Positions 1 through 50,553 of a DNA stretch of 50,553 nucleotides are shown here, in pieces. Each line of letters begins with the position of its first letter. Within the stretch, counting starts at the first letter, position 1. Location of the stretch: the sequence record DRR378314_60, one strand, 5' to 3'. Below the pieces are notes generated by a model. That model was not told the origin of the DNA. It was given only the letters and a program-made list of their open reading frames with translations, and ran no database searches. The position numbers and the translations under genes were made by a program.

Positions 1-1255
1 GCTGACACAAGGAGTAACGACGGTGGTGGTGGGTAACTGTGGAATCAGCGCCAGCCCCGTGACGCTCGCTAGCGAAGTTCCCGACCCCATGAATTTATTG
101 GGCAAGCTAGAAGACTTTCGCTACCCAAGTTTCAGCGCCTATGCCAACGCCGTGGACGCTGCCGCACCCAGTATTAACGTCGCCGCCTTGGTGGGGCATA
201 CCAGTCTACGCAGCCAGGTGATGGATAGCTTTTCCCGGCCTGCGAATCGAGAAGAAATTGCCAACATGGAAGCGTTGCTAAGCCAAGCGCTGGATGAAGG
301 TGCATTAGGGCTTAGTTCGGGGCTTGCCTACCGCAACGCGATACACGCACCGACCACCGAAATGGCTCCCCTGGTGGCCGCCGTTGGGAAATCAGGCGGC
401 GTCTATACCACCCATCTTCGTGATGAGTTTGCGGGTCTGCTAGATGCCATGGACGAAGCATTTGCCACTGCTCGCAGTGGCCAGGTACCTCTGGTGATCT
501 CGCACCTAAAATGCGCCGGCGCGGGTAATTGGGGAGGCGCTGGTAAGGCGTTGGGTAAATTAGAGGCAGCCGCCCAACATCAGCATGCTCACTGCGACTG
601 CTACCCCTACACCGCTGGCTCCTCCACCCTAGACCTCGGCCAAGTGACAGATGAGATTGAGATCACCATTACCTGGTCGACACCGCACCCAGAGCAGGCG
701 CGCCGCCCACTTAAAGAGATCGCCGCCGAGTGGGGAGTATCTCTTTTAGACGCAGCCAAACAGCTACAGCCAGCGGGGGCGGTTTACCACAACATGAGTG
801 AAGCGGATATGCAGCAAGTGTTAGCGCATCCGCTCTCCATGGTCGGTTCCGATGGTTTACCGAACGACCCGCACCCTCACCCGCGTCTTTGGGGTGCATT
901 TCCGCGTGTACTGGCTCACTACAGCCGCGATTTAAAGCTAATGCCGCTGGCCGAAGCGGTGCGCAAAATGACCAGCCTTTCGGCAGCTAATTTTGGCCTA
1001 ACAGATCGCGGCATGATCCGCATAGGCGCCTACGCAGACCTCACCCTTTTTGATCTAAAAACTCTTGAAGATACGGCCAATTACGAGACCCCTATTGCGG
1101 CTGCTAGAGGCATCGAAATGGTCATAGTGAACGGCAAAATCGCCTATCACCAGGGCACAGTTTCAAACCAACGCGCGGGCAGGATGCTGCGCAGAACAGA
1201 GCGCATTTTGCAATCAATTCCCACCTTTCACCCCAACCAGGAGCAAACCTCATGA
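1..1255 (+). CDS. N-acyl-D-amino-acid deacylase (D-aminoacylase), 5' end outside the window
   Basis: Amidohydrolase motifs (V)VGNCG, THLRDE, ISHLK, DCYPY, GSDG, HPR.WGAFPR, GAYADL; the frame is open to the window edge. Confidence 0.9.
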   Translation, partial: LTQGVTTVVVGNCGISASPVTLASEVPDPMNLLGKLEDFRYPSFSAYANAVDAAAPSINVAALVGHTSLRSQVMDSFSRPANREEIANMEALLSQALDEGALGLSSGLAYRNAIHAPTTEMAPLVAAVGKSGGVYTTHLRDEFAGLLDAMDEAFATARSGQVPLVISHLKCAGAGNWGGAGKALGKLEAAAQHQHAHCDCYPYTAGSSTLDLGQVTDEIEITITWSTPHPEQARRPLKEIAAEWGVSLLDAAKQLQPAGAVYHNMSEADMQQVLAHPLSMVGSDGLPNDPHPHPRLWGAFPRVLAHYSRDLKLMPLAEAVRKMTSLSAANFGLTDRGMIRIGAYADLTLFDLKTLEDTANYETPIAAARGIEMVIVNGKIAYHQGTVSNQRAGRMLRRTERILQSIPTFHPNQEQTS

Positions 1256-1644
1256 GCATTACACGATACGGCACCGAAGGCGGCGTAGGCACCGGCGGTC
1301 AGAAGCTGCCCTTTGCCCGCGCTGTAGAGGCAGGTGGCTGGCTATACGTCTCCGGCCAAACTCCCATGACCGATGGCGAAGTCGTTGAAGGCGGCATTGT
1401 TGAGCAGACTCGCCTCGCCTTCAACAACTGCCTGGCCATTATGCATGAAGCTGGTTACGGCGTTGAAGATGTCGTACATGTCACCACCGTGCTCACCGAT
1501 GCGCGCTATTTCAGCTCTTTCAACAAAGTGTTTAAGGAGGTCTTTGGCGACAACCCACCGGCACGCATCTGCAGCGTTCAAGACTTGGTGGTGGATTGCA
1601 AAGTTGAGGTTGACGTGAAGTGCTTCCGCGCTGATCGCGCCTAA
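1252..1644 (+). CDS. RidA/YjgF family enamine/imine deaminase
   Basis: YVSGQ, FN.VF...F..PPAR and KVEVD motifs; 4-bp overlap with upstream gene; GGAG RBS. Confidence 0.9.
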   Translation: MSITRYGTEGGVGTGGQKLPFARAVEAGGWLYVSGQTPMTDGEVVEGGIVEQTRLAFNNCLAIMHEAGYGVEDVVHVTTVLTDARYFSSFNKVFKEVFGDNPPARICSVQDLVVDCKVEVDVKCFRADRA

Positions 1645-1801
1645 ACACCTAAAAATAACTACCACAAAAAAAAGCGCCGTACCCCGGCAAGGGCACAGCG
1701 CCAGATTACCGCGTGATTCAGATAAAAGCCCTGCGGTAATCGCTTCCATTGCCTACCTCCGGCCGCGGCAACGGCCGGATCAACAACGATAAGAGGTTAA
1801 C

Positions 1802-3301
1802 ATGAACAGCCAACTATTCCTTACCACCTTTGTGCTCTACATCGTCGCCATGATTGTGTTTGGTTGGTGGATTTCAAGACACAAACGGGGCAGCGGCGAC
1901 GACTTCTTGCTCGGCGGGCGAAGCGTACCGCTATTTCTTACCGTCGGCACCACGGTTGCCACCATGGTAGGTACTGGTTCAAGTATGGGTGCCGTTGGGT
2001 TCGGTTACGCCAACGGTTGGGCAGGCGCTTTATATGGCATTGGCGGCGCGATTGGGGTTTTGCTACTCGCCGTGTGTTTTGCCCCCGTTCGTAAGCTGCG
2101 TTTTATGACCATGAGCGAGGAGCTCGCCTATTACGTCGGCGCCAACCGGCTGGTGCGCAATGTGGTCGCGCTACTCATCTATATTGCCTGTATAGGCTGG
2201 CTGGGCGCCCATATTCTTGGCGGTGGCCTTTACCTCTCTTGGATGGCGGACATTGATCTAACGACTGCGCGTATTCTGGTTGCTCTGGGCTTCGGCATTT
2301 ACTGCGTGGTCGGCGGTTATTTCGCAGTTATCTGGACGGACACTATTCAAGCGGTCGTACTGTTCGCGGGCTTTATCTTAATGGCAGTGCTGGCGCTAGT
2401 AGAGGTTGGCGGCTTCTCAGGGCTTACGGCGGGTATGGATGCAGGCGCCACGAGCTTTCTAGGCATTGGTCAGATTGGCGGACTACCGGCGCTGTCACTG
2501 GCTGCCGTCATTGCCATTGGCGTGCTTGCTACGCCCTCCTTTCGTCAGCGCATCTACTCAGGCAAATCAGTCAAATCGGTACGCCGCTCGTTCTTAATCA
2601 CCGGCGTTCTTTACCTGGGCTTTTCGATCATTCCGGCGATTATTGGCATGGCCACCCACGCCCTTAACCCTGGGCTCGAAAACAGCAACTACGCTTTCCC
2701 TTTTTTAGCCACTGAAATCATGCCGCTTGGGCTGGGTTTGCTGCTGTTGGTAGCAGGCCTCTCCGCCACCATGTCGAGTGCAAGCTCCGATGCGATTGCC
2801 GGCGTTTCCACGCTGATTCGCGATCTGTATGTGCTGGCAACGGGCCGCACGCCCTCCGCACGAAATGTTGTACGCTTCTCACGTATTGCACTCGTAGCAA
2901 CCATTGGTCTGGCACTGCTGTTCGCACTAGCCTCGGATAATGTCATCACCTACATCACCCGTATGATCTCGACTATTCTGTCAGGGTTGTTTGTGAGTGC
3001 CATGCTCGGTCGCTTCTGGCCCCGCTACAACTGGCAGGGCGCGATCGCCACGCTAATTTGCGCGTCGGTGACTTCTTTAACGATTATCGCCAATAGCGAC
3101 TGGACAGCCTTCTGGGGTAACCCAAGCATTCCGGCGGTGCTTGTAGCACTGGTAGCAGGCGTGATTGTAAGTCTAGTGACACCCGCTTCCCGCGTTACCC
3201 CGGAGCAGGCGCTAGCGATTCTTGACCAAGAGCGCCAGCGAATGGAGCAAGTGCCCGAGCCAACACTCACCAATGATGAAGTGCCCGCTGCATCTCGCTA
3301 A
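1802..3301 (+). CDS. Sodium:solute symporter (SSS) family transporter
   Basis: About 13 hydrophobic segments; FLLGGRS, WTDTIQ, QRIYS and SATMSSASS motifs; AGAGG RBS. Confidence 0.9.
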   Translation: MNSQLFLTTFVLYIVAMIVFGWWISRHKRGSGDDFLLGGRSVPLFLTVGTTVATMVGTGSSMGAVGFGYANGWAGALYGIGGAIGVLLLAVCFAPVRKLRFMTMSEELAYYVGANRLVRNVVALLIYIACIGWLGAHILGGGLYLSWMADIDLTTARILVALGFGIYCVVGGYFAVIWTDTIQAVVLFAGFILMAVLALVEVGGFSGLTAGMDAGATSFLGIGQIGGLPALSLAAVIAIGVLATPSFRQRIYSGKSVKSVRRSFLITGVLYLGFSIIPAIIGMATHALNPGLENSNYAFPFLATEIMPLGLGLLLLVAGLSATMSSASSDAIAGVSTLIRDLYVLATGRTPSARNVVRFSRIALVATIGLALLFALASDNVITYITRMISTILSGLFVSAMLGRFWPRYNWQGAIATLICASVTSLTIIANSDWTAFWGNPSIPAVLVALVAGVIVSLVTPASRVTPEQALAILDQERQRMEQVPEPTLTNDEVPAASR

Positions 3302-3321
3302 TTGTTAGCCAGTAGTGCGCC

Positions 3322-3360
3322 AAAAAGCCCCGCTGATGAATTACCTCAGCGGGGCTTTTA
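3322..3360. terminator. Bidirectional intrinsic terminator
   Basis: AAAAAGCCCCGCTGA-loop-TCAGCGGGGCTTTT between convergent genes. Confidence 0.8.
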
Positions 3361-3475
3361 TAACCCATTGGCGGGGCTGGGCACGCGATCGATAATCCAT
3401 TGGGCATCCTTACGAGTCGAGACAATCCGGGGAAGTCTCTGGCGGGTTCAACACTGTTTTGGATTTAGCGGGGGA

Positions 3476-4741
3476 TTAGGTAAGCCCAAGTAGGGCTTCT
3501 GCTAACTTAACGTCATCGTAACGGTCTATATCAGCGTTATCCGCTGCAAGATCCGTATCGATAATTTGAATGCCCATCTGCTTGCTGATAATTTCCATCT
3601 GCTCAGTTGAAACACTCAGTAACTGCGAATCAAACAGCAGAAAGTCTATTAAGGGTCGTTCTGGCGACCTCGCTTGAGGTTTGAATGACATAGACTTGAA
3701 TGGCACTGGTTTGAGTGACAAGTGGTGATTGAGCATTCTGATCTGGTCAACCAACGTCATCCCAAACGTTTCAAGATCGGTTCCCAAACTAGGCACATAC
3801 ACCCTCGGCGCTGGATTTTTAGCCAATGCTTTGGTCACGCCTTTGGGGAGTAAATTGGCAATAATGCTGCTGTAAAGACTACCCGGTGGAAAAACCAGCA
3901 GCTCAGCAGAGTCGATGAGTAAGCGAGTTTCTTTACAAACTTTGGAGACATCCAAAGTATCGATATCATCCGCTTCCCCCGATAGTTTTATCGATTTAAT
4001 GGGTGAATCAATTTTTGCTGTTTCTTTGCCGGTAAAGCAATGCTGCCCGATAATTGTCTGGCCATTCTCTAACAACACCTCTAGCTGAAGGTCAGCGTCA
4101 GTTGTTGTGCGAACAGTGCCGCGTGTTTTGATGAGCTGACCAAATAGAAAAGCAATCGGGTCCAGTGAGCGATTGTGAATAAGGTAGCCACCGGTCAAGA
4201 TCAAGTTCCCCACGCTGGCCCCAGCGAGGTCAAAATCCTGTGGCATGTGTTTATAAAACGCAGTGATATAACTCTGAATCAGCGACCGCATAGGCTCTGC
4301 AATCGCCTTGAGCAGTGGATGCTTAGCGCTCACCAGGGCCTGTAGGCTTTGCTCCAGCACGGCCTTCTCTTCGCTTTCTTTCAGCTCATTAGCCGTCAGA
4401 CGATGCGAAAACAGTGCAGCAACGTCAGGATGGCCAGTCACCGAATCGTCAGCCAATGAAAGTAACCGAGCTCGCAAGTCTCCAACGGCAGGCATCGCAA
4501 AAGCTCGACGCAATTCGGCGGAGCTGCCACCAGAGTCAAAAGGGGTCACAAGATGAATCGAATTATGAGTGTAGTCTGTCAGTACCTCAGAGAAGTGCCT
4601 GAGTGCCGAACCACCGCTGAAAAAAAGTATTTTTGGCCCTAGTTCCGGCGTTTTACGGTATCTGGCAAGACGCAAATCCTGCCCCTGAGAAAGCTCTCGG
4701 GGCATATTAACATGAGCACAAGTAAAGCGATTTTTCTTCAT
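3476..4741 (-). CDS. GAK system CofD-like protein (CofD/YvcK family)
   Basis: LFFSGGSA, VTPFDSGGSS, PAVGDLR, ASVGNL and PPGSLYSSI motifs; adjacent to the GAK ATP-grasp, kinase and amphi-Trp genes; start taken at MKKNRF. Confidence 0.85.
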   Translation of the reverse strand: MKKNRFTCAHVNMPRELSQGQDLRLARYRKTPELGPKILFFSGGSALRHFSEVLTDYTHNSIHLVTPFDSGGSSAELRRAFAMPAVGDLRARLLSLADDSVTGHPDVAALFSHRLTANELKESEEKAVLEQSLQALVSAKHPLLKAIAEPMRSLIQSYITAFYKHMPQDFDLAGASVGNLILTGGYLIHNRSLDPIAFLFGQLIKTRGTVRTTTDADLQLEVLLENGQTIIGQHCFTGKETAKIDSPIKSIKLSGEADDIDTLDVSKVCKETRLLIDSAELLVFPPGSLYSSIIANLLPKGVTKALAKNPAPRVYVPSLGTDLETFGMTLVDQIRMLNHHLSLKPVPFKSMSFKPQARSPERPLIDFLLFDSQLLSVSTEQMEIISKQMGIQIIDTDLAADNADIDRYDDVKLAEALLGLT

Positions 4742-4812
4742 ACAACCCTTTGAATTGTAACGAAAACGTAACATAAAAAATGGCACAGTTACTTATAGTA
4801 ATCCCCCCTTGA

Positions 4813-6444
4813 TTGACACTTTTTACGGTGAGGCAGTCTATCAACGCATCAATTCTAGAGCATTTTTATTTTCTACGATTCGAAGTCGAAAATCACTTCG
4901 AGTTAGTTGAAGTTTATGTGACTCAGCCAAGTGGCTCTATTGCGCGACGCCTAATTAATCGCAAGGGTTACCGGAACACGCTACTGGAGAAAGTTGAACT
5001 TGCCGTAGCGGTTGATGTACATCGACGTAAAGTCGACGGTGCAGGTTTTCAACAATCCAAGTCGCTTGAGCGCTTGGCAAGATTGCTTGACCAACTGGGG
5101 CAGGCCTGCCAAGAGTTTACCGCTATCAATGCTCTGAAACAGCTCCCAGACAAGTCACGTAAAGAGTATGCCAAGCTGATTCGATCGATAGGTAAATCAT
5201 TGAAGCTGGTGATGATTAATGTCGATGATGCAAACACTCGACAAGGCCTGAAAGTCGGTCACCGAATTCCCAAAATAACCGCCCGCTTAACCGCTGCTTT
5301 CGAGCCTGGCGCTTCGGGCATGCGTAACAACGCCGTAGTGGATTTTCAACTTCACCGCATGATTCATCTACTTTCGGAGCTTGCCGACGCCCTACTCTCC
5401 GCTAACTTTGGCCCCGCCGTACGCTTACAAAACTACAAGCAGCTGCAAAACGCCGCTCACGTAATGACCGCCCAGAGTGACGATTTTACCGTTGAGCGGC
5501 TGGCGCTTACCCGCAGCGGCAGCACCATCGCTACCCTTAAAGCCGAGCACGCCACCTCTGGCAAAATGATGGCAGTCTACAAAGAGGGGGAGAGTCAGAA
5601 AGTAATTGAAGAGCTTTACGGGGTAGACCAATGGAAGCGGATCTACCCCAAGGTGGCGCCCACGGTGCTCTCGCATCATGTCGAGCAGGGGGATGAGCTG
5701 GGTTCGATGGTGATCGAACACCTCCCCGGCCGTACGCTTGAATCACTGCTGTTAAACGGCCAGTGGAAATCGGCCAAGCAACTTACCCGCACACTCCAGC
5801 GGACGTTGAGGAAAATCTGGAAGACGTCACGTACCAACGAATCTGCTCAGCCCGAGTATATGCAGCAGTTGCGTAAACGGATGCCGGAAACCCGCCACAC
5901 TCACCCCAGTCTGCTTAGTACGGGCCAGCTAATTTGTGGACTGTCTCGACCAAGCTTTGACCAGTTGATCGATCACGTTGAAAACCTTGAGCAGCACATC
6001 CGGGCACCGTTTTCAGTCCTGATCCACGGTGACTTCAACGTCGACAACATTATTTATGACGAATTCAAAGACCGTATCTATTTTATCGATCTGCACCGAG
6101 CCTCTTACTCTGACTATGTTCAGGACTTATCAGTACTCATGGCATCCATTTATCGGCTGCCCATTATGGATGTTTCCCCACGGGCCGAGTTAATGGCATT
6201 GATCCGACAGCTATATCAATTTGCGTGTCGATTTGCCAAAGACAATAAAGATACAAGTTTTGATGCGCGTCTAGCCATTGCATTAGGGCGCTCCTTTGCG
6301 ACATCCACGCGCTTTATATATGACAAAAGCTTTGCCAACCGACTCGCGCTAAGAGCGAGCTACCTGCTAGAAGCAATCACACTTCTGAACCCTGAAGAAC
6401 TTGAGAACTACAGGTTTCCCCTAGAGGACATTTTTAATGACTAA
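4813..6444 (+). CDS. Aminoglycoside-phosphotransferase-like kinase with helical (PhoU-like) N-terminal region, GAK-associated
   Basis: Catalytic IHGDFNVDN and FIDLHR motifs plus VYKEG lysine; TTG start uncertain; PhoU-like call is tentative. Confidence 0.75.
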   Translation: MTLFTVRQSINASILEHFYFLRFEVENHFELVEVYVTQPSGSIARRLINRKGYRNTLLEKVELAVAVDVHRRKVDGAGFQQSKSLERLARLLDQLGQACQEFTAINALKQLPDKSRKEYAKLIRSIGKSLKLVMINVDDANTRQGLKVGHRIPKITARLTAAFEPGASGMRNNAVVDFQLHRMIHLLSELADALLSANFGPAVRLQNYKQLQNAAHVMTAQSDDFTVERLALTRSGSTIATLKAEHATSGKMMAVYKEGESQKVIEELYGVDQWKRIYPKVAPTVLSHHVEQGDELGSMVIEHLPGRTLESLLLNGQWKSAKQLTRTLQRTLRKIWKTSRTNESAQPEYMQQLRKRMPETRHTHPSLLSTGQLICGLSRPSFDQLIDHVENLEQHIRAPFSVLIHGDFNVDNIIYDEFKDRIYFIDLHRASYSDYVQDLSVLMASIYRLPIMDVSPRAELMALIRQLYQFACRFAKDNKDTSFDARLAIALGRSFATSTRFIYDKSFANRLALRASYLLEAITLLNPEELENYRFPLEDIFND

Positions 6445-7339
6445 AAAGCGGATTGCAGTTATCGGGATACCTGGCAAGTGGTCAACCGAAGTTCTTGCAA
6501 ATCACTTGGAAAAGCACACCGGCTTCCGCTGCATCGTCGATATGTCTGAAGTAGTGCTAGAGCTAGAAACAGGCAAGCTACGTTATCGAGACATTGTTCT
6601 CAACGAGCTTGATGGGGTGATCATCAAAAAAATAAGCGAAACGTACTCCCCTGCTGCAGACGATCGTTTACGGATGCTTAACAGCCTTGAAGCGGATGGT
6701 GTGCGCTGCTTCAGCAGCCCAGGCGAGGTAATGCGTTTAATTAATCGTCTGGAGGGCACTGGCGCATTAGCCGCGGGCGGCATTGCTCTACCATCAACAC
6801 GTGTTACGGAAAGTATTGAGGCTGCATTAAAGGCCATCAAGGCGTTCGGAACAGCAATCCTAAAACCACTCTACTCGACCAAAGCCCGAGGCATGGTGGT
6901 GTTAAAAGCGTCCGATGGTGTCGCGACCAACACACAAAAGTTGAATAAGTTTAAGTCTAAACATGGACTTTTTTATCTACAGAAATTCGTTAATTTAGGT
7001 GGTCAGGACTTAGGCATGGTCTTTCTGGGCGGCCAGTATTTATGCACCTATGCCCGTGTTGCCAGTGGCGATGCATGGAACACAACGATACACAGCGGTG
7101 GAAAGTATCAAGCCTATGAGCCAAGCCAGGAACTGATTGAGCTTGGCCAAAAAGCCCAGTCATGCTTCACGCTAAGCTTTACCACCGTAGATATTGCATT
7201 GACCGATGAGGGCCCTGTGGTATTTGAGGTTTCGGCCTTTGGCGGATTTAGCGGCGCGTTAAAAGGCTGCGGCATCGATGCCAGCGAAAAGTTATGTGAT
7301 TATGTCCTTAGCCAACTTGAAGTAGAGGCCAGCGAATGA
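6437..7339 (+). CDS. GAK system ATP-grasp enzyme (RimK-like)
   Basis: IGIPGKWSTE N-terminus; ILKPLYSTKARG, YLQKFV, WNTT..SGG and VFEVSAFGGF motifs. Confidence 0.9.
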   Translation: MTKKRIAVIGIPGKWSTEVLANHLEKHTGFRCIVDMSEVVLELETGKLRYRDIVLNELDGVIIKKISETYSPAADDRLRMLNSLEADGVRCFSSPGEVMRLINRLEGTGALAAGGIALPSTRVTESIEAALKAIKAFGTAILKPLYSTKARGMVVLKASDGVATNTQKLNKFKSKHGLFYLQKFVNLGGQDLGMVFLGGQYLCTYARVASGDAWNTTIHSGGKYQAYEPSQELIELGQKAQSCFTLSFTTVDIALTDEGPVVFEVSAFGGFSGALKGCGIDASEKLCDYVLSQLEVEASE

Positions 7340-8436
7340 CCCATCTGTTTGATGAGAAGCAAATAATGCTGGCTAAGGCTGCTTGTCTCTACGAGCTACC
7401 GTTGGTGTTCCACGGACTTACACTGCGTGTGCTGGCTGATAACCCAGCTATTCTGGACTATCTTAAGCAGTACTACGCCAGCTTGACGGCAAGCTCCTCT
7501 CCTCACACGTCCCCTCCTCACACTGAACAACGGATATTCCTGCTAGATAGGCAGTTTGATACCAGCGGGATCGATTGGATGCCCGTTAAGCGCAACAAAA
7601 GCAGTTCTCTTGGCCTAAAAGAAGCCTATGTGGATACACCAATAGGACGCTGGATACATAAAGTACGTACGGGAATGGTGCTATTCCAGTCGTTAACCGA
7701 CCCGGTTGCGACTGGCGATTTAACCCAACATCGATCTCAAGTAGTCAATTTTATCAACAACCAGTTTCTTAATTATCATCAGCGTGACGGCTACCTATTG
7801 GGCCACGCATCAGCCTTTGACATTAATGGCAGCACCACCGCCATTGCCGCGAGTTCAGGTGGCGGAAAATCGACATTAATGCTGAAAGCGCTAGAGAGTG
7901 AAAAAGCGTGCTTTCTCTCTAATGATCGGATTTTGTTTAAGCCACAAGAGGGTCAGGTCAATGTTATCGGTGTCGCCAAACACCCGCGCGTTAACCCTGG
8001 CACGCTGCTTAACTCTGAACGCTTGGTTGCGCTGCTTACCAGCGAGGAGTGCGCCAAGCTGGACCGCATGCCGAAAAGTCAGCTGTGGGATCTTGAGCAG
8101 AAATATGATGTGCTGATCCCCAACGCCTACGGCGAGAACAAAACTGCTATTTCTGGAAAGCTACGTAATCTGGTACTCCTTGACTGGTCCTTAAGCTCAC
8201 TGGAACCCACACGTTTGAGCAGTGTGGATAGCGATAAAACGCCGGAGGCACTTGAGGGTTTACGCAAGAGCCCAGGAGCATTTTTTCAGCAGGCGGATGG
8301 CCGTTTCCCTCCCGAACAGACTCAATCTGTCGAGACCTATGCCGATAACTTACGGGGCGTTCAGGTACTGCGCCTTACCGGCAGCATAGACTTTGAGCGT
8401 GCCATTGAACTGCTGCAAGCCAAAGGCATTCTCTGA
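7336..8436 (+). CDS. HprK-related kinase B (GAK system)
   Basis: GHAS, Walker A AASSGGGKST, FLSNDR and PRVNPGT motifs. Confidence 0.85.
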   Translation: MTHLFDEKQIMLAKAACLYELPLVFHGLTLRVLADNPAILDYLKQYYASLTASSSPHTSPPHTEQRIFLLDRQFDTSGIDWMPVKRNKSSSLGLKEAYVDTPIGRWIHKVRTGMVLFQSLTDPVATGDLTQHRSQVVNFINNQFLNYHQRDGYLLGHASAFDINGSTTAIAASSGGGKSTLMLKALESEKACFLSNDRILFKPQEGQVNVIGVAKHPRVNPGTLLNSERLVALLTSEECAKLDRMPKSQLWDLEQKYDVLIPNAYGENKTAISGKLRNLVLLDWSLSSLEPTRLSSVDSDKTPEALEGLRKSPGAFFQQADGRFPPEQTQSVETYADNLRGVQVLRLTGSIDFERAIELLQAKGIL

Positions 8437-9128
8437 TGGTGGCACTGGCCCTAATCAGGCATGGTGAGTACGCACAACGGGCGGACACACCCAGCGCTCT
8501 ACAGCCTTATCCGTTGACCGATAAAGGGGCAGCAGACGTTAGACAGCAAGCTCGGCAATTCGGCGAGTGGCTATCTATGTCAGGCTACCAACTGAATAGC
8601 GAAATACACTCCTCGACACTGTTAAGGGCCTGGCAAACAGCTGAGATCTACCGCGAAGAGCTAGCAACACTCTTTGCAGAGCCCCCCTGCTCACGCAGCT
8701 TCTCAGCCCTTTGTGAACGCAGTGTTGGAGCGCTGGCCAACCTCAGTGTTAAGGAAATAGAAAGGATCGTTGCCCAGGATCCTCGCCTAGCGCCCTTACC
8801 AGAAGGCTGGAAATCAGCCAGCCACTTCAAGCTGCCTTTCGAGGGTGCAGAATCCCTGATCGAAGCAGGCGAACGAGTCGCGGCACACTTAACAGCACTT
8901 TTAAAGACACCATCACGATGCGCAGCGGATAACCGACTACAGCTGGTTGTTGGCCATGGCGCATCCATACGTCACGCTAGCTATCATTTAAATGTCATAC
9001 CCTTCTGCGATATTAAGCGGTTAAGTATGTTTCACGGGCATCCCGTCGTTTACGAGCAACAGGCGGAAGGCTGGAACCGATTGTATGGAAACTGGAAGCA
9101 CCGACACTTGGCAGACCCAATCGATTAA
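8436..9128 (+). CDS. Histidine phosphatase family protein
   Basis: LIRHGE, SSTLLRAWQTA, ES and VGHG motifs. Confidence 0.85.
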   Translation: MVALALIRHGEYAQRADTPSALQPYPLTDKGAADVRQQARQFGEWLSMSGYQLNSEIHSSTLLRAWQTAEIYREELATLFAEPPCSRSFSALCERSVGALANLSVKEIERIVAQDPRLAPLPEGWKSASHFKLPFEGAESLIEAGERVAAHLTALLKTPSRCAADNRLQLVVGHGASIRHASYHLNVIPFCDIKRLSMFHGHPVVYEQQAEGWNRLYGNWKHRHLADPID

Positions 9129-9131
9129 AAG

Positions 9132-10487
9132 GTGGCGACTTATAAGATGGCGACGATGACCGCGTTGGACTTTATTCCGAAGGTAAGCAAGCAACCGTAT
9201 CATGATGCTATCTTGGCGCGCCTGCCGACAGATTGGGTCCCCTGGCCTAATGACCAAAGCTCGGTCAACCATGATGATGCATTGAGCACCTTTCTAAAGC
9301 GTTCACGGAAAAGCTGCTTTGCCTGGCCCAAGCAGCCTGTCGTATTTATCTCCGACCCTCACGCCGATGCCGAGGCTTTTGAGGCCTCATTAATTGCCGC
9401 AGGGGTGATTGAGCGAGATGGGCCCCACCCGTGTGAATACGAGCTGACAAAGTTCGGTACAAAAGCGGAAATTGTGGTGGGTGGAGACTGTCTGGACAAA
9501 GGGCCGAGCAACCTGACGATGCTACGCAGTTTAGCTCACTTATACCGCCTCAACGCGAACATCACCCTGCTTGCCGGCAACCATGATTTACGCTTGCTCA
9601 TGGGGCTACTATCCCTGAAACGCGAGACGGATGCCGGAAGCCAGCATCTCTTTGTTCGCATGGGAAAGAAAGTGGTTCCACTGTTCAAAGAAGTCTTCGA
9701 CCAGTACTTAGCCGATACTCAATGGGACAGAGAGATACCTTCTGAGGCTGCATGCCGTAAAGCCCTGTTCCCAAGCGAGGCATGGTTCGAGAACTTCCCT
9801 TTCTATGCCGCAGGTTTTCTTACCCCTGAAGGTATCGATCGTGAAATTAGCAAGATGGAGAGCAAAGCCCAGAGTTTTGAGGCACATTGCGCAAAAGTCG
9901 ACCTATCACTCCAGCAAGTCTACGCGGCTGCCATGAAATGCCGCTCGCTGTTCCTAAAAGAATCAGGCGAGTTTGGCTGGTTTTTTCGCCGGATGCAGCT
10001 CGTAAAGAAGCGTGGCTCATTTCTGTTCCTGCATGCTGGTCTTGACGACAAGATGGCCGAACTACTCGCTAATCATGGCGTAAAGCATGCCAATCAAGCC
10101 TTCAAAAAGAACCTGTTGAGCCAAAATTTATTCAGCTTTTATTATGGCTCACTCGCCAATACCTTCAGAACGAAATATCGCAAAGTCGACCTACCCCTTA
10201 CTCCGTACGGCGCCAACGTTGCTCGCCGGGCGGGTATTCAAGTACTCGTTCACGGTCATATCAACCAGCACTTTGGGCAACGAGTAACGCTTAAAAACGG
10301 TCTCATCCATATCGAAGCCGATATCACTCTGGATGCTCACTCCAGAAAAAATGAAGGGCTAGATGGCCAGGGTGTCGGAGTAACACTCATTGATAAAAAA
10401 CGCGGTGTTATAGGCCTTAGCTGCGATTACCCCCAGGCAAAAGTGTTCAAACCCAACCACAAAGGAAAACTGGCGGGAGCTAACTAA
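9132..10487 (+). CDS. Calcineurin-like metallophosphoesterase
   Basis: SDPHAD, GGDCLDKG, AGNHD, LHAG and HGH motifs; true start may be ATG 9147 or 9156. Confidence 0.85.
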   Translation: MATYKMATMTALDFIPKVSKQPYHDAILARLPTDWVPWPNDQSSVNHDDALSTFLKRSRKSCFAWPKQPVVFISDPHADAEAFEASLIAAGVIERDGPHPCEYELTKFGTKAEIVVGGDCLDKGPSNLTMLRSLAHLYRLNANITLLAGNHDLRLLMGLLSLKRETDAGSQHLFVRMGKKVVPLFKEVFDQYLADTQWDREIPSEAACRKALFPSEAWFENFPFYAAGFLTPEGIDREISKMESKAQSFEAHCAKVDLSLQQVYAAAMKCRSLFLKESGEFGWFFRRMQLVKKRGSFLFLHAGLDDKMAELLANHGVKHANQAFKKNLLSQNLFSFYYGSLANTFRTKYRKVDLPLTPYGANVARRAGIQVLVHGHINQHFGQRVTLKNGLIHIEADITLDAHSRKNEGLDGQGVGVTLIDKKRGVIGLSCDYPQAKVFKPNHKGKLAGAN

Positions 10488-10769
10488 ATGAAGTCAAAAA
10501 CTAAGTTCAGCCACGACTCACTACTAGATCGTCAGTCAACCCAAGCGCTTTTGGTCACTCTGGCAAATGCCATCAAAGAAGGCGAGTTAGCCTTTCAGGA
10601 AAGTGGCGATGACCTAGTGCTTTCACCTCAACAGCTATTGCAAGTTTCCCTGCGGGCAAGCGATGAAGGCGATAAACAGGAAGTGGAAGTGAAGATTAAA
10701 TGGCGCACCAAAGAGAAAAAAATTTCCGATACACCGCCAAAAATCAAAACCAACACTGGAAAACAGTAA
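10488..10769 (+). CDS. Amphi-Trp domain protein (GAK system)
   Basis: 93 aa; amphipathic helix LVTLANAIKEGEL and a C-terminal beta strand ending in VEVKIKW. Confidence 0.85.
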   Translation: MKSKTKFSHDSLLDRQSTQALLVTLANAIKEGELAFQESGDDLVLSPQQLLQVSLRASDEGDKQEVEVKIKWRTKEKKISDTPPKIKTNTGKQ

Positions 10770-10775
10770 CCTCAT

Positions 10776-10861
10776 CAGCAACAGGATGGCCTGGGCCTTC
10801 GCACAAGGTACGCTGGACAGGGTTAGACATTAGATTCATTTGAAAGGCACTTCATGGCCAG
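10776..10861 (+). repeat. 86-bp direct repeat copy 1 (orphan copy of hutC leader and first codons)
   Basis: Ungapped alignment to 19645-19730 with 7 mismatches (79/86). Confidence 0.92.
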
Positions 10862-12337
10862 AACACCACCACCATGCCGCTCCATATCCGCCGCCAGCTG
10901 TAGCAGTTGCTTATCCTCACCCAGGCGCCCTACCACTTGCACCCCAACGGGCAACCCATTGGCCGCTACATGGAAAGGTACCGACATAGCAGGCTGACCG
11001 GTAAGATTCGCCAATTGCGTGAACGGGGTGCGGCTGAGCGCATCCACCGCCAGATGCTTTAACACCCCCGCTTTTAATGCCAGCGCTGATGCACCAGGAA
11101 CCGCTAACAGAGACATTAATCGCTCGCGAGCCGCAGAGGGGTACAGCTCGCCTATTTTGGGAGCAGTATCCGCGGTTACCGGCAACACCAGGGCGTCATA
11201 ACGCTGGTGAAACTGGCTCATCTGCTCGGCAGCCTCGTGCCAATAGCGCTTGGCTAGCTCGTAAGCTTTCGCCGAAAGCTTAGCGCCCAGCCTGCCAACG
11301 GCGCGGGTAGATGGCTCAATGGCTAACCGATGCACCGGCACACCGGTTTGCTGGCTTACCCACTGAAGATCAGCGGCTAAATGGCCAAGGTAGAGCGTCA
11401 GGTAACTATCGGCCAAGGCATCGCCATCAACCAGTGGCTCACACCACTCCACCTCATGCCCCATGTCGGCCAGTGCCTTTGCGGCTTTCTCAACCGCTAT
11501 TTTCACATCGGTACTTAATTGGGTATCCAGTCCGTAACTCAAAAAATTACCCAGCGACACAGCGATGCGCAGCGGCTTAGAGGAGGCTGATAAGGCATCC
11601 ACATAGCCCGTTTCCCGCGGAACGGGGTAAGGCCCAGAAGGCGCCATGCCGTTAATCTGTTCTAGCAACGCTGCACTATCACGCACGCTACGAGTGATGG
11701 CATGCTCGACCACCGCTCCCTGCCAGACTTCGCCGTGGGCAGGCGCTAACGGCACCCGCCCGCGGGAAGGTTTAAAACCGAACAAACCACAATAACTGGC
11801 AGGAATGCGGATAGAACCACCGCCATCGCCTGCCAGCGCAATAGGCACCATTCCGCTAGCGACCGCCGCTGCGGCACCTCCGCTTGATCCGCCTGGGGAA
11901 TAGCCCTCTCGACATGGGTTTTGCGGGTGAGGAAATGCCTTAGGCTCTGTAATCCCCATTAGCCCTAATTCCGGCGTGGCCGTTTGCCCCATCACCACTA
12001 ACCCAGCCGCCCGCGCACGCTGAATAAGCAGCGAATCTTGCTTAGGGCACCACGCTGATAACGATGCACTTCCGAACGCCAGCGGCTCGCCTGCTAGTGC
12101 CATCAATAAGTCTTTACTTAGCGTGGGGACACCCGCAAACACCGAGTTTTCCAACACTTGGTCACACTCATGCTTTGCTTTTTCAAAGCGTGTTCGAACC
12201 ACTGCATGAAGAGAGGGGTTAAGCGTTTCAATCGCAGCCACTGCCACATCGAACACCTCCGCTTGGCTTACCTCTCGGCGGCGAATCAGCTCAGCAAGGC
12301 CAGTAGCGTCAAACGTTTGGTAATCCTCAAGATGCAT
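10823..12337 (-). CDS. Amidase (amidase signature family)
   Basis: [16 protein letters not shown] and [12 protein letters not shown] signature; GGAG RBS before ATG 12337. Confidence 0.9.
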
Positions 12338-12361
12338 CGCATTAACTCCACTGATTAATAA

Positions 12362-12405
12362 CGACGCTTTACGCACACCCAACGTCGCTTAGTGTCAATT
12401 TCCAT
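12362..12405 (+). promoter_or_regulatory. Putative CdhR/GbdR-type operator upstream of cdhC
   Basis: GACG...GTCG half-sites 21 bp apart; closely matches the motif at 18514-18556 upstream of the CaiX-like gene. Confidence 0.6.
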
Positions 12406-12462
12406 CTCGCTATTTAGCCATACTGAAGCACGTTACTTAGAACCACTCTCAAGGAGCGGCCA

Positions 12463-13383
12463 ATGAACCGCAACGTTATTTTAACTTGCGCTGTTACCGG
12501 CGCAGGCGATACCACCGGCAAAAATCCACATGTGCCGATCACACCTAAACAAATCGCTAACGACTGCATTACCGCCGCGAAAGCCGGTGCCAGCGTTGCG
12601 CATATCCACGTTCGTGACCCTGAAACCGGCGGCATCAGCCACTCCTTGGCTCACTTCCGCGAAGTAATGGAACGCGTACGCGAAGCGAACGTGGATATTG
12701 TCATGAACATTACCGCTGGCGGCGGCGGTGATTGGATTCCTGACGCCCAGGACCCCACTCGCGGCGGCCCCGGCACGGATATTCAGACGCCCGCCCAACG
12801 CCACGAACCAGTCGGTGAGCTTTTACCCGAACTCTGCACCCTAGACTGCGGCAGCCTCAACTTCGGCGACATGGTCTATGTGAACCCTGCCGACTGGCTG
12901 CGCGAGCACGCCCGCCTGGTACAAGCTGCTGGCGTCAAGCCAGAGCTTGAATGTTTCGACCTGGGCCACGTTTGGTTCGCACGCCAATTACAGCAGGAAG
13001 GTCTGATTGACGGTGATCCTCTTTATCAGCTTTGTTTAGGCATTCCCTGGGGCGCTGAAGCCGATACTGAAACGATGTTGACCATGCGCAATAAACTGCC
13101 AGAAAACGCTCAGTGGGCAGCTTTCGGCATCGGTCGACATCAGATGCCCATGGTGGCTCAGGCAGTTCTACTAGGCGGCCATGCCCGCGTCGGTCTTGAA
13201 GATAATCTTTATCTTAAAAAGGGCGTAATGGCGACTAATGGGCAATTAGTTGAGAAAGCCGCCACTGTCATCGACAACCTGGGAGGCCGAGTGATGACAC
13301 CCGCAGAAACTCGCGTGCACCTCAACTTGCGCGATCCGCATAGCAGCCACTCCAACGCACTAACCACGGAAGGTCAGGCATGA
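12463..13383 (+). CDS. cdhC: 3-dehydrocarnitine cleavage enzyme (beta-keto acid cleavage family)
   Basis: [23 protein letters not shown] and RVGLEDN motifs; directly upstream of carnitine dehydrogenase. Confidence 0.85.
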
Positions 13384-14336
13384 GTCAACAGCTATCGGTT
13401 ATAGGCACAGGGGTGATTGGCAATGGCTGGATCGCGCGCGCTCTGGCTCGGGGCTGGGACGTCGTGGCCTTTGATCCAGCCCCTGATGCGCCACTGCGTA
13501 CTCGCGCCTTCGTTGAGAATGCATGGGGATCTTTGCAGCGCCAGGGCCTAGCCGAGGGCGCCAGCCCCCAGCGGCTGCGCTTCGTGGAAAGCCTTGAGGC
13601 CGCTGTTGAAGGTGCCGACCTGATCCAGGAAAACGTACCCGAGCGACTCGCGCTGAAGCGTGAGGTGCTTGCCGCCCTGGATGCCGCAGCAGCTCCAGAT
13701 ATCTTGATCGGATCGTCAACATCCGGCTTCAAACCCACCGATTTGCAACATGCCTGCACACGGGCACCGGGCCGCGTGATCGTCGCACACCCCTTTAATC
13801 CCGTTTATTTACTGCCACTCGTAGAGCTGGTGGGCGGGGAAGCCACCACGTCTGACGAGCTAGCGCGTGCCCAGGCCCTCTACCAAACACTCGCCATGCG
13901 CCCGCTGGTCGTGCGCCGGGAAATTGAGGGGCATATTGCTGACCGCCTGATGGAAGCGCTCTGGCGTGAGGCGCTGCACCTAGTCAATGATGGCGTTGCA
14001 ACAACCGAAGAGATAGATGCCGCCGTCGTCTACGGCTGTGGTTTGCGTTGGTCACTAATGGGCACCTTTCTCACCTTTCATTTGGCTGGTGGCGAGTCAG
14101 GGATGCGCCACATGCTTGAGCAGTTCGGCCCAGCGTTAAAACTACCGTGGACAAAGCTTGAAGCTCCCGAGCTTACCAACGAGCTTATTGATCGCGTGGT
14201 AGAAGGCTGCGAGCATCAAGCCGCTGGTCGCTCAGTGGCCGAGCTGGATCGCCGCCGTGATGACTTTCTGGTGGAACTGCTCGGCTTAGTACAAAAATAT
14301 TGGCCTGAAGCCGAAGGTTTGGAAGGACGTATCTAA
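13380..14336 (+). CDS. cdhA: L-carnitine 3-dehydrogenase
   Basis: GTGVIGNGW Rossmann motif; [39 protein letters not shown] and GLRW motifs. Confidence 0.9.
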
Positions 14337-14791
14337 TGATTATTTTACAAAGCCGCGTTGCCTCAGAGTGGGTCGACTACAACGGCCATATGAACGACGC
14401 CGAATATGCCCGGGTCTTCTCACTGGCAGTAGAAGAACTCATGGAGCATATCGGCTTAGATAGCGCAGGCCGAGCATGCTACGGCTACACGATCTACACC
14501 CTTGAGACGCATCTTTGTTATCGCCGCGAGGCCCACGAAGGGCAGCCACTCAGCGTAGCGTTGACCCTGCTGGATCACGATACCAAACGCCTGCATGTTT
14601 TCTTCAAGCTACAGGATGAGACAGGCAACCTACTTGCCACCAGCGAGCAGATGCTGATGGGCATTGATATCAATACCACTCGCCCTGCGCCTTTCCCGGC
14701 CCCCGTTGAAGAAGCCATTGCAGCTCTACCCCAAGCTCAGCCTTCGGCCTGGCCAGAGTTGGCCGGCCGCACTATTGCCATACGGCGATAA
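14336..14791 (+). CDS. cdhB: Thioesterase (betainyl-CoA thioesterase-like)
   Basis: WVDYNGHMND and YTLETH hot-dog thioesterase motifs; follows cdhA. Confidence 0.8.
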   Translation: MIILQSRVASEWVDYNGHMNDAEYARVFSLAVEELMEHIGLDSAGRACYGYTIYTLETHLCYRREAHEGQPLSVALTLLDHDTKRLHVFFKLQDETGNLLATSEQMLMGIDINTTRPAPFPAPVEEAIAALPQAQPSAWPELAGRTIAIRR

Positions 14792-14985
14792 CGACACAGC
14801 AAAACCACATAGCAAAGCAACACTAAAAATAATGAGAACCGTCCGCCAGCACGGACGGTTGACCGGGATTGCCGGCCCGACGTCCGGCCTAAGAGGACAA
14901 GCATATCGCTACGCCAACCTCCCCTCATCGACCCACGCCGCCATCGCATAACAACTCATCCAAGGCCGAACTCAGTACTGACTAC

Positions 14986-16587
14986 ATGGTGACAGAGCTC
15001 GCCCAGGGCGGTTTCTTCCAAGGCATGCACAAGGGAATGACGCTAACCGCGAGCGGCCTAGTGCTGCTGTTCGTACTTTTCACCGGGCTTGGCTCAGATA
15101 CAGCGGGCAGCGTGTTCGGAGCAACACGCGCCTGGATTGAGAGCACGTTCAGCGGTTATTACCTAATTACCGTCATGCTACTACTAGCAGTCTGCGCTTT
15201 CATTGTCTTCAGCCGCTATGGAAGCGTAAGGCTTGGCGCGGACGACAGCCGCCCAGAGTTCAGCAACTTTGCATGGTTCTCGATGCTCTTCTCAGCAGGT
15301 ATCGGCATTGGCATCCTGTTTTTTGGCGTCGCTGAGCCCGTGTTCTACCTTGACGATACTGGCGCCTTTGGCTATCCCAACAATCCTCATGCCGACATGG
15401 CAGGTGCCGCCGCCATCGGTCACGAGCGCGCTATCGATGCGTTACGCGTCACCGTTTTTCACTGGGGCCTTCACGGCTGGGCTATCTACGTCATTGTCGG
15501 TATGTCGTTGGCGTATTTTGCTTATCGAAAAGGGTTGCCGCTAGCACTGCGCTCGGCGCTTTATCCTTTTATCGGCGAGCGCATCTTCGGCCCTATCGGC
15601 CACCTGTTTGATATCCTTGGGGTGCTGGGCTGCGTCTTTGGTGTGGCTACGTCGCTGGGACTTGGGGTTAGCCAAATGGCCGTTGGCTTAGAACGGCTAA
15701 TAGGGGTCGACCCAGGGCTAAATACCCAGCTAATGCTTATCGCGGGTATTTCAGTTATCTCAATACTCTCAGCGGTATCCGGCGTACGCGCTGGTATTCG
15801 TCTTATTTCCGAGATGAATATCTGGGTGTCCCTAATAGTGGTGAGCATTTTCCTAATTGCAGGCCCCACGTTGTGGCTCATCATGGCATTCGGCGAAACC
15901 ATGCTCGACTACGCTATCAATTTTATTCCCATGGGACTTTGGTACGCTGATGAGGAAGGCACCGCCGCTTGGCAACAAGGTTGGACAATCTTCTACTGGG
16001 GCTGGTGGCTAGCCTGGGCTCCCTTTGTCGGTCTGTTCATCGCGCGAATTTCTAAAGGACGTACCTTACGCGAGTTTGTATTGGGCGTTCTGTTAGTACC
16101 TACCCTGATCATTTTTGTTTGGCTGATCATCTTTGGCGGCAACGCCATGTATCAGGAGTTATATGCAACGAATGGCCCTGGTAGCGCCGGTATTATTGAG
16201 CTGGTTAACGCTTGGAACCTACCCTCCGCACTGTTTGCCACGGCTGATGGCATTGTCGGCAGTGGCACGTTTGGCTGGATACTCTCCGCCATGATGGTAT
16301 TTCTGCTAATGAGCTGGTTTGTCACCTCTTCAGACTCCGGCACGTTAGTGCTGACCACCATCTTATCGTTAGGTGACAATGAACCGCCTAAACGCTTCCG
16401 CGTGTTCTGGGGCGTGGTGATTGGTTTAGTAGCAGCGGTGCTGCTGATTGCCGGTGGTCTTACGGCGCTGCAAACAGCCCTTATTGCAGCCGCCCTTCCA
16501 CTCAGTGTTGTCGTGCTAGTGATGACGGCTGGTGTGCTGATTTCGCTGTTCCGCGAGACGCTCGATGCCCAGCGCAAAAGGCGTTGA
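14986..16587 (+). CDS. BCCT family (betaine/carnitine/choline) transporter
   Basis: WFSMLFSAGIGIG, FHWGLHGW, WTIFYWGWWLAWAPFVGLFIARISKGRT and VTSSDS motifs; true start may lie upstream at 14905. Confidence 0.92.
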   Translation: MVTELAQGGFFQGMHKGMTLTASGLVLLFVLFTGLGSDTAGSVFGATRAWIESTFSGYYLITVMLLLAVCAFIVFSRYGSVRLGADDSRPEFSNFAWFSMLFSAGIGIGILFFGVAEPVFYLDDTGAFGYPNNPHADMAGAAAIGHERAIDALRVTVFHWGLHGWAIYVIVGMSLAYFAYRKGLPLALRSALYPFIGERIFGPIGHLFDILGVLGCVFGVATSLGLGVSQMAVGLERLIGVDPGLNTQLMLIAGISVISILSAVSGVRAGIRLISEMNIWVSLIVVSIFLIAGPTLWLIMAFGETMLDYAINFIPMGLWYADEEGTAAWQQGWTIFYWGWWLAWAPFVGLFIARISKGRTLREFVLGVLLVPTLIIFVWLIIFGGNAMYQELYATNGPGSAGIIELVNAWNLPSALFATADGIVGSGTFGWILSAMMVFLLMSWFVTSSDSGTLVLTTILSLGDNEPPKRFRVFWGVVIGLVAAVLLIAGGLTALQTALIAAALPLSVVVLVMTAGVLISLFRETLDAQRKRR

Positions 16588-16688
16588 TCGAACAATCCCA
16601 ATGACATCAGGCGTGCTTAACGGCAGCGCCTGATTGTCAGCGAGAAAGCATCAAACCAACGCAGTACGACTGACGGGTGACGCCGCTG

Positions 16689-17522
16689 ATGGACATTAAC
16701 ACCTTTATCGCCCGCTTCGGTGCGGGCTTAAAAGATATCGAAAATGACGCTCCTGCAGTAGCACGACAGCGCTACGACCAATTATGCCAAACGTTTGCAC
16801 CGCCTAATCCGTCAGGCATGACAATCACTGACGAAGCGCGGGAAAGCATCGTCCTTCGACACTTTATCCCTGCATCCGCTCAGTTTGGCCAAGTGCTATA
16901 CATTCATGGAGGTGGGTTTACCCTGGGGTCTATCGACAGCCATCATGGGGTAGCAGCAAACCTAGCAGAGCAGCTAAAGCGTCACGTTATCAGCATTAGC
17001 TACCGCTTAGCGCCCGAGGCGAGCTACCACAACATGCTAGAAGACTGCTTCAAGATTGCTAAAGCCATAAAGCCCATTGCAGTAGTCGGTGACAGCGCTG
17101 GCGGTCGCATAGCCATAGATTTAGCCCCCTTACTGCATCGTTCTGTGCTGTTAGGACTCATCTATCCGCCGGTCGGCAAACTAAATCAGCAGACGCTGGG
17201 AGCCAATGCGCCGTTACTTAGCCGACACGATGTTTTGTCGCTCATTGCCTACTGCCCATGGATTGAAAACCACGTCGATACATTTCCACCCAACATGCAG
17301 ATTGAGGTTCTTACAGTTGAGCACGACCCTTTAACCGCACCGCTTGAAAAAGCCATTGCGTCCTGGCGGAACAGCAGCATGCAGATAGGCTATCGCTGTG
17401 CAAAAAACATGGTTCATGCGGCACTACATGCCCACGCGAACCTGCCTGAAATGCAAAGCGCTTGGCAAGATTTTTGCCAAGCGCTTAACAAGCGGTTAAC
17501 ACAAAATAGTGGCTATTGGTAA
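16689..17522 (+). CDS. Alpha/beta hydrolase (HSL family esterase), candidate acylcarnitine hydrolase (HocS-like)
   Basis: HGGGF, YRLAPE and GDSAGG motifs; position in the carnitine operon matches P. aeruginosa hocS. Confidence 0.75.
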   Translation: MDINTFIARFGAGLKDIENDAPAVARQRYDQLCQTFAPPNPSGMTITDEARESIVLRHFIPASAQFGQVLYIHGGGFTLGSIDSHHGVAANLAEQLKRHVISISYRLAPEASYHNMLEDCFKIAKAIKPIAVVGDSAGGRIAIDLAPLLHRSVLLGLIYPPVGKLNQQTLGANAPLLSRHDVLSLIAYCPWIENHVDTFPPNMQIEVLTVEHDPLTAPLEKAIASWRNSSMQIGYRCAKNMVHAALHAHANLPEMQSAWQDFCQALNKRLTQNSGYW

Positions 17523-18460
17523 GTCGAACGCACCGCCTGTATCGCAGGCTGCCCATCTTTAGCCATTACCCCATCTAGCCATGTCTCTACGGTGTCTAAA
17601 TTAGCACCAATCCACTCAGACGCTACCTCGTCAGCGGGACGATCCTCATAGCTGTAGTCATGCACCCACGCGTTTTGATCTTCAATATCCACTACATATT
17701 GCGAAAGAAAACGATGCAACTGAGGGTCTTCCTCAGCCATATTGGCCGGCACGATGGTCCAAACCGTACTCTCAATTTTGGCTATGCCCGCCTCATCGGC
17801 ATCATCCAGATAAGCCATGTCAAAGCTGACATTCATCCAGTGGGGCTCCCAACCAACAAAAGTCACCCACTCTTCATTCGCCATCTTTTGCTCCGCCTGC
17901 GCCAGCATAGCGGCAGTAGAGCTTTCACGTAGACGCCAATCTCCTAAACCTGCAATGTCATTATCAATAGCCGCCAGAATGGCGGTATTAATCCCGGTGC
18001 CCGCCTCGATGCCCTGAATTTCACCGCCAAAACGGTCGCGGTAGGCGTCCAGGTCGGCCACCGATGTTACACCGGCATCATAAACATACTGAGGAACCAC
18101 CAGACCAGAGCTCGCCCCCTGGATATTGGAGACCACTTTTTCAATTTTATCATCAGCCACCAGAGGCTCTACCATATCGGTTTGCACCGGATACCAGCCG
18201 CCCAGATAGACGTCCACATCGTTGCGCGCTAGCCCCTCAAGAATCACGCTTACAGCCAAGTCACGCTGACTTGTTTGATAGCCCATCGCTTCCATCAGCT
18301 GCGCTGCTACTTCAGATTTCACGGTGACACCTGGCCAGGGAGGAACACCAAACCGTACTTCATCAAAGTCGGCTGCGGCGGGCCCTGACAACGCAAGCGC
18401 TGCCACCCCAGCGGCGCTAAGTGCTGACATACCCTTAAAACCAACGAGTGCGTTCTTCAT
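17513..18460 (-). CDS. Glycine betaine/carnitine ABC substrate-binding protein (CaiX/OpuAC-like), no permease or ATPase adjacent
   Basis: Signal peptide; PPWPG, GIEAGTG and GWEPHWMN motifs; AGAGGA RBS before ATG 18460. Confidence 0.85.
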   Translation of the reverse strand: MKNALVGFKGMSALSAAGVAALALSGPAAADFDEVRFGVPPWPGVTVKSEVAAQLMEAMGYQTSQRDLAVSVILEGLARNDVDVYLGGWYPVQTDMVEPLVADDKIEKVVSNIQGASSGLVVPQYVYDAGVTSVADLDAYRDRFGGEIQGIEAGTGINTAILAAIDNDIAGLGDWRLRESSTAAMLAQAEQKMANEEWVTFVGWEPHWMNVSFDMAYLDDADEAGIAKIESTVWTIVPANMAEEDPQLHRFLSQYVVDIEDQNAWVHDYSYEDRPADEVASEWIGANLDTVETWLDGVMAKDGQPAIQAVRSTYQ

Positions 18461-18513
18461 TATAATGTCCTCTTTTGGCAATATACCGCACCAAGTTTGA
18501 CGACTAGACAACA

Positions 18514-18556
18514 ATGGAAACGACACAAAGCGACATTATCTAGGCGTAAAACGACA
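18514..18556 (-). promoter_or_regulatory. Putative CdhR/GbdR-type operator upstream of the CaiX-like gene
   Basis: Minus strand TGTCGTTTTACGC-N-AATGTCGCTTTGTGTCGTTTCCAT with GTCG half-sites 21 bp apart. Confidence 0.6.
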
Positions 18557-18579
18557 GAACTGCGTCGTTCATCGCTCAG

Positions 18580-19548
18580 TTAGCGGCCCTGTTGGCGTGC
18601 CTCTATCGGTGAGCAGCCAAAGCAAGCACGAAACGCTCTGGCAAAGCTCGAACTAGAGCTAAAGCCGCAGGCTACCCCTATGGCGAGTACGCTCATATCA
18701 GTTTCATTCAATAAACGCTTTGCCCGCGCCAAACGAAGTGACAAGTACCACTGGCGCGGTGTTTGATGAAGATGATCCTCAAACAACCGCTGCAGCTGAC
18801 GAGATGACACACCGCTTCGGCGTGCAATCTCAGCCAAAGCAAGAGGCTCCTCTAAATGTCTTTCCATCAATGCAACGGCTTCCACTAAACGCCGGTTATG
18901 AGTGCCTAACCGCTGCGCTAACGACATCCGTTGCTGGTCGCTGCGGCTACGTAACCGCTCATGAATAAGCTGCTCTGAGACATCGACGGCTAATTTGCTC
19001 CCATGACGTCTGGCGATGACTGCTAAGGCCATATCCATGGCTGCGGCACCGCCCGCACAGGAAAAACGCCGCTCCCCGATCTCAAATAGCTCGTCGGTCG
19101 TTTCAATCGTTGGAAAACGCTCACGAAAGACCGGCAAGCTCTCCCAATGCAAGGTGACCCGCTCACCCTTCAATAACTGAGCGGCGGCTAATATAAACCC
19201 TCCGGTGTCTAACCCACCTAGGGCGCATCCGGCTTGATCAAGCCGATGCAGCCACGAAATGAGCGCTCGGCTTAAATGGTCTTCAGGCTCAAAGCCGCTA
19301 CACACAGCCAACGATGGCAGGTCGAGACCACCACCCATGGTCTGATCGACTAATAGCGTCATGCCATTGCTTGCGGTGACAGGCTCACCATCACGACTAA
19401 AGAGCGTCCACTCAAACAGCGTTTGGCCGCTGATCCGATTGGCTATGCGTAGCGGCTCTACCGCAGAAAAAAATGCCATCATTGAAAAGCGCGGTAATAA
19501 TAAAAAACCAACGCGCTCTGGCAGTGCTCCAGAATAGTTTAGGCGCAA
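18580..19548 (-). CDS. cdhR: GlxA-family (GATase-AraC) transcriptional regulator, CdhR-like
   Basis: FSMMAF..AVEPLR.AN, LHWE and SCAGG motifs plus C-terminal AraC HTH; TTG start with AGGAG RBS; carnitine cluster context. Confidence 0.8.
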   Translation of the reverse strand: MRLNYSGALPERVGFLLLPRFSMMAFFSAVEPLRIANRISGQTLFEWTLFSRDGEPVTASNGMTLLVDQTMGGGLDLPSLAVCSGFEPEDHLSRALISWLHRLDQAGCALGGLDTGGFILAAAQLLKGERVTLHWESLPVFRERFPTIETTDELFEIGERRFSCAGGAAAMDMALAVIARRHGSKLAVDVSEQLIHERLRSRSDQQRMSLAQRLGTHNRRLVEAVALMERHLEEPLALAEIARRSGVSSRQLQRLFEDHLHQTPRQWYLSLRLARAKRLLNETDMSVLAIGVACGFSSSSSFARAFRACFGCSPIEARQQGR

Positions 19549-19644
19549 AATAACTCCTAAAATAAGCGCTTTCTTATCGATGCTGACGATTACTAAACGC
19601 ATCAGGCAACGCCAATAAATCCGCGTACATAATACACGCCCAAC

Positions 19645-19730
19645 CAGCAACAGGATGCCCTGGGCCTTTGCACAAGGTACACTGGATAGAGTTAGACATT
19701 AGATTCATTTGAAAGGCATTTCATGACCAG
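19645..19730 (+). repeat. 86-bp direct repeat copy 2 (hutC leader)
   Basis: 79/86 identical to 10776-10861; contains the hutC ATG. Confidence 0.92.
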
Positions 19731-20439
19731 CGCTCCCCCACTTTATCTGCAAATACAGCAGCACCTGTTAGAGAAAATCCAGGGCGGTGCCTGGCCAGCA
19801 CACCACCAGATCCCTCCCGAAGAGCAACTTGCCCGAGATTTTGGGGTAAGCCGAATGACGGCTAATAAAGCGATTCGTGATCTCGTCCAAAAAGGCTACC
19901 TAACACGCCAGCCTGGGTTAGGCACCTTCGTGACAGATCGCAAGGCAGAGTCATCCCTGGTCGAGGTCTATAACATTGCCGATGAAGTGCGCTTCAGGGG
20001 ACACCATTACAGTAATCACGTACTGGTATGTGAAGCCATTGAAGCGGATGACGAAGTCGCTTTGCGGCTAGGCGTTCGCCTGGGTAGCCGCGTGTTTCAA
20101 ACGCTGCTGGTGCATTTGGAAGACGACACGCCTATTCAGCTTGAAAACCGCTATGTTAACCCGCGTTGGGTACCCAACTACTTAACCAGTGATTTTTCAC
20201 TGCACACACCCAATGAAGTATTGGTAGCGGCCTGCCCGATTACTGACGTAGAGCACACTGTTGAAGCTGTGCTTGTCGACCAGCAAACTGCCGATTGGCT
20301 TGCTATTGATACCGCCACCCCCTGCCTGAGCATGGTACGACGCACGTGGTCAGGCGAGCAGCTCATCAGCTATGCCCGTTTACTGCATCCAGGCGACCGC
20401 TACAAGCTGCGCTCCTCGGTGCATCGCCAAGCGTCATAA
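19723..20439 (+). CDS. hutC: Histidine utilization repressor
   Basis: GntR HTH (FGVSRMTANKA, GLGTFV) plus UTRA domain; next to the hut operon. Confidence 0.93.
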   Translation: MTSAPPLYLQIQQHLLEKIQGGAWPAHHQIPPEEQLARDFGVSRMTANKAIRDLVQKGYLTRQPGLGTFVTDRKAESSLVEVYNIADEVRFRGHHYSNHVLVCEAIEADDEVALRLGVRLGSRVFQTLLVHLEDDTPIQLENRYVNPRWVPNYLTSDFSLHTPNEVLVAACPITDVEHTVEAVLVDQQTADWLAIDTATPCLSMVRRTWSGEQLISYARLLHPGDRYKLRSSVHRQAS

Positions 20440-20473
20440 AGACTTAGATGGTAAAAACTTAGCTGGTAAAGAC

Positions 20474-21796
20474 CTAGCTAATAAGCGCTTGTACCAAATA
20501 CCCGGTGGGTACGGCGAGCATCAAGCTTAATGCAACGCGAATAAACCACACCACCACCATGCGCCCTACAGAAAGCGGAATGCTCGTAGAAAGAATGCAA
20601 GGAATTGAGGCTGAGAAGAACAGCACAGCGGATACTGATACAACGCCTGCAGCAAAACGCGCGACAAAGTCCGCTTCTGCCATTAACAGTGCTGGTAAAA
20701 ACATTTCGGCAAGGCCAGCAGCGGATGCCTGGGCAAGCGCGGCAGCATCAGCAATGCCCCACACGGCCACAAAGGGGTAAAACAGCCAACCCAACCACTC
20801 AAATAGCGGCGTGTATTTAGCCGCAAGCAAGCCTAGCAAACCCACCGACATGATCGAAGGCAGAATGCTAATCGCCATCACTAGCCCTTCTTTAAAGTTG
20901 ATCGCGACACTTTTATGCAACGCTGGCGCTCGGGCAGCTACTTCCAACCCGGTCTGCCATGCCGTTAGCAAGCGTTTTCCTGGCACTGCCGTCGGTTCAC
21001 CATCGTCAGCGCTGTCATCCATACGCGATAATGGCGGCAAACGAACGGTGACCGCCGTGACGATAAACGTGATCAACAACGTTAGCCAAAAATAGGCGTT
21101 CCACACCGCCATTAAATCCAGCGTGCGCGCCACGATAATCATGAACGTTGCCGAGACGGTAGAGAACCCCGTGGCGATAATGGCCGCTTCCCGCGCGGAA
21201 TACTGACCCGCCTGATACACCCGGTTGGTAATCAATAATCCGATAGAGTAACTGCCCACGAATGAAGCGACCGCATCGATTGCCGAGCGTCCTGGCGTTC
21301 GCCAAATGGGACGCATTACGGGTTGAACCAGCACGCCAATAAGCTCAAGCAACCCATAACTGATCAACAAGGCCAGGAAAATCGCACCAATAGGAACGAT
21401 CAAACCAACGGGAATCACCAGCTTTTCAAACAGGAAAGGCAGCATATCGGGTTCATGCAGAAAGGCAGGCCCCCAGCCAGTCAGCGCCATCAGGGCAGCC
21501 ATTACGCCAAGCAATTTTAGTGCGGTAAAAATGCGCTCGGTAACGTTTCGATTCCAGTAGCCTCGAATCAACGGATACGCAGCCCCAGCGGCAATCAGCG
21601 CCAGCGCATAGAAGCCACTTGCATCTCCTAGCCAGCTCCGGGCACCGGTCACCATGTGATCGAGCAATATAGTGCTGCGACCGCCAATTTCGACAGGCAC
21701 GAAGAAAATCAAAATCCCCAGCGCACTTGGCAAAAACAGTTTGAGGATCAGCGCGGCGCTGGGCCGCTGACGGGTTGTAGTATTGGGAGGGAGCAT
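20474..21796 (-). CDS. YjiH-family (nucleoside recognition gate) membrane protein, probable histidine/amino-acid transporter
   Basis: Polytopic membrane protein; PGRSAIDAVASFVGSYS, ATGFSTVS and AEMFLP motifs; HutC site upstream. Confidence 0.8.
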   Translation of the reverse strand: MLPPNTTTRQRPSAALILKLFLPSALGILIFFVPVEIGGRSTILLDHMVTGARSWLGDASGFYALALIAAGAAYPLIRGYWNRNVTERIFTALKLLGVMAALMALTGWGPAFLHEPDMLPFLFEKLVIPVGLIVPIGAIFLALLISYGLLELIGVLVQPVMRPIWRTPGRSAIDAVASFVGSYSIGLLITNRVYQAGQYSAREAAIIATGFSTVSATFMIIVARTLDLMAVWNAYFWLTLLITFIVTAVTVRLPPLSRMDDSADDGEPTAVPGKRLLTAWQTGLEVAARAPALHKSVAINFKEGLVMAISILPSIMSVGLLGLLAAKYTPLFEWLGWLFYPFVAVWGIADAAALAQASAAGLAEMFLPALLMAEADFVARFAAGVVSVSAVLFFSASIPCILSTSIPLSVGRMVVVWFIRVALSLMLAVPTGYLVQALIS

Positions 21797-21857
21797 GAGC
21801 ATGCCTCTTGTTGTGTAACAGCGTTTAGTGAGCCTTCCACGTATCTTCAACACTTAA

Positions 21858-21867
21858 TGTATATACA
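21858..21867. promoter_or_regulatory. HutC operator (upstream of YjiH-family gene)
   Basis: TGTATATACA matches the TGTA-N2-TACA palindrome. Confidence 0.75.
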
Positions 21868-22072
21868 TATACACACCAATTGAAGAGCACCTCCAGCCAA
21901 TATAAATAGACATTAGTCTAATAAATCAGCCTAAAAACAGCCTTCATTAACATCAAAAAACACATAACAAACTGTTTAAAATACCAAAAACAAAAATATC
22001 TCACCTTTTCATGTATTTCACCCTTCCCTCTATTTTGTAACAAGCAGCTTGACGAATCGGCTCATATTGACC

Positions 22073-22091
22073 TTAATTGTATATACATTAA
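22073..22091. promoter_or_regulatory. HutC operator overlapping the hutI promoter
   Basis: TTAATTGTATATACATTAA near-palindrome directly after a TTGACC -35-like hexamer (22067-22072). Confidence 0.8.
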
Positions 22092-22137
22092 GATCTGAAA
22101 ATAAATTTTTGAACATCGCCTTTGAAAGGAGCTCCTC

Positions 22138-23352
22138 ATGCCGAATGCAACGGATCGTCGCCTCTGGCGCGATATCAGCGTCTTCGATGGCTTGCGGACA
22201 TTGCCCGACCGCATGGCCGTTATTACCGAAGGGGCACACATCATCGCCTTGTCGCCCATGAGTGAGTTCGACGAGCAACTCGCCAATAACTGCACAGAGA
22301 TGGGCAGTGGCGGTGTGATGACCCCTGGTCTTGTGGATTGCCACACCCACCTTGTCTTTGGCGGTTCTCGGGCTGAAGAGTTTGAAGCGCGGCTTGAAGG
22401 GGCTAGCTATGAAGAGATCGCTAAACGCGGAGGCGGCATTCTCAGTACCGTTCGTGCCACGCGCGAGGCTAGCGAAGATGAGCTGCTAAGACTCGCTAAA
22501 CCGCGTCTTGAAGCACTGATTGCTGACGGCGTTACCACCGTAGAGATTAAGTCTGGCTACGGGCTTACCGTCAAAGACGAACTCAAGATGCTGCGTGTCG
22601 CGCGCCGTCTCGGCAAGATGCTGCCAGTCAACGTCGTCACGACGCTGTTGGGCGCCCATGCCCTCCCCCCAGAATACAAAGATGACAGCGACGGCTATAT
22701 TGATCTTGTCTGCCAGGAAATGATCCCCGCAGCAGTGGCTGAAGGCCTGGCAGATGCGGTTGATGTGTTCTGCGAAAAAATCGCCTTCTCGGTGGAACAG
22801 TGCGAGCGAGTGTTTGCAGCCGCCGAGGCCCACGGCCTACCCATCAAGGCACACGCCGAACAGCTCTCTAACCTGGGCGGAACGGCCATGGCCGCACGCC
22901 ACGGAGCCCTATCTGCTGACCACATTGAGTACCTGGATGACACTGGCATCGCTGCCATGCATGAGGCCGGTAGTGTGGCGGTAATCCTGCCCGGTGCTTT
23001 CCATACCCTTCGTGAAACGCAACAACCGCCGATTGCGGCGCTGCGCAGCGCAGGCGTTCCAATGGCAGTGGCTACCGACGCCAACCCCGGCAGCTCCCCA
23101 CTGTTTATGCCCACGCTAATGCTCAACTTGGCCTGCACGCTGTTCCGCCTGACTCCCCAAGAGGCACTGGCGGGCATGACAGCCCATGGGGCAACTGCGC
23201 TAGGCCTATCGGGCAAAGGGCGCATCCACGAAGGTGCAGAAGCCGACCTCTGTGTATGGGATATCGATGCACCCGCCGAACTCGCTTACGCCGTACAACC
23301 AGGACGCCTTCGTCAGCGCATGTTCCAGGGGGTGCTTACCCATGGCCATTAA
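22138..23352 (+). CDS. hutI: Imidazolonepropionase
   Basis: [34 protein letters not shown] and ATDANPGSS motifs. Confidence 0.95.
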
Positions 23353-24307
23353 CAGTGAAGCCACTGCCACTGAACTCGACATGTCACTCTGGACGGGCCG
23401 AACAGACCCTGAACCCAACAGCGAACGTTGGCATCAAAAGATCCAACCGCTCAGCTCAACGGCAGCGCCAGGCTGTGCTTTATTAGGTTTTGAAAGCGAT
23501 GCAGGTGTGGCCAGAAACCAGGGGCGTACCGGTGCCGCGCAAGGCCCTTCGGCACTGCGTAAAGCGCTGGCACCGCTGGCGTGGCACCGCACAGGCCCAG
23601 CCTATGATGCGGGAAATGTACGCTGCGAAGGCGATGCCCTAGAAACCGCCCAACAAGCCCTCGCCGATCGATTAGCAGCGTTACTTAAGGCTGAACACTT
23701 TCCCGTTGTGCTAGGCGGCGGCCATGAGGTGGCCTACGGCAGTTGGCTGGGGCTTGCCCAGCATCTCGCTGATAGCGGTGAAAAAGCACCACGCATCGGC
23801 ATTATCAATTTTGATGCCCACTTCGATCTGCGCGATCCCTCTCATGTGCGCTCTTCGGGCACTCCCTTTACGCAAATTGCTGATGAATGCGCCAAGCGCG
23901 GCTGGCCGTTTCGCTACGCCTGCTTAGGCGTAAGCCGCGCTGCCAACACGCGCGCGCTGTTTAGTCGCGCAGCAGAACTCGGCGTCATGGTTCGTGAAGA
24001 CCGGGACTTCCAACCGGCGCAGCTTGAGTGCATCCGGCGCGACCTGGAGCGCTTCATGGTGCGTTGCGATCATCTCTATCTGACCATCGATCTGGATGTC
24101 CTGCCCGCTGGGGATGCTCCTGGCGTCAGTGCCCCCGCCGCTCGCGGCGTCTCACTCGCGCTATTAGAACCACTGATTGAGACCATCCGCGACAGCGGCA
24201 AGCTGCGCTTAGCTGATCTCGCCGAGCTAAATCCAGATCACGATATCGATAGCCGTACGGCCCGCGCGGCAGCACGAATTGTCTTTCAGTTGGCGCTCGA
24301 CACCTAG
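23342..24307 (+). CDS. hutG: Formimidoylglutamase (arginase family)
   Basis: [21 protein letters not shown] and TIDLDVL..APGVSAP motifs. Confidence 0.92.
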
Positions 24308-24378
24308 CGCCCGGATTCGTTAATCCATCTATTACTAGCCCTTTAATAACAAACCGATGACTCAAGAGGAGTTTCGCC

Positions 24379-26058
24379 ATGTCCACTAACGACAAACGTC
24401 ACGACGCATCTCGTAAGATTGCTGCCCCTACCGGTAGCCAGCTCAGCTGCAAAAGCTGGCTGACCGAAGCCCCGCTGCGCATGCTAATGAACAACCTCCA
24501 CCCTGACGTGGCCGAACGCCCCGAGGACTTGGTGGTGTACGGCGGCATTGGCCGCGCTGCGCGTGATTGGGAGTGCTATGACAAAATCGTTGAGACTCTG
24601 CAGCGCCTGGAAGATACGCAAACCTTACTGGTGCAATCCGGCAAACCGGTAGGCGTATTTGAAACCCATAAAGACGCCCCGCGGGTACTTATTGCCAACT
24701 CCAACCTGGTCCCCGCCTGGGCCAACTGGGAACACTTCAACGAGTTGGATCGTAAAGGCCTAATGATGTACGGCCAGATGACCGCAGGCTCATGGATTTA
24801 CATCGGCTCTCAAGGCATTGTCCAAGGCACCTACGAAACCTTTGTGGAAGCGGGCCGCCAACACTTCGACGGCAACCTGACAGGCCGCTGGGTTCTCACT
24901 GCGGGTCTGGGTGGTATGGGGGGCGCTCAACCACTCGCCGCCACCTTGGCCGGCGCCTGCTCGCTAAATATCGAGTGCCAGCAAACCAGCATCGACTTCC
25001 GCCTGCGCACGCGCTATTTAGATGAACAAGCAGACGATCTCGACGATGCGTTAGCGCGTATCGAACGCTACACTGCCGAAGGCAAAGCCGTCTCGATTGG
25101 CCTATGTGCGAATGCCGCGGATGTATTACCCGAACTGGTCAAGCGTGGCGTTAAGCCCGACATGGTGACTGACCAAACCAGTGCCCACGACCCGCTACAC
25201 GGCTACCTGCCTGCAGGCTGGACCTGGGAAGAGTACGTGGCACGTGGTAAATCCGAACCACAAGCCACCGTAAAAGCGGCCAAGCAGTCGATGGCCGTGC
25301 ATGTACAAGCCATGCTCGACTTCCAGAAGATGGGCGTACCCACTTTCGACTACGGCAACAATATTCGCCAAATGGCTCAAGAAGAAGGCGTTGAAAATGC
25401 CTTCGACTTCCCTGGTTTTGTACCTGCCTATATCCGCCCCTTATTCTGCCAGGGAATTGGCCCCTTCCGCTGGGCCGCGCTTTCAGGCGACCCGGAAGAC
25501 ATTTACAAAACCGACCAGAAAGTCAAAGAGCTGATCCCCGACGACCCGCACCTGCACAACTGGCTGGATATGGCCCGCGAGCGCATCAGCTTCCAAGGCC
25601 TTCCGGCACGTATCTGCTGGGTCGGTCTGAAAGATCGTGCGCGTCTTGGCCAAGCCTTCAATGAGATGGTCAAAAACGGAGAGCTTAAAGCACCCGTCGT
25701 GATTGGCCGTGACCACCTGGACTCCGGTTCCGTGGCAAGCCCCAACCGCGAGACCGAGGCGATGATGGATGGCTCCGACGCCGTCTCCGACTGGCCGCTG
25801 CTGAACGCCCTGCTTAACACCGCCGGTGGCGCGACTTGGGTATCGCTACACCACGGTGGCGGTGTCGGCATGGGCTATTCCCAGCACTCTGGGGTGGTTA
25901 TCGTCGCCGACGGCACCGATGATGCCCACGCACGCCTTGGCCGCGTGCTGCGCAACGACCCGGGCACTGGCGTTATGCGCCATGCCGATGCAGGCTACGA
26001 CATTGCCAAACAATCTGCCCGTGAAAACGGCCTCGATTTGCCGATGCTGAAGAGCTAA
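24379..26058 (+). CDS. hutU: Urocanate hydratase
   Basis: [21 protein letters not shown] and [18 protein letters not shown] motifs. Confidence 0.97.
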
Positions 26059-26084
26059 TTCAACAACTTCAAGGAGCACTCATA

Positions 26085-27620
26085 ATGACCCATCTCGATA
26101 TTCAGCCCGGCAAAATGACACTGGCGCAAGCGCGCCAGGTCTTTCAATCCCCCGTCACGGTTAGCCTGCCAAACAGTGCCGACAAGGCGATCCAAAAAAG
26201 CGTCGATTGCGTCAATCGGGTAGTCGAGGAAAACCGCACGGTCTACGGTATTAACACCGGGTTTGGGCTGCTTGCTCAAACACGTATCGCCGATGAAGAC
26301 CTGGAAGCACTGCAGCGTTCGCTAGTGCTTTCCCATGCCACCGGCGTGGGCGCTGCGATGGATGACAGCCTTGTGCGGCTGATCATGGTGCTTAAGGTTA
26401 ACAGCCTGGCACGCGGCTTTTCCGGTATTCGTCGTGAAGTGCTTGATGCCCTTATCGCATTGATCAACGCCGAGGTGTATCCGCATATTCCGCTCAAAGG
26501 TTCTGTGGGTGCGTCAGGTGATCTCGCGCCACTGGCCCATATGAGTGTGGTACTGATTGGTGAAGGCAAAGCACGCTACAAAGGCGAGTGGCTCAGTGCC
26601 GAAGAAGCGCTAAAAGTCGCCGGTCTTAGCCCGATTGCACTGGCTCCGAAAGAGGGTCTCGCGCTGCTCAACGGCACCCAGGTGTCAACGGCTTACGCGC
26701 TACGCGGCCTGTTCGATGCCGAAGACCTCTATGCTGCCGCCACAGTTTGCGGCTCACTGACGGTTGAAGCCACGCTGGGCTCACGCTCACCGTTCGATGC
26801 GCGCATTCATGAAGTACGTGGCCAACGTGGCCAGATCGATGCGGCGGCGGCCTACCGACATTTACTCGGCGAGAACAGCGACATCGGCAACTCCCACGCC
26901 AACTGCGATAAAGTGCAAGACCCTTACTCCTTGCGCTGCCAGCCACAGGTAATGGGCGCTGCGCTTACCCAGATTCGCCATGTTGCCGACATACTGGCGG
27001 TGGAAATCAACGCGGTATCCGACAACCCCCTGGTGTTTGAAGATACCGACGACATCATCTCCGGCGGCAACTTCCATGCCGAACCGGTAGCCATGGCGGC
27101 TGATAACTTAGCCTTGGCGATTGCCGAAATTGGCTCACTGTCGGAACGACGCATCTCGCTGATGATGGACAAACACATGTCCCAGTTACCGCCCTTCCTG
27201 GTCGAGAAAGGCGGCGTCAACTCTGGGTTTATGATCGCCCAGGTAACTGCAGCCGCGCTTGCCAGTGAAAACAAAGCGTTAGCGCACCCGCACAGCGTGG
27301 ATAGCCTGCCTACGTCAGCCAACCAGGAAGACCATGTTTCCATGGCCCCGGCAGCGGGCAAACGCTTATGGGAAATGGCTGATAACGTACGTGGCATTCT
27401 TGCCATTGAATGGCTAGGTGCCTGCCAGGGGCTGGATATGCGCCACGGCTTAACCACCACTGCACCGCTGGAACAAGCCAAGCAGTTGCTGCGTGAACAT
27501 GTCACCCACTACGAACAGGACCGCTTCTTTGCGCCAGACATTGAGGCAGCCAGCAACTTGTTGGCTGCCAGAACGCTGAGCCACCTGCTTCGCCCTGGCA
27601 CCCTGCCAAGCCAACACTAA
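26085..27620 (+). CDS. hutH: Histidine ammonia-lyase
   Basis: [11 protein letters not shown] motif [17 protein letters not shown] and NQEDHVSM. Confidence 0.97.
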
Positions 27621-27672
27621 GCGGCCACTCCTGCCCCGCAGCAACAGGCTGTGGGGCTTCACCGCATTCAAT

Positions 27673-27708
27673 TCCAGCTAAATCTAAATCCAGCTAAATC
27701 TAAATCCA
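27673..27708 (+). repeat. Tandem 16-bp repeat (TCCAGCTAAATCTAAA x2 plus TCCA)
   Basis: Exact tandem duplication just upstream of the RBS of the next gene. Confidence 0.85.
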
Positions 27709-27727
27709 ACGACAAGAGTAGCTATTC

Positions 27728-29074
27728 ATGAATGCTATCGTTTTGGCCATTTTAGTGATGGTCAGCCTCAGCTTGGCTCGCGTTTCCGTTGTCTTTGCCT
27801 TAATCGTCGCAACGTTGGTGGGTGGGCTTTATGCGGGCATGCCGATCAATGCCATCCTTGATGCCTTTAACGACGGTCTTGGCAACGGCGCTACTGTGGC
27901 TCTGGCCTATGCCGTGCTGGGCGCTTTCGCCGTCGCTCTATCACGCTCGGGCATCACCGAAGTAATGGCAAACCGCGCCATTGCGCGTTTTCATGTTGAT
28001 GATTCTGGCAGCAGTCGCCGCATGGTGACCTATACCCTGCTGGCCGCCTTACTGGCCGCCGCGGTCAGTTCTCAGAACCTTATTCCGGTACACATTGCTT
28101 TCATTCCTGTACTGGTTCCGCCGTTACTGAAACTAATGAATCACCTTCAGCTCGACCGCCGACTCGTTGCTTGTGTGATTACCTTCGGTATTACCGCCCC
28201 CTATATGCTGTTACCGGTAGGGTTTGGCGCTATCTTTCTGAACGATATTTTGCTCACCAACCTCAATGAAAGTGGTGCCGAATTTGGACTGGAAGTCACC
28301 CGTCAGATGGTGCCCATGGCAATGGTGATTCCTATTGGTGGCATGGCATTGGGCCTTGCCGTAGCTGTGTTATTTAGCTATCGCAAAGGGCGCAACTACC
28401 AAGACCGTGACCTGGCCAAGGGCGATGAAACCCCAGCGCAAGCGGCCCAGCATTTGCAAGGTTGGCAAAAAGCCGTACTGGCAATCGCACTGGTTGGCAC
28501 CGTGGCCGTTCAGCTCTACACCGGCTCAATGGTGCTGGGGGGGATTTTTGGCTTTGCGCTGCTCTCTTTAAGCGGCGTCTTTAGTTGGCATGAGCAGGAT
28601 GGCATCTTCACTGAAGGCATGCGCATGATGGCCTTGGTTGGGTTCATTATGATCACCGCGGCGGGCTTCGCCAGTGTGATGCAGGCCAGTGGCGAGGTTG
28701 AAGCGCTGGTCAGCAGCTCTACAGAAGTCATTGGTGATAATAAAGGCTTGGCAGCGCTGATTATGCTGCTTGTGGGCCTTTTCATTACCATGGGTATTGG
28801 CTCCTCCTTCTCAACAATCCCAATTATCGCATCGCTATACGTACCACTCGCACTTAACTTTGGTTTTTCGCCACTCGCTACCGTGGCGCTGGTAGGCACC
28901 GCAGCCGCCTTGGGCGATGCAGGCTCTCCGGCCTCCGACTCAACGCTTGGCCCAACCGCCGGTCTCAATGCCGACGGCCAGCACGACCATATTTGGGACA
29001 GCGTTGTTCCGACCTTCCTGCACTACAATATCCCGCTGATTGCCTTTGGCTGGATAGCTGCAATGATCCTATAA
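27728..29074 (+). CDS. YuiF-like Na+/H+ antiporter-family amino-acid (probable histidine) transporter
   Basis: SQNLIPVHIAFIP, GIGSSFSTIP and GDAGSPASDSTLGPT..LNADGQHDHIWD motifs; last gene of the hut operon. Confidence 0.8.
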   Translation: MNAIVLAILVMVSLSLARVSVVFALIVATLVGGLYAGMPINAILDAFNDGLGNGATVALAYAVLGAFAVALSRSGITEVMANRAIARFHVDDSGSSRRMVTYTLLAALLAAAVSSQNLIPVHIAFIPVLVPPLLKLMNHLQLDRRLVACVITFGITAPYMLLPVGFGAIFLNDILLTNLNESGAEFGLEVTRQMVPMAMVIPIGGMALGLAVAVLFSYRKGRNYQDRDLAKGDETPAQAAQHLQGWQKAVLAIALVGTVAVQLYTGSMVLGGIFGFALLSLSGVFSWHEQDGIFTEGMRMMALVGFIMITAAGFASVMQASGEVEALVSSSTEVIGDNKGLAALIMLLVGLFITMGIGSSFSTIPIIASLYVPLALNFGFSPLATVALVGTAAALGDAGSPASDSTLGPTAGLNADGQHDHIWDSVVPTFLHYNIPLIAFGWIAAMIL

Positions 29075-29119
29075 CGCGCAGCCCCGCTTCTCAGCGCAAT
29101 AATCCTTCCCCAAAACGCA

Positions 29120-29149
29120 GCCACCCCGCTCAGTTGAGCGGGGTGGTTT
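29120..29149. terminator. Intrinsic terminator between convergent genes
   Basis: GCCACCCCGCTCA-GT-TGAGCGGGGTGGT followed by TT. Confidence 0.75.
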
Positions 29150-29190
29150 CGTCAACAAACACAGTACATTACTACCTGTATTGGCAATAA

Positions 29191-30450
29191 TTACTCGCTA
29201 TCTGTCTCTGTCTCTGTATCGCTATCGCTTGGGCGCAACACCTTCGGGTTAGAGTTTCCCCATACCGTGTAAAGATCGGCAAGTAGCGCGCCATTAAGGT
29301 CTTCAAGTTCTCCAATGGTAATTCGCTCGTCACCCTGGAGCCCGTAAAGCACCACTTCATCACCCGCTTCCACTCCTTCCACATCTGTCACGTCTACCAT
29401 GGTTGTGTTCATTGACACTTTACCCATGACTGGCACTCGCTCACCGTTGACCAGTACAAAGGCAGCGTCTGTGAAAACGCGACGGTAGCCATCAGAATAG
29501 CCAACAGGCAAGTTCGCCAATAAGCTATCGCGCTCCAGCACCCTGACGTTATCGTAGCCAACGCCACTGCCTTGCGCGTAATCGTTGACCGACGCTACCC
29601 GCGTGCGAAACGACATCACCGGTTTGAACTGCTCATAATGGGGTAGATCGCCATACAGCAAGCCGCCCGGGCGTACCATATCAAGGCGAGCTTCTGGCAC
29701 TTCCATAGTGGTAAATGAGTTGGCGGCGTGAAGCGTTAGCGCCTCGCGATCAAGTTTAGCCGTCTCGATTAACCAATCACTTTGTTCATGAAACGCCGCT
29801 AAACCCTGGCGAACAAAATCTTCATCCTCAAAGGCAAAGTGGGTCATGATGCCCACCAGCTCTAACGACGCTAAGTCTTGAAGCTCTAACGCTTCCTGGC
29901 GTCCTGCTTCACTATCAAGCGCCATGCCATTGCGCCCCATACCGCCAGCATTCAGGCCCAAATGATAGCGCAGTGTTACCCCTGCCTCAGCGGCATCGCT
30001 GGAGGCTTGACGAGCAGCCGCTATATCGCCGAATAACTCTTCCATGCCGTAATCGAAGGCACCGCGCACTTCTTCTGGTGTCGCACTGCGCACGCGCATT
30101 AAACGCCCATCGAAACCAGATGCCCGAACAACCCGCGCTTCTTCGTTACTCGCCACACCAATACAAGGAATACCTAACGCGATCACGGAAGGCATTAAAT
30201 TAGCAATGCCGTGACCGTAGGCATCGGCTTTCATAATGGCGCAAAGCTCCGCTTCTTCGCCCAATAATTCCAGAACACCGCGCACGTTCCCTTCAAAAGC
30301 CGATTGCGAGATTTCTACCCAGGCATTGGCACTCAAGTGTTCCGGGCTATCAACGAGCAATGCTTGGTCGCTCAGCAACGGCGCCGCATAGCTGGTAGTA
30401 GTAACAGTGGCAGCAACAGCGGCAGCTAACAGGGTTAGTGGATATTTCAT
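29191..30450 (-). CDS. Periplasmic broad-spectrum amino-acid racemase (Alr/Bsr family)
   Basis: Sec signal peptide; CAIMKADAYGHG PLP-lysine, MGRNG, HAANSF, VRPGG, GYSDGY and GKVSMNT motifs typical of Bsr-type rather than cytoplasmic Alr. Confidence 0.88.
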   Translation of the reverse strand: MKYPLTLLAAAVAATVTTTSYAAPLLSDQALLVDSPEHLSANAWVEISQSAFEGNVRGVLELLGEEAELCAIMKADAYGHGIANLMPSVIALGIPCIGVASNEEARVVRASGFDGRLMRVRSATPEEVRGAFDYGMEELFGDIAAARQASSDAAEAGVTLRYHLGLNAGGMGRNGMALDSEAGRQEALELQDLASLELVGIMTHFAFEDEDFVRQGLAAFHEQSDWLIETAKLDREALTLHAANSFTTMEVPEARLDMVRPGGLLYGDLPHYEQFKPVMSFRTRVASVNDYAQGSGVGYDNVRVLERDSLLANLPVGYSDGYRRVFTDAAFVLVNGERVPVMGKVSMNTTMVDVTDVEGVEAGDEVVLYGLQGDERITIGELEDLNGALLADLYTVWGNSNPKVLRPSDSDTETETDSE

Positions 30451-30830
30451 TATCAAATCCTTGATTCGTTTTCATTGTTAAGACCCCACTGCTCACACTA
30501 CCCCTACTAAACAATTCTTAACGATAGCGCGTGCCGCGTTTATTAAAAAAAGCAGCGCTAGGACACAATAACCTGATGAGAAGGAAAGCTCTTTCGCTGA
30601 TTGCTCTGACTGAAAGCGTGGAGCAACTCTTCTGCTCGGCGTGTATTCAAGCGCTGTCTCAAATCCTGATCCAAAGCGGGCTTAGGCCATTAGCAGACTA
30701 AACGCTCTGTTGGCTACACCGTTTATCAACGCTTACCTAATACACCTGATCAGCAATCTATCGCTCAAAAACACAATAACTCAATGAAAATTAATAAAAA
30801 ATTAATTTATAGACGCAGTTTCAGTTTGGT

Positions 30831-30844
30831 TTGACATCAGTCAA
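30831..30844. promoter_or_regulatory. TTGAC-N4-GTCAA palindrome (FNR/Anr-like site or -35-overlapping operator)
   Basis: TTGACATCAGTCAA upstream of the TRAP operon; includes a consensus TTGACA. Confidence 0.4.
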
Positions 30845-30996
30845 CGTAATGCAAAAATGTTGATGTTAGACGATTTTATAGAAATTTTTTATAGCCTGAG
30901 CACCATGCGTGTGATTAAACTGGGGGCGCAACATGGTTTCGAAACTGAAGCATGGATGCCCTCTATAACTCTAATCGCTACCAACAAAGAGGTTTT

Positions 30997-32016
30997 ATGA
31001 AGCTCTCAACATCCGTGAAATGCGCCCTAGCGACGTCCATCGCCGCTTCCATCATGGCTAGCCAAGCGCTCTATGCCGATACCGTTCGTTTACGCATGCA
31101 CACGTTTTATGGCACCGAAGTGGATCAGATTGCAGCTGATTTGCGGGAACGGGTAAGTGAAGCGAGTGATGGCACTATCAACATTCAATTTTTCCGTGGC
31201 GGCGAGCTAGTCAGCAGCGACCAGTTTGTCGAAGCCGTTGCCCGTGGGAGCATCGATATCGGCCATGGTGTGGGTAGTTACTGGCCTGGCACAGTGGGTA
31301 TCGGCACTATCGAAGGGGGCCTACCTGGAGCATGGGTAAGCGCTGAAGAAGCACACGATATATTTGCCAACCAAGGCCTTGATGAACTCATCGCAGAAGC
31401 TTACGAAGAGCAAGGCGTTAAGCTGATTGGCCGCGGCTTTGGTAGCGATTATGGTCTAGTCACCCGAGAGCCTGTTTCCAGCCTGGAAGATCTTTCCAGC
31501 ATGCGCATCCGCGCAACCAGCTCCATTGCAACGGTGTTGGAAAAATTTGATATTCCAACAGCCTTTATTCCAGGTGAAGAACTCTACGTCGCGCTTTCGA
31601 CAGGCGTTATCGACGGTGCCATTTACGGTGGCCCTGTTGAGTACGAACAGCTACGCATTAATGAAGTGGCGGGCTACTACACCGATATCAACTTACTTAA
31701 CCCAGGCTGGACAGAAAACGCATTCATCAACCCCCGCGCTTGGGAACGGATGAGCGAAGAGCAGCAGCAGATCTTGGTAGATGAGCTGGCTCAGTACCTG
31801 GAAGACGTTCACAACTGGCTGGAAGAAGGCAACCAACGCATCATCGATGAAGGTGAGCTGTTTGAATTCGCCACCCTGCCAGCAGAAGATTCAAAACGCT
31901 TAGCCGAAGCATCTTTGCCGATTTGGGAAGAGGAAGCGGCACGCTCTGAGCGAAATGCCCAAGCCGTTGAAATCTTGATTAATAACGCCAAAGCGCAAGG
32001 AAGATTGAGTGAGTAA
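30997..32016 (+). CDS. dctP: TRAP transporter substrate-binding protein
   Basis: Signal peptide; GELV, EDL..MRIR and ELYVALSTGVIDG motifs. Confidence 0.9.
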   Translation: MKLSTSVKCALATSIAASIMASQALYADTVRLRMHTFYGTEVDQIAADLRERVSEASDGTINIQFFRGGELVSSDQFVEAVARGSIDIGHGVGSYWPGTVGIGTIEGGLPGAWVSAEEAHDIFANQGLDELIAEAYEEQGVKLIGRGFGSDYGLVTREPVSSLEDLSSMRIRATSSIATVLEKFDIPTAFIPGEELYVALSTGVIDGAIYGGPVEYEQLRINEVAGYYTDINLLNPGWTENAFINPRAWERMSEEQQQILVDELAQYLEDVHNWLEEGNQRIIDEGELFEFATLPAEDSKRLAEASLPIWEEEAARSERNAQAVEILINNAKAQGRLSE

Positions 32017-32551
32017 GATCAACCGATATCTACGCTTTCAGGATGGGCTTTCCGACTGGGTCGGACGAGTCACCGCTTGGCTGACGCTAGGTATTATCGG
32101 TGTACTGCTCTATGAAGTAGTCGCTCGCTATGTACTCAATGCCCCCACTGTGTGGGGGCACGAACTAGCGACGATGTTCTTCGGTGCGCTGAGTATCCTG
32201 GCTGGCAGCTATACCTTACGCCACCAAAGCCACGTGCGCAGTGATGTCATCTATCGCCTGCTGCCCTTCCGCATGCAGGCGTTGTGTGACGTGATTGTGT
32301 TCTCACTGGGTATCTTGGTGCTGAGTGTATTTTTCACCATGGCCATGGAATTTGCCCACCGCTCCTGGCTAATTGGTGAGTATTCCAACCGAAGCATTTG
32401 GCGTCCAGCACTTTGGCCGATAAAAGCGACCATTCCAATTGCCGTTGGATTGCTAATTCTGCAGAGCGTAGCAGAGCTAGTGAGGGCCATCGTGCGTTTA
32501 CTTGGCATTCCCTATGATGATCCGCGAGACGACATTAGCGACGCTGATTAA
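32009..32551 (+). CDS. dctQ: TRAP transporter small permease
   Basis: 4 TM segments; YEVVARY..NAPT.W and HVRSD motifs. Confidence 0.9.
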   Translation: MSKINRYLRFQDGLSDWVGRVTAWLTLGIIGVLLYEVVARYVLNAPTVWGHELATMFFGALSILAGSYTLRHQSHVRSDVIYRLLPFRMQALCDVIVFSLGILVLSVFFTMAMEFAHRSWLIGEYSNRSIWRPALWPIKATIPIAVGLLILQSVAELVRAIVRLLGIPYDDPRDDISDAD

Positions 32552-32679
32552 ATACAGCCCGACTCTGTTTAAACAGAGTGCTGCTTAACCCTCGCTCTAT
32601 TTCAACGTGGTTTTACCGTGAAAAATAAGAGACACACCCCGGCACGTCCTTGTGGATATGCCATGCAAAGGGTATCCCT

Positions 32680-33999
32680 ATGTTAAATTTAGACCCCATG
32701 ATAATTACGGCGATCATGTTTCTCTCCATGATCGTCCTAATGGCAATAGGCGCTCCGCTAGCGTGGGCGTTGATGATATCGGGCATGGGAAGTGCCTACA
32801 TGATGTTTGGCCCTGGTGGCTTAGACTTCTTGCTCTCATCGGCATACAGCACCATGGACAACTTTCTCCTGGTGGCCCTCCCGCTGTTCATCTTTATGGG
32901 ATTGGTACTGGAACGTTCCGGTATTACCGATGATCTTTTCGAGATGATGCATAAGCTGATGGGCAGCCTTCCTGGCGGGCTCGGGATAGGCACCATTCTG
33001 ATCTGCGCCCTTATCGCTGCCATGGCGGGAGTCTCAGGGGCAGCTACCGTCAGCCTAGGGATCATTGCATTACCGGCAATGCTCAAGCGGGGCTATCACA
33101 AGCGGCTAGTCACCGGCACTATCATGGCGGGTGGTGCATTGGGTTTTCTCATCCCACCTAGCATCTTAATGATTGTCTATGCGTTTCTGGCCCGTGAATC
33201 GGTAGGAAAGCTATTTGCTGCTGGCTTAGTGCCTGGCCTAATGCTTGCCGCTATTTACATGGCCTATATATTGATACGCTGCCGCATAAACCCTTCTCTA
33301 GGTCCCGCTGCGCCAGTAGAAGAACGCTTTAGTGCCAAAGAAAAGCTGATGTCTTTGCGCCATGTGATTGCCCCAGGCCTTTTGGTCACTGCCGTTTTGG
33401 GCTGCATTATCGGAGGGGTGACCTCGCCTTCCGAAGCATCTGCAGTCGGGGCTGGCGGTGCCATGCTGATTGCAGCGCTGAGAGGCCGGCTTAACTGGAG
33501 CCTACTGCGCTACGCGATGCTCAGCACGGCCAAAATAACCGGTATGTTGCTCTGGATTGCCATTGCCGCGGTATTCTTTAGCCGTATCTATATGGGCTTA
33601 GGCGCCGGTATGATCGTCAGTGATTTTATTAATGACTTCTCGCTGTCGCCCTATACCGTCATCATCATCATGCTGATTAGCTTTTTTGCACTGGGCATGT
33701 TTCTCGATGACTTTGCGATCCTGTTCATCACGATTCCGCTTTATGTGCCAATCGTACGTGACTTAGGGTTCGATACTACCTGGTTTGCGGTGCTGTTTAT
33801 TATAAGTATGCAGTCCGCTTATCTGACACCGCCCTTTGGGTATAACCTGTTCTATATGCGATCAGTCGCACCAAAATCCATTACTATCGTCGATATCTAT
33901 CGTTCAGCACTGCCGTATGTTGCTCTACAGATAGTGGGGTTAGCAATTATCGTCCTATTCCCAAGTATTGCGCTGTGGTTGCCCAACTTACTGTTCTAA
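32680..33999 (+). CDS. dctM: TRAP transporter large permease
   Basis: ALPLFIFMG, LIPPS, SPSEAS and LTPPFG motifs. Confidence 0.92.
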   Translation: MLNLDPMIITAIMFLSMIVLMAIGAPLAWALMISGMGSAYMMFGPGGLDFLLSSAYSTMDNFLLVALPLFIFMGLVLERSGITDDLFEMMHKLMGSLPGGLGIGTILICALIAAMAGVSGAATVSLGIIALPAMLKRGYHKRLVTGTIMAGGALGFLIPPSILMIVYAFLARESVGKLFAAGLVPGLMLAAIYMAYILIRCRINPSLGPAAPVEERFSAKEKLMSLRHVIAPGLLVTAVLGCIIGGVTSPSEASAVGAGGAMLIAALRGRLNWSLLRYAMLSTAKITGMLLWIAIAAVFFSRIYMGLGAGMIVSDFINDFSLSPYTVIIIMLISFFALGMFLDDFAILFITIPLYVPIVRDLGFDTTWFAVLFIISMQSAYLTPPFGYNLFYMRSVAPKSITIVDIYRSALPYVALQIVGLAIIVLFPSIALWLPNLLF

Positions 34000-34036
34000 A
34001 CAAGCGTATCAAACGGCTATCGGCAGAAACCCAACT

Positions 34037-34068
34037 AAAAAGGCCCTAATGATTAGGGCCTTTTCTTT
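34037..34068. terminator. Bidirectional intrinsic terminator
   Basis: AAAAAGGCCCTAAT-G-ATTAGGGCCTTTT between convergent genes. Confidence 0.8.
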
Positions 34069-34096
34069 TAGCGTTTCTGCGCTGCCTTCTGTTGCC

Positions 34097-34807
34097 CTAT
34101 GCGACACTTTGTTGGCGCATTACCTGCGCAATAATCGGCACAGGAGACATCAAGTGTTCGTGCATCAATGCCACTGCTTCATCCTTCCGGCGCTCAAGCG
34201 TGGCATCTACCAGCGCGGCATGCTCTTGGCGCTTTGCTTCAAGGGCCTGAGCAGAAAACACGGTTTCTTTAAGCCACAAAAAGCGGTAGCGCTGAACTTT
34301 ATCAAACAGCCCAGCGCGCACTTTCATTAAATGCGGAGAGTTGCAGCCAACCACCATCGCGGTGTGAAAATCACTATGCCGTCTATCCCAACTATCTAAC
34401 AGCCCTTCTGACGAACTCATTTCCGTCAGCTTTGCTAATTGATAAGACTTTGCCAAGATATTAGCTTCCCAGGCATCATCGCCACGCTCTATCGCAAGCC
34501 CCAACATCATCGCTTCAACTTGCGCCCGGGCATCGTAAATATCGTTAAGCTCCGCAAGCGACATAGGGGCTACACGATAGCCACGCTGGCTAATTGCCAC
34601 CACTAAATGCTCAGCAACAAGCTGGGAAAGTGCTTCTCGCAGAGGACCAATACCTAGGTCATAGCGCGCTTTAAGCACACTCATACGCAATTTTTCGTCA
34701 GGCTGAAAAGTGCCTTTAATAATATCTATTTTAAGTAGCTTGTAGGCACGAATACCCAAGTTTTCCTTGGCATCCGCCTTTTCGTCTGGGAAGAAAGATG
34801 AATTCAT
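34097..34807 (-). CDS. csiR: GntR/FCD transcriptional regulator CsiR (GlaR)
   Basis: PDEKLRMS.LK.RY.LG.GPLREALSQLVAE and GDDAWEA closely resemble CsiR; adjacent to gabTD. Confidence 0.85.
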   Translation of the reverse strand: MNSSFFPDEKADAKENLGIRAYKLLKIDIIKGTFQPDEKLRMSVLKARYDLGIGPLREALSQLVAEHLVVAISQRGYRVAPMSLAELNDIYDARAQVEAMMLGLAIERGDDAWEANILAKSYQLAKLTEMSSSEGLLDSWDRRHSDFHTAMVVGCNSPHLMKVRAGLFDKVQRYRFLWLKETVFSAQALEAKRQEHAALVDATLERRKDEAVALMHEHLMSPVPIIAQVMRQQSVA

Positions 34808-34907
34808 GAGTATGCATTTTGCAAAGTGGGTCAAAATAATAGCACACCTTGTAACAGCTTTTTGAACGTGTTCTGCCCCCGCACTCAATAACAAGTGCAA
34901 CAAGCAA

Positions 34908-34942
34908 TAAAAAAAGCCGATGCAGACTAGCTGCACCGGCTT
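34908..34942 (-). terminator. Intrinsic terminator downstream of gabT
   Basis: Minus strand AAGCCGGTGCAG...CTGCATCGGC followed by a T run. Confidence 0.75.
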
Positions 34943-35032
34943 CTATCAACACTCTCTATATATCAGCACACTTATCAGCGCTCTCTACAAACGCTTCTAT
35001 TGGCGCTTAACTAACCAATGAGACGCTAGATA

Positions 35033-36310
35033 TTACGCTGTAAGCTCTTCGAGCAATTCTTCAACAATCGTCAACCCTTCTTCAAGGATGCTGTCTTCAA
35101 TAGTGACCGGCATCAAGAAGCGGATCGTATTACCGTAAAGCCCACACGACAGCAGGATAAGCCCCTTCTCCCGTGCACGTTTGCACATGGCTGCAGCGAG
35201 TTCTGGGTCCGGCGATTGATCAGCTGCAACAATATCCAGTGCCGCCATCGAACCTAAGTGACGCACGTTTTCGACACAGGCAAAGCGTTGCTGCCACTGG
35301 GTAAAGCGCTGCCCCAGCACTTCTCCTAAGGCTTGGCTCTTCTCAAGAATTTTTTCTTCTTCGAATACTTCAAGCACCGCTAAAACGGCAGCACAAGAAA
35401 CCGGGCTGCCTGAGTAGGTGCCACCCAGCGAGTTAGGGCCACACGCATCCATATGCTCAGCTGTTCCCACGACGGCTGAAATCGGCATGCCACCGGCCAT
35501 ACTCTTAGCCATGGTCATGATGTCAGGCTCAACACCACTGTGTTCAATGGCAAACAGCTTACCGGTACGGCCAAAGCCAGACTGAACTTCATCGACGATC
35601 ATCAGCATGCCGTGCTCGTCGCAAATTTCACGCACCGCTTTAAGGAAGCTGGCCGGTGCAGGATAGAACCCGCCTTCACCCAACACAGGCTCAATCACGA
35701 TAGCCGCGGTGTCTCTTGGGTTGGCATCGGTCTTCAGCGTCATTTTAAGACCGCGGATAGCGTCTTCTTCGCTGACCCCATGGAACGGAACGGGGTAAGG
35801 CGCACGGAAAACATTCCCCGGCATGCTGCCGAAATCAGCCGAGTAAGGCACCACTTTACCGTTCATTGCCATGGTCATAAAGGTACGGCCATGGTAGCCA
35901 CCATCGAAGCAGATCACGTTATTCTTGCCGGTGGCGGCACGCGCAATCTTGACGGCATTCTCCAGCGCTTCAGCCCCGGAGTTAACCAGCATGACTTTGC
36001 CATGGCCGCGCACAGGCGTGAGCTGACTGAGTTTTTCAGCGACTTTCACGTAGCCTTCGTAAGGAATAACGGTTTGGCAAGTGTGCATCACCCGACCTAA
36101 CTGCTCCCTAACCGCTTCGACTACCTTAGGATGGCAATGGCCGATATTAAGCACGCCAATACCGCCCGCAAAATCAATAATACGGTTACCATCCGCATCC
36201 CAGATAATCGCGTTTTCAGCACGGTCCGCAAATTGCGTTGCAGGGCTGGCGGCACCATTAGCGACATATTTCTGTTTAAGCTCATTCAGCTGTGCATTGC
36301 TCATCTTCAT
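35033..36310 (-). CDS. gabT: 4-aminobutyrate/5-aminovalerate aminotransferase
   Basis: [43 protein letters not shown] and AKS PLP motif. Confidence 0.93.
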
Positions 36311-36344
36311 TTACTGCATTCCTCAGTTAATTAGTGAAAATCGC

Positions 36345-37790
36345 TTATAGGCCGCCAACACAGACGTATTTCAACTCAGTAAACTCATCAAGCCCATGAC
36401 GTGAGCCTTCACGGCCCAGCCCAGACTCTTTCACCCCACCAAAGGGCGCTAGCTCGGTAGACAGAATGCCTTCGTTAACGGCTACCATGCCGTACTCCAG
36501 CCCTTCCATTACGTGCCAAATTCTGCGGTAGTCGCGGGCATAGAAGTAAGCTGCCAGCCCGAACTCAGTCGCATTCGCCATGGCAATGGCTTCTTCGTCG
36601 GTCTCGAAACGGAACACAGGCGCCAAGGGACCAAACGTCTCTTCACGGGCAACCCGCATGTTGTCGGTCACATCAGCAATAATCGTCGGTTCGAAGAAAG
36701 TACCGCCCAACGTGTGCGGCTTGCCGCCACAGACCAAACGCCCACCCTTTTCCAACGCATCAGCAATGTGGGACTCGACCTTTTCGACCGCAGCCTGATT
36801 GATCAACGGGCCTTGCATAACACCATCATCCAGCCCATTGCCCACGTTCAGTTCAGCCACCCGCTTGGCAAACTTCTCAACAAATGCCTCGTAAACGCCG
36901 CTTTGCACCAAGAAACGGTTGGTACACACACAGGTCTGGCCAGAGTTGCGATACTTGGAGGCAACAGCCCCTTCAACGGCGGCGTCTAGGTCGGCGTCAT
37001 CAAACACGATGAAAGGGGCGTTACCGCCTAACTCCAACGATACTTTTTTGACTGTACCGGCACACTGAGCAAGCAGCTTTTTACCCACTGGCGTAGAGCC
37101 CGTGAAAGAGAACTTACGCACGCGCGGATCGGTGGTTAACACCTCGCCAATGGGTGCAGGCTGGCTGGCCGTGACCACATTGATTACCCCAGCGGGCAGG
37201 CCAGCAAGCTCAGCCAAGCGCGCCACCGCCAACGCCGTGAGTGGCGTTGCTTCTGCAGGTTTGATTACCACCGTACAGCCTGCCGCTAAAGCGGGAGCGC
37301 ACTTACGGGTGATCATTGCCAGCGGGAAGTTCCAGGGCGTAACGGCGGCCACAACGCCAATGGGTTCGCGAAACACCAGAATGCGCTTATCGACACCATG
37401 GCCCGGCAAGGTTTCACCGGCCATACGCTTGGTCTCTTCGGCATAAAACTCGACAAATGACGCGCCATACGCCACTTCACCGCGGGACTCTGCCAGCGGC
37501 TTGCCCTGCTCCAACGTCATTAGCCGAGCCAGGTCTTCCTGGTGCGCCATGATGGCGTCGAACCAGGCGCGCAACAGCGTTGCACGCTCTTTCGCAGTAC
37601 GCTTTTTCCAGCCCGGTCCTGCTGCCTCTGCTGCGGCAACCGCTGCTCGTGCACCATCAGCATCCAGGTCAGGGACTTCTGCTAATAGCTCGCCATTTGC
37701 CGGGTTAGTGACCGCAAAGCGCTTTTCAGCACCGCACCACTCTCCGCCAATAAATGCGTCAGGTATCAAAATATCGGGTAACTCACTCAT
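36345..37790 (-). CDS. gabD: NAD(P)-dependent succinate/glutarate-semialdehyde dehydrogenase
   Basis: TPWNFP, FTGST, LELGGNAP, NSGQTCVC, EETFGP and PFGGVKESG motifs. Confidence 0.93.
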   Translation of the reverse strand: MSELPDILIPDAFIGGEWCGAEKRFAVTNPANGELLAEVPDLDADGARAAVAAAEAAGPGWKKRTAKERATLLRAWFDAIMAHQEDLARLMTLEQGKPLAESRGEVAYGASFVEFYAEETKRMAGETLPGHGVDKRILVFREPIGVVAAVTPWNFPLAMITRKCAPALAAGCTVVIKPAEATPLTALAVARLAELAGLPAGVINVVTASQPAPIGEVLTTDPRVRKFSFTGSTPVGKKLLAQCAGTVKKVSLELGGNAPFIVFDDADLDAAVEGAVASKYRNSGQTCVCTNRFLVQSGVYEAFVEKFAKRVAELNVGNGLDDGVMQGPLINQAAVEKVESHIADALEKGGRLVCGGKPHTLGGTFFEPTIIADVTDNMRVAREETFGPLAPVFRFETDEEAIAMANATEFGLAAYFYARDYRRIWHVMEGLEYGMVAVNEGILSTELAPFGGVKESGLGREGSRHGLDEFTELKYVCVGGL

Positions 37791-38177
37791 CTTGTTTTCC
37801 TTTTTGCCATGACATTAGAGCGTGCTCTCAAACGCTGGCCGCGCCTCCCACGAACTCACTACAACGCCATTGCCTGTACTTCCGAAAGCACTACCGAGCC
37901 AGCTTCTGCATTTTCAGATAGGCAGCATCAACCGTAATGACTAACAAAAATATCTACATTTATAAAAAACGTCAAAATATATTTTTAGCATATACACTAA
38001 AAACTGGACGATGGGGTTGGATGACACCGAAAATGGTAGCTAGGCTGCGGGCAGGATTGGTACAAAAAGCGATCAAGGCGTGTGCCTCAGCTTTTCCGAC
38101 CAGGAAACAGGCCTTTATCGGGTATCGCTTTCGGATAAAATTAATCTGAAAAAGAGGCCGCCCCTACATCGGCGAAA

Positions 38178-38756
38178 ATGAACAACTTAACGGCTAACAC
38201 CACCTTAAAGCGCCCTACCCACTGGGCACTGTTCAGCGTGATAGCACTGATGTTGATAGGCAGCGGCACGCAGGCCGTTGGTGATTCACACGGCGACAGT
38301 ACTTATAGCGACAGCACCAACAGCGAGTGCGGCCTGACGGAGCAACAACAGGAAATGCTAACGCTGGTGAACGAGGCACGAAACAACGCCCGTCAATGTG
38401 GCGATCAAGCATTTCCAGCAGCCAGCCCACTAACCTGGAGCTGCCAACTGGAGGCCGCTGCCGCAATGCACGCCAGCGATATGGCCAACAACGACTACGT
38501 TAGCCATACCGATGCTAACGGCGCAGGAATTGAGCAACGCGCTAATCAACATGGCTACACGTGGCAAGCCTTGGGTGAAAATATTGCTGCTGGGCATACA
38601 TCTATCGCCGCCGTGATAAACGGCTGGTTAGAGAGCCCCGGCCATTGCAGCAATCTGATGAATGGCACCTTCACCGAAATGGGCATGGCCAAAGCCAGCA
38701 ATGCTGATTCGCGCTATACCACCTTCTGGACACAGATGCTGGGGACCCCCCGCTAA
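38178..38756 (+). CDS. Secreted CAP (SCP-like) domain protein
   Basis: Signal peptide; LVNEAR, HASDMA, GENIAAG and WLESPGHC.N motifs. Confidence 0.88.
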   Translation: MNNLTANTTLKRPTHWALFSVIALMLIGSGTQAVGDSHGDSTYSDSTNSECGLTEQQQEMLTLVNEARNNARQCGDQAFPAASPLTWSCQLEAAAAMHASDMANNDYVSHTDANGAGIEQRANQHGYTWQALGENIAAGHTSIAAVINGWLESPGHCSNLMNGTFTEMGMAKASNADSRYTTFWTQMLGTPR

Positions 38757-38762
38757 CCCTTC

Positions 38763-39242
38763 TTAAAACCCACCGTAATGAACCGCCGAAATCGCATTCT
38801 TGGGCGAACCATCCACCAGCTTGGTGCTGTAAGTTAAGTACACAAAAGTTTCGGTTTCAGCATCGTGCATGCGCACCACGCGCATATTCTTAAATAGCGC
38901 AGAGCGGCGCTGGTTAAAAACGACCTCTTGCTCGTCTACCTCATCAGGGTCAAAGACGATCTCTCCCGTTTGCCGACAAGCCACGCTCGCCTCGCTAGCT
39001 TCCTCAGCCAGCCCGACCGCACCCGATAGGCCGCCCACCTGAGAGTAAGAGAGATAGCAGGAGATCCCCTGCACTTTTGGGTCGTCGAAGCGCTCCACTT
39101 CAATCGTACTGTTCGGGCCAATCAACCTAAACTCCGTTCGCACGCTGCCAATATGGGCATCCTGCGCCAGAAGCGCTGTAGGCAGCAGTAACGAAGAGAT
39201 CATCGCAAGCGACGTGATGGCAATAGCGGGTTGGAAACGCAT
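38763..39242 (-). CDS. creA: CreA family protein
   Basis: FDDPKV.G..CY.S, S.ACRQ.G, S.LFK and LVDGSPKNAIS motifs. Confidence 0.9.
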   Translation of the reverse strand: MRFQPAIAITSLAMISSLLLPTALLAQDAHIGSVRTEFRLIGPNSTIEVERFDDPKVQGISCYLSYSQVGGLSGAVGLAEEASEASVACRQTGEIVFDPDEVDEQEVVFNQRRSALFKNMRVVRMHDAETETFVYLTYSTKLVDGSPKNAISAVHYGGF

Positions 39243-39363
39243 AGCAATGTCCTTAGCAGGTGCAGCAGAAACGGCAAAACAAGAGCATACCTGATACCGG
39301 CAGAGTCGGGGCAGTCAAGAGAGGCTAACTGTCGAAATGGGAAATAGATGGTAAAAGCAAGAA

Positions 39364-39390
39364 TGGAGCCGGGACCTGGCAGGAGTCGAA
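39364..39390 (-). other. Possible att site: degenerate tRNA/tmRNA 3'-end remnant marking the left border of the satellite
   Basis: Minus strand TTCGACTCCTGCCAGGTCCCGGCTCCA (T-loop ... CCA); the sequence turns AT-rich immediately to its right. Confidence 0.45.
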
Positions 39391-39579
39391 AAATCACAGT
39401 AAACAATTGAATTATGGATATTAAATATAAAAGACAAAATCTCAATATACCAAATAATATACCAAAACCGCTGTTTGCAGCCCGCTAACTGCTCGTTATT
39501 TATTATCATCAATCACAGGCGATCCTGTACGATGTATATATGGACTGCTTACGGGCATGAACAATATTGATGGTGATTG

Positions 39580-39650
39580 GTACAATGCAGCATTTGCAGC
39601 TGGTTTGGAGCGCAGCGGAAAAAAAGTCCGAAACCTTGAACTTGTTATTT
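39580..39650 (-). repeat. Degenerate integron attC-like site after the HNH gene
   Basis: AAATAAC (contains the TAA stop) ...CGGAC-N-TTTTCCGCTGCGCTCCAAACCAGCTGCAAATGC; aligns without gaps to 41597-41666. Confidence 0.7.
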
Positions 39651-40748
39651 TTGTAATACAAAAATTGGAATTTCACCCTCCCAAAGCTCTCCATTACCCC
39701 ACTCTAAATTTATATATGCTTTGAATCGACTATGCACTAATCCAGCGTTAGATACTTGAACGCGAAGAAAACGTTTAACAAAATGTAGGGAAGGTGTTTT
39801 TTCTTCCTTGTTTATGCGTTCAACTGGTATCAACGATAAACGGATGAGCTCCATAAGTATTAGTCTACTAAACATCTCCAAATCATCTTTATAATCGTAA
39901 TAATAACTTGTTGCTAAAGAGCCTAGCTCTTTTTCATGATCTATTTCTCCTTTAATAGTACCTAAGCACATAGAGATCATTTGTTTAGCGTTATCAATCC
40001 CTTCAACCATTTCCAGCCTTCCATCAAGAATTGAAATATCTCCAGTTTCATCAATTCTCATACCCACACCTAAATCATGAGGATTAGTTGCCAGTGGCTT
40101 CTTATCTACATCTATGTATAAAATATATCTACCCTCACGAGAGACTTCTATTCTTATATCTAGTATTCTCCTTGCATCCCCTTGTGACTCAATAACAACG
40201 TATGTTTCCGCATCAGGCAAAGAACTAAAATCTAAAACATAATGATGCAGCGAGCCTTCATTTCCTATTAACGAAGCGATTAATTCAAAACTCCACTCAT
40301 GGAAGTGAATCGCACTCCAACGGGCGAAATAAATTATTCCATTACCTAACTGAATTAAAGTAATATCTTTGTTTTCATTTTCATGCGCAGGTAGTTTAAG
40401 GCTATCTGCAGCTTTTTTTTCAGCTTGCGCTTTCCAATCATGTAATGTATTAGCTGAATATTCAGTGTAATCAGCATCGATCAAGTTTCCATGGTCTCTG
40501 CACATCCAAATCCCATTTGAGATATGCCTTCTTTCATCGGGAGTCATTTTAGGATTGTATCTAGGCCCTCCTGAAGCGGCAGCATGAATATGGGCAGCAA
40601 TACCATTGTTGACTCTTTTAGTAGGATCACCAGAGTTTGGGCCGACTGTATTTCTACCGCATCCAGGAAATGAGCATTTCCAACTAACGCGTTCTGCCAT
40701 TATCCTTTTGTCATTTGGTAAGAATTCATCCCGTTTTTTTATACTCAT
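39645..40748 (-). CDS. HNH endonuclease fused to a C-terminal gp25/GPW/DUF2634-like (baseplate wedge) domain
   Basis: N-terminus CSFPGC...AAHIHAA..GGPRY...NGIWMCRDH..LID; C-terminus IDETGDISI.DG.L..VEG....KQ.I...LGT.KGE....ELGS; GGAG RBS. Confidence 0.7.
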   Translation of the reverse strand: MSIKKRDEFLPNDKRIMAERVSWKCSFPGCGRNTVGPNSGDPTKRVNNGIAAHIHAAASGGPRYNPKMTPDERRHISNGIWMCRDHGNLIDADYTEYSANTLHDWKAQAEKKAADSLKLPAHENENKDITLIQLGNGIIYFARWSAIHFHEWSFELIASLIGNEGSLHHYVLDFSSLPDAETYVVIESQGDARRILDIRIEVSREGRYILYIDVDKKPLATNPHDLGVGMRIDETGDISILDGRLEMVEGIDNAKQMISMCLGTIKGEIDHEKELGSLATSYYYDYKDDLEMFSRLILMELIRLSLIPVERINKEEKTPSLHFVKRFLRVQVSNAGLVHSRFKAYINLEWGNGELWEGEIPIFVLQK

Positions 40749-40852
40749 AACTCTCCGTTCACGAGAAGGACATAAGGCATGCGCTAGGGGCGGAAAGACC
40801 GCCCCAGACAAAAAAGGCGAAAGAAACAGCTAGCTATCTTCCAGTGCTAGAC

Positions 40853-41317
40853 CTATGACTGTTGCCATTTTTTATTTAAATTCTTGATATTGTTATATGG
40901 TGACGCTTCTCCGAAATCCTCTTCATGTTCTGATATAATATCTCGCACTAGGTTTCTATACTCGGCTCGCCAATCTTTATCACTTATGTAACCTTTTTCT
41001 ATGCAATAACACAGCCTATCAAGCGCATTAAAATAACTCTCCTTAGTAGTATTAAAGAAATCACACAATATTTCCAAACCACTTGTTTCTAATACGCCCT
41101 GTCTATCAGCCTCTCTAAGTGCTTTTGCAGCTTTATCAAACTCAAGCTTTCTCGAATTCATTTGAGTTTCTATTTCAAGAACGATTCTCAATGAGTCCAT
41201 CTTTTGATTCTTAACTGCGATAGCAATCTGCGAGTTAATCTTTCTTAGCTGACTAAAAGCAATCCAAGCTCCTACTGCGGCTATTATAAAAGTCCCCACA
41301 TCCATATTAAACGTCAT
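40853..41317 (-). CDS. Single-pass membrane protein, DUF4760-like
   Basis: N-terminal TM (GTFIIAAVGAWIAFSQL); C-terminal YFNALDRLCYCIEKGYISD resembles the DUF4760 pattern. Confidence 0.55.
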   Translation of the reverse strand: MTFNMDVGTFIIAAVGAWIAFSQLRKINSQIAIAVKNQKMDSLRIVLEIETQMNSRKLEFDKAAKALREADRQGVLETSGLEILCDFFNTTKESYFNALDRLCYCIEKGYISDKDWRAEYRNLVRDIISEHEEDFGEASPYNNIKNLNKKWQQS

Positions 41318-41320
41318 TAA

Positions 41321-41578
41321 TTACTTCCCTTTCACCCTAACTAAAATTTCTTTTGCTTTTCTTGTGTTAATTATAGTTTTCTTTGCAGATTGCTCTTCAA
41401 ATATGGGAGTCAGCGGAGCTGCATACTCATATTCTTCTGAACTTAATTCAAAATTTCGCAAAATCTCGTTTTGCTTTTCCAATATTTCATCAGTCGATAA
41501 ACATTTCCATTCAAGCTCATACTTGCTATACAAGTACTCTCGTAATTCTTCTAGCGATGTAATTTCTGTCTCTCTCAT
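41321..41578 (-). CDS. Small hypothetical protein (85 aa)
   Basis: AAGGAG RBS before ATG 41578; ends 3 bp before the next ORF. Confidence 0.6.
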   Translation of the reverse strand: MRETEITSLEELREYLYSKYELEWKCLSTDEILEKQNEILRNFELSSEEYEYAAPLTPIFEEQSAKKTIINTRKAKEILVRVKGK

Positions 41579-41596
41579 GAATTTCTCCTTTACAAA

Positions 41597-41666
41597 GTAA
41601 AACCCGCATTTGCGGCTAGATAGAAGCACAACGGAAAACCAGTCCGTTAACATGCGCTTATTAGCG
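41597..41666 (-). repeat. Degenerate integron attC-like site after the HEPN-motif gene
   Basis: CGCTAAT (contains the TAA stop)-AAGCGCATGTTAACGGACTGGTTTTCCG...GCCGCAAATGCGGGTTTTAC; imperfect hairpin with a bulged base. Confidence 0.7.
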
Positions 41667-42149
41667 ATTAACAATAGGCTCGAGTTTAGCCTTGGCTTCT
41701 TCGAAAGCCCGAATTACATGTCTCTTGAGATAAATCCCTTTTGACCCAAAGAAAAAACAAACGTCGTCGTCATATAAAGACACTTGTTCGAAGTCACCTA
41801 TTTTCAATAAGTTTTCTTTACCAAAGGCCACGTTGAATGTGGCTTTCACATTACCTTTTTCGATATAATGATTATCCGAATCGGGATGACAAAGTGCATC
41901 TCTAACGTATTTGATCAAATCACTCACGTCATTAATCCGCTCCCCTAGTGGAACATCGTCTGAAAAAGCTATACGAGAAGAGTATTTTTCTGCCTTATAC
42001 ATCAAATCTCTAAGCGAAATCAGCATCTCAATAAACGCGGCTCTCATTAATACATGTGATGAGTTTTTCGGATCGAAAATCCCACAATTTAGTAGCTCCT
42101 CAACTCGACGAAGAGCCCCTTGAATGTCTGACTTATCAAAAAAATCCAT
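41661..42149 (-). CDS. Hypothetical protein with HEPN-like Rx4H motif
   Basis: Helical N-terminal half containing VRDALCH; alternative GTG start at 42158. Confidence 0.55.
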   Translation of the reverse strand: MDFFDKSDIQGALRRVEELLNCGIFDPKNSSHVLMRAAFIEMLISLRDLMYKAEKYSSRIAFSDDVPLGERINDVSDLIKYVRDALCHPDSDNHYIEKGNVKATFNVAFGKENLLKIGDFEQVSLYDDDVCFFFGSKGIYLKRHVIRAFEEAKAKLEPIVNR

Positions 42150-42534
42150 TTTTACCACGCGAATTAGATGGATTACTAAAAAGTATTAGGCTGCCGTACT
42201 AAGATCCGTTGCACGTACTGCCATGCTTCCCGGAAAAAACAGTTTGCCAAATTACCTCTCGTCACCTCAAACGGCAGCTGGTAATTTGCAAATCAATTGG
42301 ATACCAGCTAATTAGAATTGATCAGCTACCACATTCTCACTTCATTATATTTAAGTAGTATTAATCATTTCCCTACGTCAGTACAACCTAATCGTCTGAG
42401 ACTTTAGACCACTCATTGCCGCCTTTTTCTGGAACGCTGCGCTGTAGTCAGGTCTTATCAGGAATGCCTGTCTCACCTATCGACCTGCCAATAGCTTAGC
42501 TTTATGGGTTTGCTCCTCAACTCAATATTGAAGT

Positions 42535-42690
42535 TGCACAAATCCGCATGAATTCGCATGACTCCCATGCACCCAAATCCTGCCTACAGCCCAGAGATAG
42601 CGGGCTTTGGCCCGTTTGGTGGCGCGCATGAAGAAATACCCCACAAGCGAACTCCGCAGGCGGGTGGGGGACAACGCGCCGTGTGTGGCG
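42535..42690 (+). other. P2/P4-type cos (packaging) region
   Basis: GCACAAATCCGCATGAATTCGCATGA repeats, a GCCC...GGGCTTT hairpin, then GCATGAAG...GCAGGCGGGTGGGGGACAACGCGC resembling the P2/P4 cohesive end; lies next to the Sid/Psu-like gene as in P4. Confidence 0.6.
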
Positions 42691-42778
42691 GCCTAGAAGG
42701 CGGATGCCCTCCCCTGGCAACCGCCTTCATCGGGCGCTCAATGGCTCACATCACATCAGCTGCCTTGCCGGTCGGACA

Positions 42779-42806
42779 CAAAAAAGCCCCGCACTTGGCA
42801 GGGCTC
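42779..42806 (-). terminator. Intrinsic terminator after the Sid/Psu-like gene
   Basis: Minus strand AGCCCTGCCAAGTGCGGGGC followed by a T run. Confidence 0.7.
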
Positions 42807-42829
42807 GGCCAGGGGATTTCTCACTCCTG

Positions 42830-43747
42830 CTATGCCGCGCTATCGCTGTCCAACTCCTCGAGGCTGGGCACATACTCCATTTGGTTCTCAAGCTCCTTGA
42901 GACGCGACGAGAAGGCAAACGGTGACGGTATCTCGTCTTTGGACGCTTCACAAGCCAGCGTTTCGGGAACCTTCATAGCCGTTTTGGAAGCGACGCCCTG
43001 GGGCAGCCTTCGCATCAGCAGCTCGCCCAACGCGGCCATTTGCCTCGAATGCACCTTGCGCTTCACTTGGGCGGTTTCTTCATCGCTCAACAGTGAATAG
43101 ATGGCGGTTCCCGACTGTCGAGACACATCCATGTGGAAAGTGGCCATATAAAGATGATTGTTACAGATGTTGGTTTCAATCTGGTCGAACAAGCGCGGCA
43201 CGCTTTCACCGATCGCACGCAGACTGTCTGCATCCGACAATCCATTGATACCGTCTAAAAGGCAGTTGAATGCCACCAGATCGTTCAAGTCGCGCACCTT
43301 AGTGACTAGGGCCTTGCGAGCCAAGTAAGTGTGCATCTTCAGCCACTCGGCCTGAGGCTCCAGCATCGTGATCATTTCCCTGGTCTGCTCGGCTTCCAAT
43401 TTCCATTGCGTTTTCTGCTTGAGCTGGTCGCGCATGGGCTTGCTTTGCTTGCCCAGGGCCTTGACGAAACCCAGCCGCCATGCCGAATCAGCGGCTTGTT
43501 TTTGTTGCTCCAATGCACTGAGCGTTTTTTTCAGGCGGTTCATCTCCCTGGTGATTTCATCTAGCTTGTTCCGGCGTGTCAGATAGACCTTGAGCTGGGC
43601 ATCTACCTGTTCTTGGCGCTTTTCTTTTGAGATACCCGTTCTTACAATCGCGGGTACATCCACGTATTCGAAATTGTGCTCGGCTTTGACGAGTCGAAGA
43701 GCGTTGCTTCCCATTTCCTTGTTTTCAATTTCACTGTTCATGGCCAT
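42830..43747 (-). CDS. P4 Sid/Psu-like coiled-coil capsid-interacting protein
   Basis: Long coiled coil; ADSAWRLGFVKALGKQSKPMRDQ resembles the P4 Sid segment DADDWRTAFRAAGGVLSDELKQ (recalled, not searched); AGGAG RBS. Confidence 0.6.
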   Translation of the reverse strand: MAMNSEIENKEMGSNALRLVKAEHNFEYVDVPAIVRTGISKEKRQEQVDAQLKVYLTRRNKLDEITREMNRLKKTLSALEQQKQAADSAWRLGFVKALGKQSKPMRDQLKQKTQWKLEAEQTREMITMLEPQAEWLKMHTYLARKALVTKVRDLNDLVAFNCLLDGINGLSDADSLRAIGESVPRLFDQIETNICNNHLYMATFHMDVSRQSGTAIYSLLSDEETAQVKRKVHSRQMAALGELLMRRLPQGVASKTAMKVPETLACEASKDEIPSPFAFSSRLKELENQMEYVPSLEELDSDSAA

Positions 43748-43998
43748 TGTGCGGTTCTCCTGGTTGGTTGCTGGGGTTAGCTGAGCGTGGTTGTGTGAGG
43801 TCGGCATCAATAACTCCTGGGGCTAGCAGAAACATACGTGCGGATGGGGGTGCCATGGCGCCACCGGCTAAAAGAGAGCAAAACCAACAACGCCTGCCAG
43901 AAAGGGGGAAGGGTCGGAGCGCTGATACGCTTGGCCAACGTTCGCATAACGAACAAAGCCTCTCCCCTATAATTCCCCTGACTGATTTCAAAAACGGG

Positions 43999-44205
43999 GG
44001 CAACGTGGCAACACCGGTAACGCCTTTGATTTAATTGGTATTTTTTTTGGCAACCTGTAGCCGCTTTTTTAAAACGGCAACAGACAGAGTCAGAGGCTCT
44101 ATAGATATAAAGATATGTGTTGCCTTTGTTGCCACCTCTCTTATTAATAGGCAACGGCTGCAAGCCGCGTAGTTGCTGGGTGTTGCCGTTGTAGCCAGTG
44201 TTGCC
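43999..44205. repeat. Iteron array, putative satellite replication origin
   Basis: 5x GGCAAC and 4x GTTGCC plus variants (GGTAAC, GTAGCC) with AT-rich spacers, directly downstream of the helicase gene. Confidence 0.75.
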
Positions 44206-44240
44206 ACAGAAACTAGGTTCACGCGTAAAAAGCCTATCCA

Positions 44241-46034
44241 TTATTCACCCCCTCGCTCTGCATCCAACTTGTCGGGATCGATGACGAAAAAGCGCGTGCT
44301 CCCTCCTCCTGGCAGGCGGTAGTTTTTCTGGCGGCGGCCACTGTCGGTTTTGGCTAGCACATTGTAGGTTTCCAGGGTGCGTATCACGCGGTCACGGCCA
44401 TAGCCTGCGGCGGCCTCGGTCAGTGAGGCACGGTTGAACAGGTAAAGGCGTTTGCCGTCCTCGATCTCGAAGTAACCTGCTCGATGCTTAATGTTGGAAT
44501 TGGGTAGCTCAGCAGCAATATTGGAAAAGCGGCTATCACCGTGCATGGCGATAAAATCAGATAGCGCGCTAAGTATTTGCCTATCTTCCGCGTTACCGTC
44601 GCCGACCCTTGCGATCCACTCGCGGAAAAGCTGGCGGCTTGCGTTGGCTGCGGTGCCTTTTTCCCATGGCAAAATCCCGTAGATGGTCGCCAGTTCTCCC
44701 GCTAGGCCAATGATGGCGAAGCGATCCGCCACCCTGCCCGCCTGGGAGCCATCGGAGTTGAACCCTTCCCGCACTTCAGCAAAGCGCTGATAGAAAACGT
44801 CGGGGTCAGTCTCTTTAATCAGCCGCTCGACAAATGCAGGCCCCACCACGCCGAAGTGGTGCGCGGTGGCCGTGGTCAGCTTCCGATGGAAGGTAGCCCC
44901 GCTCATGCCGTGTACGTCATCAAAGGCGCGATAAGTGCGGGTGCCCGCGTTCACGTCCACCATGCGCAGCTCTGCCCCGGCGTGGGCGGCGTTGCCGGAT
45001 ATGGCCGCATGTTCGGAAAGTGAACGCTCCCCGCTGGATAGCGCCAATACGCGCCAGTAAAGCTTCGGCCGCCCTTCCCGCTCGCGGGTCATGGTGCCCT
45101 TGCCGGTGCCGTTAGCGATGGCGTAGGCCATTTCTTGCACCCGTTTGGGGTCGGCGCGCTTGATTTCGTCCAGAATCAGCACCGTGTCATTACGTGACGA
45201 TGCCTCGATCTCGATACCGCCCCGCGACATATCCCAGGACGCGGCAAACCGGCTTGGGTCGCCCCACACTGAGGCGGCGATTGCCTGGGCAAGTGATTTA
45301 CCGCTCGAGGAGTCACCGACTAGATGCACACCCCCGCCGTTAACCCCTACTTTGGAAAGCAGCGGCCCGGCCAATGCGCAGCACACGGACAGGATCAGTA
45401 CCGGGTTGCCCTGGCAGTAGTACGCCAGCTCGCTTTGCCAGCTTTCCAACGTGCCACGCTCGGAAAAGAGGTGTGCCCCTTTGCCGCTATCCTGAAAGCG
45501 CACGTCCTGGCCGCCCAGGATCTTGCTAGGCAGTACGAACGCGCCGCTGGCGTCGTGCCAGCCGGGTTTGGTGGTGGTGGCCAGCACGCGCTTTAAATCG
45601 TGGTGGCTGGCGATATACGCGGGCACATAGCGGCGCTGGTGGTACTCCACCTTTAAGCCCTGGCGGAAAAGGGCTTTCAATACCTCCTCGCCTTTACCGG
45701 CCAGCGCTTCCATGGGCATGACGTACTCGACCACGCGGCCCCGGTGTTTGAAGTGGAGTAGGCGGCCTACGCTGCCGTCATCGCTGTTGACCGTCTCCGC
45801 GTCCACATGCAGTGGCGCGCAGACCCATAGATCGAAGGGCTGGCCAACGTCATCACCCTGCCCTTGCTTGATACCGTGAAACCAAGTGCCCGCCTTGAAC
45901 AGCTTGCCGTCTACCAGGGTCTGGCCTTCGTACACGGCATAGCTTGGCCGCTCCAGGGTGTCGATCTCTGGCGCTGTCGGTTGGCCAACCAACGCAAGGT
46001 GGCTTTGCTGCTCGCGCTTTTTGTCACTCATCAT
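44241..46034 (-). CDS. DUF927-domain replication protein/helicase
   Basis: PGWH...FVLP, Walker A GDSSSGKS, Walker B LILDEI, ANGTGK, SSGE and RVADRFA motifs. Confidence 0.85.
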   Translation of the reverse strand: MMSDKKREQQSHLALVGQPTAPEIDTLERPSYAVYEGQTLVDGKLFKAGTWFHGIKQGQGDDVGQPFDLWVCAPLHVDAETVNSDDGSVGRLLHFKHRGRVVEYVMPMEALAGKGEEVLKALFRQGLKVEYHQRRYVPAYIASHHDLKRVLATTTKPGWHDASGAFVLPSKILGGQDVRFQDSGKGAHLFSERGTLESWQSELAYYCQGNPVLILSVCCALAGPLLSKVGVNGGGVHLVGDSSSGKSLAQAIAASVWGDPSRFAASWDMSRGGIEIEASSRNDTVLILDEIKRADPKRVQEMAYAIANGTGKGTMTREREGRPKLYWRVLALSSGERSLSEHAAISGNAAHAGAELRMVDVNAGTRTYRAFDDVHGMSGATFHRKLTTATAHHFGVVGPAFVERLIKETDPDVFYQRFAEVREGFNSDGSQAGRVADRFAIIGLAGELATIYGILPWEKGTAANASRQLFREWIARVGDGNAEDRQILSALSDFIAMHGDSRFSNIAAELPNSNIKHRAGYFEIEDGKRLYLFNRASLTEAAAGYGRDRVIRTLETYNVLAKTDSGRRQKNYRLPGGGSTRFFVIDPDKLDAERGGE

Positions 46035-47016
46035 GTCCCCCTTGCTGGCGATACCAGCGCGCCAGATCGTTGAAGTCCGTCAACCTATGGGGGGCTTCCT
46101 TTGGCCAGTCGGGGAAAAGCACTAACGCGCCTACCGCCAATGCGGCAGCGTTTGCGGCGGTACGGCCCGGATTCCCAGGAGTAGCGCGGTCATCATCACC
46201 GGCTATGACCATTTCGAGGTGGCCATACCGCTCACACAAGGCACGCGCCACTGGTTCCAGGTTGCCTGCGTGCATGGCACATGCCACCGGCTCGCGGGTA
46301 TGGGCGTAGATGGTGGCACCGGTAGCCCAGCCCTCGCAGACATAAAGCGTCTTTCCAGGCATTACCCGGCCAAGCGGTGCATAAGCGCCCTGCACTTGCC
46401 CACCTTTCAAAAAGCGCTTATTGCCTTGGGCGTCGATCAATTGCACGTTGACCAGCTCCCCGTGTGCATAAAGCGGCACCAATATCTGGCCTTGCGGCGT
46501 TTGCCGAAGCCGGTAAGGGCTTATGCCTTTGTCCACCAAGTAGGCGTGACCAGGGCATGCCGGTTGCGCGCTTTGCCAAAGCCGTTTGGCGAGTTGGGCC
46601 GCTTTCTGCAAGGCGGCCATGCGCTCGGTTTCGGCCTGTTGGCGTAGCTGGCTTTTGGTAGGCGTAGAGGTAATAGGGGGTGAGGCTTGCGCCTCACCGT
46701 TGCGTTGGAAGATTCCCAGCCCTAAGCGCTGGTCGATCTGCATGGCCGCCTCAACTTGTCGGCAGCCTTGCAAGTAGCTAAGCAGCGATACCAAATCGCC
46801 ACCGTGGGCGTCTGAGTCGGCAAAGTCGTTCCACTTACCACTGGCCAGCGATACACCAAACGAGCCTTTACCTTGGTCGTCTCGGGCCGTGTTGCGCGCT
46901 ACCCACTCGCTACCCTGGCGGACGCCATCAGGCAGCCATTCGGCTAGTAACGCCTCAACGTCGTTTAATGCGGATATGGCTACTTGTTGGATCTTTTGAA
47001 CGGTCGATTTAGCCAT
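46024..47016 (-). CDS. DNA primase (Toprim domain), satellite type
   Basis: N-terminal R.D...GSF.V....G.W.DFA....GGD; HAYL..KG; CEGWATG; IAGDDD; NPG; DFND. Confidence 0.85.
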   Translation of the reverse strand: MAKSTVQKIQQVAISALNDVEALLAEWLPDGVRQGSEWVARNTARDDQGKGSFGVSLASGKWNDFADSDAHGGDLVSLLSYLQGCRQVEAAMQIDQRLGLGIFQRNGEAQASPPITSTPTKSQLRQQAETERMAALQKAAQLAKRLWQSAQPACPGHAYLVDKGISPYRLRQTPQGQILVPLYAHGELVNVQLIDAQGNKRFLKGGQVQGAYAPLGRVMPGKTLYVCEGWATGATIYAHTREPVACAMHAGNLEPVARALCERYGHLEMVIAGDDDRATPGNPGRTAANAAALAVGALVLFPDWPKEAPHRLTDFNDLARWYRQQGGHDE

Positions 47017-47320
47017 GCTCGCCCCCCTTCCTGGCAGGCGCTGCTTGGCCTTTAGCGACTCGCCGGGCAGCCATGAGCAAATCGAGTGAATCAGCAAGCA
47101 ATAGTCGACCAGATAACGCCACATTAGCTAGGTCACGCGCATCAGCGCAGGCCCCAGGGGCATCTAAAGCGCTTAGTGTCATCATCAGATTACTTACCGC
47201 TTCCAGGCGAGTTTCGCACTGGTCGAATAGATCCTCTGCTCTGGCGCGGGGGTCGATTAAAAGGCACTCTGCCTCGGTAAGGCAAAGCGCATCTTCAAGA
47301 CGTGGCGTGGGCTTAAACAT
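47009..47320 (-). CDS. Hypothetical satellite protein
   Basis: GGAGG RBS; overlaps both ash and the primase gene, consistent with translational coupling. Confidence 0.65.
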   Translation of the reverse strand: MFKPTPRLEDALCLTEAECLLIDPRARAEDLFDQCETRLEAVSNLMMTLSALDAPGACADARDLANVALSGRLLLADSLDLLMAARRVAKGQAAPARKGGEHG

Positions 47321-47864
47321 GGGCCACCTCCTCAACAACGAGGCGTTCCAGGTCAATCATCAATTGGGAATGGTCTTCGGAAGAAATGTGGCCAAGCGCG
47401 GCGGCCATGCGCACCAGTCCCAGCAGGTAAGAAAGCTGTTCGGGGCGACGGTTGACGCGGTAGGCAATTAGCTTTGTGCCGATTAAGGCAGTGGCAATTT
47501 GCGAGGGGGGAATTTGGGTGTGCGTAGACGCACCTTGGCTGTGATTGGCCATGGGTAAGACTCCTTGGATATTGGAGTCGCCACGATCCTTCCTACGGGA
47601 TTGGGTGGCGACCGTACGCGGGGTAGGAAACCGGCATCCAAGGGAACCGGCCACGCCGAAACGTGCCCACGCACAGCCGCCATAAAGACACACTACAGGC
47701 ATGAAAAAAGCGCCTGCAATGGTGAGGGCGCTGTAGCGCCTTGGATAGATCGGGTTCCTACGCCCGGCTGTAGATTTTGCTACAGCTCGGCCATGATAAT
47801 CATTCCTCAGTGTTCCTCGCAAGCTTTCGAGGCAGCGAATGTCGCTTAATTTGATATGCTTCAT
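47313..47864 (-). CDS. ash: Ash family protein (P4 cI/kil/epsilon region homolog)
   Basis: AKS.AGRRNP, GAFF, YGG and G..TP motifs; located between alpA and the primase. Confidence 0.75.
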   Translation of the reverse strand: MKHIKLSDIRCLESLRGTLRNDYHGRAVAKSTAGRRNPIYPRRYSALTIAGAFFMPVVCLYGGCAWARFGVAGSLGCRFPTPRTVATQSRRKDRGDSNIQGVLPMANHSQGASTHTQIPPSQIATALIGTKLIAYRVNRRPEQLSYLLGLVRMAAALGHISSEDHSQLMIDLERLVVEEVAHV

Positions 47865-48005
47865 GTATTCCCTTTGATGTTTCTTCGCTTAGGCTCCAGT
47901 GCTCCCCGCGCTGGGGCCTTTTTCTACGATCTACAGGCAAAGCTTCCCCATACCCGCTGAGCATTGGCCCAGCAGCGTTAAAGCTCTTTGGTGGGGTTTA
48001 GGGGT

Positions 48006-48233
48006 CTAGCAGTCGGTTTCGATGTAACCGGCAGGCAAGCCATGGCTGAAGTGCTGGCCGTTACTACCTGGGCCATTCAATAGCTTGGCGTAGACGTTCC
48101 CCATAGTGCCCTTACGGAACGTTTTTTGATGCGGGGCGCGCATTGCGTCCGCCATGGCAGTTTCAATCGCGGCCAGATCTTCAGTGGTCAGGTTTAGCGT
48201 GGTGCCGTTGATGGTGATCTCGAATTGGCTCAT
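48006..48233 (-). CDS. Small hypothetical protein (75 aa)
   Basis: AGGAG RBS; ATGA overlap with the alpA stop. Confidence 0.6.
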   Translation of the reverse strand: MSQFEITINGTTLNLTTEDLAAIETAMADAMRAPHQKTFRKGTMGNVYAKLLNGPGSNGQHFSHGLPAGYIETDC

Positions 48234-48535
48234 GCGCGTTGCTCCTGCGGTTGGGCGGTCATGCGTAGCGGTGCGGGGCGGTTTTCCAGGGTCTGGCGTT
48301 TGCGCTCCTCGAGGCAGTGAGCGATCCAGCTATCCACCTCCTCCTCAAGCCAAGCAACGCTTTTGCCACCAATGGGCACCGGGGCCGGGAACGTGCCCTG
48401 GCGGATGCCTTCATAAATGGCCGAGCGGCTCTTGCCGGTTTTCTGCTCCACCTCTTTACGGCGTAACAGCCGGTTGCCGAGCTGGATCTTGTTCACCGTT
48501 TTGAAAGGCGGTGCGTGGGTGGTGAGTTCAGGCAT
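48230..48535 (-). CDS. alpA: AlpA family transcriptional regulator/excisionase
   Basis: LLRRKEVEQKTGKSRSAIY..I..G.FP.PV.IGG.SVAWLE.EV..WI. Confidence 0.92.
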   Translation of the reverse strand: MPELTTHAPPFKTVNKIQLGNRLLRRKEVEQKTGKSRSAIYEGIRQGTFPAPVPIGGKSVAWLEEEVDSWIAHCLEERKRQTLENRPAPLRMTAQPQEQRA

Positions 48536-48726
48536 TGTTTCGTGTCCTCGCGGTATCGTTCCGGGTATGTACCCTTATGGCCCTATGAAGCTTGACGGTT
48601 ATTGGAAAGGCTCGCCACAGCGGGGCGTTGTGCCACGATGCTCGCACAACGGGATACAACACTTGGTCTTGCACAAGTACAAAAAAACCGCTGTAGAGAC
48701 AGCGGTACGCAGAAGGATCTATATGG

Positions 48727-50553
48727 CTATTTTCTAAGTGCTGCCGCAAAGTTACACTCAGTTATCAGCACTCTATCAATATGATTTTTAATCTTAGTTT
48801 TTATCACCTTATGCTTAAAATCACTTAGACCAGTAGCCAAGCAGTTTAAATAATCTCGTACTGATATAAGCCACTCTAGCTCCCGTAACTTCATACCGCC
48901 TTGCACCTCAAAAAGCCTGGTTGAAAGTGCTATAAAAGCCAACCTCCTTTCTTCAGGGCCTAATTCAACTAGAATATTGGCAAACTCTGACTCTGGCACA
49001 TAAGAAAGTATTGGAATCTCCACATATGGATTTCGAGAAATATCATTATCACAAACCAAACTATAAAACCTTCTTGCATCAACTTCCAAGCAATTAAGCA
49101 GCTCTTCACCTCTAGAAAACAAAAAGGAATTCAACTCTTCTTTTATCTTTTTTAACAATACAACAGATAAATCATTAAAATCCTGATTATTCTGCTCAAG
49201 ATAGGCAAGACCGTATGCTGATTGAGAAAAATCCAACAAGCTACTTAGGCTATAATAAACGCCTATCTTATTATTGTTAAAATAATTATCAATATCCAAA
49301 TCAGCTACATTAAAGAAATCTTCAACGTAATCGTAACAAGCGGAAACAGCATCACTATAGGACTGGTCAACAAATGACTTACGAGCAAGCCAAATTTTAG
49401 AACTAAAAACATGTAAAATCTCTGAAGGCTCTTTGTAGTAACGATTATTGAATTTTTCTTCGAGCTGCTTGATAGCTTGATAAAATACTTCTTCATCCCT
49501 ATCATACCAATGCCAGATAACACTCCACTCCTGCTCACCGCTTTTAGCAGAAAAATATGGGCTTTCTAATAAATAACTATGTGAACGACCAGAGTCAGCA
49601 AACCCGTTAACAATAAAGTAGTGCCAAGCATCGTTTGATAAAAAATTACTTCTTAAATCAATACCTTTATATTTTTCAACAATACTATCAAAATTACTTT
49701 TCTTATAATTACCAGACTTAACTAAAAAATCATACATCATATAATCTTGTCTATTTAAAACATCATCTGCACTTAAACTTCCTGAGTGGTACTCAAAAAA
49801 CAGGCAAAAATACATACTCAAAAAATTTTCAAAAGCTACGTTTTCATCATCCTTCATATATTTAAAAAATATTAAAACATCAACCACTTCATAGATTGCT
49901 TGACGAAGTATCCTAAGGTTACAAAATCCTGAGCTTAGAAAAACATTTTGTAAAATTTCAATTTTTTCATTTAAAAGAATGACACCTTCTTTATGATTAA
50001 CTTCTTTCAAAAAAGACTCACTAGCTTCTTTAAAATTCGTTTCAAAAGATAATGTTTTTCCTATCACTTTTTCTTTATTATCCAAGTAATTTCTATCGAC
50101 TTCTCTAAGCTTTTCTTCATTAGCTAGAATTATTACTTTTACTCCGTCTTGCTCTAGAAGCGCACTTATAAAGCCAAAAACCTCTTTAATATTACCTTGA
50201 TATCTTTCTAAATCATCAAATACATAAAATTTATTTTTCCTAATCGGACTTACAAAATCATCTAATGATAAATTCACACCTATAGAGTTGTATTTAAGCA
50301 AAGAACCCAATAACGAGCCTGTGACCTTTACGCCTTTCTTACTTGCTACAGGCATGAAAACAGCTATCAATGCCTCATAAACTTCATTAATATTTGACAG
50401 ACCACTTAAAGATACGTAAGCAAATTTATTTTTATTACCATGATGAAGCTCTTTGAGATACCCTTTGATAAAAAAGGTCTTGCCAGCGCCCCACTTAGCA
50501 TTAATTAAGACGGAGTAACCTGGCTCATTTAAGCCAAGATAATAATCCAAGTA
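48727..50553 (-). CDS. KAP-family P-loop NTPase, 5' end outside the window
   Basis: Walker A NAKWGAGKT, YVSL.G, Walker B VFDDLER, IILANE, KEKVIG and NLR motifs; strongly AT-rich. Confidence 0.85.
   Translation of the reverse strand, partial: YLDYYLGLNEPGYSVLINAKWGAGKTFFIKGYLKELHHGNKNKFAYVSLSGLSNINEVYEALIAVFMPVASKKGVKVTGSLLGSLLKYNSIGVNLSLDDFVSPIRKNKFYVFDDLERYQGNIKEVFGFISALLEQDGVKVIILANEEKLREVDRNYLDNKEKVIGKTLSFETNFKEASESFLKEVNHKEGVILLNEKIEILQNVFLSSGFCNLRILRQAIYEVVDVLIFFKYMKDDENVAFENFLSMYFCLFFEYHSGSLSADDVLNRQDYMMYDFLVKSGNYKKSNFDSIVEKYKGIDLRSNFLSNDAWHYFIVNGFADSGRSHSYLLESPYFSAKSGEQEWSVIWHWYDRDEEVFYQAIKQLEEKFNNRYYKEPSEILHVFSSKIWLARKSFVDQSYSDAVSACYDYVEDFFNVADLDIDNYFNNNKIGVYYSLSSLLDFSQSAYGLAYLEQNNQDFNDLSVVLLKKIKEELNSFLFSRGEELLNCLEVDARRFYSLVCDNDISRNPYVEIPILSYVPESEFANILVELGPEERRLAFIALSTRLFEVQGGMKLRELEWLISVRDYLNCLATGLSDFKHKVIKTKIKNHIDRVLITECNFAAALRK

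Follow-up and report, generated by a model that had tools for sequence, protein, structure and literature searches.

The closest described relatives of the locus studied here are satellites of the P4 lineage. In P4 of E. coli (X51522) the genes lie in divergent operons and include psu, delta and epsilon. Psu-less P4-like variants are common, and one of them, Type B#var06 of SatelliteFinder, is prevalent in Yersiniaceae; the authors suggest that Sid may fill the role of Psu in these variants (PMC10085698). As described in that source, Type B#var06 belongs to Enterobacterales, has delta, epsilon and a fused alpha, and shows the order psu-delta-sid / alpA-epsilon-alpha. Gram-negative PICIs, under the five-core definition given there, combine an integrase, an AlpA protein and a primase-replicase module in one orientation with helper-dependent packaging. 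PICMI (PMC10803314) and the marine VEIMEs (PMC9618062) are integrative satellites of small size that occur in marine Gammaproteobacteria and encode an integrase, an AlpA-type regulator and a primase; these sources report them as devoid of capsid-remodelling genes and packaged as concatemers.

We analysed a 50,553-nt stretch of DNA from record DRR378314_60, called the window below. Its core genes, from alpA through a coiled-coil gene, all lie on the minus strand between 42.5 and 48.6 kb (Table 1), as initially annotated, and the element has homologues of AlpA/ORF88, the isrK-like leader and the C4/CI antisense RNA of P4, as well as of Sid and the primase domain of alpha. We consider it likely that this region is the conserved core of a P4-lineage phage satellite integrated in a Halomonas/Vreelandella chromosome and acting through the helper-dependent mechanism outlined below.

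Once circularised, the element and P4 are broadly collinear. As in P4, a P2-type cos (alike at the family level) comes after the capsid-hijack gene, a variable defence hotspot adjoins cos and integration, in the relatives, is at a tRNA. Unlike P4, the element has a single orientation, a separate DUF927 helicase instead of a fused alpha C-terminus, an origin between helicase and Sid-like gene, an additional cargo hotspot placed between int and alpA, exchangeable cos variants, and a Sid-family protein of 326 aa compared to 244 in P4; psu, delta and epsilon were not seen in its visible part. The host, a salt-loving marine bacterium, belongs to the Halomonadaceae, whereas P4 is found in Enterobacterales. 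Like Type B#var06 as described in PMC10085698, the element is of P4 lineage and keeps Sid without Psu, but two or three more core genes are absent or unrecognisable. The PICI features listed above are shared; however, no small terminase or PICI-type capsid morphogenesis gene was found in the visible part, and with its Sid, C4/CI RNA and P2-type cos the element shows features of P4. What sets it apart from PICMI and VEIMEs is its Sid homologue together with its cos site.

Table 1. Features of the element, in the order of the minus strand
Feature	Position	Strand	Basis or remark
Cargo hotspot 1, KAP-family P-loop NTPase	48727..50553	-	G+C 29-32%; 5' end beyond window
AlpA/Vis-type excision regulator	48230..48535	-	PF05930, E 4e-19
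75-aa ORF, no assigned function	48006..48233	-	60-61% identity in genomes G109 and G110
isrK-like leader with a1/b1-type target of C4 RNA	47704..47799	-	RF01394 and RF03163
C4/CI-type antisense RNA (P4-type immunity RNA)	47601..47687	-	RF01695
183-aa ORF, initially called ash	47313..47864	-	upstream part overlaps C4/CI RNA and isrK-like leader
Likely true coding part of the 183-aa ORF, 79 aa	47313..47552	-	phrog_6684
115-aa ORF, no assigned function	47009..47356	-	62-74% identity in G109 and G110
Toprim primase	46024..47124	-	Toprim_3 2e-10; phrog_2249 1e-60
DUF927 replicative helicase	44241..46034	-	PF06048 4e-70; phrog_1139 2e-78
Origin of replication	44007..44205	.	GGCAACA iterons in both orientations around A+T-rich centre; directly 3' of helicase gene
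Dyad GTTCG-N5-CGAAC, candidate operator	43940..43954	.	upstream of Sid-like gene, conserved
Sid-family protein, 326 aa	42830..43810	-	phrog_6165, hhalign chain, PDB fold match
Intrinsic-terminator-like hairpin and T-run	42784..42806	-	3' of Sid-like gene; hairpin conserved in alignment
cos block, variant A	42534..42685	-	152 nt, non-coding; homologous to P2-type cos of genus prophages
Cargo hotspot 2, four ORFs	39645..42158	-	G+C 35-42%
388-aa ORF of hotspot 2, HNH-type nuclease N-domain	39645-40811	-	phrog_34329, PADLOC
ORFs of hotspot 2 without known family	40853-41317, 41321-41674, 41661-42158	-
Conserved stretch, distal island end	39372..39469	.	just inside synteny end ~39343

Extent, cargo and relatives of the element

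The initial annotation described a minimal satellite extending from 42535 to 48535. The element is wider: host synteny with the nearest genome, G001 (96% identity over window positions 34000-39343), stops at ~39343, and the hotspot 1 gene leaves the window at the other side. At the distal end, the conserved stretch is 72% identical over 98 nt to the far end of contig L063, a contig that has cos blocks too. Since defence cargo lies on either side of the module and the element continues past the window, it is not minimal. In G001 the related element, at a tRNA-Asn, is bounded by 17-nt att repeats and measures 13.3 kb from one to the other.

Defence models match both flanks. The hotspot 1 protein matched KAP_NTPase (1e-12) and PADLOC PDC-S49 (2e-134); at this position relatives carry SoFic, AbiJ or a fusion of a zinc finger with isochorismatase. 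In hotspot 2, where relatives have AbiV and Ppl, SMEK and PDC-M68B, or QueC and OGG, the 388-aa protein matched phrog_34329 (1e-50), PADLOC PDC-M68A (1e-24) and endonuclease effector models, and the three other ORFs gave no Pfam, NCBIfam or PADLOC match.

In relatives an integrase adjoins a tRNA, and for one relative it shares 36% identity with P4 Int (E 1e-76); in the element studied here it would lie off the window. A Pfam scan of 42100-48800 (103 stop-to-stop frames of >=40 aa) returned AlpA, Toprim_3 and DUF927 as sole matches, and no Ogr_Delta, Psu, terminase, capsid, Derepression or Phage_ASH, in line with the reported absence of separate psu, terminase and capsid genes. The absence of delta, also reported, holds for the visible part. 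In two of the three relatives examined an Ogr/Delta zinc-finger ORF adjoins the integrase, which here would fall beyond 50553.

The coiled-coil gene encodes a Sid-family protein

The coiled-coil protein, proposed initially to be Sid/Psu-like, is truly homologous to P4 Sid, though remotely so, as shown by chained profile matches and the best fold match. About 47 N-terminal residues, predicted to be disordered, are followed by a long helical hairpin and a conserved acidic C-terminal tail; identity to 11 copies in the genus is at most 51%. Its sole PHROG match (E 0.0018) was to phrog_6165, to which P4 Sid itself belongs (6e-116) and which 24 of 26 family members matched at E<=0.1 (best 3e-5). A search of 1.8 billion proteins with the profile of this family gave 62 proteins. 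Excluding 13 fragments <200 aa and 6 close relatives, 43 were scanned against PHROG; phrog_6165 was matched at E<=0.001 by 35 and no other family was matched. Direct comparison of the window protein with P4 Sid was weak (BLASTP E 0.014, hhalign 10%). The hhalign chain ran from A1 to the intermediates A3 (98.7%, E 2e-16, 232 columns) and from these to P4 Sid (97.0%, E 1e-10). With an AlphaFold model (pLDDT 78.6) the top hit among 350,542 PDB chains was 7jw1_E, Sid in the P4 procapsid (TM 0.65 by target, Foldseek E 0.25; Z 11.2 from an alignment covering 227 of 235 residues, although the tool notes that long-helix models reach such Z by chance).

A rather unlikely alternative is that this satellite of a P2-like helper does not resize capsids: the Sid-family protein would be Psu-like (decoration or Rho antagonist) or have another role, and full-size heads would take up the element as multimers or be filled only in part. 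Sid and Psu are indeed structural homologues according to PMC10085698, P4 Psu matches the Sid PHROG at 1e-10, Psu (3rx6) aligns with the window protein model at Z 8.9, and the marine satellites described in PMC9618062 and PMC10803314 are packaged without capsid remodelling. Nevertheless, the stretch of the Sid profile to which the window protein aligns is N-terminal (14-108) while Psu covers 102-231 only, the structural alignment to Psu spans 173 residues against 227 for Sid, and hhalign to P4 Psu gave 1.8%. The 13.3-kb size of the related element, near the 11.6 kb of P4, also argues against this reading. We infer both the redirection of capsid size and the mobilisation of the element.

The dyad upstream of the Sid-like gene occurs once in the window, compared to 0.02 expected, and is kept with small changes in 12/12 aligned elements. 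Genome G001 has 5 such sites, 1 of them within its satellite; a search of its P2-like prophage found none.

Two exchangeable variants of a P2-type cos

The cos-like region of the initial annotation is real. Of the 11 related loci in the alignment, 10 have kept the block, 100-330 nt past the Sid-like stop, and its right half is common to all satellites. Six loci carry variant B; along 155 nt it shows 71-78% identity to what follows the portal gene in five P2-like prophages. The P4 cos junction aligned to the genus prophage site with a score of 42 (shuffles 17.7+-2.2), in an alignment spanning the P4 cleavage point. Variant A of the window is homologous to prophage cos in position and flanking motifs but differs in the central ~40 nt: identity to the five prophage sites was only 51-55% over the 155-nt block, and its score against P4 cos was at chance level (18; shuffles 17.6+-2.3). 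The initial reading of a satellite-type element with a Sid-family gene and a P2-type cos is supported. P2-like prophages with a cos resembling variant B exist, whereas searches of 101 genus genomes, of IMG/VR and of the 6 genome-contig hits gave none with variant A.

As to the availability of helpers, P2-type capsid genes were present in 20/101 genus genomes. Their co-occurrence with the satellite was weak (7/22 genomes with a Sid-like match and 13/79 without, kin not being independent), and they were found in 3/11 genomes with a full-length Sid-like copy. One could suspect that the window copy has become domesticated or stranded as a defence island, satellite-derived but no longer mobilised, and that its variant A has no living partner. 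The missing variant-A helper is consistent with this, as are the ~11/22 matching genomes that hold solely partial or interrupted Sid-like copies beside cos block and cargo, and the defence cargo as the most obvious selected content. We nevertheless find such a fate improbable. Core ORFs of the window element are all intact and its RNA matches full length, and variant A is kept in at least five intact elements of different species with all flanking motifs common to phage cos. Moreover, a single tight Sid clade (84% identity) includes both variants, and a tandem of the two is present in two elements, which points to ongoing selection on cos.

A regulation and replication operon in P4 order

The AlpA protein is 54% identical to P4 ORF88 (E 6e-20). 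Downstream of alpA, RF01394 matched at 47704-47786 (52.0 bits, gathering 50), RF03163 at 47747-47799 (40.2 bits, below gathering 46.7) and RF01695 over its full length (77.4 bits, gathering 45). C4 RNA is located at 8420-8507 in P4 and is also present in three related islands; P4 isrK, at 8615-8692, lies upstream of it, and this order is the same in the window and all three relatives. The ORF initially called ash overlaps both RNA genes, and a search relaxed to E<=1 still gave no similarity to Ash, so this identity was rejected; residues 108-166 matched phrog_6684 at 2e-6. No family was found for the 75-aa and 115-aa ORFs in the Pfam, PHROG or NCBIfam models searched, and Atlas gave only unnamed clusters for the latter.

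By sequence, the Toprim primase is a homologue of the primase part of P4 alpha (38% identity to residues 129-291, E 8e-20). The DUF927 helicase showed no similarity to P4 alpha and a weak one, far below cut-off, to the SCC cassette helicase Cch1 (6e-12). The iterons were confirmed: the origin holds 6 exact GGCAACA copies versus 8 across the other ~50 kb. As the window total is 14, with 9.5 expected from shuffles, the non-randomness lies in clustering and not in total number. The clustered iterons are kept in 12/12 aligned elements, and a 144-aa ORF over the origin (43807-44241), without family match, is probably no gene.

Taken together, AlpA/ORF88, the C4/CI RNA and the isrK-like leader, the alpha-type primase and the P4-like Int of a relative indicate a P4-lineage satellite of Halomonadaceae. 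The operon follows the P4 left operon, from AlpA/ORF88 through the isrK-like leader, the C4/CI RNA and small ORFs to the alpha-type primase, with the separate helicase as sole departure. The initial proposal of a PICI-family island that acquired a cos site along with a Sid-like gene could draw on the int, alpA, separate primase and replicase and origin directly 3' of the helicase in one orientation, on the Cch1 resemblance and on the scoring of a typical P4-like element as Type C PICI by SatelliteFinder reported in PMC10085698, but with P4 markers in P4 order, Sid among them, and neither small terminase nor PICI capsid-morphogenesis gene in the Pfam scan, we rejected it as very improbable.

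A proposed helper-dependent life cycle

For the P4-lineage satellite, the following cycle can be proposed. In the resting state the C4/CI RNA would pair with the leader target and so keep the alpA-to-helicase operon from being transcribed, in the manner of P4 immunity. Growth of a P2-like helper would open the operon; the P4-type integrase and AlpA would excise the element, and primase and DUF927 helicase would replicate it from the GGCAACA iteron origin. Acting on the helper gpN procapsid, the Sid-family protein may direct a small shell fitting a ~12-13 kb genome, into which the helper terminase would package the element after cleavage at cos.

Recognisable P4 core genes being few, profile-based classifiers would plausibly overlook this element, judging from the published core definitions in PMC10085698. 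It probably takes over the capsids of P2-like helpers and bears anti-phage defence genes, which, in its two variable flanks, may repay the host for retention.

Organization of the island

The final 11 kb of the window, which comes from a Halomonas/Vreelandella chromosome, are unlike the host backbone. Synteny with the nearest genome compared (G001) spans window positions 34000–39343 at 96% identity and then ends. G+C content is 51–62% across 42.5–48.6 kb and 29–42% in the flanks at 39.5–42.5 and 48.7–50.5 kb. Genes of the central block all lie on the minus strand, in the order alpA, RNAs, small ORFs, primase, helicase, predicted origin, Sid-like gene and cos, with identities taken from Pfam and PHROGs scans (see table).

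Features of the satellite core in the window
Feature	Coordinates	Strand	Evidence
alpA	48230-48535	-	PF05930, 4e-19
75-aa ORF	48006-48233	-	no family
Long ORF (initially annotated 'ash')	47313-47864	-	phrog_6684 match at C-terminus only
a1/b1 target model	47747-47799	-	Rfam, 40.2 bits, below cut-off
isrK-like RNA	47704-47786	-	Rfam RF01394, 52.0 bits (gathering 50)
C4 antisense RNA, full length	47601-47687	-	Rfam RF01695, 77.4 bits (gathering 45)
115-aa ORF	47009-47356	-	no family
Toprim primase	46024-47124	-	Toprim_3, 2e-10; phrog_2249, 1e-60
DUF927 helicase	44241-46034	-	4e-70
Iteron region, predicted origin	44007-44205		six GGCAACA repeats
Dyad, candidate operator	43940-43954		conserved
326-aa helical Sid-like protein	42830-43810	-	Sid-family evidence
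Terminator hairpin	42784-42806		conserved
cos block, variant A	42534-42685	-	family-level alignments

When all 103 frames of at least 40 aa in 42100–48800 were compared with Pfam, only AlpA, Toprim_3 and DUF927 were matched; no psu, delta, epsilon, terminase or capsid gene was found. Since the scan covered every frame, their absence is genuine for the visible part of the element, and the initial annotation, which had seen no delta, separate psu, terminase or capsid gene, was correct for this interval. The small ORFs and the Sid-like protein had no NCBIfam match, and Atlas returned nothing usable, or unnamed clusters only, for the 183-aa and 115-aa ORFs. Among the sequencing runs listed in a search, none was of RNA, and the best shared 0.36 of the query words, as contigs only. 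No tRNA gene was found in the window, which ends at 50553 inside a cargo gene.

At the G001 site syntenic with the window left flank there is no empty att; the site diverges into other DNA. In G001 the DNA following creA (contig L064, 1490–1600), in place of the window's island, is different, and we take it to resemble an IS transposase fragment. The creA locus may be a general insertion site.

The capsid-related gene belongs to the Sid family

Direct comparison of the 326-aa protein with P4 Sid gave a weak signal (BLASTP E 0.014; hhalign of its family alignment against the single P4 Sid sequence, 10%), and BLASTP against Psu gave nothing. The only PHROG matched was phrog_6165 (E 0.0018), the defining family of P4 Sid (6e-116). 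This same PHROG was matched by 24 of 26 family members (best 3e-5). A family profile search recovered 62 proteins from 1.8 billion representatives, and 43 of them were scanned, leaving out 13 fragments shorter than 200 aa and 6 close relatives. At E<=0.001, phrog_6165 was matched by 35 of the 43 (down to 4e-22) and other families by none. An alignment of 15 intermediates joined the two ends of the chain: hhalign gave 98.7% probability against the window family (E 2e-16, 232 columns) and 97.0% against P4 Sid (E 1e-10).

The AlphaFold model (pLDDT 78.6, N-terminal 47 residues disordered) had as its best PDB match 7jw1_E, Sid in the P4 procapsid (Foldseek TM 0.65 by target, E 0.25). VIA-align favoured Sid (Z 11.2 with 7jw1_E, 227 of 235 residues aligned) over Psu (Z 8.9), values that long-helix models attain by chance according to the tool itself; the fold match thus supports the sequence chain and would not suffice alone. 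The protein also matches the N-terminal half of the Sid profile, the part that Psu lacks, which argues that it is Sid-like and not Psu-like. Chained profiles and best fold match together identify it as a remote Sid homologue. The Sid/Psu-like gene of the initial annotation was therefore borne out, on the Sid side, by the profile and structure comparisons that it had called for. With a direct PHROG E-value as weak as 0.0018, it would probably escape detection as Sid at standard profile cut-offs.

No second ORF of the Sid/Psu family, and no Psu match in Pfam or PHROGs, was found in the window. Foldseek of the model against BFVD gave no match at E<=0.001, and tblastn of 50,697 phage records with the protein gave none at all. 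Named homologues come from Halomonas, Vreelandella, Billgrantia, Larsenimonas, Salinicola and Chromohalobacter, with one intermediate from Pseudomonas, and are annotated as hypothetical bar one automatic mis-name.

Immunity RNAs and a P4-like left operon

Both the C4 and the isrK-like RNA of the window score above their gathering thresholds and follow the P4 order; in P4 itself Rfam places C4 at 8420–8507 and isrK at 8615–8692, between ORF88 and epsilon. The two RNAs were found together in all three related islands. The old 'cI' ORF drawn over the P4 C4 RNA matches Pfam Phage_ASH (4e-16). At the same position the window ORF has no Ash similarity: the initial annotation of an 'ash' gene had the right place but the wrong content, the C4 RNA lying there instead. 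The protein-coding part of this long ORF is probably its last 79 codons only (47313–47552).

AlpA is 54% identical to P4 ORF88, the primase is 38% identical to residues 129–291 of P4 alpha (E 8e-20), and the integrase of the G001 relative is 36% identical to P4 Int (E 1e-76). These similarities, with the two RNAs, argue that the segment from alpA to the primase is collinear with the P4 left operon and that only the helicase departs. The latter is a separate DUF927 protein without similarity to P4 alpha, weakly resembling the SCC cassette helicase. P4 epsilon matches PF25738 (Derepression family, 9e-51), as no window frame does; its positional equivalents are the 79- and 115-aa ORFs, of no known family.

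A 30-nt stretch in the primase gene (46217–46245) matches at 87% (E 0.007 in a small search) the DNA immediately to the left of cos in the G001 P2-like prophage, probably by chance.

Predicted origin and candidate operator

Between the helicase and Sid-like genes, six exact GGCAACA repeats in both orientations surround an A+T-rich centre, compared with eight copies over the remaining 50 kb of the window. The arrangement is kept in all 12 aligned related elements, and the region reads as the replication origin. A 144-aa ORF (43807–44241) overlying these iterons has no family match and was dropped as a gene.

Upstream of the Sid-like gene, a conserved dyad is a candidate operator for that gene. 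A role as the helper's late-promoter operator found no support: the G001 P2-like prophage lacks the dyad, and none matching it was seen in the O-P intergenic region there.

The cos block exists in two variants

In P2, cos sits just past the portal gene. We aligned the 700 nt following the Sid-like stop codon in the window and 11 loci of the genus. A terminator hairpin followed by a conserved block is common to the window and 10 of the 11. In six satellites this block (variant B) is nearly the same as the sequence directly past the portal gene of the G001 P2-like prophage, which carries a capsid gene (PF05125, 2.5e-146), a gpP-type large terminase, a portal and Ogr. Variant B is 71–78% identical over 155 nt to five prophages, themselves mutually 84–90% identical. 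An alignment of the P4 cos junction with the prophage site spans the P4 cleavage point (score 42 versus 17.7+-2.2 for shuffles), and a variant-B satellite also aligns with the junction (32 versus 18.2+-2.2), z being about 6–11. Prophage identity and P4 junction alignments together argue that the conserved block is cos at the family level.

Variant A, carried by the window and four loci of the genus including the G001 satellite, keeps the right half and several flanking motifs; the central ~40 nt, including the stretch aligning with the P4 cohesive end, differ. The window block is 51–55% identical to the five prophage cos sites and aligns with P4 cos at chance level; a BLAST search of the window with the P4 cos junction likewise gave nothing above chance. 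The P2-type cos of the initial annotation is borne out for variant-B members; the window shares only the flanks. A P2-like prophage with a common cos, which that annotation had proposed to look for, was found for variant B and, in the genomes and databases listed next, not for variant A.

Searches for a phage with the variant-A core in the genus genomes, the five prophage cos regions, IMG/VR and genome_contigs found none. Matches occur in 29 of the 101 genus genomes; the six loci inspected among them have cargo or host genes nearby, and no portal. The core is absent from the five prophage cos regions. In IMG/VR there was no match, a degenerate 18-mer yielding one unrelated coding match, and blastn of the cos region against 50,697 phage records gave only an unrelated 34-nt match. 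Six matches were obtained in genome_contigs: five are satellites, and the sixth, a 5-kb contig (L063), has B and A in tandem. The same succession, variant B and then variant A a few hundred nt later, occurs at a second locus (L020, in G005:C8); such a tandem pair might serve two helpers. In the tree of Sid-like proteins, the G001 protein (variant A) is sister to those of two variant-B elements at 84% identity, so the cos core has recently been swapped. The known helpers, with which variant A has flanking motifs in common, may still cut it; alternatively, its helper may be one not yet sampled.

Past cos and before the cargo, most aligned satellites conserve a further ~230 nt (42290–42520). Rfam does not match this stretch, nor does any ORF in it belong to a family; it may act as promoter or leader of the hotspot, or contribute to the packaging signal.

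Complete elements in relatives and two cargo hotspots

In all three relatives examined the integrase adjoins a tRNA gene. The G001 element is bounded by a 17-nt repeat of the tRNA-Asn 3′ end, with the copy 13.3 kb away; this 3′ end is absent from the window. Its order is int, SoFic, alpA, RNAs, small ORFs, primase, helicase, origin, Sid-like gene, cos and cargo, the last comprising a deoxyribosyltransferase-like gene, QueC and OGG. The G109 and G110 elements, at tRNA-Arg(CCT), carry differing cargo in the same two places. Between int and alpA, G109 has an Ogr/Delta zinc finger fused to an isochorismatase and G110 a short Ogr/Delta ORF with AbiJ; past cos, they have AbiV with Ppl and a SMEK-domain protein with PDC-M68B, respectively. 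The window has a KAP NTPase (PDC-S49, 2e-134) in the first of these places, and an HNH-domain protein and three unknown ORFs past cos. Differing cargo at the same two places in these four elements argues for two defence hotspots, and the one adjoining cos mirrors a known P4 hotspot described in PMC13586616.

The Ogr/Delta ORFs lie directly downstream of the integrase at L070 11061–11855 (G109, 264 aa, isochorismatase fusion) and L071 13253–13669 (G110, 138 aa, finger at the C-terminus). Fused to other domains, they may be cargo. They may act as a delta-like activator, or serve in defence or as a decoy, built from the domain of a late-gene activator. Because this position beside int, occupied in two of three relatives, lies off the window, the initial 'no delta' claim stands for the 103 frames of 42100–48800 but is limited to that visible part.

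Relation to known satellite types

Candidate types were compared using the seven-core (P4-like) and five-core (PICI) definitions in PMC10085698; C4 RNA and a helper-shared cos were drawn from the P4 record and lie outside the SatelliteFinder core.

The initial proposal of a PICI-like hybrid is not supported. No PICI small terminase subunit was found in the window (all-frame Pfam and PHROG scans) and no PICI-type capsid morphogenesis gene, the sole capsid-related candidate being of the Sid family; nor were the capsid, portal, head-tail and large terminase genes that a cfPICI carries itself. An integrase, AlpA-type regulator and primase-replicase are represented by AlpA, primase and helicase in the window and by integrase in relatives, but this trio also describes P4-like elements in the same text (PMC10085698).

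Of the seven P4-like cores given there, the window contains AlpA, part of alpha and a Sid so remote that ordinary cut-offs would miss it; it lacks psu, epsilon and, in the visible part, delta. It also departs from the P4-like order, a psu-delta-sid operon with alpA, epsilon and alpha coming after it. The element is therefore not a P4-like member under that definition, and the initial view of an atypical satellite was right to this extent. P4 alpha is a fused primase-helicase, whereas the window has a homologous primase domain and a separate DUF927 helicase; a CI (C4-type) immunity RNA whose target leader lies upstream is a P4 feature that the window shares. Gene content and operon markers argue for an element of the P4 kind by descent and by predicted mode of action, and not for a PICI.

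The comparisons show that the parts are homologous and conserved, and in what order they lie. A mechanism may be modelled on P4, partly backed by PMC7552001 and PMC13586616. RNA immunity would keep the operon silent until helper growth opens it. Int and AlpA would then excise the element, and primase and helicase would copy it from the iterons. An outer scaffold formed on gpN by the Sid-like protein would give small heads for about 12–13 kb, and helper terminase would package the element from cos.

Distribution and implications

Of the 101 genus genomes, 22 gave Sid-like matches; in 11 of these the match spans the full length, one of them with an in-frame stop, and the others hold fragments. 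Stop-interrupted genes or C-terminal fragments still beside the cos block occur in G060, G062, G055, G112, G047, G077, G022 and others, and show that these satellites frequently decay in place across many genomes. A P2-type capsid gene is present in 20 of the 101, and both genes in 7, with no clear association, kin not being independent among these genomes. Satellites need not share a genome with their helper. A search for the boundaries of the G001 prophage found no att repeat. An Rfam tRNA gene lies about 1.5 kb past its cos (L011, 10578–10651) and may mark a prophage attachment site close to cos.

Relatives extend to Chromohalobacter, Salinicola, Larsenimonas and Billgrantia, and include a Pseudomonas protein. 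In a large survey, P4-like satellites are reported only from Enterobacterales families, Enterobacteriaceae accounting for 93% and the remainder being spread over Yersiniaceae, Pectobacteriaceae, Erwiniaceae and Hafniaceae (PMC10085698). The literature searched yielded no Sid-bearing satellite in Halomonadaceae or Pseudomonas; paper supplements may list rare non-enteric cases.

Tentatively, and with considerable doubt about the whole, we propose a P4-lineage family living outside Enterobacterales whose only piracy gene encodes a Sid-family protein, with Psu, Delta and Epsilon all absent, and whose cos is an exchangeable cassette. If so, swaps of A and B cores within one Sid clade, sometimes in tandem, would let a satellite switch helper lineages or serve two, and variant A in the window would point to a not-yet-sequenced P2-like helper lineage. 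Most original are the cos cores, exchangeable and sometimes in tandem. A natural "minimal" set of hijacking functions is on offer in this family, as are two more defence hotspots to mine; remote Sid profiles, C4/isrK RNAs and cos homology provide a route to undiscovered satellites. A satellite with Sid, C4 RNA and P2-type cos in Halomonas shows that P2/P4 piracy is older and wider than the enteric model.
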